Shown here piece after piece: positions 1 to 64,000 of a stretch of DNA of 64,000 bases. Position 1 is the first letter of the stretch. Each line of letters begins with the position of its first letter. The DNA lies in the NCBI GenBank assembly GCA_965112155.1, contig OZ218099.1; one strand, given 5' to 3'. Below the pieces are notes generated by a model. The model made no database searches and was not told the DNA's origin. It saw nothing but the letters and a program-made list of their open reading frames with translations. Source of the stretch: Podarcis liolepis. Its lineage: Eukaryota. The translations under genes were made by a program, and so were the position numbers.

Positions 1-331
1 TGTGTTTTTTAAGCACGGTTTTCAAACCACAGCCTTCTGCCCATGGTGGCAGGTGCCCATTGGGACTGGACTGGTGGGGTCAACAGCAGGGAGCCCTAGC
101 AGTAGGTGGAGTCAGGGCCAATGACAGGCCGAGCTACCCTCCTTCCTGGTCTGGTCATAAGTAAGATGGCAGGCAGGCAGGGGCTGAATGAGGGTAGGCA
201 GAGTTTGGCAGGTGCTTCCCCATTGCCTTAATAGAGCAGTTCCAACACCTTATACCATGGCTGATGTGCAGAGCTGAATCTCCCAAATTTGGAATGTGAT
301 GTACTTTGTTGAGGCAAGGCTAAAACTACTA

Positions 332-573
332 CAGTGGTACCTCAGGTTACATACGCTTCAGGTTACATATGCTTCAGGTTACAGACTCCGCTAACCCAGA
401 AATATTACCTCAGGTTAAGAATTTTGCTTCAGCATAAGAACAGAAATCATGCTCTGGCGGCGCGGCAGCAGCAGGAGGTCCCATTAGCTAAAATAGTTCT
501 TCAGGTTAAGAACAGTTTCAGGTTAAGAACGGACCTTCAGAAGGAATTAAGTTCTTAACCCGAGGTATCACAG
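332..573. mobile_element. Tc1/mariner-superfamily (Tigger-like) MITE
   Basis: TA|CAGTGGTACCTCAGGTTA...TAACCCGAGGTATCACAG|TA; internal TCAGGTTA repeats. Confidence 0.85.
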
Positions 574-2626
574 TAATAGGATTTCAACACTATTCACCCT
601 TTTTTTTCTTTTTAGTGGGGTAAGGGCTTTGCTTGCTTTCTATATGACTGGGTTTCCATGTGATATTGATGAATGCCATGACTTATACATTGCTTTCACA
701 ACTGTGAAAAAGTCACGTTAAGAAGCTGGATTTTCAGGTAGCTTGCATTTCTAATGGCTGGACCTGCTCCTACGAGATTCAACCATTGGTTAGAATAAAA
801 CTCAGTGAATACAGGATTGGGTGGCTTGCACCATATGTTGTTGCTGAAGCTGCTGGCTTGCTTACTTGCCTTCTCCCTCCATAGAGTTGTCTCCCCTATC
901 TTATGACTTTCACAGGGAGCATTGAAGTCACGGTGGTTAGATTAGAATCGGATTGGAATAATTTGCTTCTGGCAATGATAATTGGGGCCTTTGATCTTTG
1001 TTTCAATTTTTGAAACATGCATATGATTGCTGGGGAACAGGTTTTGGCCTCCAGAAGGCAACCTACAAGGCCAAATTCTTTCTTTTCTTTTTGCAGATTT
1101 AGCTGCAGCAAAAATTCCACAAATGCTTATTGTGCTAATTATAATTTTTCCCAGTCCAATCTGGCGAGTACTGGAAAATACTTTTAAATACATTGTTCTA
1201 TGTGCTCATGGTTTCTGCTTAGCAGAATAGCTCAGGAGAGAATTTAATATACTCCAGGTCTCTGCTAAGAGCTATAGGTGTGTACAAAAACTTCTGTGTG
1301 ATTTTGTCGCACTCATTGGTATGTTTCCCCTTCCCCTTTATTTTTCACATCACATCTTTCTAATCAGCTAAGTTATTTAACCAGGGAAGCATCATTTATT
1401 TTCTGTACTAGAACAAATGGGGAGCAAATGATCATAATTGTGGTGGGACTTAAAGAAACAGAGCGATGGAATTGGGATATTTTTATCCTTATTATTGGAA
1501 TAACCTGTAGTTTTAAAGGTTGTTCAGACCTCCAAGGCCTGCTTTTCTGAGCCTGTAGCTGGATGGTATTTGAATATGTGCTTTCAGAAATGAAGAGTTT
1601 GACCTTGATTTTAAGGAAACCCCCAATAATGCTGAATTCCTTTCTCTGTTCTCCATTCACCTCAGATTAATGTAGCAAAATAAAGATGATCGACATTGAT
1701 TCTGACAGGAAGACTAAGCATATACTGTAGTTGCGTAGGCAGCAGTATGGGCAAGCAGGAAGGATTAAGGTTAAAGGCCATAAATCAAAAGAAATATATA
1801 AAGACCCTTTCTGTGGCTTGGAATGTCTTGATAGAATCTCAGTTACTAATGGGACTGGGCCAGCCTCGAAAGCTTTCTGTTAACTCATGTTTCAAAATAT
1901 ACCCACACTTCATTGCCTCTCTGACAAAACAGCTCCACTATTTCACAAGCTTGGGTAGCCGCCAGCCATAGCCAGGAGCAAGTATTCCCTGATTCACTTC
2001 CCATTTGCTCTGCCAGCTCTCCTTGCAACATGTCCTTGCATCATACTCCAGCCCAGGGGTTTCTGGTGCTCTGCCATCTGTCAAATATCCAGACTAGATT
2101 GAAATTATTACACTATTCCACACTGATTCATGATCTCTCAAGGGGAGTTTGCCCATAATTAGAACATTGGAAGTTTCCTATAGGGTTGCGGAGAGATCGT
2201 GTTGACATTCTGTAAACCTTTCCCTTATTAGTCTTCACATCTTGCTGCTCTTTTCAGTTTTATGTCTGGAAAAGCAATGCTAGCCCGTGGCTGCTTAGCA
2301 GCACAGAAGATCGAACTTAAAAGAAAGTGGCATGTTTATAGAAAGGGTATTGCCTCATGCTAGTAATACTGCCTTTTGCTCCTAAAACAAAGGAAGTGGG
2401 TGGGAAGTGGGAGGTGGGAGACACCATCTGTGTTTTAACAGAGATTGAGGAGTTGCACATACCGGAGGTTTGTTTTGTTTGTTAGAAGCCTTTGAGGAGA
2501 AAGCTGTAGACAAATCAAAGGGTCTTTATTGCGAACTCCCTGAAATCCGTTTGTTCTGAAATCATGAGAAATATTTAGCGGGGGGAAAAGACCATGATGC
2601 ATCTCCTTATTTCTGGAATTTCTCAG

Positions 2627-2822
2627 GTGAAACTGGCATTGGGAAGTCAACGTTGATGAACACTCTCTTCAATACAACATTTGAGACTGAAGAAGCCAGT
2701 CACTATGAGCATGCTGTTCGCTTGCGGCCACGGACTTACGACCTGCAGGAAAGCAACGTCCACCTGAAATTAACCATTGTAGATGCTGTGGGGTTTGGGG
2801 ATCAGATCAATAAAGATGAAAG
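2627..2822 (+). CDS. SEPTIN8: Septin-8 exon (P-loop: [20 protein letters not shown]...[15 protein letters not shown])
   Basis: Acceptor tttctcag at 2626. 196 nt. Ends AG|GCAAGT (GC donor), in phase with the next exon. Confidence 0.95.
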
Positions 2823-4573
2823 GCAAGTCACTTTCCGATTTGGTGCAGAAAAGCCTGCAGTGCTTCGACGTGTAGAGGAATGTAATGTCTTGGGAATACG
2901 CTGGGCCTCACATGAGAGTGGCCATGCATAATGTGATCAGCTGCTTTGGGCGGCCTTTGCCAACCTGGTTCCCTCAAGATGTTTTGGACTACAACTCCCA
3001 TCAACCTCAGCCAGCACAGTCATTTTGGACTGCAACTCCTATCACTGGCTGGGGCCAATGGGAGTTGCGGCCCACAACATCTGGAGGGCACCAGGTTAAC
3101 AATGGGCAGCTTAGGACACAATGATTTACTCAGCTTATCCCGTTCACAGTTGGGCTTGGTGGGACATTATGTACTGAATGTTGACCCTGAACCACTGGCC
3201 TTTGGACATACCGGCTGTATTGATTATTGATTACTCAACTCGGTGGGTTACACCTAGGTTGACGCTTGAGGTGCTATTCCTCCCTTCCATTAACTGCTTC
3301 TGCCTGTCCTCCCATTGCTCTAAACAGTAAGCTAATTGGTTCTTAAGTTTTGCCCTGACTCATTTGCAAAATGGCGGCTGCTGTGCCTCCTCCAGAGTGA
3401 GGGAAATAACCATTTGGAGGAAGGAATCCTAGGTCCATAATTGTACTGAGCATCAACAGGAGAGGGCCTTTCAGTCATGCTTGTGGGCTTCCCAGAAGCA
3501 TCTGGTTGTTCACTGTGGGAAACAGGATGCTGAACTAGACGGACCTTTTAACCTGCTCTAACAGGGCTGCTCTTCTCTTCTTGGGCAGATGATAAACAAT
3601 CAGTGCTTTCTCTGTTCCTTTGTGACCCTATCACTTTGCATGTAGCCCCCACCCTTCTCTGGCTTCCATTCTTAGAAACAAGTAGCTGAGGACAGTTGAT
3701 GTCTGATTAAAATATGCATAATGTAATGCAGACTTGGACCCCCCTCCCATGCTCTTTTTCTTCTCCCACACTTTTTTTTAAAACCCCGATAATCTTTTTT
3801 AGGCTGTGTAACTGAAAACACTTGTTTAAAACTTCAACGTTTTAGTTTGTAAGGATCAAATCTCTTACCAATTTTTTACTTTTCAGGGCAGCTCGTGGTT
3901 TTCCTCAGCCATGAGGAAAACTAGCTGCAAAAAATAAATAAATACCCACCAGTTGGGACCTTATGGTGAAGAGTGGGTAATGAATTGAGTAAATGCCTAT
4001 CAAATATTTATTGTATTATACATTAATTATGTATTTCTCAGTTATATTTGTATCCTGACCTTCATCCGGGGAGTGTGGAACAGTATTTTAGCCTTGCAAC
4101 CACTCTGTACGGTTGGTTCAGCTGACAGATGGTGACTAACCCAACTAACTCTGTGAACTCCGTAAATGAGCTGCCATTGGATGCTCACTTGACATATGAA
4201 CAGTGTGAACATCCTTGGTTGTAACTCAAGTGTGTAGTGAGTAACTGTGGTTTCATGTTATCACTTCTGCTTTATAACAAAGTTATCAAGTTCAGCTCAT
4301 CAGCATAACACCCCTCCCCCCAGAAGTGCTTTTGGCCTTATTTCCAGTTTCACTTCTTGTGTGTGCACCACCTTCTGCCTAATTTTAGCTTTACCTCATG
4401 AAGTAACCTGTCATCAGTTAGCACTAAAGGTTTTTAACATCTCTTGCACTGAATTCTTATCAAAACTTGGCAGATGGGGGAGACTGGGCCATTCCTTTCA
4501 CAGCATCCTTGAAAGTGCCCAGTCATTCTTTGTTAACGTTAGCATTCAGGTTGCTAATGGAATTCGTTTTTAG

Positions 4574-4760
4574 TTACAGGCCGATAGTAGATTACATTGA
4601 CACGCAGTTTGAAAACTACTTACAAGAAGAGCTCAAAATCCGGCGTTCCCTCTTTAATTATCATGATACAAGAATCCATGTCTGCCTTTATTTCATCACT
4701 CCAACTGGTCACTCGCTGAAGTCCTTGGATCTGGTAACCATGAAAAAGCTGGATAGTAAG
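4574..4760 (+). CDS. SEPTIN8: Septin-8 exon ([22 protein letters not shown]...TMKKLDSK)
   Basis: Acceptor tttttag, donor AAG|GTATGT, 187 nt, septin sequence. Confidence 0.97.
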
Positions 4761-7700
4761 GTATGTGCTTTACCTCACACGTCCTACGAGCATTGACTTT
4801 CAATTAAGTACAAGCTTTGGTTGGCACCTTCAACCACCAATCACTGTGTAATTTAATTTATTTGCTTTAGTTTTCTGTACGCCACTTAGAGATTGTTTTA
4901 AAATATTAAGTGGCATTGAAATGGTCTAAATCAATAAATATAAATGTTTACTCACTTCTTCTGCCAAGGAGGTAAAAGACTCCCTGTTCTCAGCAGTTGC
5001 CTTAGACACTATCCTTCCCACTTCATTACATTCATTCTAGGCCACTTCAGAGTTATAAAATTTGTTGTTGTGAATGTCTCTCTTTGAGCAATCCAGAGTG
5101 CATCAACAGTGCTGAGATATGCATGGGTTGGGGAAATAGGTTAGGGGAAGGAAATCCTGTAGGCTCATGGCGTTTACGTATCACTGTTCTGATTAAAGTA
5201 AGACAGCCCTGACTATTGCGTGTGGGAAACAACTTAACAGAAGTTATAAGAAGATGGTCAACGCAGTAAATCAGTTTGTGTTAACGGCAGTCGTTCTGAT
5301 GCAGTAGTCATTGGGGTGCATTGTTCTGGTGAGTTCAGTAAGGCAGCAACCATTTGTGGCTGTAGCCAGATGTAGACCATCTTAGCAGTGCTGATAATTG
5401 CTTCCATGCAGCATGTGCTCAGCCAGCCAACTCTCCTCCTAGCTGATGACTAGGTGTGTGATGTTCAAAGTGAAAAAGCAAGTCTTCTGAAGTCCATGCT
5501 GTGAGGAGAGCTTGAGGCAGAGGGCAAAGATCATTCACGTGAAAGGATTCATGTTCAAAACAAAAAAGTTCACATTTTTATTGGGTGACCTTTTTAACTT
5601 TAAGAACGTAAAACATTTTAAATGACCAAATGATATACTTTGCTAAGGATTAATTGGAACACCGCATCTGCTGAGGAATAGAGATGAGTCACTTATATAT
5701 TTCGGCTCCATCAGCTTGAATCCTGAGCTGCATATGCTGAGCTTTGCCCACTACTTTTGTGTGTTGCTGTTTGAAGGCTATACTATATCCCCACCCCACC
5801 CCCCAGCAACCACTTCTGACACTGGCAGAATCCTTAATCCTGCATGCATAGATATTTAATCAGATTCATATGTGTATAATGCTCAAGTATGCATATGTAA
5901 TAGAAAAAGAGAGAGAGAGAGAATCAATCCCAAGTAAACATTAAGGTCTGGTTGATAGCTCCAGTTTAGTCTTTGTTGGCATATGAAGTGAGTATTTAAG
6001 ATATCGAGATCTCAAAGCATGGGGCTGACAATAAAATAGTAGAAATAACAAGTAGAAAGACAAGTGGCTAACTAGGATTGTGTGCTTCCATTGCAGAACT
6101 TTGTCATGTTTTGCTCTCTTTCATTACAGCTCACAGGAAGTTCTTTACAGGGGGCATAAATATTAATATAATAATAAACAGTACGTTTCTGGTGGCCAGA
6201 GAGGTATCTTAATTTTTCAGAATGGAGTGCCTTGGTAAAGAAAATGTTATGATTAAGTGTAGTCTGAACCTCAAAACCCAGGTCTATGGGATACGTGGGA
6301 AATAATGCTCTCAATTTCCAACTTGCTCTTTGTTCCTTTCTGAGAGCTGCTCCTGATTCAGATGTGGCTTGGATACTACATTGGCTTGACATCAAACATC
6401 TGCTTAGCAAAGATGTAGGCATTTGAACTGGCTATGCTTTGATGGGGAGGGGGGCAGCTGTTCAACAACTCTGCAATGTCAGCATGGTGATGTCAGACAC
6501 TGGGTAGACTGTCTGGGTTTCCTGTGATATTAATGTATCTGGTTCATCCAAATGACTTCACCAGGCTTTTCCAGGGTGGAGGATCATTCTCCGCAGTTCT
6601 CTCTCCCATCATGCACTGGGGTGCTGCTGAAGTCATAACCAAAGGATCTGTTGCCTACTTTATCTGATTACTTCCAGACAGCCAAAAATGGTCTTCAAAG
6701 CTGAATTACTACATTAAATAATAGATGGCTGAGATTGCACCATGTCTAGCCATTCATATCTCGACACTCACAAGTTAAAAGTATCCAACCCCGTCTCATT
6801 TACCACTTTATCTTAACTCAGCATACATTTTGGCACAGGAAAGTACAGCTCTGTTTTGGAAAACCACCTGTTTCTAAAAGGGCTTTTATGATACATGTAT
6901 GTTTCATTATGTTGGCTTCAATATTTAGCATGCTGATGTTGCATATCTTTAATTTTGTTCCATGCTTGTTCTTTCCTTGTGGTGGCTTCACCTGATAATT
7001 CAGAAGAGAGATAATGGCTTTGTTTCTAGCTCTGGAAATGGAATTGGGAGTGAAGGTCAAGAAGATGCAATTTTGGATGCAGTTTTGGGAGGACAGATTG
7101 ATTACCTGTGGGAATATTTTAAGAGAAATCCCAAGATAATGAAAAGTTGTCCAGCTTGCTCTATAATTCACAATATAGTGATGGAAGATGGTGGCTGGGC
7201 TCCAAAGAATTGAGTGGGCTTGTACAATTGGCTTGGATCAGCCAAGTGGCACATTTTACTCTTTTCAGCAGCTGACTCTCAAGCTAGATCACAAACTGCT
7301 TTTACAACTCTTTCTTTTCCAAAGCAGTTTGCACTGAAGGTGTGAGGGAAGCTGCTGTTTAAGGAAAAACAAGCCTAAAGCCTCCTTTGGGTGAACAGAC
7401 TAGTTTTGCAGTTATTTTAATCCAGGCCAGTACTGACAACTGTGTCTTCTTGATGACCCTGACAGTGCTTTGTTGCAGCAAAAGAGCAGTAAGCCATGCA
7501 CCTGCCAATTCAATGCAAATAGAATTTGTGGGAATTTTGTTCTGTAGGCAGACATGGAAAAGCCATTGTCACTCAAGTACCTGTGTGTTGGTGGGCCACC
7601 AGGTATCCAGCTTTAAGCTCCATTTCCCTGAAGTTGCCTGGCTTGCTTTTTCATGCTGCTTTTTTAGAGCGTGCTTCTCTGTACTTTTTGGAACACATCC

Positions 7701-8380
7701 ATGCTCCCCCCCCCAATAAATTCACCTTTTTAAAAAATCAGCACCTCTGCATTTCTTCAAGCTAATTGCTGGAATCAGTGAATGCATGGCTTAGCAATTA
7801 GGTTTAAGAAATAACAACATTTTAATTGGCTGCCAGCTGCTTATAAATTCCATTTGTTCACAAAGCCTGCCAGGAAATTAAAGCAAGGGGAGGCTTAGAT
7901 CTAAAGCACAACATGCTCTTTCCCAACAGTAGCATCCAATACCTACAACCTGTGTAAAGTCTTACCTGAGGCAGAGAGCTCCCAGAGTTGCACCCAAGAG
8001 GTTCAAGGGGCTGCCGTGGAATGGAAGTGGTGTTCACACACATCGTCTGTTTTCTGTTTGTATGGAGGGGGTTATGAATCCCGGCCAAAACCTCTTTTCA
8101 TTTGCCTCTTGAAAGCAAACTACTGTTATCAGACAGGATTAGAGCAGATCAAAGTAGATCTCTGCTTTACTTTATACCCATGGTACAGTCTTGCTCATCC
8201 AGATGTTTTGGACTACAACTCCAAGCTAGCTGACATACTGCAAGACCTCAGAAAAAAATAGATTTTTGTGATAGAAAGTCAATTTTTTGACACTGGTTAG
8301 ATTTAATTGTGTCACATTGACTTCACTCAGAATAGTTCTTTTTCCCCTCTTGCTTTACTTTAAAGGTCCTAATCATACTA

Positions 8381-8640
8381 CAGTGGACACTTGGGTTGCA
8401 AACATGATCCATGCAGGATGCATGTTTGCAACCCACAGCGTTCACAACCCGCAGCTGTGCATCTGCGCACGTGTGGGTTGCGATTCGGTGCTTCTGCGCA
8501 TGTGCAAAGCGTGATTTAGCACTTCTGCGCAGGCGCAACCACTGAAACCCGGAAGTAACCCATTCCGATACTTCCGGATTTCGGTGGTCCGAAACCCGAA
8601 AAAACGCAACTTGAAGCGTCTGTAACCCGAGGTATGGCTG
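8381..8640. mobile_element. Tc1/mariner-type MITE
   Basis: TA|CAGTGGACACTTGGGTTGCA...TGTAACCCGAGGTATGGCTG|TA; CpG-rich palindromic core. Confidence 0.75.
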
Positions 8641-9100
8641 TACGTACATTAATAATACTTGTAAGAATAATGTAAATTTCCTTGGCTATCTGAATGCAAG
8701 AGAATACACTGTGGCCAAGGGTGACTACTCCATGCTTGAGTGGTAACACTTGCTAGTTCAACTGTTTGATGTGACAGAACTGCATTCACAATGCTAAGCA
8801 ACATTCTGCTCTTAGCTGGTGCTCCAGACAGCTTGTATTCAGTTAGCTTTTACTCAAGAGTAGACCTATTGAAATTAATGAACAGGGCTAACTTAATTTC
8901 AACTATACACACTACTAGGAGGTTTTGAAATGGGTGGATTGGTGGCAACGGGATATTAAAGAAGAGCGGAGACCTAATTTAATGTGCTTATACAAATGAG
9001 GTTGGGGGACCCTGGTATCCTTAACACAGTGCAATTAATGACAGGCCTCCAAAACTCTTTCGGGGGGGAAATACTTCCATTGGTTTTATTTCTTTTGCAG

Positions 9101-9262
9101 GTGAACATTATCCCTATAATTGCCAAAGCTGACACCATTTCCAAGAGCGAGTTGCACAAGTTTAAGATAAAGATCATGAGCGAACTGGTTAGCAATGGAG
9201 TCCAGATCTATCAGTTCCCCACAGATGATGATGCTGTGGCTGAGATTAACTCTGTGATGAAT
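9101..9262 (+). CDS. SEPTIN8: Septin-8 exon ([13 protein letters not shown]4 motif ... EINSVMN)
   Basis: Acceptor ttttgcag, donor AAT|GTGAGT, 162 nt, AKAD motif. Confidence 0.97.
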
Positions 9263-9449
9263 GTGAGTAATGTGCTTACTGCAACAAGTTTTTATAGTTT
9301 TGTATTGATAGCAGTGACATATCAAAACTGAAGGTTGTGTGAACTGGTAGACTCTATTTGTAGTAGTGCTTTGGTGCTATTCCTCCCATTTCTCAGTGGA
9401 GCACTCCTTGTTGTATAAGGAAGCAGTGGGATCTTGTTGGGTTGGCTAT

Positions 9450-10303
9450 TGCGACGGCACGGTGGCCCTTTTTCCCCTGGCACCGTTGGGGCGCACTCAC
9501 TTAAAAATAGAATGTGCCCACCTCACAGAACGCCACTTCCACAAATTCCCTCAAACTGCTTCAGATTATCTTGTGGGGGACTTGCATGAGGTAAAACTTA
9601 ATAATTAGGAGTCTCAGGCAGGATTTGTTCAAATAAACAATAACGATTTTATTTAACAAGGAAGTTTATGAGACGAGTGGATAAAACTTAGGATACTTCA
9701 GTTTACAATGTTATTTCACTTCAAGGTTTTCTCAGTTGTTTCACACTTAATACTTTGGTTCTTAACAAGGTGGTACTTTCTGTCAGTTATACACCCCTTA
9801 GACAACCCTACTCCTGAGGTACTCCAAGTAATAGAGCCAAGGTTTCACTGGTTTGGGAGTCTTCTCATACTAGAAGAATATCTCCCCTCCTGACTGGAAT
9901 GAGACCTAAGTAAATTGTCTCTTTACAGCCTCTACTTTTCCTGTCTCAGTCTCAGCCTCCCAGTTAATTCCTGGCCTAATTACGCTTACAGGACACCACA
10001 ACACTGTCCTTCACACTAAGCTCAGAGACTTCTTTTTCTAGCTTGTGATATTTTCCTCAGAGTGGATGCTTCTACCCAGAAGCAACTCTCACTCCCTCTC
10101 TTCCTGCCTATCCTCCCACCCTCAATCCCAACCTACTCCAAAACCTCCTCCCTTTCTCCAAATCCTCTCCTTTTCAACTCCCCACCCTGAACCTCAGCCA
10201 ATCAGAGGCTGTCATACATTAATCCTTTTCTGGCATGGGGAAAAGAAAAAGAAAATACTTGGGGACCCAACCAGCCCTAGCAAAAACAAACTTTTCTGTC
10301 ACA
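9450..10303 (-). mobile_element. Solo LTR (854 bp) of an LTR retroelement
   Basis: TGCGAC...GTCACA termini, 5-bp TSD GCTAT (9445-9449, 10304-10308), minus-strand AATAAA at 9648-9653, CCAAT box near 10200. Orientation inferred. Confidence 0.75.
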
Positions 10304-10674
10304 GCTATCATCATATACAATAAATACTCATGGGTATTACCAAAATTACTTAGTACTTTCCCAAAAAATAGAATGCTGAAATGCGGTACACAAATAGTCT
10401 TACACAACCCAGTTACCTGAACTGGACACTCTTTTTAAAATGCCTCTTGCTTAAGCTTGCACTATGGTCAACTTCATAACAGCAGACAGTGCCAGACAGA
10501 GTAGAGATATGGAACATCCCTTTCACACTCAACTTTGGAATGGGGAGTGAAATTGCAATGCTATCTCTAAACATACTGTGTATGTGACAGGATCTACAAG
10601 TTGCCTCTTCCTATACCTGATTAAACTGTGGATTGTGGAAGCTGAGTGAGTAGGAATACCAGACATCCAGAGTA

Positions 10675-10718
10675 CCTTCCTTCCTTCCTTCCTTCCTTCC
10701 TTCCTTCCTTCCTTCCTT
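10675..10718. repeat. (CCTT)n microsatellite
   Basis: Direct reading. Confidence 0.95.
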
Positions 10719-11252
10719 TGACTTTGAGTTGTGTCCATATAAAGACCATGTTGGGTGGATCAATACGATTACTCTTATCTCAGATATAAGCGGTCATTGA
10801 AGCAAAACCTCTTGCTTGGGCCGTAGCTTGCCTACAGTTATTTAATGGTCAGGATTCACCCCATGAGTCCCATCTATGGAAGCCCTGAACAAGCAACGTG
10901 ATAGTATACGTCTGAGCAATGAAGAGTCAGGTGGGATATGGAATATATAATCTACCCAAAAGCATTCTTTTTGGCAAAGGTTGTTCGTGGAGAAAGTGAC
11001 TGTGTGAAATCTTCAGTTCTTGGTTTATAGTTGAAAATGCTAGGTCCCCTCCTTTGTCTTGTTTTAGTGTAACAGCAGAAGTTTTTTCTACTTATTCTAA
11101 GTTTCTTTCTTTGCAGTTCTGCTGTCAGCAAAAATGCCAATACCACAGATGTGGGAAATGTGATTCTGTGCTATGAGGAGTTGAAGTGAGGTTGAGGGCT
11201 CAAATGACATTTTATATTTTGCACTGAATTCCATGGTTATGTGTCATTTTAG

Positions 11253-11349
11253 GCTCATCTGCCGTTTGCTGTTGTAGGAAGCACAGAAGAGGTAAAGGTT
11301 GGAAATAAAATGGTGAGGGCTCGGCAATATCCTTGGGGTGTGGTACAAG
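11253..11349 (+). CDS. SEPTIN8: Septin-8 exon ([32 protein letters not shown])
   Basis: Acceptor ttttag, donor AAG|GTAAGT, 97 nt. Start of the septin unique element. Not in the ORF track. Confidence 0.97.
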
Positions 11350-12920
11350 GTAAGTCGGAAGCCAAGCCTCTTGACAGTGTTGTGTAAACTTTCCTTGATT
11401 GTTTCCTGCTCTTGTAGCTGTATGGGCTGTAGTCGTCATTATTCGTACTCGGAGTAAACCCATTGAAATGAATGGACATGACTAATGGACCATTAATTCC
11501 AGTAGACCTACCCAGAGTATGACTAGCCCAATGGGTTTACTAATGTTCAGTTTTATGCCAAAGTCAGCTTGCCCTCAGCTCCAGGGAATGTCACAGTCCT
11601 CTTTCCTATAAAAGTCTTTCCTAAAGAACATTTCTATCATGTCACCTTTAGATGGCAATTAGGTTCCCCCCCTAATTGTGCTTGGCACCATCTAATTTTT
11701 AGCACCTGGCAGTTTATTTTGATGGCTGTTCTCTGTTTTCATTGTTAGGCTGGTATTTTATTGTGTCATTATACATTTTTTTATTTTTACTGATTATTTG
11801 TCAGTTGCAGTATCTGTGGAAATGTTCCCAGGGGGGGGGGGGCTTTACAAGCACACACGAAAAATCTGCATGCTGATCTGGCAAGGCTCTGTGGTATTTT
11901 ATTTTACATTTGTTTTTGTAAGCTGATTTTCCAACAACAAAGTTGAGCTAAAAGTGGTTCCCAAGGATAGCAAAGTGTATTAAAAACAGATGCTGTTGCT
12001 ATTTTTTCATTTATTAATTGCTTCCTATGAAGAATCCCAAAGTGATTTTACAATATAATTAATACATTTATAAAACAATTGCATATATACATTACAAATA
12101 AATTATATATAAATACAAAAACAATTAAACAATACTTCAGGTGATCTATTAATATAAATCAAAAGCAGATGGTAATAATGCAATAAATACATCAATACAC
12201 AATTAAAATACAGTTGAATACAAGGATACAAAAACACCCTCATGGCCGCTACAAATTCATGCTACATACTCAACTAAGCTGCTCCTTAAACCAAGGCTTT
12301 CAAGCATAGCGGCACCAGTAGTTTTAGAAGACTGTTCCTGATTAAATTAGACAGGCACCTAAAATTCTGGTGTTTATCTGTTAAAAACATTTTTGTTTCA
12401 TCAGGTATTTTTAGAAAATTTATTCAGTTCATTGTTGGTTCTGTACTTTTTATTTTATGATGTTTTGATGATTATATATTACTTTTTTGGTGTGTACCAC
12501 CAACCACAATATTTTTGTTAGAAGCTAGTGATATATAAATACCATAATAAAGAAATGAAAAACATTTTTTAAAAAAACCAGTTTCACTCAAATAGGTACC
12601 AGACACAATCATTTCCTGCTTCCAAATAAACAAGCCTAAAACAATAAATCATCATAACAATAATATGGATGATATCCTGCATTCCATATTTATTTATACA
12701 GAGGCAGCAATCCGAAATGCAATTGCTAGAGAGTAAGCCCCTTTTGTACCCAAGGGTGACCTCTGAGTAAATTTGCATAGGATTGTGTTATAAGGTTTGC
12801 TAATCGGACGGCACGAAGCTGTCCTTCTCTTAACGGAGGAAACACTCCTTCAATTCTGCTTAGAACGTTACACCAACAAAGGAAACCCCAGGATTTTGAG
12901 TCAAGTTGGTGTGTATAAAC

Positions 12921-13173
12921 CATGGGTAGGCAAACTAAGGCCCAGGGGCCGGATCCAGCCCAATGGCCTTCTAAATCCGGCCTGCGGACACTCCAGGAAT
13001 CAGCGTGTTTTTACATGAGTAGAATGTGTGCTTTTATTTAAAATGCATCTCTGGGTAATTTGGGGGGGGGCCCTAGGAATTCGTTCATTTTGTGCCAAAA
13101 AATATAGTCCGTCCCCCACAAGGTCTAAGGAACAGTGGACCGGCCCCCTGCTGAAAAAGTTTGCTGACCCCTG
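12921..13173. mobile_element. hAT-superfamily MITE
   Basis: CATGGGTAGGCAAACT...AGTTTGCTGACCCCTG termini with exact 8-bp TSD GTATAAAC (12913-12920, 13174-13181). Confidence 0.9.
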
Positions 13174-13228
13174 GTATAAACCATCCATTTTTTCACAATG
13201 GCTACGCTCCTTCTCTTCATTTGCTCAG

Positions 13229-13397
13229 TTGAGAATGAAAGCCACTGTGACTTTGTAAAGCTGCGAGAGATGCTGATCCGTGTCAACATGGAAGATCTGC
13301 GGGAGCAAACTCACACTCGCCACTACGAGCTTTACAGGCGGTGTAAGCTAGAAGAAATGGGCTTCAAAGATACTGATCCTGACAGCCAGCCATTCAG
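13229..13397 (+). CDS. SEPTIN8: Septin-8 exon ([29 protein letters not shown]...DSQPFS)
   Basis: Acceptor tgctcag, donor AG|GTGAGA, 169 nt. Confidence 0.97.
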
Positions 13398-13674
13398 GTG
13401 AGAGAGCATCATCCTCTCCATTCTTGGTTTCCGCTGGAATACCTGTACAGGTGTGTGAAGGCTGCAAGTTCTTTCGGAATCTGGGGCACTCTTGTAAGCA
13501 GGATGACAGTAATGTGTCATGTCCTTAATGCCTCACCGCCTCCCTCTATGACACATGCATGCGCAGCACATGTACGCAGGTGTAGCTTTATAGCTGCTTA
13601 TTGTCTTCCGTTGTTTTTCAGCACCTTTTAACGTCTACATGATTTGAGGTTTGTGTCTTTTGTGTCTTAACCAG

Positions 13675-13807
13675 CCTTCAAGAAACCTATGAGACCAAGA
13701 GAAAAGAATTCCTCTGTGAGTTGCAGAAGAAAGAGGAAGAAATGAGGCAAATGTTTGTGAACAAGGTCAAGGAAACAGAGTTGGAACTGAAAGAAAAGGA
13801 GAGAGAA
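13675..13807 (+). CDS. SEPTIN8: Septin-8 exon ([44 protein letters not shown])
   Basis: Acceptor taaccag, donor GAA|GTGAGT, 133 nt, coiled coil. Confidence 0.96.
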
Positions 13808-14444
13808 GTGAGTGGCAGAGAATGGAATCTGGGCCACAGATTCATATGGCCAAAAGTATCAGGGGGTGGGTGGGTGTGAGTGTGAGTATGTATACCTATG
13901 ACACTACAATTACAATATTCCAGCACTTGAGAATCAAAGAAAATGAGAACTTCCTTGCTGGATCCGACAGAGGCCTGTCAAATCCAGCATTCTGTCTCCA
14001 TTGATATGAGCAGCCAGATCCTTCTGGGAGCATTAAAGGGACATTCATCCTGTGGGGAATGCATTAGAGGGTTAGGATTGCTCCCTAATTGTTTAATCCA
14101 TTTTAAAGGTCATCTAATCTATTGCTCTTGACTATACCTTGCAGTAGTATATTCCTTACTTTTTGTGTGTGAGAAACTTCCAATTCATTTAATAGGCTGG
14201 CTCCAACTTAGGAATTTTTATTTGATATGAAGGCTGTGGGGGAAAGTCTTAAAACTTCTTTTTAAGTCTTAAAACTTTCTTTTAAATTTTTGTGTTTGAA
14301 TTTATTAAGATCTACTCCAGGGCTTTCAGTATCTAAAACCTAGATGAAATAATCCCAAAATGACTGCATCCATGTCATACCTCCAGCATTATCTTACCCT
14401 AGCTATGAGCTGCTTCATTTTTTGTAAAAGAAACCTTTCAACTA

Positions 14445-14684
14445 CAGTGGCACCTCGTGTTACGTACCTCCCCCCTTACGAATGCTGCGGGTTACATGAT
14501 CCGCAGACCCGGAAGTAGATGCCCCTTGTTGACCTTTGCCCCAGGATGCGAGCGGAAGTTGCGCTCCGGCGGTGCAGAAGCAGTGGGAGGCGCCATTAGG
14601 GAAAGCATGTCTCATGTTACAAGCAGTTTCCTGTTATGAATGGACCTCCGGAACGGATTAAGTACGTGACATGAGGCACCACTG
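14445..14684. mobile_element. Tc1/mariner-type MITE
   Basis: TA|CAGTGGCACCTCGTGTTACGTAC...GTACGTGACATGAGGCACCACTG|TA. Confidence 0.85.
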
Positions 14685-15165
14685 TAATCATGAAGGCATG
14701 TTGCTATCCTTCAGGAGCACAAGGGGCTAATCTGACACATGAAGGTCAGGCAAGTGGGTGTCAAATAATTGTAAACCTTTGTTCTTCAGCTGGAACTAAG
14801 GGCCAGGCCATATATTAATGGAGTGGAGGAATTGCTGTTTTCACTATAGTGGTCGCTCCACTGATGTCTGTGGAAAGAACCCGCACAAGTCAGGCAGATT
14901 ATTCTTCCCATGGTGGTATGCAGGTGTATTGAGAAGCAGAATTAGTCCATCCCACATGGATCCATTACGTAGATGTTAATCAGAGCAGTGCTGGATCCAG
15001 AAGGGACACCTGTGTTTCTCGTTAGGGTTTAACTCTGCCCTCTGTGGTGACCTATAGGACACACTTGCTTGGATGGTAGTGCCCTGCTGTAGGTCAGGAT
15101 TGGGTTCTACTTCCTGGCAGTGGAGGCAGCACTGACTGGGTTTTTTCCTCCCCTCCTTTGGCCAG

Positions 15166-15356
15166 CTGCATGAGAAGTTTGAACATCTAAAAAGAATGCA
15201 TCAGGAAGAGAAGAGGAAAGTGGAGGAGAAGAGAAGAGAGCTGGAGGAGGAGATGAACGCCTTCAACAGGAGGAAAGTGGCAGTTGAAACCCTGCAGTGT
15301 CAGTCTCTGCAAGCCACTTCACAGCAGCCGCTGAAGAAGGACAAAGACAAGAAAAA
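15166..15356 (+). CDS. SEPTIN8: Septin-8 last common exon ([18 protein letters not shown]...[11 protein letters not shown])
   Basis: Acceptor ctttggccag, donor AA|GTAAGC (phase 2), 191 nt. Confidence 0.96.
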
Positions 15357-18300
15357 GTAAGCAATTTGACATGAGCTTCACTTTGTTTCCATCCTTTCCC
15401 AAGACATTCACACCCAAGTCAAGTCATCTAAAAATATTGCAACAGATGAGTTACTATTTTTTTTTTTTTTTTTGAGTGGTGGGAAGGAATGAGGAGGGGC
15501 TTAAGAAGTGGTTTAGACAATTTCCAGAATTATAAAGAAACCCCAATTTCCTGTTCTAACAGAATAAGCCAAGGAAATGTTGTATAAATTTTAGCCGTAG
15601 TTTCGCAACCATACCAAAGATTTAAGGAGGGAAAAGACCTCCATCTTAGACTAATGAAGATTGATCCAGTAAATGCCTCTTCTGGCCCCAGGATAGTCTT
15701 GTCACTTTTTCCTGAAGTGCATTAACAATGAAAACAAGCATAAAACAATTTCATACAAAAACAAGTTCATATACACACACACATATCTACACACATACAC
15801 ACACAACTAGTATTCTTTGTCTTCTGGCCACCATGGAAGGGAAATAAGAGAGTTCTATATAAACAGATCAGTATTGTTTTATGTAGTGTTGACATTAAGC
15901 ATCCCCAACAGGGTTTCTTGTTCCATGGGATCTTGAAATGCAGTTGATTTCATTTTTGGTTAGAGTAGGTTCTGTTCTCCATGTAGGTCTACTCATTATA
16001 GTGGACAAATTTAATGTTCAGGCTGCATGTTGTGTCATACCTCTGCATGAACTTGTGTGGTTGCCTTGATACAGAGTCAGACCATTAGCCAATCCAGCCC
16101 ATTACGCTGAGAAGCAGTGGCTGCCCAGAGTCTCAGTCAGAGATCTTTCCTACACTGCTGTGTGAGATCCTGATAACTGGAGATCTTACAGATAAAACTG
16201 GGAACCTCCCCTCAGGCAAAGCGTATTCTGTACCACTGAGTCATGTTTCATCCCTCCAGATAAACTGGTACATGGGACCCTAGCAATTACCTTGTTGGAG
16301 CAGATCAAAGGTCATCTAGTTCAAAGAGGGGCCCGCCATGTCTCTGGGAAGTCTAGAAAAGAGGATATTGTGGAGATACCACTTTTGATCTTTGTCTCCA
16401 GTGTCTGTTAACTGGCAGACTAAAACAGGACTTCCATATTCAAAATATATTTGTTGGATCTCATTGTAAAGCTGTCTAAAACAGTGACCACACTGCATCT
16501 TGTGATACCGAATTCCACAAACGAGTTTTCAATATCCGAATAAGCACATTTTTGTTTTGAATCAGCTGCTAAAAGTGTTTCTCCGATGTACTCTTCCGGC
16601 AGGTTATCACCTCTTTATAGCTGCTACTCGTAGTTGAGCCAGCTGCAATACAAAATGGGGATAAACAGGGATAAAAACCATGCTACTACTTTGCTACACC
16701 TGGTATTTTATACTTATTAAAATATTGAAGTTCATGGAGGTCCAGGCCTTGTTTTTGGTAACCATGCATCATAATGATAATGAAGGTGAGAATACAAGGC
16801 AAGGATTAGCTCAGTTCAAGTTTTAATTTAAGTACAGTTTCCTGCTACCTGTGTGAGATTGTTTGAAGACAATGAAATCCCTCCACTGCAAATTAATAAT
16901 TTTCCTGCTTAGAATGTACTGAAACTTCTGTGGCATATTTATTGTTCTTCTTCTTGCTAATACTTCTTTTTCTTGCTAATACCATGGAGGACGCCTGCCT
17001 CTCATCTTTAGCATCTCTTCTACTTGATCTAGGATCCAAGAGCCATAGCTTGTTTTATGAGATATACTCTGATTCACGTCTGACAGTTTTCAGTGATCTG
17101 CTGTAATGCAGTCTTTCTTTGTGATACGGTTGCATGTCCAGCCTTTGAGATTAAAGGTGTCCTGTACTTAAAAAGGCGAGGATAAAGCTGAAACGTCTTC
17201 CTCAACCTACGCTTGCCTATGAATACTTGCCAGCATTCATATGCATACCTAGCCAGCTACAGAAGTTGTGCATATCTTCTCCTTCTGGTCCATTCAAGGA
17301 CTAGTACGGCAGTTTTGATGCTTTGTTAACTCTAGAGAATGTAACATGCATTCTGGTCTCTGCTGTGGTCTGTAGCCTCCCCAGACCTCTGCCCCTGGTT
17401 TTTCTACCCTCAGTTCAGTCAGAGGCAGCTCACCTGTTCAGGTATTCAGAACCACACAGCAATAAGCCTGTGAGGGAAGAGAGCAGGACTGTCACACTGT
17501 GCTGGTACCTCCTGCCCCACACTGCCACCACTTCCCAATGCTGTCTGTGCATGTTTGCTGAGGGTTCTGGCTCACAGGGAAAGCCCACGTGTCCATCAGG
17601 CTCCTGCATTGCAGACATTCCCCCAACACAGAGACAGAATTGGAGAGAGGCTAGCATGGATGTGGAGGCAGGGCAAGGGTGCGCAGTCCTATTTTTCTTC
17701 GTCATGCAATTATAGTCATGGTTGTGAAGGCCTTTGTAGACCTGAAGTTGCTTAGCACATACGTTGATATCCTCATTCTGTTGTTAGAGGTCAGGGTCCT
17801 AGACGATGCTCAGCTGATGCTAGCTGCCAACTTTTCCAGATTCTTATTCCCAAGAGTGGGCTCACGTGTTACCTTTGTAGCATGAAAGCCACTTCTGCCT
17901 GGACCCAGGGCACTGCTAGATTAGTGACACCTGTAAACAAGGAACTCGCGTGAGTTAGGATCATGGTGGGGATCCTTCTTTCCTACTGTTGTCAGGAAGT
18001 GGTGGTGACATCACTCTACCACGTGAATGAATCCTCCAATGATAATATTGTGAGGGATGTCAAATAGCCCGCCTTGGATCCGTGATCTCTGTTAGTTGCT
18101 TATTACTGCCCAGATACAATGCACGCAGCTTGGGCCCTAGGAGTAATAATGCAGGTTTTATAAGAGATTTTTAATGATCCGTGTAATACAAGAACTGTTG
18201 TCCTTGCAGCTACAGTGTAAAAGAGAGGAATGGATGACATTCTGCAAGTGGCATATAGTGTACCAGAGCTGGGGAGGGTGCAGAAAAAGGTGTAGGCAAG

Positions 18301-19315
18301 GTTGGGGGGGGGGAAACTCACCTGAAGCAAGTTGATGTGAACTTGACAGCCAATGACTTTCTGAGCTAATGTGTGTTACAATATTCTGTCAAGTTGCTTT
18401 GCCTCAGAATGTTAGTAGTTTTGCATTAACTATTTAACTTCAAGGAAAGAACCTTAGTGTTTTTATGTGATTTATATTCTTTATCTTTTTAAAAAAAATT
18501 ATATGATTGTGTGACTAAGCTATAGAACTGACCAACAACTACATAGTCTCAGATGATGTAATATTTGCTGTGTAATACACAGTGAAATCAATTTTTTCCA
18601 TGCATACTTACCCTAGGTAAGTGGATGGTGGCGATTGTAAGATAAATTGCCCATCTCTTACTAGTAGCTCAAACTAAAACGTCTAGCACAAGTTGTAGAA
18701 AAGTTAAAGAATTGGGCTATAAGATTGCTGTAGGGGCTTCTGTCTCATATACAAGTGGCTTCTTTGTTCTTTACGCATGCTAAATTTCAGCCTCTTGTCT
18801 TCCGTGAATTAAGAATGTTGGTGATGATTTGTGCTTGTGTTAAGCTTAATATAATGTCGTATCCTCTTGACAGATGCCTGGTTATCATGATAAGTTCTAT
18901 CTAACAGTACTAGTACCTTTTTTTTCCTTTTTTTAAAAAAATCAGCAGTTTTGGTGAACAGTCTATTTATATTTCTGTATGAATCTTATGGAGCAGCAGT
19001 GTAACTATCCAATTAGCCTGAGCAAGATGACTTACAATATGATGAGCTAAAGTGAGTCACAATAGCCTGTCTAGAACACCAGTGTCAGCCACCGCCAATC
19101 CAGGATCTTGAACAGGCCCCAATCCTTCTAACAGAGATCTTAAAAACAGAAATGCCTGAGATTGAACTAGATGACTCATAAATTTAAAACCTGAGGTCTG
19201 TTATTCAGGTAAACTGATTAATCTTCTCTCTAGTGCAATTAATTAGATTTTTTGTTTTGTCTTTTTTAAAAAGTAAGGCAAGAATGATTTGATTTTGATC
19301 ATGGAGTGGTCTGGT

Positions 19316-19770
19316 TTACATAGAACATTAAACATGGTTTAATGTTATGTGGCCAAACCTTCGCAAGCCCAAGCAAAGTGTCAGACTCACTCACATCACT
19401 TTCCTCCTTCTCCAGCCAGGAGTGTGACTTCTGCTGAGCTTAGTTTAACTTGCAAATTAACTCAGCTTAGCATTACATATGTACCAGCAATCCTGGTTGG
19501 AAACTAGTAATGGTTAGTGAAACAAGCCAGCTTCGTAATCCATAGTTTGAGGTTGGCTTGTTTGGAAACTAACCATGGATTGATTTAAACCAGGATACCG
19601 GGTTCATATGTAACACTAAGACAATATTTTCTGGAATTGAAACTAAACTCAGCAGAAGTTCTATTGGCTGCACAACAGAGGAAGGGAAGAGAATACTTGC
19701 CTGATGCTTTGCGCAGGCTTGGGGAGGCTCATTCACACAACACTAGACCTTGGTTTAGTGAGGCATGTAA
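19316..19770. mobile_element. Old palindromic DNA-transposon remnant
   Basis: Degenerate inverted symmetry centred near 19540 (AAACAAGCCAGCTTC / GAGGTTGGCTTGTTT; TCCTGGTT / AACCAGGA). Confidence 0.5.
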
Positions 19771-19886
19771 GTCCCAAAGGATCACATTGCTTTTTTGCCA
19801 CTAACATTGTATATGATATTGCTTTACATTTTCGTTATGTTTGATTTTCTATCGTTTAATTTTTGCTTTTTATGTTTTCGTTTCAG

Positions 19887-19890
19887 TTGA
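19887..19890 (+). CDS. SEPTIN8: Septin-8 alternative terminal exon A (gives ...KDKDKKN-stop), followed by a long 3'UTR
   Basis: Branch point CACTAAC 19799-19805, about 105-nt AG-free U-rich zone, tttcag|T TGA. AATAAA clusters near 20586-20600 and 22364-22377. Matches the KKN-stop ending known for SEPT6-group septins. Confidence 0.75.
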
Positions 19891-22800
19891 TCTCACACAC
19901 AGACTTGTATGCCAGGAGCGGACTCTGTGCATTCATATGTTTTAGTTGCTTGCTTTTCCACCTTGTGAATCCTTCTGTCATACCATTGTGCAAGTGAAAC
20001 AGCATGAAAGACAAACTGACCATCTGGTGCGTTTTTCAGTGACTGGATTGTGACTGTGCAGGATGTTAACGTTTTTAAGAAAACATTTGCCTTGTCTTTG
20101 TAGATTCCCTGTGGAAAATACTCGTGTTGCTAGTTCTGAAATGTCAGGGGTTTAATTTGTTTTAAACCCAGTGAATTACTATCTATTTATAAAATGGCCC
20201 TAACTAGATCTAATACATTTTTAAAAATGCAATCTTGATGAAAGAGTTCCATATAAAAGTTTCTGTTGGGAACCTGTTTATTTTCATTTTTCAAATTTAT
20301 TTTAGGTTAAATATCACCAATATTTTATTTTTAACAAAAATTGCAATCTGAATGCATTACGAGCTTGAAGTGACACTTTAAATTTATTATTTGAAGAAGG
20401 CAGTTTCTACTTCATAACGTGCACACTAGTGTGCAGTTTAAATAAGACAAACATCTTGTATATTGTTCTTCTATTTATATTATGTTGCTGAAGTGCAACT
20501 CCTTATTAAACAGTAGTTCCTTTTCTTTCACTAGTGTATGCTCCTGTCTGAGTAGATGTTCATCCTCAAACTTATTATTTTTAATAATAAATAAAATAAA
20601 TTACAATTCCATAATCAAAAGTAGAACCTAGAAAATTGCAGTTAATGTTTATAAATCACTCTCTGCATCCATCTCCACTCTGGATGCTACTTCTGCCTTT
20701 AATGCTGCTCCCATTTTTTAAACCTGTTGATTTTGACTATCCCAAAATGACTGTAAAAACAAACAGGATTTGGATATTTCAGTGGCTGGAAGGAGATGTT
20801 CTCCTTTTTATGGTGGCGGTGAAACAATCAGTAAAAATGGCTTTGATAGAAAGAATTCCCTGTACTTCTTGAACCGAAGGCAGCTATCAGTTAAAGTAAT
20901 CCTGCAAACACCTAGATGTGAATATTTTTAAGACAATGTCTTTGTGCAGATTTACATTCTTTAGCCAAGTTCACGCACATGAGTTGACCAAATCCAAAAA
21001 AGCCTCTTTAGACGAAATTAAGCGGGCTCCTTAACATGATTTGCTTTTCCAAATGTATCATGCCTTTTTGCCATGTGCTTTGTGGAAGGATGCATTGAGA
21101 CAAGGGCTTGTGAAATGACTGCAACTTTTAGGAGCATCTCAGCCTGCCAGACAGGCAACCCTGAGATCCAGCAGGGTTGCTTGCTGTGAGTGGGGATGCA
21201 AATATATGTTGGACACCTTCATGAATTAAAAGTGAAAATGGCAAAGTTCCATGTCCAGCAGATCTCCCTGTAGTGAGGAAAAATGAGTTGCATGGCCCAC
21301 TTAACACTAATTGGGCTGCAGGGCAAAGATTTCTCAGGTCATCTATGAACTTCCACAATGTTGTTGAACATCACATTTTATTCTTTCCAGAAGCTTTGGT
21401 GAGAAAACCCATATTCACGGCTAGCTGTAAGAGCTTGTTTGCATAGAGAAGTACAGATGGGAGGCTGGAAGACTTACTAAGGCTTGTGTACACACACTCC
21501 TGTTTCGTCTGCATTCAGTGGGCTCCCACCACTGGTTTGAGAAGTCATGGATGCACAAAGCCTGTAGCTCCTTGTGGAAGACTGCATTTTTATTCCTGCC
21601 CGCCCCAGCCCCGCCAAGCCAGCTCCCATCTGAGCTGAGAACTGCTCATTGGGTAAAAGTATCCCTTTCCTGTCTCCAACCTCAAGTGGGAACATTCAGG
21701 TGGGAACAATATACCAAGCCATGCTGATGTGTACAACAGCACGCAAATGCAGTTTTGAAACACAGTGAAAAAGAACAACCACCTTGCGTTTTAAGCCAAT
21801 AATGTGTACACAGCCTGAGAGTCTCCTGCCAGTTCTTTTCTGCTGTATTGTGCAAACCTGGGATGCACCTGTCACCCACAGGGAGACATGGACAAGCCAG
21901 GGGTCACACAGTTCCCCACCACCACCTCCCCCCGTCTCTGTGTAATGTTAAGTGACAGTTCACATCTCTTTTTTGCTATGCAATTAATTTAACCTTCCAC
22001 TTCAGTTCTCTTCAGTGCTGTAGCATAGCCGGTTTTTAATTTTTGAAAGAGCAAAAGGCATCTTTTCTTGCCTGTCTCAAAGTAACATTTAGCTATAGTC
22101 CAGGTCTAAGGTTCCTCATCTTTTCCCACAGAAGCCCATTACACATGCTCAGATATTGAAACCCTGTCTTTTGTTTGCTTGTTTGTTTTTCTCTTAAAAG
22201 GACAACGTCTGAATATATTGAAAAATATGTTACAGTATTACTTGATAATTGTAAAAAAAACCTCATGAAAAAATTATACTGGTACTGTTTAATAGCAGAC
22301 CCACCTAATGGTGGTATAGTGGGTAGTTAACCATTTTTTAGTCGTTTGTAGTAATCTGACTTTAATAAATAAATAAAAAGGCTGTGCCTCTATTAAGCTA
22401 AATATATTTTCTAAAATATTAGCTTTCAAAATAGTAGGGAAGGGGGAATGGTTGTGCACAGGATCAAATATGCTGCATTATGTACACGATGACAATCCTG
22501 ACACACGATCGGTTAAAGTTGCAAAAGCAAACCATGTTCGCTTTTGTGAAAACAAGATTTCACACGAGCCTGGAAATTAATTAATATGAACAAAGCTGCA
22601 GGGTTGTGGAATAAAGGTGTGGTTTTTAAAATCAGATATGCAAACTAATATAGCATGGTGAGTTTTCCAGCAGTTGCATAAGGCAGCAAGATCATCTATG
22701 CAAATATTTTCTTTCTGATTGGCTTCCTGGCAATCACTTTGTTTCAGCCCTATTTGAAAGTTTATGAAAAAGTGGTAGCAATAATGAAAAGATAAAACAT

Positions 22801-25800
22801 GTAGACACATGGCCATAATGGCAATATATTTCTGATGAAGACATTCAGAATGTATGTAACAATATATTAAATACAATTTTATATATATATGTATGTATGT
22901 ATGTATGTTTGTGTGTGTGTTTGTACCTTTATGTTGTGCTGACCATTTTGTCATTTTTAGTGAAATACTGGCCTCAGCGTTTGCTGGCCTCAATCTCTTT
23001 GTTAAACTTTCTGCAATAGTCTTCCCCAGTAGAAACCAGTATCATTTTTCTCAGCTGGGATAGTACTTGACTTTGCATTTTTTGTATGAGACCAAATTGC
23101 ATATAGTAGGTTCTATATGTTATTTCTTATTTAATAAGTTCCTGGTTATTACAATGTGACACTAATCTTAAATTAATTCTTAAAACTAAGCTTGAAGATT
23201 CACCTCTTATGTGTGAGGTAAGAAAAACAGGAAGACAACAATCTGTTCAGATCTCTCCGTTCTGTATGTAGTTTGACGAATGGAAAGACCACTTTCCAGT
23301 GAACGTGCATATTTTTCTGTTTTCAAGCTTGCATATTTTAGATGACTATTCATTGTGTAGTTTGCATATTTTGATTGGAGCAAAGCAGTTATTTCCACCT
23401 GGAAGATCGTACTGAATGAAACTTACAAGGAGGCAACAGGAAAACTTATGGAACTGATTTCATGAATTGCTAACATGTCACTCTCATTTTTGTTTTACAA
23501 GTGTGTTTTTTTTAAGCTTTCACTTTTTCAGTTTCCTTTGTACTTCTTTCTTTTTATTAAATGTTACATTTTATTTTGAGTTCTGGTCTTTTTATTTTGA
23601 TATATATATTGCTTTCAACCTATATGAATTAGACCAGTATAATGGGGGGGGGGGGGAATAATTTAACAAATGCAGTTTGCATGTAAAGCTCTGCTCTATC
23701 ATCTCCTTAAACTGATGGGATGAAACCATAATTTCACTGATCTTGGTGGCTCCAGACCATTTTACATACACAAACACTTGGAATTAGGGTTTGTCTGGGT
23801 TTTCAAACAGTTGCATTGGGCGATATTGCATACTTCTATATCATTTTGCTCCTAAGGGTGGAGCAAGTTCACACATTTGTTACCCTGCTCTGGTATACAT
23901 CAAAGGCTATCTTGCTCTTTACAGAATTGTCAAGATGGCACAGCATAATGCTATAAGGCCAAACTTGCTCAAAAGAAACACAAGGCTTTACTTCTGGTCA
24001 AATCTAAGCGAGATGATGTTTGGCTTGGACATGAGGCAAAGTGCCTAATGTGCATGGCGTGTGCAAGGAATAATCTGGTTAGAGAGAAGTTTAAGGAAGT
24101 TGCATTGTCATGTATTATCAGCATTGACTTCCCATGATAATAGTTTTAACTCTGAATTATGGAATGTATTGGCAACATAAAGGTGCCAAGGTAGAGAATC
24201 TGAAGAGGCCTTTCCTTTACAGGTAAAAGGAACTATAGTAGTAGAATTTCAAATTTGCAGTTGTTGGGACAGAACAAGTGAGGATGCTAGGATGAAATCT
24301 GCTTCTTCACAATGAGCCAGCTAATAAAAATGGGACCAACAGGCGGTGAAAATACCTAGAAACTAGGGAATCCAACATATAGTCCACCAGATGTTGTTTC
24401 CTTCTTTCACTTTAAAAGGGCCTGAGCTGTATGCAGGGCAGGCCCACTCAAATGGTTGCTGAGTAGTGGCAATCTGCTTCAAGTTATAGTGGGAGATGCA
24501 TGCACTTTGTACAGGTCCAAGAGATTTCACACTTCATTCACAACACCTGAAAAATACATCTCTAGAACAGACATAGAAGTTAAGTAATATCTTTTTACAA
24601 TGATAACATGAGTAACTGAACTTTGAATGGCTTCTGAAGCATCACAGTTGCTACAGGTATTGCAATTCAGTATAAGGAATACACGTTTGGGGGTGGGGAA
24701 GACAGGGCAAGCAAAATGCACCTCCCCACACTTGTCACCTTTCGCTTATTTTTACAATGTAATGTCTCAAGGGTTTACCTATGGGGCTTGCCTTCTTAAG
24801 TCTTACCATGGTGTCTTAAATATTGGAGTGACTTGGGCATGGCTTGATCTTCTTTTAAGAGGCAGGGACATCTTGTGGCAAGTGAGGACAAAAACAGGCA
24901 GAAAGGTCAAATAGTTGGTTACAGTCTGATAAAGTTATCCGTCGGGCCATGGATCCTTCCGTCTTTAATGGAAACAGTAAAAGCAAATTAAGGGTTTTGC
25001 ATATAGACTTTGTATGTGTAGTTAGGCGAGAAGAAATAGATGGGCCAGATGTGGCTTCTTTTGGGCTCTCCTTATGCTATATTCCAACGAGTGGCAAGAA
25101 CTGGGGGAAGGGCAGATGAGCAATAAGCTTCGCAGGTTGAAACCAGATCATGGCCAAATGTGTCAGTGAAGGGTTCAACAGAGTTGCTCAAGGCTGCTTC
25201 CAGATTTGGGGGCAAAGTGCATTCTGATATCATGCTTATTATACTGATGAACCCCTCAGGCTTTCTTGGCTGTGGCGGTGGTGACAGTAGCAGCAGCTGC
25301 TGCCATTTTAATTTCCCAGAGTGCCCGGTGCTGTATCGTGTTGGGAAATTAAAATGGAGGCTTACACACCTAGCTGCCTGATGGGGCCCTGTTGGAGTAC
25401 TGACAGCCCAGAGGCTGATCTAGGATTCTGGGTGGCAATATTGATCCGCAAGCTTTATTCAGGTTCTTTAGTTGTATTTGCCCTCTGTCCTCTTCTTTCA
25501 TTTTAAGTCTGTTTGAATCATTGAGAGCAGGTTACTTATGAAAGTATTTTTTTTTGTATTTGAAAGATGCTAAGTGTGGGATGTAGTATGGCTTAGCTGT
25601 TGCTGTACTATCAAACTTCAATATATCTAGCTGCATACACTTTCCTTTTATATTTTATCTGTTTAGAATGGTAGTGACTACATATCTCCCTTAAAAGTTC
25701 AGCAGCAGGGTTAAATAGCCGCCTTCTTTAAACAAGACGGTAGAAATTTCCATGCATATACCTGGACTTCTATATTTCCTTGAGTTGCAACCATGTGGTT

Positions 25801-25872
25801 TCATGCTGTACACTTGATGTAACTGAGTGAACCTGCAAGCTAAACACTGATTCTCTCTTGTTCTTTCTGTAG

Positions 25873-25927
25873 CTTCTTTAGTCTTCCCAGTTCGCGCTCC
25901 ATAACATCAGGAAGATATGTAAATTAG
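25873..25927 (+). CDS. SEPTIN8: Candidate septin-8 alternative terminal exon B (...KKNFFSLPSSRSITSGRYVN-stop)
   Basis: Strong acceptor ttctctcttgttctttctgtag, correct phase, TAG at 25925-25927, AATAAA at 26703-26708. Confidence 0.55.
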
Positions 25928-27976
25928 AAGATTTATTAAGGCCAAAACACCTCATGCAGAAGAAATTTAATTGGTGCTTCTACTTTTTTTATGCTTGCAA
26001 TGTATTGCACAGAAGAGATTCCAAAGCAAGAAGTGATTTGGACAACATTGCCTTGACCAGGTTTCTTGATTAAGTAGACCTCTGATAATCCAACCATAAA
26101 TTGTTAATTCCAGCTAAATGCATGGCATGCACTAAAACCAAAGAACTAATCTTCTTACATGATGGGTGAAAGAACCCCAAACAAAAGTTTTCCAGTGGCA
26201 GACTGAACACACTTGGCATGTGTTCAGCATGAAATAGATGCTACTTTAAACTGCCGTTGTAAATGGGAGCTTGATATGTTTGTCTATAAAATTGGCTTTG
26301 GGTCTGTAAAGTAACAGTGTGTCCTAATTATGCTTCATAGACAAAAGTCCCACTCCTTATAACTTCCTTTTGTGGGACTAATAATAACTGCCCAATGTAT
26401 TTCAGATTGGGGCTTAAAATACCAAATTTTAACTATCCCTAACCTTCCCATGAAATTTTAGAATCTTTTAGTGCTAACTATTTTGCAGAGGTTTCCCCTA
26501 TATAAAATGTATTGTCAAGGTATTTTCTATGGAAGGAAAGTCACTCACTAGTTTCCTAAAAAGAAGGTGCCTAATTTGATAGAGGGAGGCTCCTCCTTGA
26601 CCCATTTTCTTCTCCTTCCTTCCTTCCTTCCTTCTGTATTTACATCTGTTTGTTGTTACAGGAAATGGCTGGAGTGCCCCCAATCTTTTCCTATCTGCAA
26701 ATAATAAATTGAACTTGATTGTGAAACCATTTTAAAAGGACAACTGATTGGGGAGGGGAAGAAGAGCCAGGAAGCATGTGGAAAGGAATTGCCATAGTGG
26801 AACTGAGAGGGTTGTGTTGTTGCCCATGCTCTCCTTTTAGCAAACAGGGTTTATTTTGTAACGCAAAGGCCTAAATTCCTGCCCTGTTCAGAGATAAGAT
26901 CTAAAAAGACAAGGACGACACCTAGGAAGCAAAATAATATTAAACATTCCATTAACAAGCTATCTTATTGTGTTAAGTCAGAAAGCTATGTGGATAGGGA
27001 CCAATATGGGCTTTGGTGTATTTTGTAATTTATTTATATTTTTTGCAAAATAAGTGAAACACATAAATCAAACTGACACATATTGGAAAGGCAAAATGTG
27101 AGAACAATTGCTGTGAAGTTGGTGCCCTACGGTATTCCTAAAATGCAGCAGTTGGCTCAATTTTCTCCAAATTTAGCAGTTCTCTGGGGGGTCATTCACA
27201 GCATGGCCACTCTTCCCCACTCTTCCTGACCACGGGTGGGAGTTCCCACCAGTAATTCCATAGAGAAATTCCTGTTAATGGCCAACAGCACCCAGTGTCT
27301 CAATAGCTGCTTACTTTCTTAATCTCAGCCACCTTTCTTGGTATCGCCCCGAAATGTCTGAGGGATGCAAGCGCTATGACTGTATAGCAACTGTTTCCAG
27401 AGTTTTCATCTCCCTGTGCCCTTAGATCTTGGTGAGCACGAATTCAAGGGGAGATGTTGTTTTGTGTCGTGAGGGCTACGAGTAAGGTACCAGAAGATGA
27501 AGGCAGCAGCTGCAGTGTTTTACAAATAAGAAACAGCTTGAATTCTGTTAGGTAGGTGACAGAAAGTGGTGTAAACATGGGGTGCATAGCTCTGGTTGTT
27601 TCTCCCGGCCCAGCCTGGTGCTTCAAGAGGGTATTTTTTGCAACACCCTGCTGCTCATGCTGGCCAGGCAGGACAGGGGAACGTTGTCTCTTTGCAGTGC
27701 CAGCTTCCAGTCTAGCAAGACCAAGAGGCCCAGATCAGGTCTGTTGCCCTCACTTGACAGCAGCACTGTCCACACAGGATCCTGCACTCCTGCCCTCAAT
27801 GCTGCCAGAGATGCCACCCCACGTGCAGTTTTGGGAAGCACACCGGGGTGCTCATTGACAGGGCTCCCCCAATGAACAGCAGAGCTCCTCAAGCCAGAGC
27901 CCCAATGTGGGGCCACCTCCACCCCATCTGAACAAGTTCCATAACGGCGGATCAGGGGCATGAGTTGCTCTTCCTA

Positions 27977-28101
27977 TAGCTCAGTTGGTGGAGCACGAGA
28001 CTCTTAATACCATGTGTTTGAGTCTCATGTTAGGCAAAAATAAATCCTCCATTGCATGGGGTAGGACTGGATGATCCTTGGGGTCCCTTCCAACTCTATG
28101 A
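27977..28101 (+). mobile_element. tRNA-derived SINE with CR1-like tail (Squam3-type)
   Basis: TAGCTCAGTTGGTGGAGC A-box head resembling tRNA-Lys; tail GGTCCCTTCCAACTCTATGA. Confidence 0.75.
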
Positions 28102-28230
28102 ACATACTGCATATATTCCTATTATATTCCCATTATTTAATACAGTAAATATAAACAATCAATAGAGTTCAGTACCATTGCCATTCTCTGATCAGACTGA
28201 AAGAAACTGCAGAGATGTGATTCCGGGAAA

Positions 28231-28272
28231 GAAGAAAAAACACAGACACAATATTTCAAGTACATTTTTATA
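28231..28272 (-). terminator. Candidate CCNI2 polyadenylation site
   Basis: Minus-strand TATAAA variant (28272-28267) followed about 17 nt later by GU/U-rich TGTGTCTGTGTTTTTTCTTC. Confidence 0.35.
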
Positions 28273-30085
28273 TAACGAAAAGGGAGGGGTCACCCACATT
28301 AAAAACAAAAACAATGTTTTCCTATATTAAAAATATAAACAGTCATGTCACAGTTTGTGATCAAAGAAAAGGACAGTGCTTTTGGTCCCATAAAAAGAAA
28401 AGCAAGACCAAGGACGTTTTGTTCCAAGCTTTCCCTGAATAACTAGACTAGAGAAACTACAACCGATTTTGCAGTTTAACATGCTGCATAATTAAATTCC
28501 TCGGTTCTTAGCTTATTTCCTATGTATCAGCACCACTCCTATGCTGCCATGCTGGCAAGGTACTGCTTTGAGTTCTTAAGCACTAAGCATAACATTCACA
28601 GTTTGGAGGGTTTTTTGGTAGCTTTCATGTGCTTTCCTGACGTATTCCAACACTTGCTGCAATGTACACCTGCCAGGTGTGTTTCAGGGCCTCAACACAC
28701 AACATCAGGCATGTGGTTACCACAGGAAGAGTTTCTGAGAGTGAATGGAAGCATGCACACTGTGGCAGAAACATGGACTGCTAGCCTAATGCAGATTTTG
28801 TCTCTCGAGCAGCTGCAGTGTTCTACTAACATCCATCTGGCGATAGGTTGGGAACCAGAATATAACCTGTGGTTTTTCCATAGCTACTGTGTTCCACAGC
28901 AGCTGTGCAAAAGATTCCTTATTCACATTTGATCTTCACATTGGTGTGACTTTTTGCTGAGTCTTTAAAAGGACTTTATGCATATATTGCACTATTGATC
29001 CTTCTGTCCCTTACCATTAGGTAGGGAGCACCTCAGCAAGCACAGTTTGGGGGACCATGAGCAGAGAGAGCAAAAATAGTCAACAATGAAGCTGACTGTG
29101 ACATTTTTACTATGTGCGAAGGGGTATCATTTGGTGCCAAAGTGTGTATCTGGGGCCATCTTCACCCTCACGTCATTCTTTAAAGGTAGGCCCAATGCGG
29201 TTGCACAAACAGCTTTTAAGGATTTGGGGCTAAAACATTTAAGGGGTGTCCCTATTAATGCGTTTAACTTGAGAAACAGTTTTTCCAAAATGCTAAAGAC
29301 AATTGGCATAAGCACATGCACATGTGATAAATGCACCTCTGCTGCAGCATTGACCAGGTGTGGGATTCTTGCTGTATAGTTATTTATGGATTGTTACCCC
29401 AAGTGGGACCAGGGAGAGACTGCTCATCTAGCAATACTGGACCTGCAGTAAGTATCTGTACCTGTTCCCTTATCTCTCCTTTCAACTGCTTGCTGCAGAC
29501 TAGAGCTGCCAATGTGACATTGATCTACAGCCTCCTTGTGGTATCCAATCACAACTGAGCTATTTTTGCTCCACTGTACCCTTCAGTGTTATAGAATCTG
29601 AGCCTATTTCTGTGCACAGCTCAGCACTACATCTTCCTGCTGAAACAAGGGTTTGAGCATTCATAGACAGGGCTCTGTATGCTTTTTAACATTATAGCAA
29701 CATGCTCATGTTAATATGAATGCCGCATCAAGAAAAGCTAAAATCTGTGAGACACTTGAAAATGAAGCGTTATCACGGCTTATTTTGCACAACTTACTTC
29801 TGCTTTTGTGGGAGGGCAATAAGCGATCCAGCTGCCTGAAATCCTTCTCTGCATCACTAGAAAACCTGCTTAGCTTCCAAGGAAATCTGTGTTCAGATTC
29901 CCACTTAGACTTAGTGACTTTGGGTTGCAACATTCTCTCAGCCTAACCTATAGGATTGTCCCAAGTATAAAAACAGAAAGAACTATGTGGGCTGCTTTGA
30001 GCTCCCTGAAGGAAGCACAGGATACCTGATTTTATCATTAAAAGACAGGGAATATATCTGTATAAATAAAAATCCAATAGAACTA

Positions 30086-30303
30086 CAGTGGTACCTCTAC
30101 TTACGTTCGCCTCTGGTTACGTATCCTTCGGGAGACGTACGCGGCAAACCTGGAAGTATTTTTCCGGGTTTCGCCGCATGCACAGAAACAATCTGGTCTA
30201 CCGCCACACGTGCATGCACAGAAGCGGTCCCTCCAGTTGCAGAAACCTTGGGATATGACTGGAGCTCCGAAACAGATCCCATCCGCAACTGGAGGTGCCA
30301 CTG
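30086..30303. mobile_element. Tc1/mariner-type MITE
   Basis: TA|CAGTGGTACCTCTACTT...AACTGGAGGTGCCACTG|TA. Confidence 0.8.
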
Positions 30304-30435
30304 TATTGTCTATACCAGTCCTGAACTACATGGCCCATCAAACCAAATACAGATCACCAGAGATGGTGTCCCTCCACAACAACAACAATTTTAATTGCCT
30401 GCCAGCAACTATAATTGTAAGAGGAATGAGAACTA

Positions 30436-31398
30436 CCGTATTTTTCACTCTATAGGACGCACTTTTTCCCCTCCAAAAATTAAGGGGAAATGTGTGTGCA
30501 TCCTATAGAGCGAATGCAGGCTGCGCGGCTAAGCCCAAAGCCAGAACAGGGAGACGGAGCGCTGCGGAGCGCTCCGTCTCGCTCTTCTAGTTTGGGTTTA
30601 GCTGCACAAAGCCTCTGCAGTGCAGTGGGGTGAAGGCACCCCGCTGCCCTGCGGAGGCTACAAAGGCTGTCCCCAAAGCCAGAACCGCGAGACCGAGCGC
30701 TGCGGAGCGCTCCGTTTCGCTGTTCTAGCTTGGGGATGGCTGCGCAAAGCCTTCACCCCACTGCCCTGCGGAGGCTACAAAGGCTGTCCCCAAAGCCTTA
30801 AGCCTTTGGAGTGCAGAGGGAACTCGTGCTGCGCTCCAAAGGCTTTGGGTCAGTGAAAGGAACCCGAAGCCTTTGAAGCGCAGCGTGAGGTCCCGCTGTG
30901 CTCCAAAGGCTTCAGGGATCTTTGAGGCTGGCGGTGAGGGAAAGCAGCGCTTCCTCCCACTGCCAGCCCCACAAGCTCAGGGGGCAACGGCAAAGCTGTG
31001 TGCAGCCTTTGAGCTGTTCCCCAACCTGCTCTTTGGGGCTGGCGGTGGGGGAAAGCAGCGCCTCCCCCTGCCAGCCCCAAAGAGCAGGCCAAAAGGAACC
31101 TGAAGCCTTCGGAGCCCAGCGGGAACTCCCGCCATGCTCCAGAGGCTTTGGGTTGCCTTCACTGAAGCCTGGAGAACGAGAGGGGTCAGTGTGCACCGAC
31201 CCCTCTCGCTCTCCAGGCTTCCAAGGTAGCCGCCTGAAGCCTCCCTAGCGCAGCGGTAATTCCTGCTGTGCTCCGGAGGCTTTGGGTGAATGCACCTTGA
31301 ACGCACCTTGTTTTAGAGGGGGAGAACAAGAAAAAAAAATTTTTTTCCTGTTCTCTCCGTCCTATGGTCCGGTGCGTCCTATAGAGCGAAAAATACAG
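30436..31398. mobile_element. Non-autonomous Tc2/pogo-like DNA transposon with GC-rich internal repeats
   Basis: TA|CCGTATTTTTCACTCTATAGGACGCAC...GTGCGTCCTATAGAGCGAAAAATACAG|TA, 27-bp TIRs. Confidence 0.88.
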
Positions 31399-32723
31399 TA
31401 TGTGGTAAGCTACAATACATGGATGGGGGTACTATGTTCAACTGTGTCACAAGTTGTGTGGGCGTATTTTATGTCCTTTCATAGGGCTAGAATCTTATTT
31501 TAATTTTGTTAATGAAAAAGATTCTGGGATGGTGAATTCTGCGCCATTCCACAGTTCTATGGCATAACTGCGGAAGTGTGGCTACAGCATCCTTCTCCAA
31601 TGCTATGTGCAGAAATGGTTGCCCCCCTTCCCATAGATATGATAAGAGTGCCAGATGTTGCTCATCCAACCTCCTTAGCAAGCGTATTTCACCTGCATCA
31701 ACACAGGCCTGCCCATTTCTTGCATTTAGGAATAAGGCACCAAGTACTGGAGGACTTCACAATTATCTACTCAGATGAACTTTGCATGATGCTTGCAGTA
31801 TTAATTCAGAGCTGGACTGCATGACCAGATACAGGTATGCCTCAGCTGAGCATGTCATTGTAAAATAAACCTAATACAGGATGGTGATGGTGTGTATACT
31901 AATGGTTAGCTCACTTGAATTTGAGCTGTCAGCCCTGACAGCTGGAAAGGGAAGCTTGCTCCATACATAATTTTTAAAATGAATCATTTTAAATGCTGCC
32001 CCTCTTCCCTTTTTGCTAAATGTGACCCTTGAATAACTTTCCTGCAATCTCTCCTCTAAGGACAACTTCCTAGGAACTTGTCTAAAAGACCTCATGGCAA
32101 AGAAGCCAGAGACACAGTGTGAAGAAAAGTTCCAATGTTTTAAGAATTGTCCCATAGTCCAGTAGGGTTGAAATCTGATGAGCACTCCAGTTGTCTTTGA
32201 TTTCAGAGTCAGTCAGCAGGGAGAAAAGTTTCAATTGTTCAGCAAGGGTAAACTCTTCTTGTAGCACAATTTCACTAAGGTTGCAGCCCAGCTCACACAC
32301 CTTTATCCAAGTGGTGTTCTATTTTATCAACGCCTGGAAAATGTCTTCATGCTGGCCCCTATCTAAGCTTAGTCTGAGCCTAGCTGCATGTCATTAGTCT
32401 ACTCATCCCTACAACTAATTTTCAGGACTCATTCACGGCTCAGTAATGACGTACAATGGGTTAGCTTGTGCAGGAGACCACAATTAGTGTCTGAATAAAA
32501 ACAAACTATCCTACTGTGTACACAAAAGAACGAGGAACCTAGGAAGCTCCCACTCCTTCCTGGAATAAGGCTTGATCTGTATTTCTAAGCATAGCACATA
32601 GCCCAGTCTGCTGAATGCTGGTCCCTGAAGTTGTGTATTTCAGCTGCTTGTAGATCAGGATTTTGTTTTTGTGTGTGTTTTTAGTTTTCAGTCTCTCTTA
32701 GAGTGTGGCCATATCAAAACAAA

Positions 32724-32885
32724 GGTAAGAGCTGTTTGACAGTGGAGCAGTCTCCCTTGGGAGGTTGTGGACTCTTTCCTTGGAGGTTTTTAAAGCAGAG
32801 GTTGGGTGGCCATCAGTCATGGATGCTTTGGCTGAGATTCCTGCATTCCCTTGTCGGGGTCCCTTCCAACTCTATGATTCTATGA
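32724..32885 (+). mobile_element. CR1 LINE 3' end fragment
   Basis: CCTTGGAGGTTTTTAAAGCAGAGG...GGTCCCTTCCAACTCTATGATTCTATGA terminal repeat. Confidence 0.8.
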
Positions 32886-33021
32886 AAAAAGGCATGCAGG
32901 GTTGCAGAAAGCATTTTAAAAGGTTAAAGGTTTCAAAAATAGGCAGTGCTTCTTATTAACAGCTCTACTAACATCTGAAATAGCCTTTGGAACTAACTGG
33001 TCCCATGGTGCTACACAGAAA

Positions 33022-33429
33022 TCAGTCAATTTGAGGAACAGGCTGTAATGGTGGACAAGTGCTGTTGCTTTCTTCTTGCCTCTGATCATCACTGCCACCC
33101 ATCCTGCTGGTCTGCCCAGCTTCTGGGATCTCATCTTCACTGTACAGGTATTTGAATCCATCATAGAATTCATCAGGCTGCATGTCCTCTTCATGGGTTT
33201 TGGCTCTGAGAAGTATGAAAGCTGATGGGTTTGGCCAGCTCCCTCTGGCTCCTGAGTTAATCTGTGTTGTTTGCTTCACTGTGGAATAACAGCAAGGTAA
33301 CCTTTTGTCCAAGTGAGTTTGGATGTTTTGGTTTGCAGGGTTGAATATATAAACAGTATTGGATGGTTGGAAGCCCAGGAGGTGCTGATCAACAAGCTCT
33401 TTACAGTGGATGAATTGGGTGCTGTCGAT
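33022..33429 (-). CDS. CCNI2: CCNI2 last coding exon (IDSTQFIHCKELVDQHL...DEFYDGFKYLYSED...CPPLQPVPQID-stop)
   Basis: Acceptor cattacag. Open to TGA at 33022. Contains cyclin-I-type tail motifs. Confidence 0.9.
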   Translation of the reverse strand: MDSTQFIHCKELVDQHLLGFQPSNTVYIFNPANQNIQTHLDKRLPCCYSTVKQTTQINSGARGSWPNPSAFILLRAKTHEEDMQPDEFYDGFKYLYSEDEIPEAGQTSRMGGSDDQRQEESNSTCPPLQPVPQID

Positions 33430-33615
33430 CTGTAATGCAATATATAACACAACTATTTTTTTCTCAACTTCTGAAATTATTAGCTGTCATCAATTTTCAG
33501 TTCCAGTATCTCCAGCTGTACTAAACTAATGAAGTCAAAGTCTATTTCAGGGGATATGCATAACATGTACTAGTTTCCGTTGCATATAGCAAATGTGGAG
33601 TCTGTGTATATCCTG

Positions 33616-33958
33616 GCTGGGTTCAAACACAACAAAAAACTATAGTTTGTTTTGATGTCAGCCTAACACAAACCATGGCTTGTTTGCTGCTCACAAACCA
33701 GGATCTGAAGCTACAGTTTGAAGCTGGTTTGCAAACCATAGCTGCATTAACTGTGGCTTGCTGTTTCTGAATTCACAGGCCATTGACAAAAGCACAAAGA
33801 GCCATTGCACTAAGCTGATGCACCACAGACTGAAGTGCACTTATGAAGCAAGTCCTGAGCAGATGGGAAAACTAAAGCAGACAAGCTGCTCAAAACCACT
33901 GTTTGCTCAAACTATAGTGGAAGTTCAGCCATTGATTAATGCTGTGTTTGAACCCAGC
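33616..33958. mobile_element. Old MITE with 16-bp TIRs (possibly PIF/Harbinger-like)
   Basis: GCTGGGTTCAAACACA...TGTGTTTGAACCCAGC; internal AAACYATRG motifs. Confidence 0.6.
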
Positions 33959-34395
33959 ACGTGACTTACTGCTGCACAGGAACCTACCAAATGGCATTGT
34001 GCCAGTGGAGAAAAAGGGAAAAAAGAGTCACATGGTAACTCCACTCAGATAATTGAAATTCGACTCTTGCACAGAAATAACCCCTAATACTTACTATAGA
34101 GCTTGAAGGGGGCAGTGAAAAGTTGCTATGGCAGAAAAGCCAGAGTTACACCTGGTCTCTCCCCTAAAGATTAGTACGGTAGGACAAGGAACTGGAGAAT
34201 AAAGCAAGGCTCAAAGTTCTATGCTGTACTGTTCCTCACCTACCCCAGGGTGGTTTTATAGTGCTTACATTCAGAACACTTGGGACTACTCTGCCCCCCT
34301 TGTTCACAGCAGGATTGCATTGGTGCCTAGTGCCAAACCTAATTACTCTTGAATTCTCTAGGTCTCATTTAGAGCTTGGCTTGGGGAACTGGAGA

Positions 34396-34750
34396 TAATA
34401 ATAATGATGATGATTTTATTATTTATATGCCACCCATTTGACTGGGTTGCCCCAGCCACTCTGGAAAGCTTCCAACGAAGTATTAAAACCGCAAACGTTT
34501 TTTAAAAACCTACATGTACAGGGCTGGCTTCAGATGTCTTCTAAAAGTCAGATAGTTGTTTATTTCCTTGACATCTGGTGAGAGGGCATTCCACAAGGCA
34601 GGCACCACTACTGAGAAGGCCCTCTGCCTGGTTCCCTGTAACCTTGCTTCTTGCAATGCAGGAACCAACAGAAGGCCCTCGGATCTGGATCTCACTATCT
34701 GGGCTGAATGATAGGGGTAGAGATGCTCCTTCAGGTATAATGGGCCAACC
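34396..34750 (-). mobile_element. L2-clade LINE 3' fragment
   Basis: Minus ORF 34510-34755 (RAFSVVVPALWNALSPDVKEINNYLTFRRHLKPALY) is the L2 ORF2 C-terminus; simple-repeat tail. Confidence 0.85.
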
Positions 34751-35124
34751 AACATGAGGCCATGTGAGTTTTTAAAGTTTGGGGTGTAACAAACTGTCAG
34801 AATGAGAACAGTGGTGATGCTCTATTGTTTAGAATAGAGCATCTCTGGAAAGCGTGACCCAAATTAAGCACAATGTCATGGCACCGCATAACCCAATAAT
34901 GGGGCTTGGAATGGCTGCCCTTCATCCGGACCCTAACTTTCATTACACTAATATGGAATTTTGCATCCAGCAGTGGAAAAAATGCATCCTAACAAAAGAC
35001 ACACCCGCACTCCTGAGAAGCACATGAAAAAACGTACATTAAATGGCTTTAAAGTATTTGTGAAGTTTTTCCATTTTTCTTTTTTCAGTCTTTGTGCTGG
35101 CCTCAGAGGCAGTTTGACTCCTAC

Positions 35125-35355
35125 CTGTGCTTTTTTTAGCAGATCAGTAATTACAGGAAACCAGTCAGGAGTCAGCCTCTCCAACTCTAAGGTGATGATC
35201 ACCAAAGCCAATGTGGAGCCCTTAAACTGCAATACTTGGTGGCATGCCATACAGTGCTGTAGCTGCTTGGTCAAGAATGCGGCGTGGCAGGAAGGATTCC
35301 TCTGAGGCAGCCCATTTAGTAGATGGGGCCACTTGAACATCACCATGGCATGGAA
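35125..35355 (-). CDS. CCNI2: CCNI2 coding exon 5 ([22 protein letters not shown]...[36 protein letters not shown])
   Basis: Acceptor tctctccag, donor CAG|GTAGGA, 231 nt, closely matches recalled CCNI2 sequence. Confidence 0.95.
35140..35305 (+). CDS. SEPTIN8: Septin-8 alternative terminal exon C ([55 protein letters not shown]-stop), antisense to a CCNI2 coding exon
   Basis: Acceptor tgtgctttttttag|C in correct phase 2. Peptide is collinear with the recalled C-terminus of the long mammalian SEPT8 isoform (...[39 protein letters not shown]), same start and stop. Confidence 0.72.
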
Positions 35356-36653
35356 CTGGAGAGAAGAGAAAACATTTATATCTCTCACACACACACATAT
35401 TTAAGCACACACGCACATTTATTTATATTTATTTATATATATATACATATATATATAAAAAACAGAACTGAGGTCAACTGTGAACTTTGTACGTTTTCAT
35501 ATGTCATTGACCAGAAGTGCAAACTAATCCTTATTCATGGCAGGAAACCTCTTATAAAGTTTTGTTATTATTTTTTTGTCCTGCTGTTACCATTTGTGTC
35601 GTATTTGCCAAATACTGAAATGTTGAAGCTTCTACTGAATGTAACTTAATTCTGAATTCGTTGCATTGTTCGCAATTGTCAATTCAGAAGGTTTTGACTT
35701 CTCGTTTGTAAAACTGAGTAACGGTGATAATTCAAGCCAGCAAACAGGAGAGAGAGAGAGAGAGAGAACAACTGATGATGCTTGGAAGCAGAACTAATAC
35801 AATCTCATCATCCTGGTTCTGATCAGACATTTCCCCCAAAACAAACCTAATGCCAGGATGATCCAGGAATCCACCCTTTGCTATATAGCAGGGATGGGGA
35901 CTCTGCAGCTCTCCGGATACTGCTGGACTGTAACTCCTGTCACTTCTGACCACTGGCCAGGCTGGATGGGGTTGATGGGAGCTGGGGTCCAGCCACATTA
36001 AGAGAGTCACAAGTCACCCACCCATGCTGTGAAGAGATGAACTCTGAGAGACATTATCACACGACTTTTGCCTTACTATAGCACATGGTAACTTCTTAAC
36101 GGGGAGTTTTCTTCCAGAAAACGTTTAGCAAATAAGATGTGACTTAAGTGCCAGATCAGAATGATCTAATTTGCCTAAAAATGAGGGTCAAATGTTTTTA
36201 TGCAGGGTGAGGAGTAAAGAAAAGCTGATCTGAGATGCCCCATTTGTGAAATGTAGCAAAAACTCTGAAAGCTTTTTATGTACAGTATTGAGAGTGCAGA
36301 TAGTTAGAAATATTTTTGCAGTGTATATTTAAAACAAACGGAACAAATCTCTAGTGGTACAGTATGAGCTCTTTTTAAAAGTCAATTATTAGTTGTCCTT
36401 TCAAAATGGGAGTCTACATTGTTTGTAAATCAAACTTATGGAATAGTTGGGTGTTCAAATGGAATTTCAATATCTTGAACAGTAAGTAATTCACTTCAAA
36501 AGATTTGCAGATAGTTAAGAATGAGTGGTCTGCGAGGCTAACTAGAAGGGAATGTATGCGCACCATTGCTGTTTTCTAGTCTTATTTGGTAAAAACAACA
36601 ACCCTAGTTTAGCCTTTTGCAAAAAAGAAAAAGAAAAAATGTCTAGTGCTTAC

Positions 36654-36794
36654 AATGTTTAAGAAATCGATTGATGTCGCTGTGTAAAGATCCCAGTGAA
36701 GTTTATTGAGTATAATTCTTTCCATTCTCACAATCTCAGCTGGAGAACATTTACAACCACTCTGCACTGCAAGCTTCTTTACCGATGGTATTAT
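36654..36794 (-). CDS. CCNI2: CCNI2 coding exon 4 (IIPSVKKLAVQSGCKCSPAEIVRMERIILNKLHWDLYTATSIDFLNI)
   Basis: Acceptor aaaacag, donor ATT|GTAAGC, 141 nt, RMERIIL-KLHWDL motif. Confidence 0.94.
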
Positions 36795-38424
36795 CTGTTT
36801 TAAAACAAAAGGAAAAATAATAATAATAAAAGAAGCCCAAATTCCTATGAAATTTTGTACGGTGTGATGTGTGCCCTACTATCACATAAATGAAATGCAG
36901 CTTACTCAACTATCCGCTTTGGGGTAAAAACCAAGAGGTCCTTGAAATAATTCCAATATTCATTATAGCACCATGTTCTCATATTTTAATAAAAGTAATT
37001 CCCCACCCTTGTGAATTCCTTTATGTATGTGTAAGACTAATTCCACTGGTCATGCATCTTGAGGATGTATGAAAACAACTTGCCTTCACCTTTTTTTGTG
37101 TTCTGAAACAATGGCTGGATTCTTTGAGGTTTTTTTCTCTTGCGATTTGGCTATCTTTATTGCATATTCATCTTCACTTCTAGAGTACTAACCTTAAAGC
37201 CAGAGAGGGGGACTTCTGCAGGCCAAGGGCCACATTGATCCATGGTCAACTCTCTGAGGTCCACATGTCAAAGTAGGTGAGGATGAAGTGTACAGTGAAT
37301 GTGCCCCCACTTTTTAAAAAGGACCGTGCTTGGGGTGGGGGGAGTGTCTTGAGCAAGTCACACAAAAAACTTTTGACACTCCAGAATCTCAGTAGGAGAC
37401 CTGCCTGAGTAATCAGTAATTTTATAATATGTATAAATACATAAATATAAGGGCTTGGGGTTGTTAATGAACATATTTTTGAAGGATATTGGGAGGCACA
37501 AAAACACTTTGGTATTACAGTAGAGAATCCATTCTGTTAAAAAAAATGTTTTTTTAATTTCCTTTTGTTTTTTTTAAAAAGGACAAATTTTGGGGTGGGG
37601 AGGGCAAAAATACCTCTTGGGGCCTGTGGGTAACAGATTAACCATCACTGGATTAAAGTTAAGTTTGTGACATCAACTCTAAAACATACACTGAATGAAG
37701 GCCTGGCTAAAGTCCATTATGGACATTTCTGAGGAAGTTTACTCCTGAGCTTTAAATGTCAGATCTTATTCAATAGCAGAGGCCTAATTGTATTCTAGCT
37801 TCTACAGTGACTTTGTACACATAGCATAAAATCAGGCCACTAGTACACAGTTTTTCAAGGATTCTTTGAGAAAGGAAACAATTATTATTTAGAGGCTGTT
37901 TAACTAAACAACAGAATTTATAAGAACTTGATGACACAATCAACAATCTAGCGCTCAAAGCAGAGTTCAGGATTCTTCAGCATATCCAATGCAGAAATGC
38001 CACTTAATTTATTTATGCAATGTATTTATATCCCACCTACTCTCAAGTCAGAATCCAAGGTGGCTTCCAACATTTTAAAAGCTTCATTATAAAATGCAGA
38101 GCAATAAAAATGAACTAGCTAAAAAGAATAATCAAAATTCATCACAAGACATTAAAAACCAGCAATTATAAGGTAGCCCAGTGATCACCTTCGTCTGCAT
38201 CAAGGGCTCTGCCACACTTCTGTATGCCCCATGCCTAGAAAGTACAGGTCCAAGCAGTTTTCTGTTTGCTCCACAATTTCTAAGCATGGGTCCTTTGCCC
38301 TGCTGCTTTCCCCTGGAAAACCCGCTATTTAGTGACAAATTGGACCAAACCAGATTGCCATGTGTTCCAATTTTAAGATCAGGTTTTCCTTGAGTAAGCA
38401 GTGAGGCAAACAGAGACAAGCACT

Positions 38425-38660
38425 TTGAAAACTAAGGCCTGTCTGAATAGGAAGGTCTCAGCTTGACTGTAGAAGGATAACAAAGAAGGAGCCAATCTAA
38501 CCTCTCTTGGGAGCGAATTCCACAAAACAGGTGCCGTCACAAAAAAGGCTCTGTCTCATGTCACCACCAACCATGTTTCTGATGTTGATGGGACTAAGGG
38601 AAGGTGCTCATTTTAGCACCTGAGCAGGTTTCTACAGGGAAATGCAATCTTTCAGGTAGC
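38425..38660 (-). mobile_element. Degenerate L2-like LINE fragment
   Basis: GGGAGCGAATTCCACAAAACAGGTGCCGTCACAAAAAAGGC is the reverse of an AF-V-AP-LWNSLP motif. Confidence 0.6.
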
Positions 38661-39147
38661 GTGGACCCAAGCCTTCAATTGCAACTTGGTGCACTGTTTG
38701 CAAGCTTGTCCAGGATACCATGTGGTCATCGAAGCATGGATTGGTATGATTGCATCAGCAACCACCACGCATTAATAGATGCACCACAGACAGGCAACTG
38801 AAAAACGGAAAGTGTATGATCCAAGCAGACTAAGGCAAGTCTCAGAGTGACTTACCTAGATGTTCTACAGTAGTTTTTGCTGCCGAACATCCAACAATGT
38901 CACTGTAACCTTTACACACCTGATACACTGAAATAACTATTCATAATGGGTTTAAAACTGACAGGTAGCCTATTGGGACAGACAGGCTCCCTCGGATACA
39001 GGTTGCCCATAGACTTTCACAGTGGCTTGAGCCACTCCAACTACACACATCCATAAAAAAGGGTGTGTGTCTGTGAAGATCCTGTACATGTCGCTTTAAT
39101 GGAAGACAAATCCTTCTCTTAGGTTACCACGTTTAAAACATACACAC

Positions 39148-39222
39148 CTCATCTTCTTCATTGATTTTTGCTGCAAGAACCAAGCAAGCTGTTGCAATAC
39201 ATTGGAGATATTTTAACTGTGC
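39148..39222 (-). CDS. CCNI2: CCNI2 coding exon 3 (AQLKYLQCIATACLVLAAKINEEDE)
   Basis: Acceptor ctctttcag, donor GAG|GTGTGT, 75 nt, LAAK-x-x-EE cyclin box motif. Confidence 0.94.
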
Positions 39223-39303
39223 CTGAAAGAGAAGAGTAGTAGTTTAAAGAAAAAGAAAAAGAATGGAGGAAAAATACCCAACTGGGAAGATAACTATTGA
39301 AAA

Positions 39304-39346
<43 letters not shown>

Positions 39347-39598
39347 CAGTGGTGCCTCGCAAGACGAAAAGAATTCATTCCGCGAGTCTTTTCGTCTTGT
39401 GATATTTTTCGTCTTGCGAAGCACGGTCCGTCGCAACTGCACCTCTTCAAGCGGCTTAAAAAAAAAGCACAAGATGTTTTCGTCTTGCGAAGCAAGCCCA
39501 TAGGGAAATTCGTCTAGCGAAGCAACGCAAAAACGGAAAACCCTTTCGTCTAGCGAGTTTTTCGTCTTGCGAGGCATTCATCTTGCGGGGCACCACTG

Positions 39599-39649
<51 letters not shown>

Positions 39650-39669
39650 ACACACACACACACACACAC
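39304..39669. repeat. (TATC)n microsatellite split by a MITE, followed by (CA)n
   Basis: Direct reading: 39304-39346 and 39599-39648. Confidence 0.95.
39347..39598. mobile_element. Tc1/mariner-type MITE inserted in a (TATC)n microsatellite
   Basis: CAGTGGTGCCTCGCAAGACGAA...TTCATCTTGCGGGGCACCACTG with TA flanks; same family as 56840-57100 in opposite orientation. Confidence 0.9.
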
Positions 39670-39772
39670 TCATGCTTCTGAGTTGCCTCACTGTGGTGCA
39701 CCAAGCAGTAAGAGGAGTCTATCTGAGTAACTGGAACATGGCAATTTAGCAGCGGTACTCTTCAAAGCTATA

Positions 39773-39984
39773 CAATGGTACCTTGTTTTGAGTCCGCTCT
39801 GTTTAAGGTCCATTTTGTCCAATGTCTGCGGCAAACTCGGAACGGGTTACTTCCAGGTTTGCCGCCACGCAGAAGCGCTAAATCGTGCTTCGCGCATGCT
39901 CAGAGCATTGCTTTGTCGAGCATCCTTTTCGTCAAGCATCTGGGGCTCTGGAATGGATCCCGGACGCAAAAGGAGGTACGACTG
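39773..39984. mobile_element. Degenerate Tc1/mariner-type MITE
   Basis: TA|CAATGGTACCT...AGGTACGACTG|TA; core GAAGCGCTAAATCGTGCTTCGCGCATGC related to 8381-8640. Confidence 0.65.
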
Positions 39985-40409
39985 TATATGGTTTATGATG
40001 GAATCACTTCAAGTAATTAATACAAGACAGAAAGGGCCTGGCATGAAATGTTTAACAGCCACTGCTTTTTTAAATATCAGAATTAGGACAGGGAAGCGAG
40101 ATCAGTGTTATTCACGCAGAATGTACCTATTCCATATATTCCCTTTGTTTTCATTTTAATCAAAGCACTTGGATGAGTTTCAGCCCTACCTCATGCTAAC
40201 ACTGATGGAGAAGCTCGGGTCACACTTGGAGCTGTGGTATACAAACAGCTTACAATTTAAGGCAGGCTTCATGGGGTACCAATAGGACTGCACTGCACAT
40301 CTGGATCCAACTCTCTAATATTAGATGAGTGCATGCTGCAGCCCAGCAAAATCCCCATTATATTTTCCATTGATAATAAAAGGAATAGGGTGAGGTTGAA
40401 GCTCTTTAC

Positions 40410-40544
40410 CTTCACTGATGCCAACAACCGATTAAAAAAGCTGACAGCCAGAGCAAACGTTTCGGAGCAAAACTGGAAGAGCGAATTCGATTCCCTGATC
40501 CACAAAACAGCTTTCTCATAATAAAATGGAGATATGTCTGTGCC
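40410..40544 (-). CDS. CCNI2: CCNI2 coding exon 2 (GTDISPFYYEKAVLWIRESNSLFQFCSETFALAVSFFNRLLASVK)
   Basis: Acceptor ttttag, donor AAG|GTAAAG, 135 nt, cyclin box helices (ETFALA). Confidence 0.94.
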
Positions 40545-41178
40545 CTAAAATGGAATAATGGGGTTGGTTAAAACAAACACAATAATTTGGGATCTGCTGG
40601 AGTTTAAAGAACATAACTGAGAGCAAGGCTAGAAATATATTCCAGATTTTTTTAGGCACACATAACAGAGATTTTGCTCTAGCTTCTCATTGCTCACTGT
40701 AATCAGGATTTGTTATTAATGTCTAGATGGAAGAGTTTTTGTTAAAGACAGTCTCCTACCCACGTGTGAAAGGGTGGTTCACAGGTGCAACTACTGAACA
40801 TGAGAACAGAGCTCTTTGTTTTTACCCAGGCTCAGTCTTTTTACTTGTTTGGAAGGATTCTGTTGCTAAGTAAAAATAACTAAATGTATCCCAGACTACA
40901 AAATGCCCACCTGTATAATACAAAGTGCATGGTGGTAGACTGTATGGGTGCATATGATGGGACTGGTTCCCTACCCACTAGAGCAAACCAATTTATATTC
41001 ATTTTATATGAAAGAATTATAATCAATTTTGGAGGAACTCTTCTTTATCTTCCTACCCCACTCAAACTGACTAAATAAGGTTGCCAATCTAAGGAAATTA
41101 CTGGTCAAAGGTTGAAAAATGCATGCCATGTGGCTCTCCAACTTCATGAATCACAGTCCCTTTCTATGAAGAGCATAC

Positions 41179-41292
41179 CTTCAGTGTGAAACCATGGAAA
41201 ACTGGCACCTTCCAAGTCTCTGTCTCTCTTGCTAGAGCATGCTCCATTGCCAAGGCAAGTTTCTGGCTCTCCGGAGGTCCTGTGCACTTCAT
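41179..41292 (-). CDS. CCNI2: CCNI2 coding exon 1 (MKCTGPPESQKLALAMEHALARETETWKVPVFHGFTLK)
   Basis: ATG at 41292, in-frame TAG upstream at 41334-41332, donor AAG|GTATGC, upstream acceptor at 41336. Similar to the cyclin I N-terminus MKFPGPLENQRL. Confidence 0.9.
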
Positions 41293-44200
41293 AGCGGTTA
41301 CTGAATAGACCGGCTTCCTAGTGAGGAACCACTACCTTACAACCAGAAAACAAAATAGAACTATTACTATTATTTCTTACAGAACTACAGTCTAATGTGT
41401 AAATGGGTCTGCACATAGACTATATAAGTTGAGGCTCTAAAACCATTTTGCCATGTACCTGTACATTACAGGTATGTTTTGATGACCAAACTCTTGGCAG
41501 GCAGAAAATATTATCTAGACAGGTCACTATATCTACTAGACATGGTGACTAATAATTCTGGCTAGTTCTAACCTCAAATGCAATGTGTCATGATTAAGCA
41601 ACTGAACAGAAGGCTACTCTTTTGTTTATTGTTTTAATCACCTTCTGTTCTGGCTTCTTTTTTTAACCTTCTTTTTTCATGCATCCTGGATGAAGCCTAT
41701 CCTTGGTGGGGACCAAAGAATGTGATACACCCACTATAAGGAAGGCACTTTAAATTACTTCACATGAAACTATTTCCAGGTGTCAAGCTGTGTGCATTTA
41801 GCAGCTCACACTCCAAAATGGACCATTTCCTCTATGTGTCAACACAAAGCCTCTCCCACAAATAGGGGTGGTGACATGGAGAGAAGTGCTCTGTTCACAC
41901 AGGGAGCTGTGGCAGACAGAGAGCTCGCCATTTAAAGCAGCATTCATGGGGTACCAATCATAATGTCTACTGGCTCAGGCACACAGGGAAACACAGCCAA
42001 CTAATACCCTTTCCCCCCATTGCACGTGGAGAACTTCAAATCTCTTCTTTGGTTAGGGAGACCCACGACTTATGTATTCTACAATTTATATCTTGCACCT
42101 TCAACACTAGCATGATCCCAGAGCGGATTACAGAAATGTAATAAAAGCAGCAAATAAGGCAATACTTAAAACAGAAAAAGCATACAAAAACTAAAAGCGG
42201 ACTCATTTTGTGAGCCCTTGCCATAGAGGCAAAGACATTTGTTCTTAAAAAAACAAAAAAACAAAAAGCCCTGAGCAAACTAAATCTTTAGAGAATGGTT
42301 TTTAGGATTATGTATATGAAGCACTACAGAAAAAAATTAATTCTCATGGGTGTGAACAAAAAGTGCCTGTGAACTTGTGCTTCTCTATAACTTTGATTTC
42401 AGTGCATTTGTTTTTACATGTGCACACACATATAAACTGACATGCATTCCCATGGCCAACCACACCCCAGTCTTGCATGCCAATTTGAGAACTGGCCAGA
42501 ATGGTAAACATGGTTCAGTGCAAATGTCTGACATCTCAGAAAAGTGACATATCAGAATGAATGGCATGGTGCTAATCAAGATTGGACAATACATTTGAAT
42601 GACACATGTCTGGCACACACAAAATTATGGATGTACATTCAAACTTGCAAAGAACAAAAAAATGAAATGATGACAAAGGAGGCTAAGTGTACAAAATCAT
42701 GTTGGATGTCTCACTCAAAGTGATCTAGCAGCTGTCCTGAGTGGGTGAGAACTGACCTGCGGTAGTGTGTTTAATTATCTGATCAAGTCACATCTTCTGG
42801 GATTTTTCTCTCCTCCCCTTGTGAAATTCTAATGTATACACACACAGGGGGCACTTTTTCCTATTAAATTCTAAACCAACAAGATCCTTCACACAGCAGG
42901 GTAATGAGAGATCAGATGATGTCGCACATGTCAGGACTCCCTTCAAAACAACAGCTCTGCAACTTTTTGTCTAGACAGATGAAAATGGACAAACAAGCAG
43001 TGATTACGTCACACACAGAGTCACATGTCCTATGGTACCCTACCTGACCTTGCAAGTTCTGGATCAGGAGACAACAGAGACAAGGTATGTTTCCCCTTCC
43101 CTCGAAAGATAGAAGAAGCAAGGGCTGGTGAGGGTGTCCACAGGAGAAAGGCCTGTGGGCAGCTAAAGCAATGGAATGAAGCATTATGAATGGCACAGAC
43201 TCATATGAGAATGGACTGGAGTCCATTTGCACAACACTGCATTTACAGTGCCAGAGGATCCATGTGACTATTTGATTGAGGTGTGACTAGAAATTGTGTT
43301 AACTCATACAGAGGTTGTTGGGCTCCTGACCAGGTTTCTCAACAATGGAGAGCTTCCAGTTTTCCAGTTAGAACCCCTCTTCAGACCTTCATGCCAAATG
43401 CACTAAAGCAAGGGATGGAATGGGATAGGGTGGAGTTGCTCACATGCCCATCCCTTCAACCTCTACACAAATAATTGTGCAACAGGATTTTCTGCTTTCT
43501 CCTCATGTACCCCCAACTTTTTGGACAAGATTTGGGGACAGTGCATGGCACACATATGGGGCATGGAGGAATTACTACATTGCATATGTGGAAATCATAC
43601 TGCTTGCACAACCGTTTCGTTGACTGTCACCAAAATGAGTTCTAATAATTGTTAGGGCTTAAGCCCTGTTCATGTGAAAACAAACAACCCTGCATTTTTG
43701 CCCAAGAGGTATTTTATATGCATTTCTCTTCACTGGATTACATGCAGGCTCAAACTGTGGATGGAGCAGGGGCACAAATGCAATCACTAGTGTGGGGCAG
43801 GAATTTTTATAGTGCTTCATTCACTTTCTAAGCCACTCTAATTGGCATTGGAAAGTTTTCGGGGGGGGGTCCCTATAATCACAGGCAAGCCCCACCCCCA
43901 ACACCTCTGTATTCATGTATTTAGTGTGAACACCTGTAGTGAATTTGTAATCATGTTCATTTGAACACACTTATAAATCCTCCCACATCCTCCCAGTTGA
44001 GAGGTTCCAAGAGTTCAACAGAACATGCTTAGAAACCCTATTCAGACCTTCACACTGGGGACAAGGCTTGCATCGGCCCCCATTCACATTTTGAGCCCTT
44101 CAGTGTTCAGCTGAATGCCTGAACATGGCTTAAATTGCCAGGTTTTGTACTGCACCTCTCTCCTACTGTACAATCAGTCTCTGAATAGAAATCTGTGTTT

Positions 44201-45549
44201 CTGGAACACTGAGGTGCTGGGGTTAAACACACTGCATGAAACTGGACCCAAAATTAATAAACAAAGGACTAGCCCAATATCACAGGTCCAAGAAGTTGCA
44301 GGGAGCAGAGGTTGCAGGGAGCAGAGGTTGTTGCAGCTGTTGAAAAACATTGTTCAAATGCTGATGTATGCAGACTGCTACATAAAGTACAAAAAAGTCC
44401 ACAGTAGCTTCTACAGAATCCTAAATTTAGCAACAAATCAGAAGCACTCAAAGATTTGTTACCACCCTCAAATTTGTTACTCAAAAATTAGGTTAGAGCA
44501 AGGTTGTCCCAGCCTCCTCAGCTTGAAGAATTAATGGCTGCCCTTTTCGCCACTACATGTGGGGATGCACCGGGCATAATATCATGAAGTGGTTTGCTAA
44601 GCAGGCTATAAAAGTCTTGCAACTGATCCTAGATGCTAACAGATCATAAGCTGTGCCTAAGATCAGAAACCTCCAGGTGAGGAACCTTTTTCCTTCTTAA
44701 GGCTGCATTTCCTCATGAGCAACTTTTCAGGGTCTGCAGCCAGTTGTGGGCAAGGCCAAAGGCAAAGGTGTATGCGGTCTGAGGTGAAAGTTGGGTGGAG
44801 CAATACTATTACATTTTTATAGTAGTCTACCTTTCAGCCATGCAAAGTCTGATGTTCCTACATGCATATCTCTGCATCCAAGCAAGGAGCTCAAGGATAC
44901 AGTCCAGCCAACAAAAAGCATGTGAGGGAAGAGTGAAAAAATGACAGTGAGGGGTGTGGCCTGGGAAGAGGAGGTGTGGCTGTCCCTTTAAGTAACCACA
45001 GCTAAATTTGACCAGGAAAATAACACAATTGAAAACCCTCTTCCCTCACCAAGAGAGGCTCCCCTGACACCTTCTTTTATGTTGTTTGCATAATAGGAAA
45101 AAAAAACTTTTAAAATAACTTCCCCAAACTTTCTAATCCCCTGCAAAATTATTTTAATGCTGTTTTGTGTTTTGTTTTGCCAACCAATTTTATGCCGCTG
45201 TTTTCGATGGTGATCCTAGATTTATTGTAACCTTAATTTCATTTAAGCTGGTGGGTGACTTCGTTGAAGGGTAAGGAATGAATATCCTCAAGAGATAATC
45301 CCATCTGAGTGCGCCACTGCAAAAAGTTTGCACTTCTCATAACTTAGAAGCCTTTGTTTACAAACGCGGATGCGTTTCCTAAGTAAAAGGAAGGCCACAA
45401 ACTGTGGTTCTCCTCCATGTAGCACTGACATCGGGCACATCCTGTCTAAAACCTCAAAAAAAACCCCAGCCTTATACAACAGGGAGAGAAGAGACAGGAA
45501 AACAAAAAAGGCAGGAAAACAGACGGCTGATAACCACACGACTGGCCTC

Positions 45550-46450
45550 CTTCCGTTTTCACGGAAGGAAACAAAACAGACGACGCTCGGATCACATGAC
45601 TGGCTGGCACTTTAAAACAAAACACACACAAAAGTGCCCAGCTTTTGGAAAGCAAAACTCCAGGCGAACTAAAGTCAAGGGAAGAGATAGACATGGCTAG
45701 AGGCGCCTACCAGAGTGCCAGCCCCAGATCGGGACTTGGGAGGGGGGGCACATCTGTCGGTCTCCAGAGAACGAGCCTCTTCCTTCCCCTCCCTTCTGGT
45801 CCGATGGGCTCTTACCTCTCTGCCCGGGGCTCTGCCCTTGGCGCTGGGGGCGCTCCTCTCATGCTGTTCGGCTCCGCGTCGCAAGCAAAGGCTCGATCCG
45901 ATGGGAAGAGGAGGAGGACGAGACGCCTCCTCCTCCGATCATAGTTGCGGTTGGTGAAGTTAATGGGCCCTGCTAAGTTCCAGAAGTCCGGGTGGAAGGA
46001 GCAGCGTCCTCCTGCTTCTAAACCCAGGGTGGAAAATAATAATACAATAATAATAAAGTAGCTTTAAAATATATTTGTTGGCTCGCCGATGCGCCGTTTG
46101 CAAGGTTCCCCTCTCCGAAAGCGCAACAAAACGGCTGGGAGAGTCCTTTCTTTGTGGGCGGATTCAAACCGCGGCAGGCTCCGCCTCTGGGCTTGGGGGT
46201 TGCTCACAGCGACAGCGCCTTTCCCCCGGATGGGTCTTGTGGGGGGTGGATGGGGCGAACTGGCTCAGGACGTGACGCCGTGCATGAACCTCCAAGGTGG
46301 GGGCGGGTGGGGATCACTGGGCCAGGCGGATTCAACCCGCGTGCGCCTCCTGGCTGACTCTGGAGCAGGATCACCAGCAACAGCAGAGCGTCGATTCCTC
46401 TGCTGCCCCAGCCTCCTGGGGGATCGCTGGCCCGCCTCCAACAGTAACAA
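45550..46450. promoter_or_regulatory. CpG island, probable CCNI2 promoter
   Basis: Marked CpG/GC enrichment, GGGCGG boxes, TGACG half-CRE near 46273. Confidence 0.7.
45816..46300 (-). other. CCNI2: Probable non-coding first exon (5'UTR) of CCNI2; 5' end approximate
   Basis: Strong minus-strand donor GAG|GTAAGA at 45816/45815 inside a CpG island. The ATG exon has an acceptor that needs an upstream exon. Confidence 0.55.
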
Positions 46451-48049
46451 TATGGCCTTTGTTTGGACTGTTCTTGGAAGAGAAAACTCCCAGTGATCTC
46501 TCCTCTAGGAAAAAGGGGGGAAAGGCAAGCAGTCTGGCAAATTCTTCTCCCTCTCTCATGAGACTAGAACTCAGGGCTAAGCAAAAGGACCATGAACAAA
46601 AGTACTTCTTTACAGAGGGAATTTGTTCCCCACAAAATCCACCAACTTGGAGGATTTTAAAAGAAGATAAGTTCATGGAGGGCAATGGCGATGTTCTACC
46701 TCCCCTGGTGGAGGCAGAGTGCCTCTGGAACCTCAAGAGGGGAAAGCACTCTTGTCCTTGGGTCCTTATTGCAGGCTTCTCTGGGGCATCTGGGCTGGCC
46801 AGTGTGAGAACAGGATGCTGGACGAGATGGACCTTCGGCCGGATTTAGCAGGACACTTCCTAGCTTCTTAAGCAAATCGCTATGAAAATTCATCGGAATG
46901 GCATACTTGCCCAAGCCCAAGACTGAGTTCTTATTCATACTGCAATTCTGGTGGCAAGATAGGAATCCTTTCTATAGGCAAAGCAATTAAATGTATAGTG
47001 TAGATGGGATCTACTATTGTGTCAATAACAAAAAAGTTTATACTTTTTTGGGGGGGGTGTCCCCAAAGTCTTCCCAGAAAAATAATCAAATCATATATAA
47101 AGAAAATGCAAATCTTGAGGAAAATTTGGTAGATTTCGGTTTAAAGGGTGAGAGATAACGTAGTTTTACAGTAGTAATCATCTTATTAGCTAAAATAACT
47201 TAAGTGCATAAGCAGAGTGCTGCTGAATTGGACCAAATGCCTATTAAGTCCAACATTCTGTTCTGACAATGGCCAATCTTGGGAAGCCCCAAGCAGAACA
47301 TGAGTGCAGAACATCTAGTGTAGACCACTAGGAGTCTTAAAGAGGTAGCTGGTGTTTGTTCGACATAATCAGGTCTCACCAAATTCCAGAATACTTTCAT
47401 TTGGTGATTAACTTGTCCATAAACAAATGGCCCCACATATTGCCAAGGTATTTCTGCTGGAAGTATGTTCTTCGAGCATGTGAAGATTCTTGTACCAAAC
47501 GCAAATAACAAGATGGGGCATGAGACCTGCATGAAGAATCTTTGTTAGGCAATTTGTGAATTTGTCAAGTAGCACTCTACCTGGATCCATAGCAATGGGT
47601 TGCAGCGCTTAAGGCCATCACATATGCAAGAACATTCTCATTTTCCCACACACGCTCCAACAGTGGCACTCAGTAGAAAGCCCTGAAATGGAGCATATGG
47701 TCCACATATTGATGTTCGTGCTTGGTTGGTACGTTTATGAACATTTATTTTATATATATAAGACCTTAAACTTTTTATTACAGTTCTCACAAGTTATGTG
47801 GCAATGGGTGCAACTTTCACTGACGTCATGCATTTAGCATGTTGTGCGCAACCAAGATCCACTGTTCAAACTCTGGGAGTGTGAAACCTGGGTGAGGGTG
47901 TGAGTTTTGGAAGGCAATTGTTGTAGGCAGCAGATTACACATACACACACAAAAGGAAAAGGGTTTCCTCTCAGTGGTAGCAGGACACGCATTGCAAGAA
48001 GGTTCAGTCACAGGCATCTCCAGGTAGGGCTGTGAAAGACCCTGGAGAG

Positions 48050-48975
48050 CTGCCCACCTGTGCAACAGACGGTTCCGAGTTACACGGTGCCTACAAGCCC
48101 TACGTGGCTTCAAATCAAGCGGCACAGAACACCTGCCCGCCATTTGACGCGATGGACGTTGCTCAAATACTCGCCTCCCCCGAAAGTTTTTGCTCCAACT
48201 GCTTTGGACACCATCCGGAGCTGGCGGAGCACATTGCAACGAAGGCAGTAGAATGCCTCTCCTCAGCACTCGAGCGCACTTTCGGCGGCTTCCATAGCTC
48301 AGCTGCTCGCGGACTGCCAGCTTGAATGATTGAGACCCAACAACGTGACCCGAGCGCACCCACACATTCTCCTCCCCGACGCCCCTCTTCCTCCTGGTCT
48401 CCCGCGTACTGCGCCGCCGCTCTGCCTTCCTTTCCTCCCATTGGCCGCATTCCCACTCCAATAGCCGCCGGGCGCCGGAGCGGCCGCTTTCTTATTGGCT
48501 GACAGGCCTCTGCATGACGCAGACTGAGGACCGGAGGCGGGGAGGAGCGGAGAAGGGTGGGCTGCTCCCGCTGTCATCCCGAGTCGGCGCAGGCGCACTG
48601 GGGCCGGCTATTGTGTTAACCATTATTGTAGCGAAGCGGACGGGCTGCTGCCGGCCTCCTGTTCCCTCAACGCCCCGCAGTCCCGGGCCGGAGCCCCTCC
48701 AGCTCCGCTGAGTCCAGCGCAGGCAGGCAGGCAGGCAGGCAAGATGCCGGTGAGAGACCGCGCTTCCCCTCCCCGGCGCCTCGTCCCCTTCCCCGCCCTC
48801 CCTGCTTCCCTGCGCGCTGCGGGTCCGTTGCTAGGGGCGGCGCTGGCGGAGAGCGAGGCTGGGCGCCGGCGGGTGAAGGGCCGGGAGGGCGGCGGGCTGC
48901 AGGGCTTCTGCGGGGGGCGGGCGGTTCTGCAGGCTTATGGGCCGGGGGGCGGCGGCTTCGCATGCATTAAACGCG
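48050..48975. promoter_or_regulatory. CpG island, KIF3A promoter and first exon
   Basis: Dense CpG. CCAAT boxes at 48440-48444, 48458-48462 and 48494-48498; TGACGCA at 48515-48521; NRF1-like GCGCAGGCGCA at 48587-48597. Contains the KIF3A ATG. Confidence 0.85.
48744..48749 (+). CDS. KIF3A: KIF3A exon 1 coding part (MP)
   Basis: AAGATGCCG|GTGAGA in the CpG island. Joins INKSEK to give the known MPINKSEK start. Confidence 0.9.
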
Positions 48976-49205
48976 TTGCTGCTGCTGCTGTTAATAATGT
49001 CTACCTTACAGGAGTAAATAACATCTACCTCACCTATGCTGTTAATATCTATCTGCCTTATGTATAATATCTACCTTACAGCGTTTTTTTTTTAAAAAAA
49101 GAAAAAGCCACCTACAGAACCGATTGGAAAATTCGCAGTAAAAGCATGTGGGTTGTTGTGAATATTATATATGTATGTGTGTCTGTGTATACATGTATAC
49201 ATATA

Positions 49206-49369
49206 CAGTGCTTTATTTCTGGGGGGACGCATACCCCTAAACATTTTGGGAATCTTTGTACTTTTGTCCATTTACTGTATTTATTTTTCCCAGTGTGAAC
49301 GATGAAATGGGGATTTTCTTGAATCAAAATGAGAGTACCCCTAAACATTTTTTAAGAAAAAAAGCACTG
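49206..49369. mobile_element. Short MITE
   Basis: CAGTGCTTTATTTCT...AGAAAAAAAGCACTG TIRs; duplicated TACCCCTAAACATTTT. Confidence 0.7.
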
Positions 49370-51199
49370 TATAGACACACACACACACATATATACAGTA
49401 TATATATCACCGTGGGAGATGACTTAGGTGCTGCTAACACAGCCGTTTGACTTCACATCATTGATGTCTCTCAAGACAGATGAATGCCAACCATGTATGT
49501 ATGTATGTATACTGGTTATTGGGCCTGGGCCCTGAAGGCAGCTCTCAAAAGTGAGATCCCTGCAGTATGAAGCCAATTGAAAATCCAGAATGAAATCATC
49601 GTGCGATTACTTGTTGTGCTGCTGTGGATGGTTGTACCTCACTGAGCAGGGCCTTCCCTGAAGGCAGTTTTCAAAACAAGGTTTTTGAGGATTGTGGCCA
49701 TGTTTAAATATGCGATAAAATCATGTGATTATTTGTTGTGATGTTGTGGGCATATGCCATACTGGGTAGGGACCCTTGAAAGGTAGCTTTCAAAATGAAA
49801 TCCACAATAAAATTGTGTGATTTTATATGGTGATCACAGTCAATGCCTTCATCCTTAAGGCAGAGCAAGTTTTGGTATTTACTACTGTGTGCATTGGTGA
49901 CTGTTATCCTGTGTTGAATTAAGCCCTGACTCAGTTTTGTATGTTGGGGATGTCTGTGGAATAAGTATTTCCTGGGAAATATGATTGCAAAAATAAAAGT
50001 AAAATATATTTAAAAGATGATCCCAGAAATCAAATTTAGCTGTAAAGGTCATTGAAATCTCCTCAGGTTAACTTAGTATGGCTTATGTTAATTTTGCTTG
50101 CATTAGAATATCATGCCTTATACCTATATCGGTACTGTGAACTTTCACCGAAGCTGTTCATTTGCTTTTTTTGAAGCAAAACCAACATTTTTTCCTGTTG
50201 TTACAGATGTCACAATGTATGTGTAGTTGAGTCAGAGCCTTTTAATGCATTCTGTTGTGTCTAAGTAAAAGCCTTCTGATGTGTTTGTGATTTCCTTGCT
50301 GTGAAGTCGTATGCATCCTCTGTAAAGCTGTAGCAACTTTATTAAATGTGTCTGCTGTTCTACAGCAAGACTTCCTAGGCAATTTAGCGTGAAAGTCTAG
50401 ACATCAGAGTTGTCTCAAAATTGGTTAAACTGTGGCTCTCCAGGTGTTGCTGGCTTTTAATCCCCCATCATCCAATGGGGGTTATCGCCATCCTAACAAT
50501 GGTGACTGGATTTGATGTGAATTGTATTTAGCAACATTTGGGTGGAGTGTGGGTTTCGACTGCTGATAAGTAGGAGTGGTCAAAGGGTTTATGAATGCAC
50601 ACACATACAGGGGATTTTGCAGGACCCTCCCAGATGGCACCCACCAAAGTGGATGCAAGCACATAGGTAAATATTAAGGAGCAGATGAAAAACCTTGCCA
50701 AAAGCTGCTATTGCTTTTCATAGAAGAACCATTTGCCTATGCCTTTGCTCAGATTTATGATTCTGAGATATGTAATATAGAGAACCAGGCCTTTGGCTGG
50801 TTGACATCTGATGCCCTTCTGAAGGGGGGATTATTGGATTGTCTTTGTTTTTATTATGTATTTTGTGTTTTTTATACTGTAATTTTTTGTTGTGAGCCAC
50901 CTGAGATCTACAGGTGTAGGGTGGTATACAATTAATAATAATTTAAACAATACATCTTGGCGGAGGATGACATGGAGGCTAAGGCTTCAGTCTTAACTCC
51001 ACTTACCTGGGAGTAAACTCTATTGAATCAATAGGACTGACTTCTAAGTAGATATGGTTAGGATTGTACTGCTGGTGCTTAAATTGCCCATATACTGTAC
51101 CACCTTGTGTAAATTCATCTCTTAGCCTGCAACACTCCTTTCAATTCTAAAATTCTAGCTAGTCCAGCCACTAAGCTTGCTGCAAGAAATCCAGAACTA

Positions 51200-51830
51200 G
51201 ATCATCCCCTACAAGTTGCTGTTCAGCCTCTTGCTTGAAAAGGCAAGCAAGCAAGCAAGCAAGCAAGCAAGACCCCAACCCTATTCTGGGTAATTGGTGC
51301 TACAGTAATGTCAAATTGCTCAAGCTGTTCTGCTAGTGTTCAACTATAAGCCCATTTGAGCTAGTGCCTGTGGCAGCAGATAACAATCTTTGCCCTCTTC
51401 TATGTGATAGCCGTTCAGTTTTTTGAAGAGTATATAGTCCCCATCAGTTTTTCTTTTCTTTTCCAGGCTAAATATACCCAGTTCCTTCAGTCTTTCCTCA
51501 TAAGACTGTCTTTGTTGTTCAGTTTTTCTTCCTGACCATCTTTGTTGCCTTGCTTTGAACCCATATTTCAGTTTGTACCCTTCTTTAAGCGTGGCACCCA
51601 GAACTGGACATGGTACAGTATTCCAAATGAAGTTGGACCAATTAATGGAGTTTAAAATCAGATTTGCCTTGTTTGCAGCTGCATCACACTACTGACTCAT
51701 GTTCAGTTTGTAACCAGCTATAATCCTGAGATCATTTCACCTGAACTGCTGCCAGCGCAAATATCTTTAATCCAAGACCTGCATATTCGATTTTTTAATT
51801 TTCTTTTCACTTTTGCATAAATGCAGAACT
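51200..51830 (-). mobile_element. Old CR1 LINE fragment
   Basis: CCAGGCTAAATATACCCAGTTCCTTCAG, CCCAGAACTGGACA and TGACTCATGTTCAG motifs typical of antisense CR1 ORF2. Confidence 0.7.
51243..51271. repeat. (GCAA)n microsatellite
   Basis: Direct reading. Confidence 0.9.
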
Positions 51831-52941
51831 TCACAGTTTTATTTTGTTAGCTTTTTTGTTTTAAATTGTTTTGTTTATAAACATGTATATCAAAGAATAT
51901 TGATATTGACAATGTTCTTTCAGTGCATGGTATTTATAATATGGTTCACATAGAAAAAAACATCTCAGTGTAAATCTTTTACTTGGCAAATGTAACACAT
52001 TTAAATATGGTGTAAACCCTTTTGATATTTGGGGATTTTACAAAAAAATCTGCAATGCAGTTTGACTTACTTTTGAAACATGTATGCTGCAATCCAAAGA
52101 GATAATGGTGCGCCAATATTCTGGCGTCACCCTCTTTTTTTGGTCTGTTGATGTTCTCTTTCATTTGGAGAATCTGGGGAAGCATCTTTGAACTCAGGGA
52201 AGTTTGGGAAAGGGCCTATAGTCCCTCTCACCATGGCAAGTACAATAAGTTCCAGTCTTCCCCCTAACTTAGCTGGAAATGATCCCTAACGTTGTGCTTT
52301 GAAGGTGCTTGGAAGTCTTTGGAGATACAGTGCAAGTGCACAACAATTGTGGGGATGATGATCCTCTGCCTCAATTCCAAGGTTGGGACAAAGGTTCAGA
52401 CCCTCATCTTGGAGCACTGAAACAAGCCCCAGACCAGGAGAGGGATGAATAATTCTTCCAGTGGCACAGGGTACCTCTTAATCTGCTGGGTAAATGCAGA
52501 GGTAATCCCTGCTCCCTCCCCTGCTTTTTTTAAAAAAAATCTTATATCTAGAGAATACAAGTCTACATGCATCTGAAACAAGCATCTGCAATAAATTTAA
52601 GCAAAGGTCGATTTTTCAGTTTCTTGTGGACCTTTCTCCAAGCTTAGAGCTGATACGGGAAGTATGGGAGAGCCTTTGAAGGTGTGGTGAAGTTAGGGTC
52701 AAGTCCTTTCCTCACAACCACTTTGGGTACGGGGCACAGGCAACCATAAATTTTGAGCAGGTACCAAGGCACACAAAAAAGTTGAAGGGCCTTGAATTTG
52801 AGGGTTCAGTGTAACAGTATGCTGTTTCTCTGCCGTCAGAAGTAGTTGTTATCTAGTAGGTAGTGATTACAGATCACTTCTTTGCTTTACAGCTTTGTTT
52901 CTTTCATGAATTGTAATTGGTTATTTTCTTTCTTTATGTAG

Positions 52942-53215
52942 ATTAACAAATCCGAGAAGTCGGACAATTCTGATAATGTTAAGGTTGTTGTTCGCTGCCG
53001 GCCTTTCAATGAACGGGAGAAAGCAATGTGTTACAAGATGGCAGTTAATGTCGACGAAATGCGAGGCACTATTACTGTCCATAAAACAGATTCTTCCAAT
53101 GAACCTCCCAAGACATTTACATTTGATACCGTTTTTGGACCAGAGAGCAAACAACTTGATGTTTATAATTTAACTGCAAGGCCAATTATTGACTCTGTTC
53201 TAGAAGGTTATAATG
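52942..53215 (+). CDS. KIF3A: KIF3A exon 2 ([21 protein letters not shown]...DSVLEGYNG)
   Basis: Acceptor atgtag, donor ATG|GTAAG, 274 nt. Confidence 0.97.
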
Positions 53216-54704
53216 GTAAGTGCTTCTTTGTTGCGTAAAAATGATGGTATAAGGGACTTCGTTTTGTAGTAAACACCCTTCTAGAGCTGACCCTTGTTTT
53301 ATTAAGAATTGCAATATCCCGTGTTGTCTGCACCTACTGTTCTGCTTAATTACAGAACGCCAACTGTTCATAAAGTGTTCTGTTTCTGAAAAGTGCCTCT
53401 GTTTTTCTAATTGCTAACATAATCATCAACAACATTTTACTGTGATTAAGACCTGTTCACACACTTACATAATATTCATCCTTCTGCATTATAATCTCCC
53501 AAGTCCTCTTAGAATCATATCTGGTCCCCATCAGACAGCATGTAGATTTCCTCTCTTTGTTGCAGAGGTAACTTTAGTTTAGAGAAATAGTTGTGTCCAG
53601 GGATAGCCAGCATGGTACCTTCCAGATACAGTTGGACTACTAACACCCACCAGCCTGTTCAGACCTTGGGCTCTATTGCACTCCTCTTTCCCCTTTCTTC
53701 TTTCAGTGATGCTGCAAGGAGGAGACTGGCAGGGTCTGCTTCCTGTTAACAGCAACTGCATCCCGCTCACAGTAAAAAGTCAGGATCATAAAACACAGGT
53801 CCTAGCTTTGTCCAATAGTTTAAACCAAACTACTAATATTTCCACAGCTGCATTAAAGGAAGAGGTGGGCAAGGTCAAAGTTTTAGCAAGCTCATTGACA
53901 TAGCACTGAACCATATTTAGCATTGTGTCCATGCCAGGACACGACACCATCCCTGACTTTTCACTTGCTGTTTCCCCAATTCCTGTTATAGGCCTGTTCC
54001 CACATTATGTATGTATGTATGTATGTATACGTACATATGTATATATGTCTGTATTTATGTATGTATGTATGAATTTGGATACATATACTCGAGTCTCCCA
54101 CCACCACCTGATGTGTAAGTTGCATTCATATAGAAACCTTGAAGTTTTGTTTTGTTTTTAAGGCGAGAGAGAGACCTAATTATGGAACCATGCACCCTTC
54201 GTAGTAAATGGGGAAGGTGTGTGTTTTGCACTTAGTACAGTAATGTGTATTCTACTATGACAAGTAAGGTGAATTTTGGGCCTGTGTTAGAATTAGAGGA
54301 GGGTGTTACTGAACTTGTACATGGAGGCTGCTAGCTAATACTGCTGAGAAAAAATCCATTTTAAATCCATTTTAATGGGTTTCCCCTTCTGTGCTTGTCC
54401 TAGAGATACATGCTTTCTTGATAAGTAACAATTTTCTTCCCCAGTCTAGTGAAACTGACCAGAGGTAATGTTAAATTCCAATTCTCAGTTTAAATGAAAT
54501 ATGAGGAGATGGTTTAATGAAGGCAAAACTAAGGAGGTGGGAGTATGTTGAGTCTTAGGTTCACTGTGGCCGGTGCACGTCGTGCTAAGCTAAACCATGA
54601 TTATTATTATTTCATACCCAACCATTGCTATTTACATTGTATTGTCTTAATAGTGCTGGTGGTGTCCAAGAAAGGATTAACAACTTCTCTGCCCTATATT
54701 GCAG

Positions 54705-54849
54705 GCACCATTTTTGCTTATGGACAAACTGGAACGGGGAAAACATTTACTATGGAAGGTGTCCGGGCTGTTCCAGAACTCAGGGGGATCATTCCAAATT
54801 CTTTTGCTCATATTTTTGGCCACATTGCAAAGGCAGAAGGTGATACAAG
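54705..54849 (+). CDS. KIF3A: KIF3A exon 3 ([19 protein letters not shown]-loop)
   Basis: Acceptor ttgcag, donor AG|GTAAAT, 145 nt. Confidence 0.97.
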
Positions 54850-55516
54850 GTAAATCACTTACTTGCTTTCCTCACCCCCAAACCCTAAAACACCAGTGCT
54901 GGGTGAGGCCAACGGCCAAAACTTATCCCACAACCTGTTTCAACACATTCTCAGCTCGATGCTTCTTGGAAGCCCACAATCAGGGCAGTCTGTTGCATTT
55001 CCCCTTCATCTGGTGTTTAGAGTGTTAGGTTGGACTGAGGTTTAGATTACTTGTGAACATGGAAGTTGCAGTTTAGCTATTTGTGCTATTATGCCTACCC
55101 AAAACCATCCTCCGCAAATTTGCCTTATTTCCTACTAAAGCCACTGGCCATGGTCACATCCTGTGGCAGTGAATTTCACAAAGAAATATGCTTTGTGTGT
55201 GCTGGATCTACTGTGTCTCAGTTTCATTACATGGTCAACATGGTCACATTCTAATGTGAGGATGATTATTTTCTCTCTCTGTAACATCATTGTTTTGTAA
55301 TCTTGCATCATGTTCCCACTTTGGCTGCATCTTGTCCCCCAAAGTCAAAAGTCAAAAATGCTTTCACATTTTCTTACAGGAAACGTGCTCCAACCTCCTG
55401 ATTGAAATAAGATTCCTTCATTATTAGTTTTACATTAATCTGGTGTTTTGTATACTTGCTTGTAAGATCAAATTAATTCTGAATATGTTCTTTTTTCTGG
55501 GTGCATTAAACTTCAG

Positions 55517-55601
55517 GTTTTTGGTCAGAGTCTCTTACTTGGAAATCTACAATGAGGAAGTGCGAGACCTGCTGGGGAAGGACCAGACACAGAGGCTGGA
55601 G
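55517..55601 (+). CDS. KIF3A: KIF3A exon 4 ([28 protein letters not shown])
   Basis: Acceptor cttcag, donor GAG|GTAAGC, 85 nt. Confidence 0.97.
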
Positions 55602-55994
55602 GTAAGCACCAGTAACTTTTAAACTAGTGAACAAAGGGAATGGTGTAACAAAATTACTAATGGGCAAATACAAAGTGTTGTCTCCAAATGTCACTCCACT
55701 CGTCAGAAAACTCTTCACGCCAGCAGCAGCTTCTGTGAATGAAAGAGTGAAGGAAATTATTTTTTTTGCAAATTCTCACTTTCTTCTTCACCCTCTCTCA
55801 TGGTGTTCCAGAAATTCCTTAACCCTCTGGAATTTATTTGGTGAAAAGTGAAAATTGCCTTCCCCCCTCCCACCTTCCATTCACAGAAGCTAACACTCAG
55901 AGAGTCTTCTGTGAGCAGAGGGACACAGGGCAGTATTTGTTTAAAGGCTGTTTTTAGGTGCTTTCCCAAAATGACTGCCTGATTTGTCTTATAG

Positions 55995-56100
55995 GTTAAA
56001 GAACGACCCGATGTGGGAGTCTATATCAAAGATCTTTCAGCTTATGTTGTAAACAATGCGGATGACATGGACAGAATTATGACACTTGGTCACAAAAACC
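55995..56100 (+). CDS. KIF3A: KIF3A exon 5 ([36 protein letters not shown])
   Basis: Acceptor ttatag, donor ACC|GTAAGT, 106 nt. Confidence 0.97.
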
Positions 56101-56389
56101 GTAAGTTGCACATAGCCATCTAGCTGTTCTTGCCTCTGTTATAGACGTTATGTCTATGAGGTGGGCAGGGCTGCAAGTTCCATTGCACAGTCAGAAATCC
56201 TTGGGCTGACAGAAAGAGTTAGTTGGATACCATCCAATTGTTGTAGCTTTTCTAAATTATTAATTTGCATACCAACCACTATCCAAGCAGTTCACAGTGG
56301 ATGCTTTTATTTTTGTAATTACCCTATACATCAGGTTAAACTGAGAGATAGGTTGACTTGCCTAAGTCTGGTAAGGCTCCAGTAGTAGA

Positions 56390-56479
56390 TAGGTAGCCGT
56401 GTTGGTCTGCCATAGAAGTGTGCATGCACACGAAAGCTCATACCAAGAACTAACTTAGTTGGTCTTTAAGGTGCTACTG
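56390..56479. mobile_element. Penelope-like element terminal remnant
   Basis: GGTAGCCGTGTTGGTCTG...GAAGTGTGCATGCACACGAAAGCTCAT...TTGGTCTTTAAGGTGCTACTG, a motif set typical of reptile Penelope-like repeats. Confidence 0.65.
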
Positions 56480-56648
56480 AAAAAAAAATTTTTTTTATTC
56501 TGGTAAGGCTATTCAGTTTCATAACCGAGGAAGGATTTGGTTCAAATCTTATCACTATACTACACTGGCTCTTCAGCTGAGCTCTTATGCCCTTGTGGAA
56601 AAGAAGAGACATGCCAGCCAATTTAAGAAAAGACACAATACCTGAATG

Positions 56649-56803
56649 GAAGTTGGACGCTGACCGTTCGTGGGTCGCATAACTAGTTAGCATGCCAGAG
56701 TCTCGATAACGAATGAGACTCTGGCATGCTAACTAGTTATGCGACTAGTTATCCAACTTCTTAGAGGGACAAGTGGTGTTCAGCCATCCGAGATTAAGCA
56801 ATA
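56649..56803. pseudogene. 18S rRNA-derived insertion (inverted piece 56649-56705 plus forward piece 56704-56803) with 14-bp TSD
   Basis: Matches recalled vertebrate 18S sequence CGATAACGAACGAGACTCTGGCATGCTAACTAGTT...CCAACTTCTTAGAGGGACAAGTGGCGTTCAGCCACCCGAGATTGAGCAATA. Flanked by CAATACCTGAATGG at 56636-56649 and 56799-56812. Confidence 0.9.
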
Positions 56804-56839
56804 CCTGAATGGGTAATTGAAACCTTTAAAAATTATGTA

Positions 56840-57100
56840 CAGTGGTACCTCGCAAGACGAATGCCTCGCAAGACGAAAAACGCGCAAGACGAAAGAGTTT
56901 TTCATTTTTTGAGTCATTCCGCAAGACGAATTTCCCTATGGGCTTGCTTGCGAGTTCTTGCGAGTTTGTTTCCTTTTTCTTAAAGCCGCTAAGCCGTTAA
57001 TAGCCGCTAAGCCGCTAATAGCCGTGCTTCGCAAGACGAAAAAACCGCAAGACGAAGAGACTCGCGGAACGGATTAATTTCGTCTTGCGAGGCACCACTG
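56840..57100. mobile_element. Tc1/mariner-type MITE
   Basis: TA|CAGTGGTACCTCGCAAGACGAA...TTCGTCTTGCGAGGCACCACTG|TA; many internal GCAAGACGAA copies. Confidence 0.9.
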
Positions 57101-57783
57101 TATTTGCTGCATGTGGTTGGCTGGTAACCAGCTGAAAGAAATCTAAGCTGCATAATACCAATTAAATGTCACTAAAGTTCCTGATGTTTCCCGTTGGCTT
57201 ATTTTTCTTCATTACCTATGCAAAAAATGCTTGCAGACTGAAGACAACTGGGATGCAGATTCTTGATACTTGAGTTGTTAAAAAAGAAATATCATTCAGC
57301 TCTCAAAGTGGGAACTAAATCTAAATGAATTTCTGTCTTCCACTATGACTGTATGTGCAGCTGAATCAAAAGCTGTAAATTTGGAGCACCAGAAAACATT
57401 GCTGCTGTTCACCCTGGGCAGTGTTTTCTTGGACTATCACAGCTGATGTGATAAACGGATGCATTATAGATGTGTATTTGTTTTTAGCAGTAAGAAGCTG
57501 TGATTATTATGCATTAATTTGATGAATAAGGGCCAAAGACAACATGTGTGCCTTGGTATTATAGTTTTTGAAACAATAATCTGTGCAGTGTTGCAGTTGC
57601 TCTGGTAGCGTCAGAACAGTGTTATTTCAATTGGGGTGCTGTTATTGTTTCATATGTTATTATTGTTATGCATCTTTGTGCATTTATATTGTAAACTGCC
57701 CTGTGATCCTCAGATGAAGGGCAGTATAAAAATTTAATTTTTTTTAAATGGAATTGTTAACATAAGCCTTTACTTGTACATAG

Positions 57784-57923
57784 GTTCTGTTGGTGCCACT
57801 AATATGAATGAGCACAGTTCCCGTTCCCATGCTATCTTTACAATTACAATTGAGTGCAGTGAGAAGGGTGTTGATGGGAATATACATGTGCGCATGGGCA
57901 AACTGCACTTAGTAGACCTTGCG
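57784..57923 (+). CDS. KIF3A: KIF3A exon 6 (switch I NEHSSRSH ... LVDLA)
   Basis: Acceptor acatag, donor GCG|GTAAGT, 140 nt. Confidence 0.97.
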
Positions 57924-58730
57924 GTAAGTTGCTACATTCATTCCTTGCGGAGAAGTTGTTGCATGCATTTCTGATGCATCTGTCTTGGGCTATCTTAACA
58001 CGAGGGCTGAGATACCATCACAGGCATCACAGGAGACCCTTCTTTCAGAGCCATCTTGTGCGGGTACTCAAAAGCAAGTGTCTCTGTATTAAGTGGTGCT
58101 TACTCACCAAGGATTGCTGGCTCAAAGCACTGGGACAACTTGGGCACATTCACCCAAGCTCAGTTGCAAGGAAGAAGAAGACCATAACTTTGCAGGAACA
58201 GTCTTAAAAGCTTTTACTGTGTAACTATCATTAAAATTGTGGAGGATGAGATTCTGTGCCATCTTTTCTTCTAGGAATTGATTCTTGGTTTGTTGGAAAA
58301 ATGTAGTAGGTTCCCTTAGATCAGTTGAAACTTCTGTGCCCTAGCTGGACTTTTTCTGCCTACCAGTGTTTAAAATACAGTGTTTGTTCCTGAAAATCCT
58401 CAAATACAAAAACAGTATATCTGGAATTTTATTTGCCTTTCAGCCTGTGTGCCTTTTATAACCCACAGCAATCATGATCTGCCCCTCTGGCTCTGCAATA
58501 ATGAGGCCTAGGGATGCTTTATGTAATAAAAATGATCCCACTGTTCCCTCTTCCTGCAGTGCAGTACCTTTGTAATACTTCTTTTTCTTCTTGTTTTCAA
58601 GTCTGGACCCCAAGGCATTGCTTGTAGCAGTTGGCATCCCTAAAGTAACATCTGCCCTGGGGTTCCTTGCAGTGTTTCTGGGGTGCAGCTTTTGAGTCAT
58701 ACACCAAGTATGAACTTCTTGATTAACTGA

Positions 58731-59105
<375 letters not shown>

Positions 59106-59767
59106 TAATGCTCTAGTGAGCCGAGGCAACAGCTTCTTGTAATAGCTGCTATTGCTACTTCTCCTTTATGCTCCTTCCCAAGGAATTTCCACACAGCACT
59201 TTCTCCCTGCTTCCCATTTTGTCTTCACTAAGCAGGGATTTCAGTTGGACAGCTTGTACAATATGCCACACCAGCCCTTAATGGGAATTTTTTAATGTCT
59301 TTGTTTTGCTGCAAAATTGTGTGTGGGATTCAGTTAAGTTGTTGTATACATGGAACAATGTCTGCTAGTACAGCTGGACTCCCTCCCCCTTATGTGCTCC
59401 CATATACCTTAAATCTACTCTGGTTCAGGTTTGGGGGGCATGTGGGGGAAGGAAAGGGGGAAGGAAAGTCTTGTTGCACAAGTGAGCCTCTGTCTGCATG
59501 CATACCCCACTTAGCGCTACCTTGAATTCCACCCTCTATAAGTAATATATACAATATGGGGTGTGTATGTGAAGTTTGAGCTTTCCATGTTTGGGGTTTG
59601 GGTTAGCCTAATTCTTGAAAGCATGATAAAGCAGGCAAATACATACAGAAACATTTTTTTTAGCCTGGTGTGTTTAGTATAATGTAGGAAGCGTTACCAA
59701 TTGGTGAAGCAGACATGAACCACATTGATAAATAAATTTATACATTTCTATGCATTAAAGGAAAGGT

Positions 59768-59883
59768 GCTAGTTCAGGCAGTAGAGCATGAAACTCTCAA
59801 TCTCAGGACTATGGGTTCGAGCCCCATGTTGGCAAAAGATTCCTGCATTGCAGGGGGTTGGACTAGATTCTGTGATTCTATGG
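59768..59883 (+). mobile_element. tRNA-derived SINE with CR1-like tail (Squam3-type)
   Basis: B box GGTTCGAGCCC, then ATTCCTGCATTGCAGGGGGTTGGACTAGAT...GATTCTATG. Confidence 0.75.
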
Positions 59884-60194
59884 AGCCACCTCTTTATATA
59901 TTAGGCTTCCTAACTGGTGCCCCCTGTATAAGTTCAGGCCAAACCCGGGCACAGGAATTTGTGAACCAAGTAGGGGTCTCTAACAGCTGGACAACAGACA
60001 TTTGGCCTTCAGTTATGCTTTGGGCTGAGATCTGTAGAGCAGCCCCATGGCCAACAGGCGACAAAACTTTACCCTAAATGTGATCACTGTGCTGTGCAGT
60101 CTGTAGAATTGACTTTGTTTTTCTTCAAACTGTAGTTTTCTAGGCTCTTGCTTCCACCCAGCTTTTTGTACATAGCTTTATTCTTCTTTCTTAG

Positions 60195-60369
60195 TGTGCA
60201 AACATTGGTCCAGCAGACTACAATTATGACGAGACTATCAGCACTCTGCGATATGCCAACCGTGCCAAGAACATCAAGAATAAGGCTAGAATTAATGAAG
60301 ATCCAAAGGATGCTTTGCTTCGCCAATTTCAAAAAGAAATTGAAGAACTTAAGAAAAAGTTGGAGGAAG
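60195..60369 (+). CDS. KIF3A: KIF3A exon 8 ([58 protein letters not shown])
   Basis: Acceptor tcttag, donor AAG|GTAACC, 175 nt, neck linker. Confidence 0.97.
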
Positions 60370-60545
60370 GTAACCTGCCAACTCTTTTCTTCCAGTCCTT
60401 TTTCAATAGAGATTACAAGCAGGTAGCAGAAATAGCACTGAGTGTCCAAATTACCGTAATAACTTTCCAAATGGCAGAGAAATTCTGATGCTAAAATTCT
60501 GATTGTTAAAATGCATAAAGGTTATGAACCTGTCCTCATAGGAGA

Positions 60546-60651
60546 GGAGTGGGGAACCTTTGGCCCTCCAGGTGTTGCTGAACTACAACTCCCATCTGCC
60601 CTAGCGAGCATGGACAATGGCAACATGGAGGGCCAAAGGTTCCCCACACCG
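60546..60651. mobile_element. Short hAT-like MITE; related copies near 2955-3105 and 35888-36028
   Basis: GTGGGGAACCTTTGGCCCTCCA...TGGAGGGCCAAAGGTTCCCCAC inverted repeats; ACTACAACTCCCATC core. Confidence 0.7.
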
Positions 60652-61072
60652 GCTGTGGGGTGTACAGAATGACACCCCCTTTAATTCTCACAACCTTTTG
60701 AGGTGGGTTAGTGAGAGTGAGCAACTGACCCCAAAGTCATTGTATTAGAACCCAAATATTCCCAAATCTAAGCCAAGTACTTGAACCACTACATCATACT
60801 TGATCTGAACTTCAAATTAGTGCTTAATTCCTTTCAGTAAAATATTACATCTGCCCACTAGATGGTACCTGGAGCTAAGAGTAGATTGCCGGTCACTTGT
60901 TTTTCTTTGTTTAGGCTTGCCTGCAGCTAGTGTTTTACTTATTTAACAAAATTTATATGCTGCTTGATTGTGAATAGAACCTATAACTGGTTTACACACA
61001 AAAAGCACATTAAAATTGTTAATAAAAAGTGTTTAAAAAGTATTTTTTATAATTAAAATTGAGAGTTAAGCT

Positions 61073-61435
61073 AAGGTAAAGGTACCCCTGCCCGTACGGG
61101 CCAGTCGTGTCCGACTCTGGGGTTGCGTGCTCATCTCGCTCTAGAGGCCGTGAGCCGGCGCCGTCCGAAGACACTTCCGGGTCACGTGGCCAGCGTGACG
61201 AAGCTGCAGCTGGCGAGCCAGCACCAGTGCAGCACACGGAAACGCCATTTACCTTCCCGCTATAAAGCGGTCCCTATTTATCTACTTGCACTTAAGAGTG
61301 CTTTCGAACTGCTAGGTGGGCAGGAGCTGGGACCGAACGATGGGAGCTCACCCCGCCGCGGGGATTCGAACCGCCAACCATACGATCGGCAAGTCCTAGG
61401 CACTGAGGTTTTACCCACAGCGCCACCCGTGTCCC
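61073..61435 (-). mobile_element. Full-length Sauria SINE
   Basis: Minus strand GGGACACGGGTGGCGCTGTGG (A box)...GGTTCGAATCC (B box)...ACCTTTACCTT tail; CpG-rich, so young. Confidence 0.9.
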
Positions 61436-61688
61436 TTAATTTGATAAAGACCAGGCCCACATCCAGCTGCTAATGGTAGTCTGTTTGGTAAAGTCTGCCA
61501 GGCTTCCTTGCTTTCCGATTTTCTAGGAAGGGTGGGAAAGGAAAATGGACGGAACTAGGGTGAGTTTCAAATTAAGATAATGAAGTGTATGGGTGCCTCG
61601 CTGATGTAACAATAAGCTGTAGCTGAGCACTGACTGAAGAGTGTCTTTTTCTTGGATAAGCCACTAAAAAAACACAATAATACTATAG

Positions 61689-61790
61689 GGGAAGAGATCT
61701 CTGGCTCTGAGACGAGTGGCTCTGAAGATGATGATGAAGACGATGATGGGGAGATTGGAGAAGATGGAGAAAAGCGAAAGAAGCGAAGAG
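61689..61790 (+). CDS. KIF3A: KIF3A exon 9 (GEEISGSETSGSEDDDEDDDGEIGEDGEKRKKRR)
   Basis: Acceptor actatag, donor GAG|GTAAGG, 102 nt, acidic hinge typical of KIF3A. Confidence 0.94.
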
Positions 61791-62509
61791 GTAAGGTGCT
61801 GGAAAAAAAATAGCTGCAGTTTGCCTTTTAATTATCTGTATTTTGCTGTAATTATGCTGTAATTATCATGGCTCTTTTAGAAGTGTTGGAATTGCTTACT
61901 TAAAAGATAAATGCTGTTTCCGCTTGCCCAACACACTTGTGCTAGTTTTCTTGAATAACATGGCTCTTAAGTGACAGTATGTTCATAGTTCAGGAATTCA
62001 CAGGTATTTGAGTTCTTGGTTGATTTTTTTCTCAGCGATTGTAACAGGGAGGGTGCATGGGTAGTCAGATAATCTGGGTTGTATGAAATGCTATACACTG
62101 TCAAGGGTTGTGCATATCAAGGTGGTCACTGTCTTGTCTCAATACTTTGGTGTACTTAGTACAGGCTTTTTTATTTTAGGATATACACTTGACTCTTGAA
62201 AATACTACTGGAAAGCAAGCTCCACTGAAATAAGTGGAACTTGCTTCAACCAACATGTTAGTGCCTGGATTTTGATTGTGTAGCTGGAGAGATCTAGCTG
62301 TGAACATATTTGATGTTCAGCCATGGTTGCCAAGGAGTTTGCTGTATGGGCCTCTCTGTGTTTATGGCATGCTCATTCCTAAGAAAAACCCTTGCCACAT
62401 CTGCAAATCTGTTGCATCCTCCTCTTATCTTCCTTTTGGGAATGAGGGAGCAGTGGTGATGGGTCTTTTAATCATTTCTTTCTGAAGACAGTTGCCTTAT
62501 ACTGAGAGA

Positions 62510-62650
62510 CCCATTGGGCCATCTAGCTCAGCATTGTGTGCACTGACTTGCAGCAGCTCTCCAGGGTGTGACTGAGGGCTATCCCAGGCCTCCTTGAACA
62601 TGCTAGAGATTGAACCAGGGACCACTGGCATGCAAAGAAGATGCTCTGCC
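62510..62650 (-). mobile_element. Old tRNA-derived SINE; related copy near 16075-16245
   Basis: GATTGAACCAGGGACC (reverse B box) and GCAAAGAAGATGCTCTGCC head. Confidence 0.55.
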
Positions 62651-64000
62651 AGATTCTGTTTTCTCTGTAAATAGAAATCCATATATTTTATCCATAACAA
62701 CATAATCCAAACAACATAATCATAAACCTGAAATAATTTCATCCATTTAAACCACATGCAAAGTCATGATTTTAACACTGAGCCCCCTCAGCACATTTTT
62801 AAATTAGTGCGAAAAGAAAATTGAAGTTCAATCCCAAATTATCAGCATAACTTGATGCATTCTGTAAACTAGTTTCAGGCTTACATGCAAACAGATTATG
62901 CTAAAGTGATGCTCCCATCTATACTTTTTACCTTTGGCCAAAGAAGTAAATAATTAAATTGATTTAAACAAGAATCAACTGAATACTTTGAAGTTTTTGC
63001 AAACTTTTTCTTCTTCTTCTTCTTCTTAAATAAGCCTCTTGTAGCACCAAGGATATTGACCAGATCCTCACGCTCATGCGTTTCCTCACTGTGACACCCC
63101 ATGCTGGGAGGTCTTGCACTTATTTGAACATATTGAAAACATATACAGCTGCATATTGGACCTGCCAGAGAACAGGGCAAGGAGATTCTGTGGCTAACTG
63201 AATGCAGAATCTCTTGGTTGGAATGTTGTTGTCTTCATCAGTGTTGGGGAACTTATGGTCCGCAGGCCTAGTAGGGCATGACAGTGGTCCTAATTAAGAC
63301 TTTAAAACTGTTTTCCCCACCTGCCCAACACTTGACATCAGGTGTGGGACACCTAAAGACATGCTTGGATTTGGGTGCGCTAGGTAGTTTCCCATTAGTA
63401 GTTTTCTAGTGCAGCCAATGGGGCTGTGCTCAATGCCCATCAGCTGATGGGTTTCTTCACCTTTGAAGGAGATGATCTCAGTGCCAGCTGGGAGGGCCCT
63501 GCCAGCATTGAGCCATGGAGGGTGGGGGAAGTAAAGATCCACTTCCCAGCACCCAATCTATATGCATTAAGGTGATACACGAGCCTGAATTTTCTTTATC
63601 TTTACCATGCATGGCAGAGGGAGAGAATGCCTGAACAGGCCTTGTGTTATGTCTGTTTAAATCATGAGTAGCTCAATGGGTCTAAACTCTTCCTGCATTA
63701 GAAAAAATAAATAGGTGTCTGCTCTGTTGACATTTCTTCACTGTTCACATTTCTTCTGTTTTCTGCTTAGATTGGTGTGTGCTTTTGTGCAACTAGTGTT
63801 CGTTTATGGGTCTGAAAAGCTAGTATTGCTAGATGGTCTGTCTGATCCGTGCTCTCATTCTGAAACAGTGGGTATTTAATAAAAATCCTGACAATTTCCT
63901 TGATCACAGTGAAGAGGAGCAGGCTTATTTATGGTCAGGCTGCCTCCAGATTAGTTCCGGCTTCAGAGCAGTGTGCAGGCTTGTTGCAAGATCTCTGATC

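What the first reader, a model, noticed from the sequence alone, without database searches (positions are those of the whole stretch)
35125..35355. Both strands code: SEPTIN8 alternative last exon nested antisense in CCNI2 coding exon 5
Seen: 35140-35305 (+) is an open, correctly phased SEPTIN8 terminal exon entirely inside CCNI2 exon 35355-35125 (-). Its polypyrimidine tract and AG are the reverse of CCNI2 codons CTA AAA AAA (L-K-K), and its TGA is the reverse of CCT-CAG (P-Q). The third codon positions of the two frames coincide. Four single synonymous CCNI2 changes (TGC-CAC twice, CTA-CAG, CAC-CAA to T-ending codons) would each create a stop in the septin frame, and none is present. Knowledge, from memory: the long mammalian SEPT8 isoform ends in a collinear peptide, and its CCSC cysteines have been reported as palmitoylated. 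Inference: a membrane-targeting septin tail arose by overprinting the antisense strand of a cyclin exon and may predate the mammal-reptile split. Caveat: this frame shadows CCNI2 conservation, so similarity alone does not prove use in this species.
Basis: partly seen in the sequence, partly recalled or inferred. Interest (0 to 1): 0.85.

Follow-up and report, generated by a model that had tools for sequence, protein, structure and literature searches.

The report
Septin-8 tail exon antisense inside cyclin-I2
In this lizard, one 166-base stretch of DNA codes on both strands: forwards for the lipid-anchored tail of the long septin-8 isoform, backwards for part of cyclin I2. Protein comparisons show the double use is conserved from bony fish to mammals, and I found no paper describing it.

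Summary
Window 35140-35305 (+) is an open terminal exon, in phase with the septin-8 exon ending at 15356. It lies wholly inside the spliced cyclin-I2 (CCNI2) coding exon 35355-35125 (-). The third codon positions of the two frames coincide.

In one genome, openness is not significant (P about 0.08). Across species the case is strong:
- The same tail, joined at the same KKN|RS junction and ending at the same stop, is annotated in septin-8 of teleosts, frogs, caecilians, crocodilians, birds, monotremes and placentals.
- Eight septin residues that depend only on CCNI2-silent third bases are invariant in 47 unique tails.
- The reverse test shows CCNI2 is constrained in its own right.
- The overlapped stretch is the most conserved part of CCNI2.

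RNA data confirm both CCNI2 junctions. They support use of the septin acceptor only indirectly: contigs end exactly at 35140, and there is plus-strand 3'UTR coverage up to an AATAAA at 36988. No 15356|35140 junction read was seen.

The tail's function is published for mouse Sept8 exon 10b, where it is a palmitoylated filopodia-inducing motif. No paper found mentions the overlap with CCNI2. The closest analogue is TRalpha2/Rev-erbalpha, which is far younger. I rate this a new member of a known kind.

The parts
15163..15356 (+). Septin-8 penultimate coding exon (end of the coiled coil, ...KKDKDKK + AA). Its GT donor is at 15357-58. Reading through the donor gives K then TAA, which is the short isoform.
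   Evidence: Short isoforms ending in ...KDKKK or ...KDKKN are annotated in birds, turtle, frogs and mammals.
35125..35142 (+). Polypyrimidine run and tandem TAG|CAG acceptor of the septin terminal exon. On the other strand these bases are CCNI2 codons L72 L73 K74 K75 A76 Q77.
   Evidence: Isoforms with KKN|RS and with KKK|S (the second AG, 3 nt downstream) are annotated in teleosts, frogs, birds and mammals.
35140..35305 (+). Septin-8 distal alternative last exon, coding part: 54 full codons plus the TGA. It encodes the tail with VEPLNC, WW and the QCCSC Cys pair (codons at 35255-35260).
   Evidence: Function in mouse: PMC6092797.
35306..37010 (+). Probable septin-8 3'UTR, with an AATAAA at 36988-36993. 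It runs antisense across CCNI2 intron 4 and CCNI2 exon 4. The end coordinate is approximate.
   Evidence: X3 contigs cover 35140-35832 and 35920-36978 and depth is zero beyond 37037. An X1 contig covers 35468-36631. X23 shows only plus-strand-RNA reads between 35855 and 36445. One search shows the polyadenylation signal.
35125..35355 (-). CCNI2 (cyclin I2) fifth coding exon, 77 codons. Codons 17/18-72 overlap the septin coding sequence.
   Evidence: Spliced joints 36654|35355 and 35125|33429 are seen in RNA.
36654..36797 (-). CCNI2 fourth coding exon (end of the cyclin box), antisense to the septin 3'UTR.
   Evidence: Joint to 35355.
33025..33429 (-). CCNI2 last coding exon, lying inside the 19.8-kb last intron of the long septin-8 isoform.
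   Evidence: tblastn of P0284 residues 232-367. Joint 35125|33429.

Best explanation
Septin-8 and cyclin I2 are convergent neighbours. Septin-8 pre-mRNA can end close to exon 15163-15356, which gives the short isoform. Alternatively it can be transcribed about 20 kb further, through the 3' half of CCNI2, and spliced from 15356 to a tandem acceptor at 35140/35143.

That distal last exon sits on the reverse strand of CCNI2 coding exon 5. It adds a 55-residue tail (the junction Asn plus 54 codons) whose adjacent cysteines, with nearby basic residues, form the palmitoylated filopodia-inducing motif shown in mouse. This motif sends the long isoform to membranes.

The two frames share third codon positions, so many third-base changes are silent in both, while first and second positions are jointly constrained. 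Both proteins are under their own purifying selection, and the arrangement dates at least to the common ancestor of teleosts and tetrapods.

The cyclin frame is the older one. The septin tail was overprinted on an antisense frame that this cyclin exon tends to keep open.

Shown here: the anatomy, the identity of both genes, CCNI2 splicing, conservation and frame-specific constraint.

Inferred: use of the 15356|35140 junction in this lizard, palmitoylation outside mouse, and the direction and date of overprinting.
For: Anatomy and phase.

Gene maps.

The minus-strand exon is cyclin-I2: one search gives 177 hits, including Rhineura floridana cyclin-I2 at 91% identity. One search finds Cyclin_N at residues 33-144 of the full-length orthologue P0284.

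Distribution of the tail:
- It is annotated at the same junction and stop in septin-8 of teleosts, frogs, caecilians, crocodilians, birds, monotremes and placentals.
- 98 of 108 tail-bearing proteins end 11-12 residues after the Cys motif.

Septin-specific constraint:
- K17, K22, E26, W33, W34, C40, L43 and W49 each depend on the third base of an invariant CCNI2 codon. Six of these codons are four-fold degenerate; His39 and Cys/Gly38 are not.
- All eight residues are invariant in 47 unique tails.
- Control sites of the same class (I/M20, position 31, H/Q35) flip repeatedly.

CCNI2-specific constraint: L58, I54, L49, K45, Q40 and M36 are held, with at most one conservative exception each, where the septin codon is four-fold degenerate. 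L56, L51, L28 and N20 show only one to three third-base-type exceptions.

Phase check: in five bird species with both proteins on one contig, the two peptides are mutually compatible in this phase. A one-codon shift fails.

Conservation within CCNI2:
- Septin-overlapped segment: entropy 0.40, 23/56 columns invariant.
- Cyclin-box exon 4: entropy 0.65, 7/47 invariant.
- The non-overlapped 16 residues of the same exon: entropy 1.05.

RNA:
- Both CCNI2 joints are confirmed.
- Contigs of two runs (X1, X3) end exactly at 35140, the next contig overlaps by 30 nt, and the path does not rejoin.
- Depth steps up at 35140.
- Coverage through CCNI2 intron 4 stops just past the AATAAA at 36988.
- Plus-strand-RNA reads are present in X23.

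Function in mouse: PMC6092797.
Against: - No read or contig showing the 15356|35140 junction itself was obtained. The single read-laying run could not span 20 kb, and the loose-end table was swamped by a repeat at 34400-34700.
- Openness in this one genome is not significant (P about 0.08).
- The paralogous cyclin-I exon also keeps this antisense frame open, so openness alone is not evidence of use.
- The CCNI2 set was collected with exon 5 as the query, which biases the conservation comparison. No matched CCNI control was available.
- No squamate septin-8 carrying the tail was among the listed proteins.
Confidence: 0.85

Rival explanations
1. In this lizard the plus-strand frame is only a conserved shadow of CCNI2. 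It is inherited from ancestors that used it but is no longer spliced onto septin-8 here.
For: No junction read was seen. Single-genome openness has P about 0.08. The paralogous cyclin-I exon is open in the same frame without any sign of use. No squamate long isoform was among the listed hits.
Against: The acceptor, T-run, tandem AG, Cys pair, stop and phase with 15356 are all intact. Contigs end at exactly 35140 in two runs. A plus-strand transcript covers 35140 to about 37000 and ends at an AATAAA. The one difference from the consensus tail (Q for R at 35289) is G, giving R, in all four runs laid.
Confidence: 0.08
2. The plus-strand conservation reflects RNA-level constraints rather than selection on a septin peptide. 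Candidates are CCNI2 splicing enhancers, or sense-antisense pairing with the septin 3' end.
For: Exonic enhancers inside a bidirectional coding sequence are documented for TRalpha2/Rev-erbalpha (reference list seen; PMC4569393). The whole septin 3'UTR is antisense to CCNI2.
Against: The constrained third bases are exactly those that fix a septin amino acid (K, E, W, C, L) or avoid a stop. Third bases that only swap I/M or H/Q vary freely. The stop and the junction are conserved to the codon. Mutating the two cysteines abolishes palmitoylation and function in mouse.
Confidence: 0.04
3. The septin tail is the older frame, and the cyclin reading frame was overprinted on it.
For: None directly. 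The relative age was not measured on DNA.
Against: The exon is collinear with the homologous exon of a paralogous cyclin I, deduced from P0019/P0020. It follows a Pfam Cyclin_N domain in a six-exon cyclin gene. The tail was found only in proteins named septin-8.
Confidence: 0.03

Closest known systems
Mouse Sept8 exon 10b (isoform X1): NOVA2-promoted alternative last exon encoding a palmitoylated filopodia-inducing motif (Yuan et al. 2018, PMC6092797)
   Same: It is the orthologous exon. The tail is collinear and has the same Cys-Cys pair followed by a basic residue. It is also a distal last exon competing with a proximal terminal exon.
   Different: The paper never mentions Ccni2 or antisense coding. 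Here the organism is a lizard, and neither palmitoylation nor NOVA dependence was tested.
TRalpha2 / Rev-erbalpha (THRA/NR1D1) bidirectional coding sequence (PMC4569393)
   Same: An alternative last exon of one gene is antisense to a coding exon of the convergent neighbour, with a stretch of about 67 codons translated on both strands. Splice signals are written into the partner's sequence.
   Different: TRalpha2 is expressed only in eutherians; its splicing is thought to have arisen before the marsupial-eutherian split and is absent in platypus. Its overlap is with the partner's last coding exon and 3'UTR. Here the overlap is conserved from teleosts to mammals and lies in an internal coding exon of the partner.
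Overprinted (de novo) overlapping genes of viruses
   Same: A new frame is born on an existing coding sequence, and the two frames then constrain each other (PMC8227390 abstract).
   Different: This is an antisense overlap in a large vertebrate genome with no pressure for compactness. The new frame is an exon appended to an old protein by splicing, not a stand-alone gene.
Cyclin I / cyclin I2, CDK5 activators (PMC5256034)
   Same: The minus-strand gene is CCNI2: it has a Cyclin_N domain and its exon 5 is orthologous to cyclin-I2 exon 5.
   Different: That paper does not mention septin-8. The paralogous cyclin-I exon's antisense frame lacks the Cys pair and the stop.

Membership tests
Septin-8 long isoform tail (Sept8 exon 10b, filopodia-inducing motif) | Terminal peptide collinear with the mammalian exon 10b product | tested here: met
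   Phmmer hits of the 54-aa tail have E down to 1.7e-22. The tail aligns without gaps to placental, monotreme, bird and crocodilian septin-8.
Septin-8 long isoform tail (Sept8 exon 10b, filopodia-inducing motif) | Two adjacent cysteines with nearby basic residues | tested here: met
   The Cys-Cys codons are at 35255-35260 and a Lys follows five residues later. The second basic residue is Q in the window but R (35289 A>G) in all four runs laid.
Septin-8 long isoform tail (Sept8 exon 10b, filopodia-inducing motif) | Spliced in frame to the septin coiled-coil exon | tested here: inconclusive
   Phase and splice sites fit, and the KKN|RS junction is annotated in many vertebrates. In this lineage there is only indirect RNA support: contig ends at 35140 and 3'UTR coverage. 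No junction read was seen.
Septin-8 long isoform tail (Sept8 exon 10b, filopodia-inducing motif) | S-palmitoylation of the cysteine pair | not testable with these tools
   Shown only for mouse, by acyl-RAC and a C469S/C470S mutant (PMC6092797).
Cyclin I2 (CCNI2) | Cyclin_N domain, and an exon-5 peptide orthologous to cyclin-I2 | tested here: met
   There are 177 hits, with named cyclin-I2/CCNI2 at up to 92% identity. Pfam Cyclin_N has E 4.8e-22 in orthologue P0284. P0284 maps to six minus-strand exons at 79-94% identity.
Cyclin I2 (CCNI2) | Exon used in spliced mRNA | tested here: met
   Joint 36654|35355: one X1 contig and 9 X24 reads. Joint 35125|33429: one X1 contig, 6 X23 reads and 3 X24 reads. 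All are on the strand expected for minus-strand RNA.
Cyclin I2 (CCNI2) | Exon 5 forms part of the second cyclin fold | tested here: inconclusive
   AlphaFold models of P0284, run alone and with a 49-sequence alignment, predict helices at 149-251. However, pLDDT is 36-63 there, so no fold search was run.
Bidirectional (antisense) coding sequence, TRalpha2/Rev-erbalpha type | Alternative last exon of one gene nested antisense in a coding exon of a convergent neighbour | tested here: met
Bidirectional (antisense) coding sequence, TRalpha2/Rev-erbalpha type | Independent purifying selection on both frames | tested here: met
   Sites silent in one frame and amino-acid-changing in the other are held in each direction, and control sites vary. 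This was done at protein level only; no DNA-based rates were obtained.
Overprinting (de novo frame on an older gene) | One frame is demonstrably older and more widely distributed than the other | tested here: inconclusive
   The cyclin frame is shared with a paralogous cyclin-I exon deduced from P0019/P0020. The tail is seen only in septin-8. Cartilaginous fish, lamprey and the SEPT11-CCNI locus could not be examined.

The most novel reading that the evidence does not exclude
This may be the oldest antisense bidirectionally coding exon yet recognised in vertebrates, at least as old as the teleost-tetrapod ancestor. On this reading a peptide born on the reverse strand of a cyclin exon became the lipid anchor of a neuronal septin. 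That peptide is now the main reason this segment is the most conserved part of CCNI2. Because the long septin isoform must be transcribed through the 3' half of CCNI2, expression of palmitoylated septin-8 and of the CDK5 activator cyclin I2 would be mechanically coupled, by interference or by double-stranded RNA.
Probability: 0.3. Interest if true: 0.75.

Novelty: new member of a known kind. Interest (0 to 1): 0.6.

Why it matters
Coding-coding antisense overlaps are rare in vertebrates. Only 28-51 such gene pairs were found in mouse and human in PMC2335118, and they are usually young or poorly conserved.

This case has three useful properties:
- One product has a demonstrated cell-biological role: dendritic branching through a palmitoylated motif.
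- The partner is a CDK5 activator.
- The overlap has been held to the codon since before teleosts and tetrapods split.

It is therefore a clean natural system for measuring how two proteins share one sequence. It may explain why this part of CCNI2 is unusually conserved. It also warns that "synonymous" CCNI2 variants in this exon can change or truncate septin-8, and the reverse. Finally, it raises the testable question of whether convergent transcription couples the two genes in neurons.

Tried and rejected
No DNA of other vertebrates could be fetched, so synonymous-rate and stop-avoidance tests on DNA were replaced by protein-level tests.
The exons were searched separately by reference.
- Pfam on the two exon peptides alone gave nothing, apart from a sub-threshold Phage_zn_bind_3 match that I dismissed as chance.
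- AlphaFold models of cyclin-I2 (single sequence, then a 49-row alignment) were too weak over exon 5. I ran no fold search.
- The one read-laying run could not include both sides of the 19.8-kb junction, and its loose-end table was filled by a repeat.
- Seven full-text literature searches, plus reads of three overlapping-gene surveys (PMC2330155, PMC2335118, PMC3783845), found no mention of SEPT8 with CCNI2 as an overlap.
- The search of earlier findings gave only this same note and unrelated ones.
- Many Logan ORF calls appear to read the tail's TGA as Trp and run on. I treated these as gene-calling artefacts, not as stop loss.
- P0015, a degenerate tail (Cys pair replaced) of unknown species, was left out of the conservation counts.
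- The cluster listing returned some primate protein entries whose names include Homo sapiens. They were only pattern-scanned along with all the others. No human contig was fetched, saved or compared.

Full report
**What is in the sequence**

On the plus strand a T-rich run ends in TAG|CAG. The first AG is at 35138-39, so an exon can start at 35140. The septin exon 15163-15356 ends ...AAG AAA AA followed by GTAAGC. AA plus the C at 35140 gives Asn, and 54 open codons follow from 35141 to a TGA at 35303-05.

On the minus strand, 35355-35125 is 77 open codons between an AG and a GTAGGA donor.

The codon table shows several things:
- The third positions of the two frames coincide.
- The acceptor and T-run are the reverse of CCNI2 codons CTA-AAA-AAA.
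- The septin stop is made by the last base of Pro17 (CCT) and the first two of Gln18 (CAG).
- Exactly four CCNI2-synonymous single changes would create a septin-frame stop.

**Identity of the two genes**

tblastn of a bird SEPT8 (P0030) finds eight plus-strand blocks from 2626 to 15356, plus the tail at 35140-35302. The full-length cyclin-I2 of the amphisbaenian Rhineura floridana (P0284) maps to six minus-strand exons: 41292-41179, 40544-40401, 39225-39145, 36797-36654, 35355-35125 and 33429-33025.

P0284 has a Pfam Cyclin_N domain at residues 33-144, and P0030 a Septin domain. The exon-5 peptide retrieves 177 proteins. The named ones are cyclin-I2/CCNI2 of squamates, birds, frogs and mammals.

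The layout is therefore as follows. CCNI2's last exon lies in the last intron of the long septin-8 isoform. The septin terminal exon covers CCNI2 exon 5 (coding against coding), then intron 4 and exon 4 (septin 3'UTR against CCNI2 coding).

**Is it more than chance?**

In this genome alone, no. I resampled synonymous codons for the CCNI2 peptide, and the 54 septin codons stayed open in 7.5-8.6% of draws.

In this phase every His or Gln of the cyclin becomes Cys, Trp or stop in the septin frame. Which one depends only on the third base of the preceding cyclin codon. The frame stays open because the overlapped cyclin segment has no Tyr and no T-ending codon precedes a His or Gln.

The homologous exon of a paralogous cyclin I also has this antisense frame open from end to end. 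Two anonymous ORFs (P0019, P0020) are 47% identical to the tail. The cyclin-frame peptide deduced from them has L-L-H where CCNI2 has L-Q-H, and from memory it matches CCNI. Their antisense frame has Trp-Ser or Trp-Arg in place of the Cys pair and no stop at the septin position.

Openness is thus a property of this cyclin exon family and proves nothing by itself.

**Cross-species evidence**

The tail is present in annotated full-length septin-8 of:
- teleosts (Pelmatolapia, Alosa, Takifugu, Oncorhynchus, Oryzias and others, as septin-8-A);
- frogs and caecilians;
- crocodilians and many birds;
- platypus and echidna;
- placentals.

It is joined at the same ...KKN|RS... junction. A one-residue-shorter KKK|S form matches use of the second AG of the TAG|CAG tandem acceptor, and this form is annotated from teleosts to mammals. 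Of the 108 tail-bearing proteins, 98 end 11-12 residues after the Cys motif. The other ten are ORF calls that appear to read TGA as Trp.

**Frame-specific constraint**

Because third positions are shared, some third-base changes are silent in CCNI2 but change the septin residue.

At eight such sites the septin residue is invariant in 47 unique tails collected by HMMER from teleosts to mammals. The sites are K17, K22, E26, W33, W34, C40, L43 and W49. They lie opposite CCNI2 Thr55, Ala/Val50, Gly46, His39, Cys/Gly38, Leu32, Thr29 and Leu/Arg23.

Three sites of the same class vary freely: I/M at 20, position 31, and H/Q at 35. This shows that third bases have turned over many times on this tree. 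For K17, K22 and W49 the invariance holds in 73-75 unique tails chosen by a motif that does not include those residues.

The reverse also holds. Where the septin codon is four-fold degenerate and the CCNI2 codon two-fold, the cyclin residue is held: Leu58, Ile54, Leu49, Lys45, Gln40 and Met36 with at most one conservative exception each. Leu56, Leu51, Leu28 and Asn20 show only one to three third-base-type exceptions among 108 sequences.

In five bird species whose SEPT8 and CCNI2 proteins come from the same contig, the two peptides can be encoded by one DNA in this phase. With a one-codon shift they cannot.

Within CCNI2, the overlapped segment is the most conserved part covered:
- overlapped segment: entropy 0.40, 23 of 56 columns invariant;
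- cyclin-box exon 4: entropy 0.65, 7 of 47 invariant;
- the 16 non-overlapped residues of the same exon: entropy 1.05.

The change in conservation falls at the septin stop. One caveat applies: the set was gathered with exon 5 as the query, and I had no CCNI control.

**RNA evidence in this lineage**

CCNI2 is expressed and spliced as predicted. Joint 36654|35355 is seen in an X1 contig and 9 X24 reads. Joint 35125|33429 is seen in an X1 contig, 6 X23 reads and 3 X24 reads. A minor alternative donor at 35038 is seen in 4 X23 reads.

For the septin exon the support is indirect but exact in position:
- An X1 contig (CCNI2 mRNA) and an X3 contig both terminate at 35140.
- In X3 the next contig overlaps by exactly 30 nt and runs on unbroken to 34629. 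That is the signature of a non-rejoining branch at 35139|35140, not of a polymorphism bubble.
- Depth rises across 35140, from 55 to 94 in X3 and from 6 to 16 in X1.
- X3 runs unbroken across the CCNI2 acceptor into intron 4 and on to 36978. X1 has a contig at 35468-36631.
- Depth is zero beyond 37037, although CCNI2 intron 3 lies there.
- In the stranded run X23, the only reads between 35855 and 36445 are from plus-strand RNA.
- An AATAAA sits at 36988-36993.

The junction partner, 15356, is inferred from phase and from the orthologous annotated junction. No junction read was seen.

**What is already known**

The tail itself is known. Yuan et al. 2018 (PMC6092797) showed the following for mouse Sept8 exon 10b:
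- It is an alternative last exon promoted by NOVA2.
- C469/C470 are palmitoylated.
- With nearby basic residues they form a filopodia-inducing motif needed for dendritic arborisation and spines.

That paper does not mention Ccni2 or antisense coding. Neither does the CCNI2/CDK5 paper (PMC5256034), nor three surveys of overlapping genes. Searches pairing CCNI2 with SEPT8, SEPTIN8 or antisense returned only association or methylation studies that list both genes.

The overlap is implicit in public annotations, where both proteins sit on the same contigs.

The closest described system is the TRalpha2/Rev-erbalpha bidirectional coding sequence, about 67 codons long. There TRalpha2 is expressed only in eutherians, and its splicing is thought to have arisen before the marsupial-eutherian split (PMC4569393).

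**Verdict**

This is a new, unusually ancient member of a known kind.

What remains open:
- direct junction evidence in this lizard;
- DNA-based rates;
- presence in cartilaginous fish;
- whether SEPT11-CCNI has the same arrangement.

Noticed in passing
window 35289: The window has A here, but all four runs laid (three organism labels, including that of the best DNA holder) have G. G turns the septin tail's Q into the otherwise universal R of ...WREGF. It also turns CCNI2 Cys23 into the Arg seen in other sauropsids. The window's base is therefore a private allele or an assembly error.
   Followed up: partly
window 35137-35142: There is a tandem TAG|CAG (NAGNAG) acceptor, encoded on the other strand by the invariant CCNI2 Leu72-Leu73 (CTG CTA). 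Isoforms differing by N-R versus K at the junction are annotated from teleosts to mammals.
   Followed up: partly
window 35038-35124 (-): An alternative CCNI2 donor at 35038 (4 reads in X23) extends exon 5 by 87 nt in frame. Rhineura cyclin-I2 isoform X2 instead ends just after exon 5.
   Followed up: no
window 34400-34700; also about 38380-38560: A highly repeated element sits in the intron. Its depth exceeds 8000 in RNA contigs, with hundreds of reads carrying loose ends, and it contains a SINE-like conserved ORF-like stretch. It swamped the loose-end table of the read layout.
   Followed up: no
window 35380-35470: A (CA)n/(TA)n microsatellite lies immediately beyond the CCNI2 exon-5 acceptor, inside the septin 3'UTR. 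Reads were skipped there.
   Followed up: no
window 15357-15362 and 16716, 17150: Reading through the donor at 15356 gives Lys then TAA, which is the ...KDKKK short isoform annotated in birds and frogs. The first AATAAA/ATTAAA signals downstream are at 16716 and 17150. These are candidates for the proximal polyadenylation site that competes with the distal exon.
   Followed up: partly
protein P0015, species unknown: A degenerate version of the tail, with the Cys pair replaced by Gly-Phe and several other changes. This may be a lineage or a copy in which the tail has decayed.
   Followed up: no
proteins P0019, P0020, species unknown: The antisense frame of the homologous exon of a paralogous cyclin I is open across the whole exon. 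Whether septin-11 uses it is unknown.
   Followed up: partly
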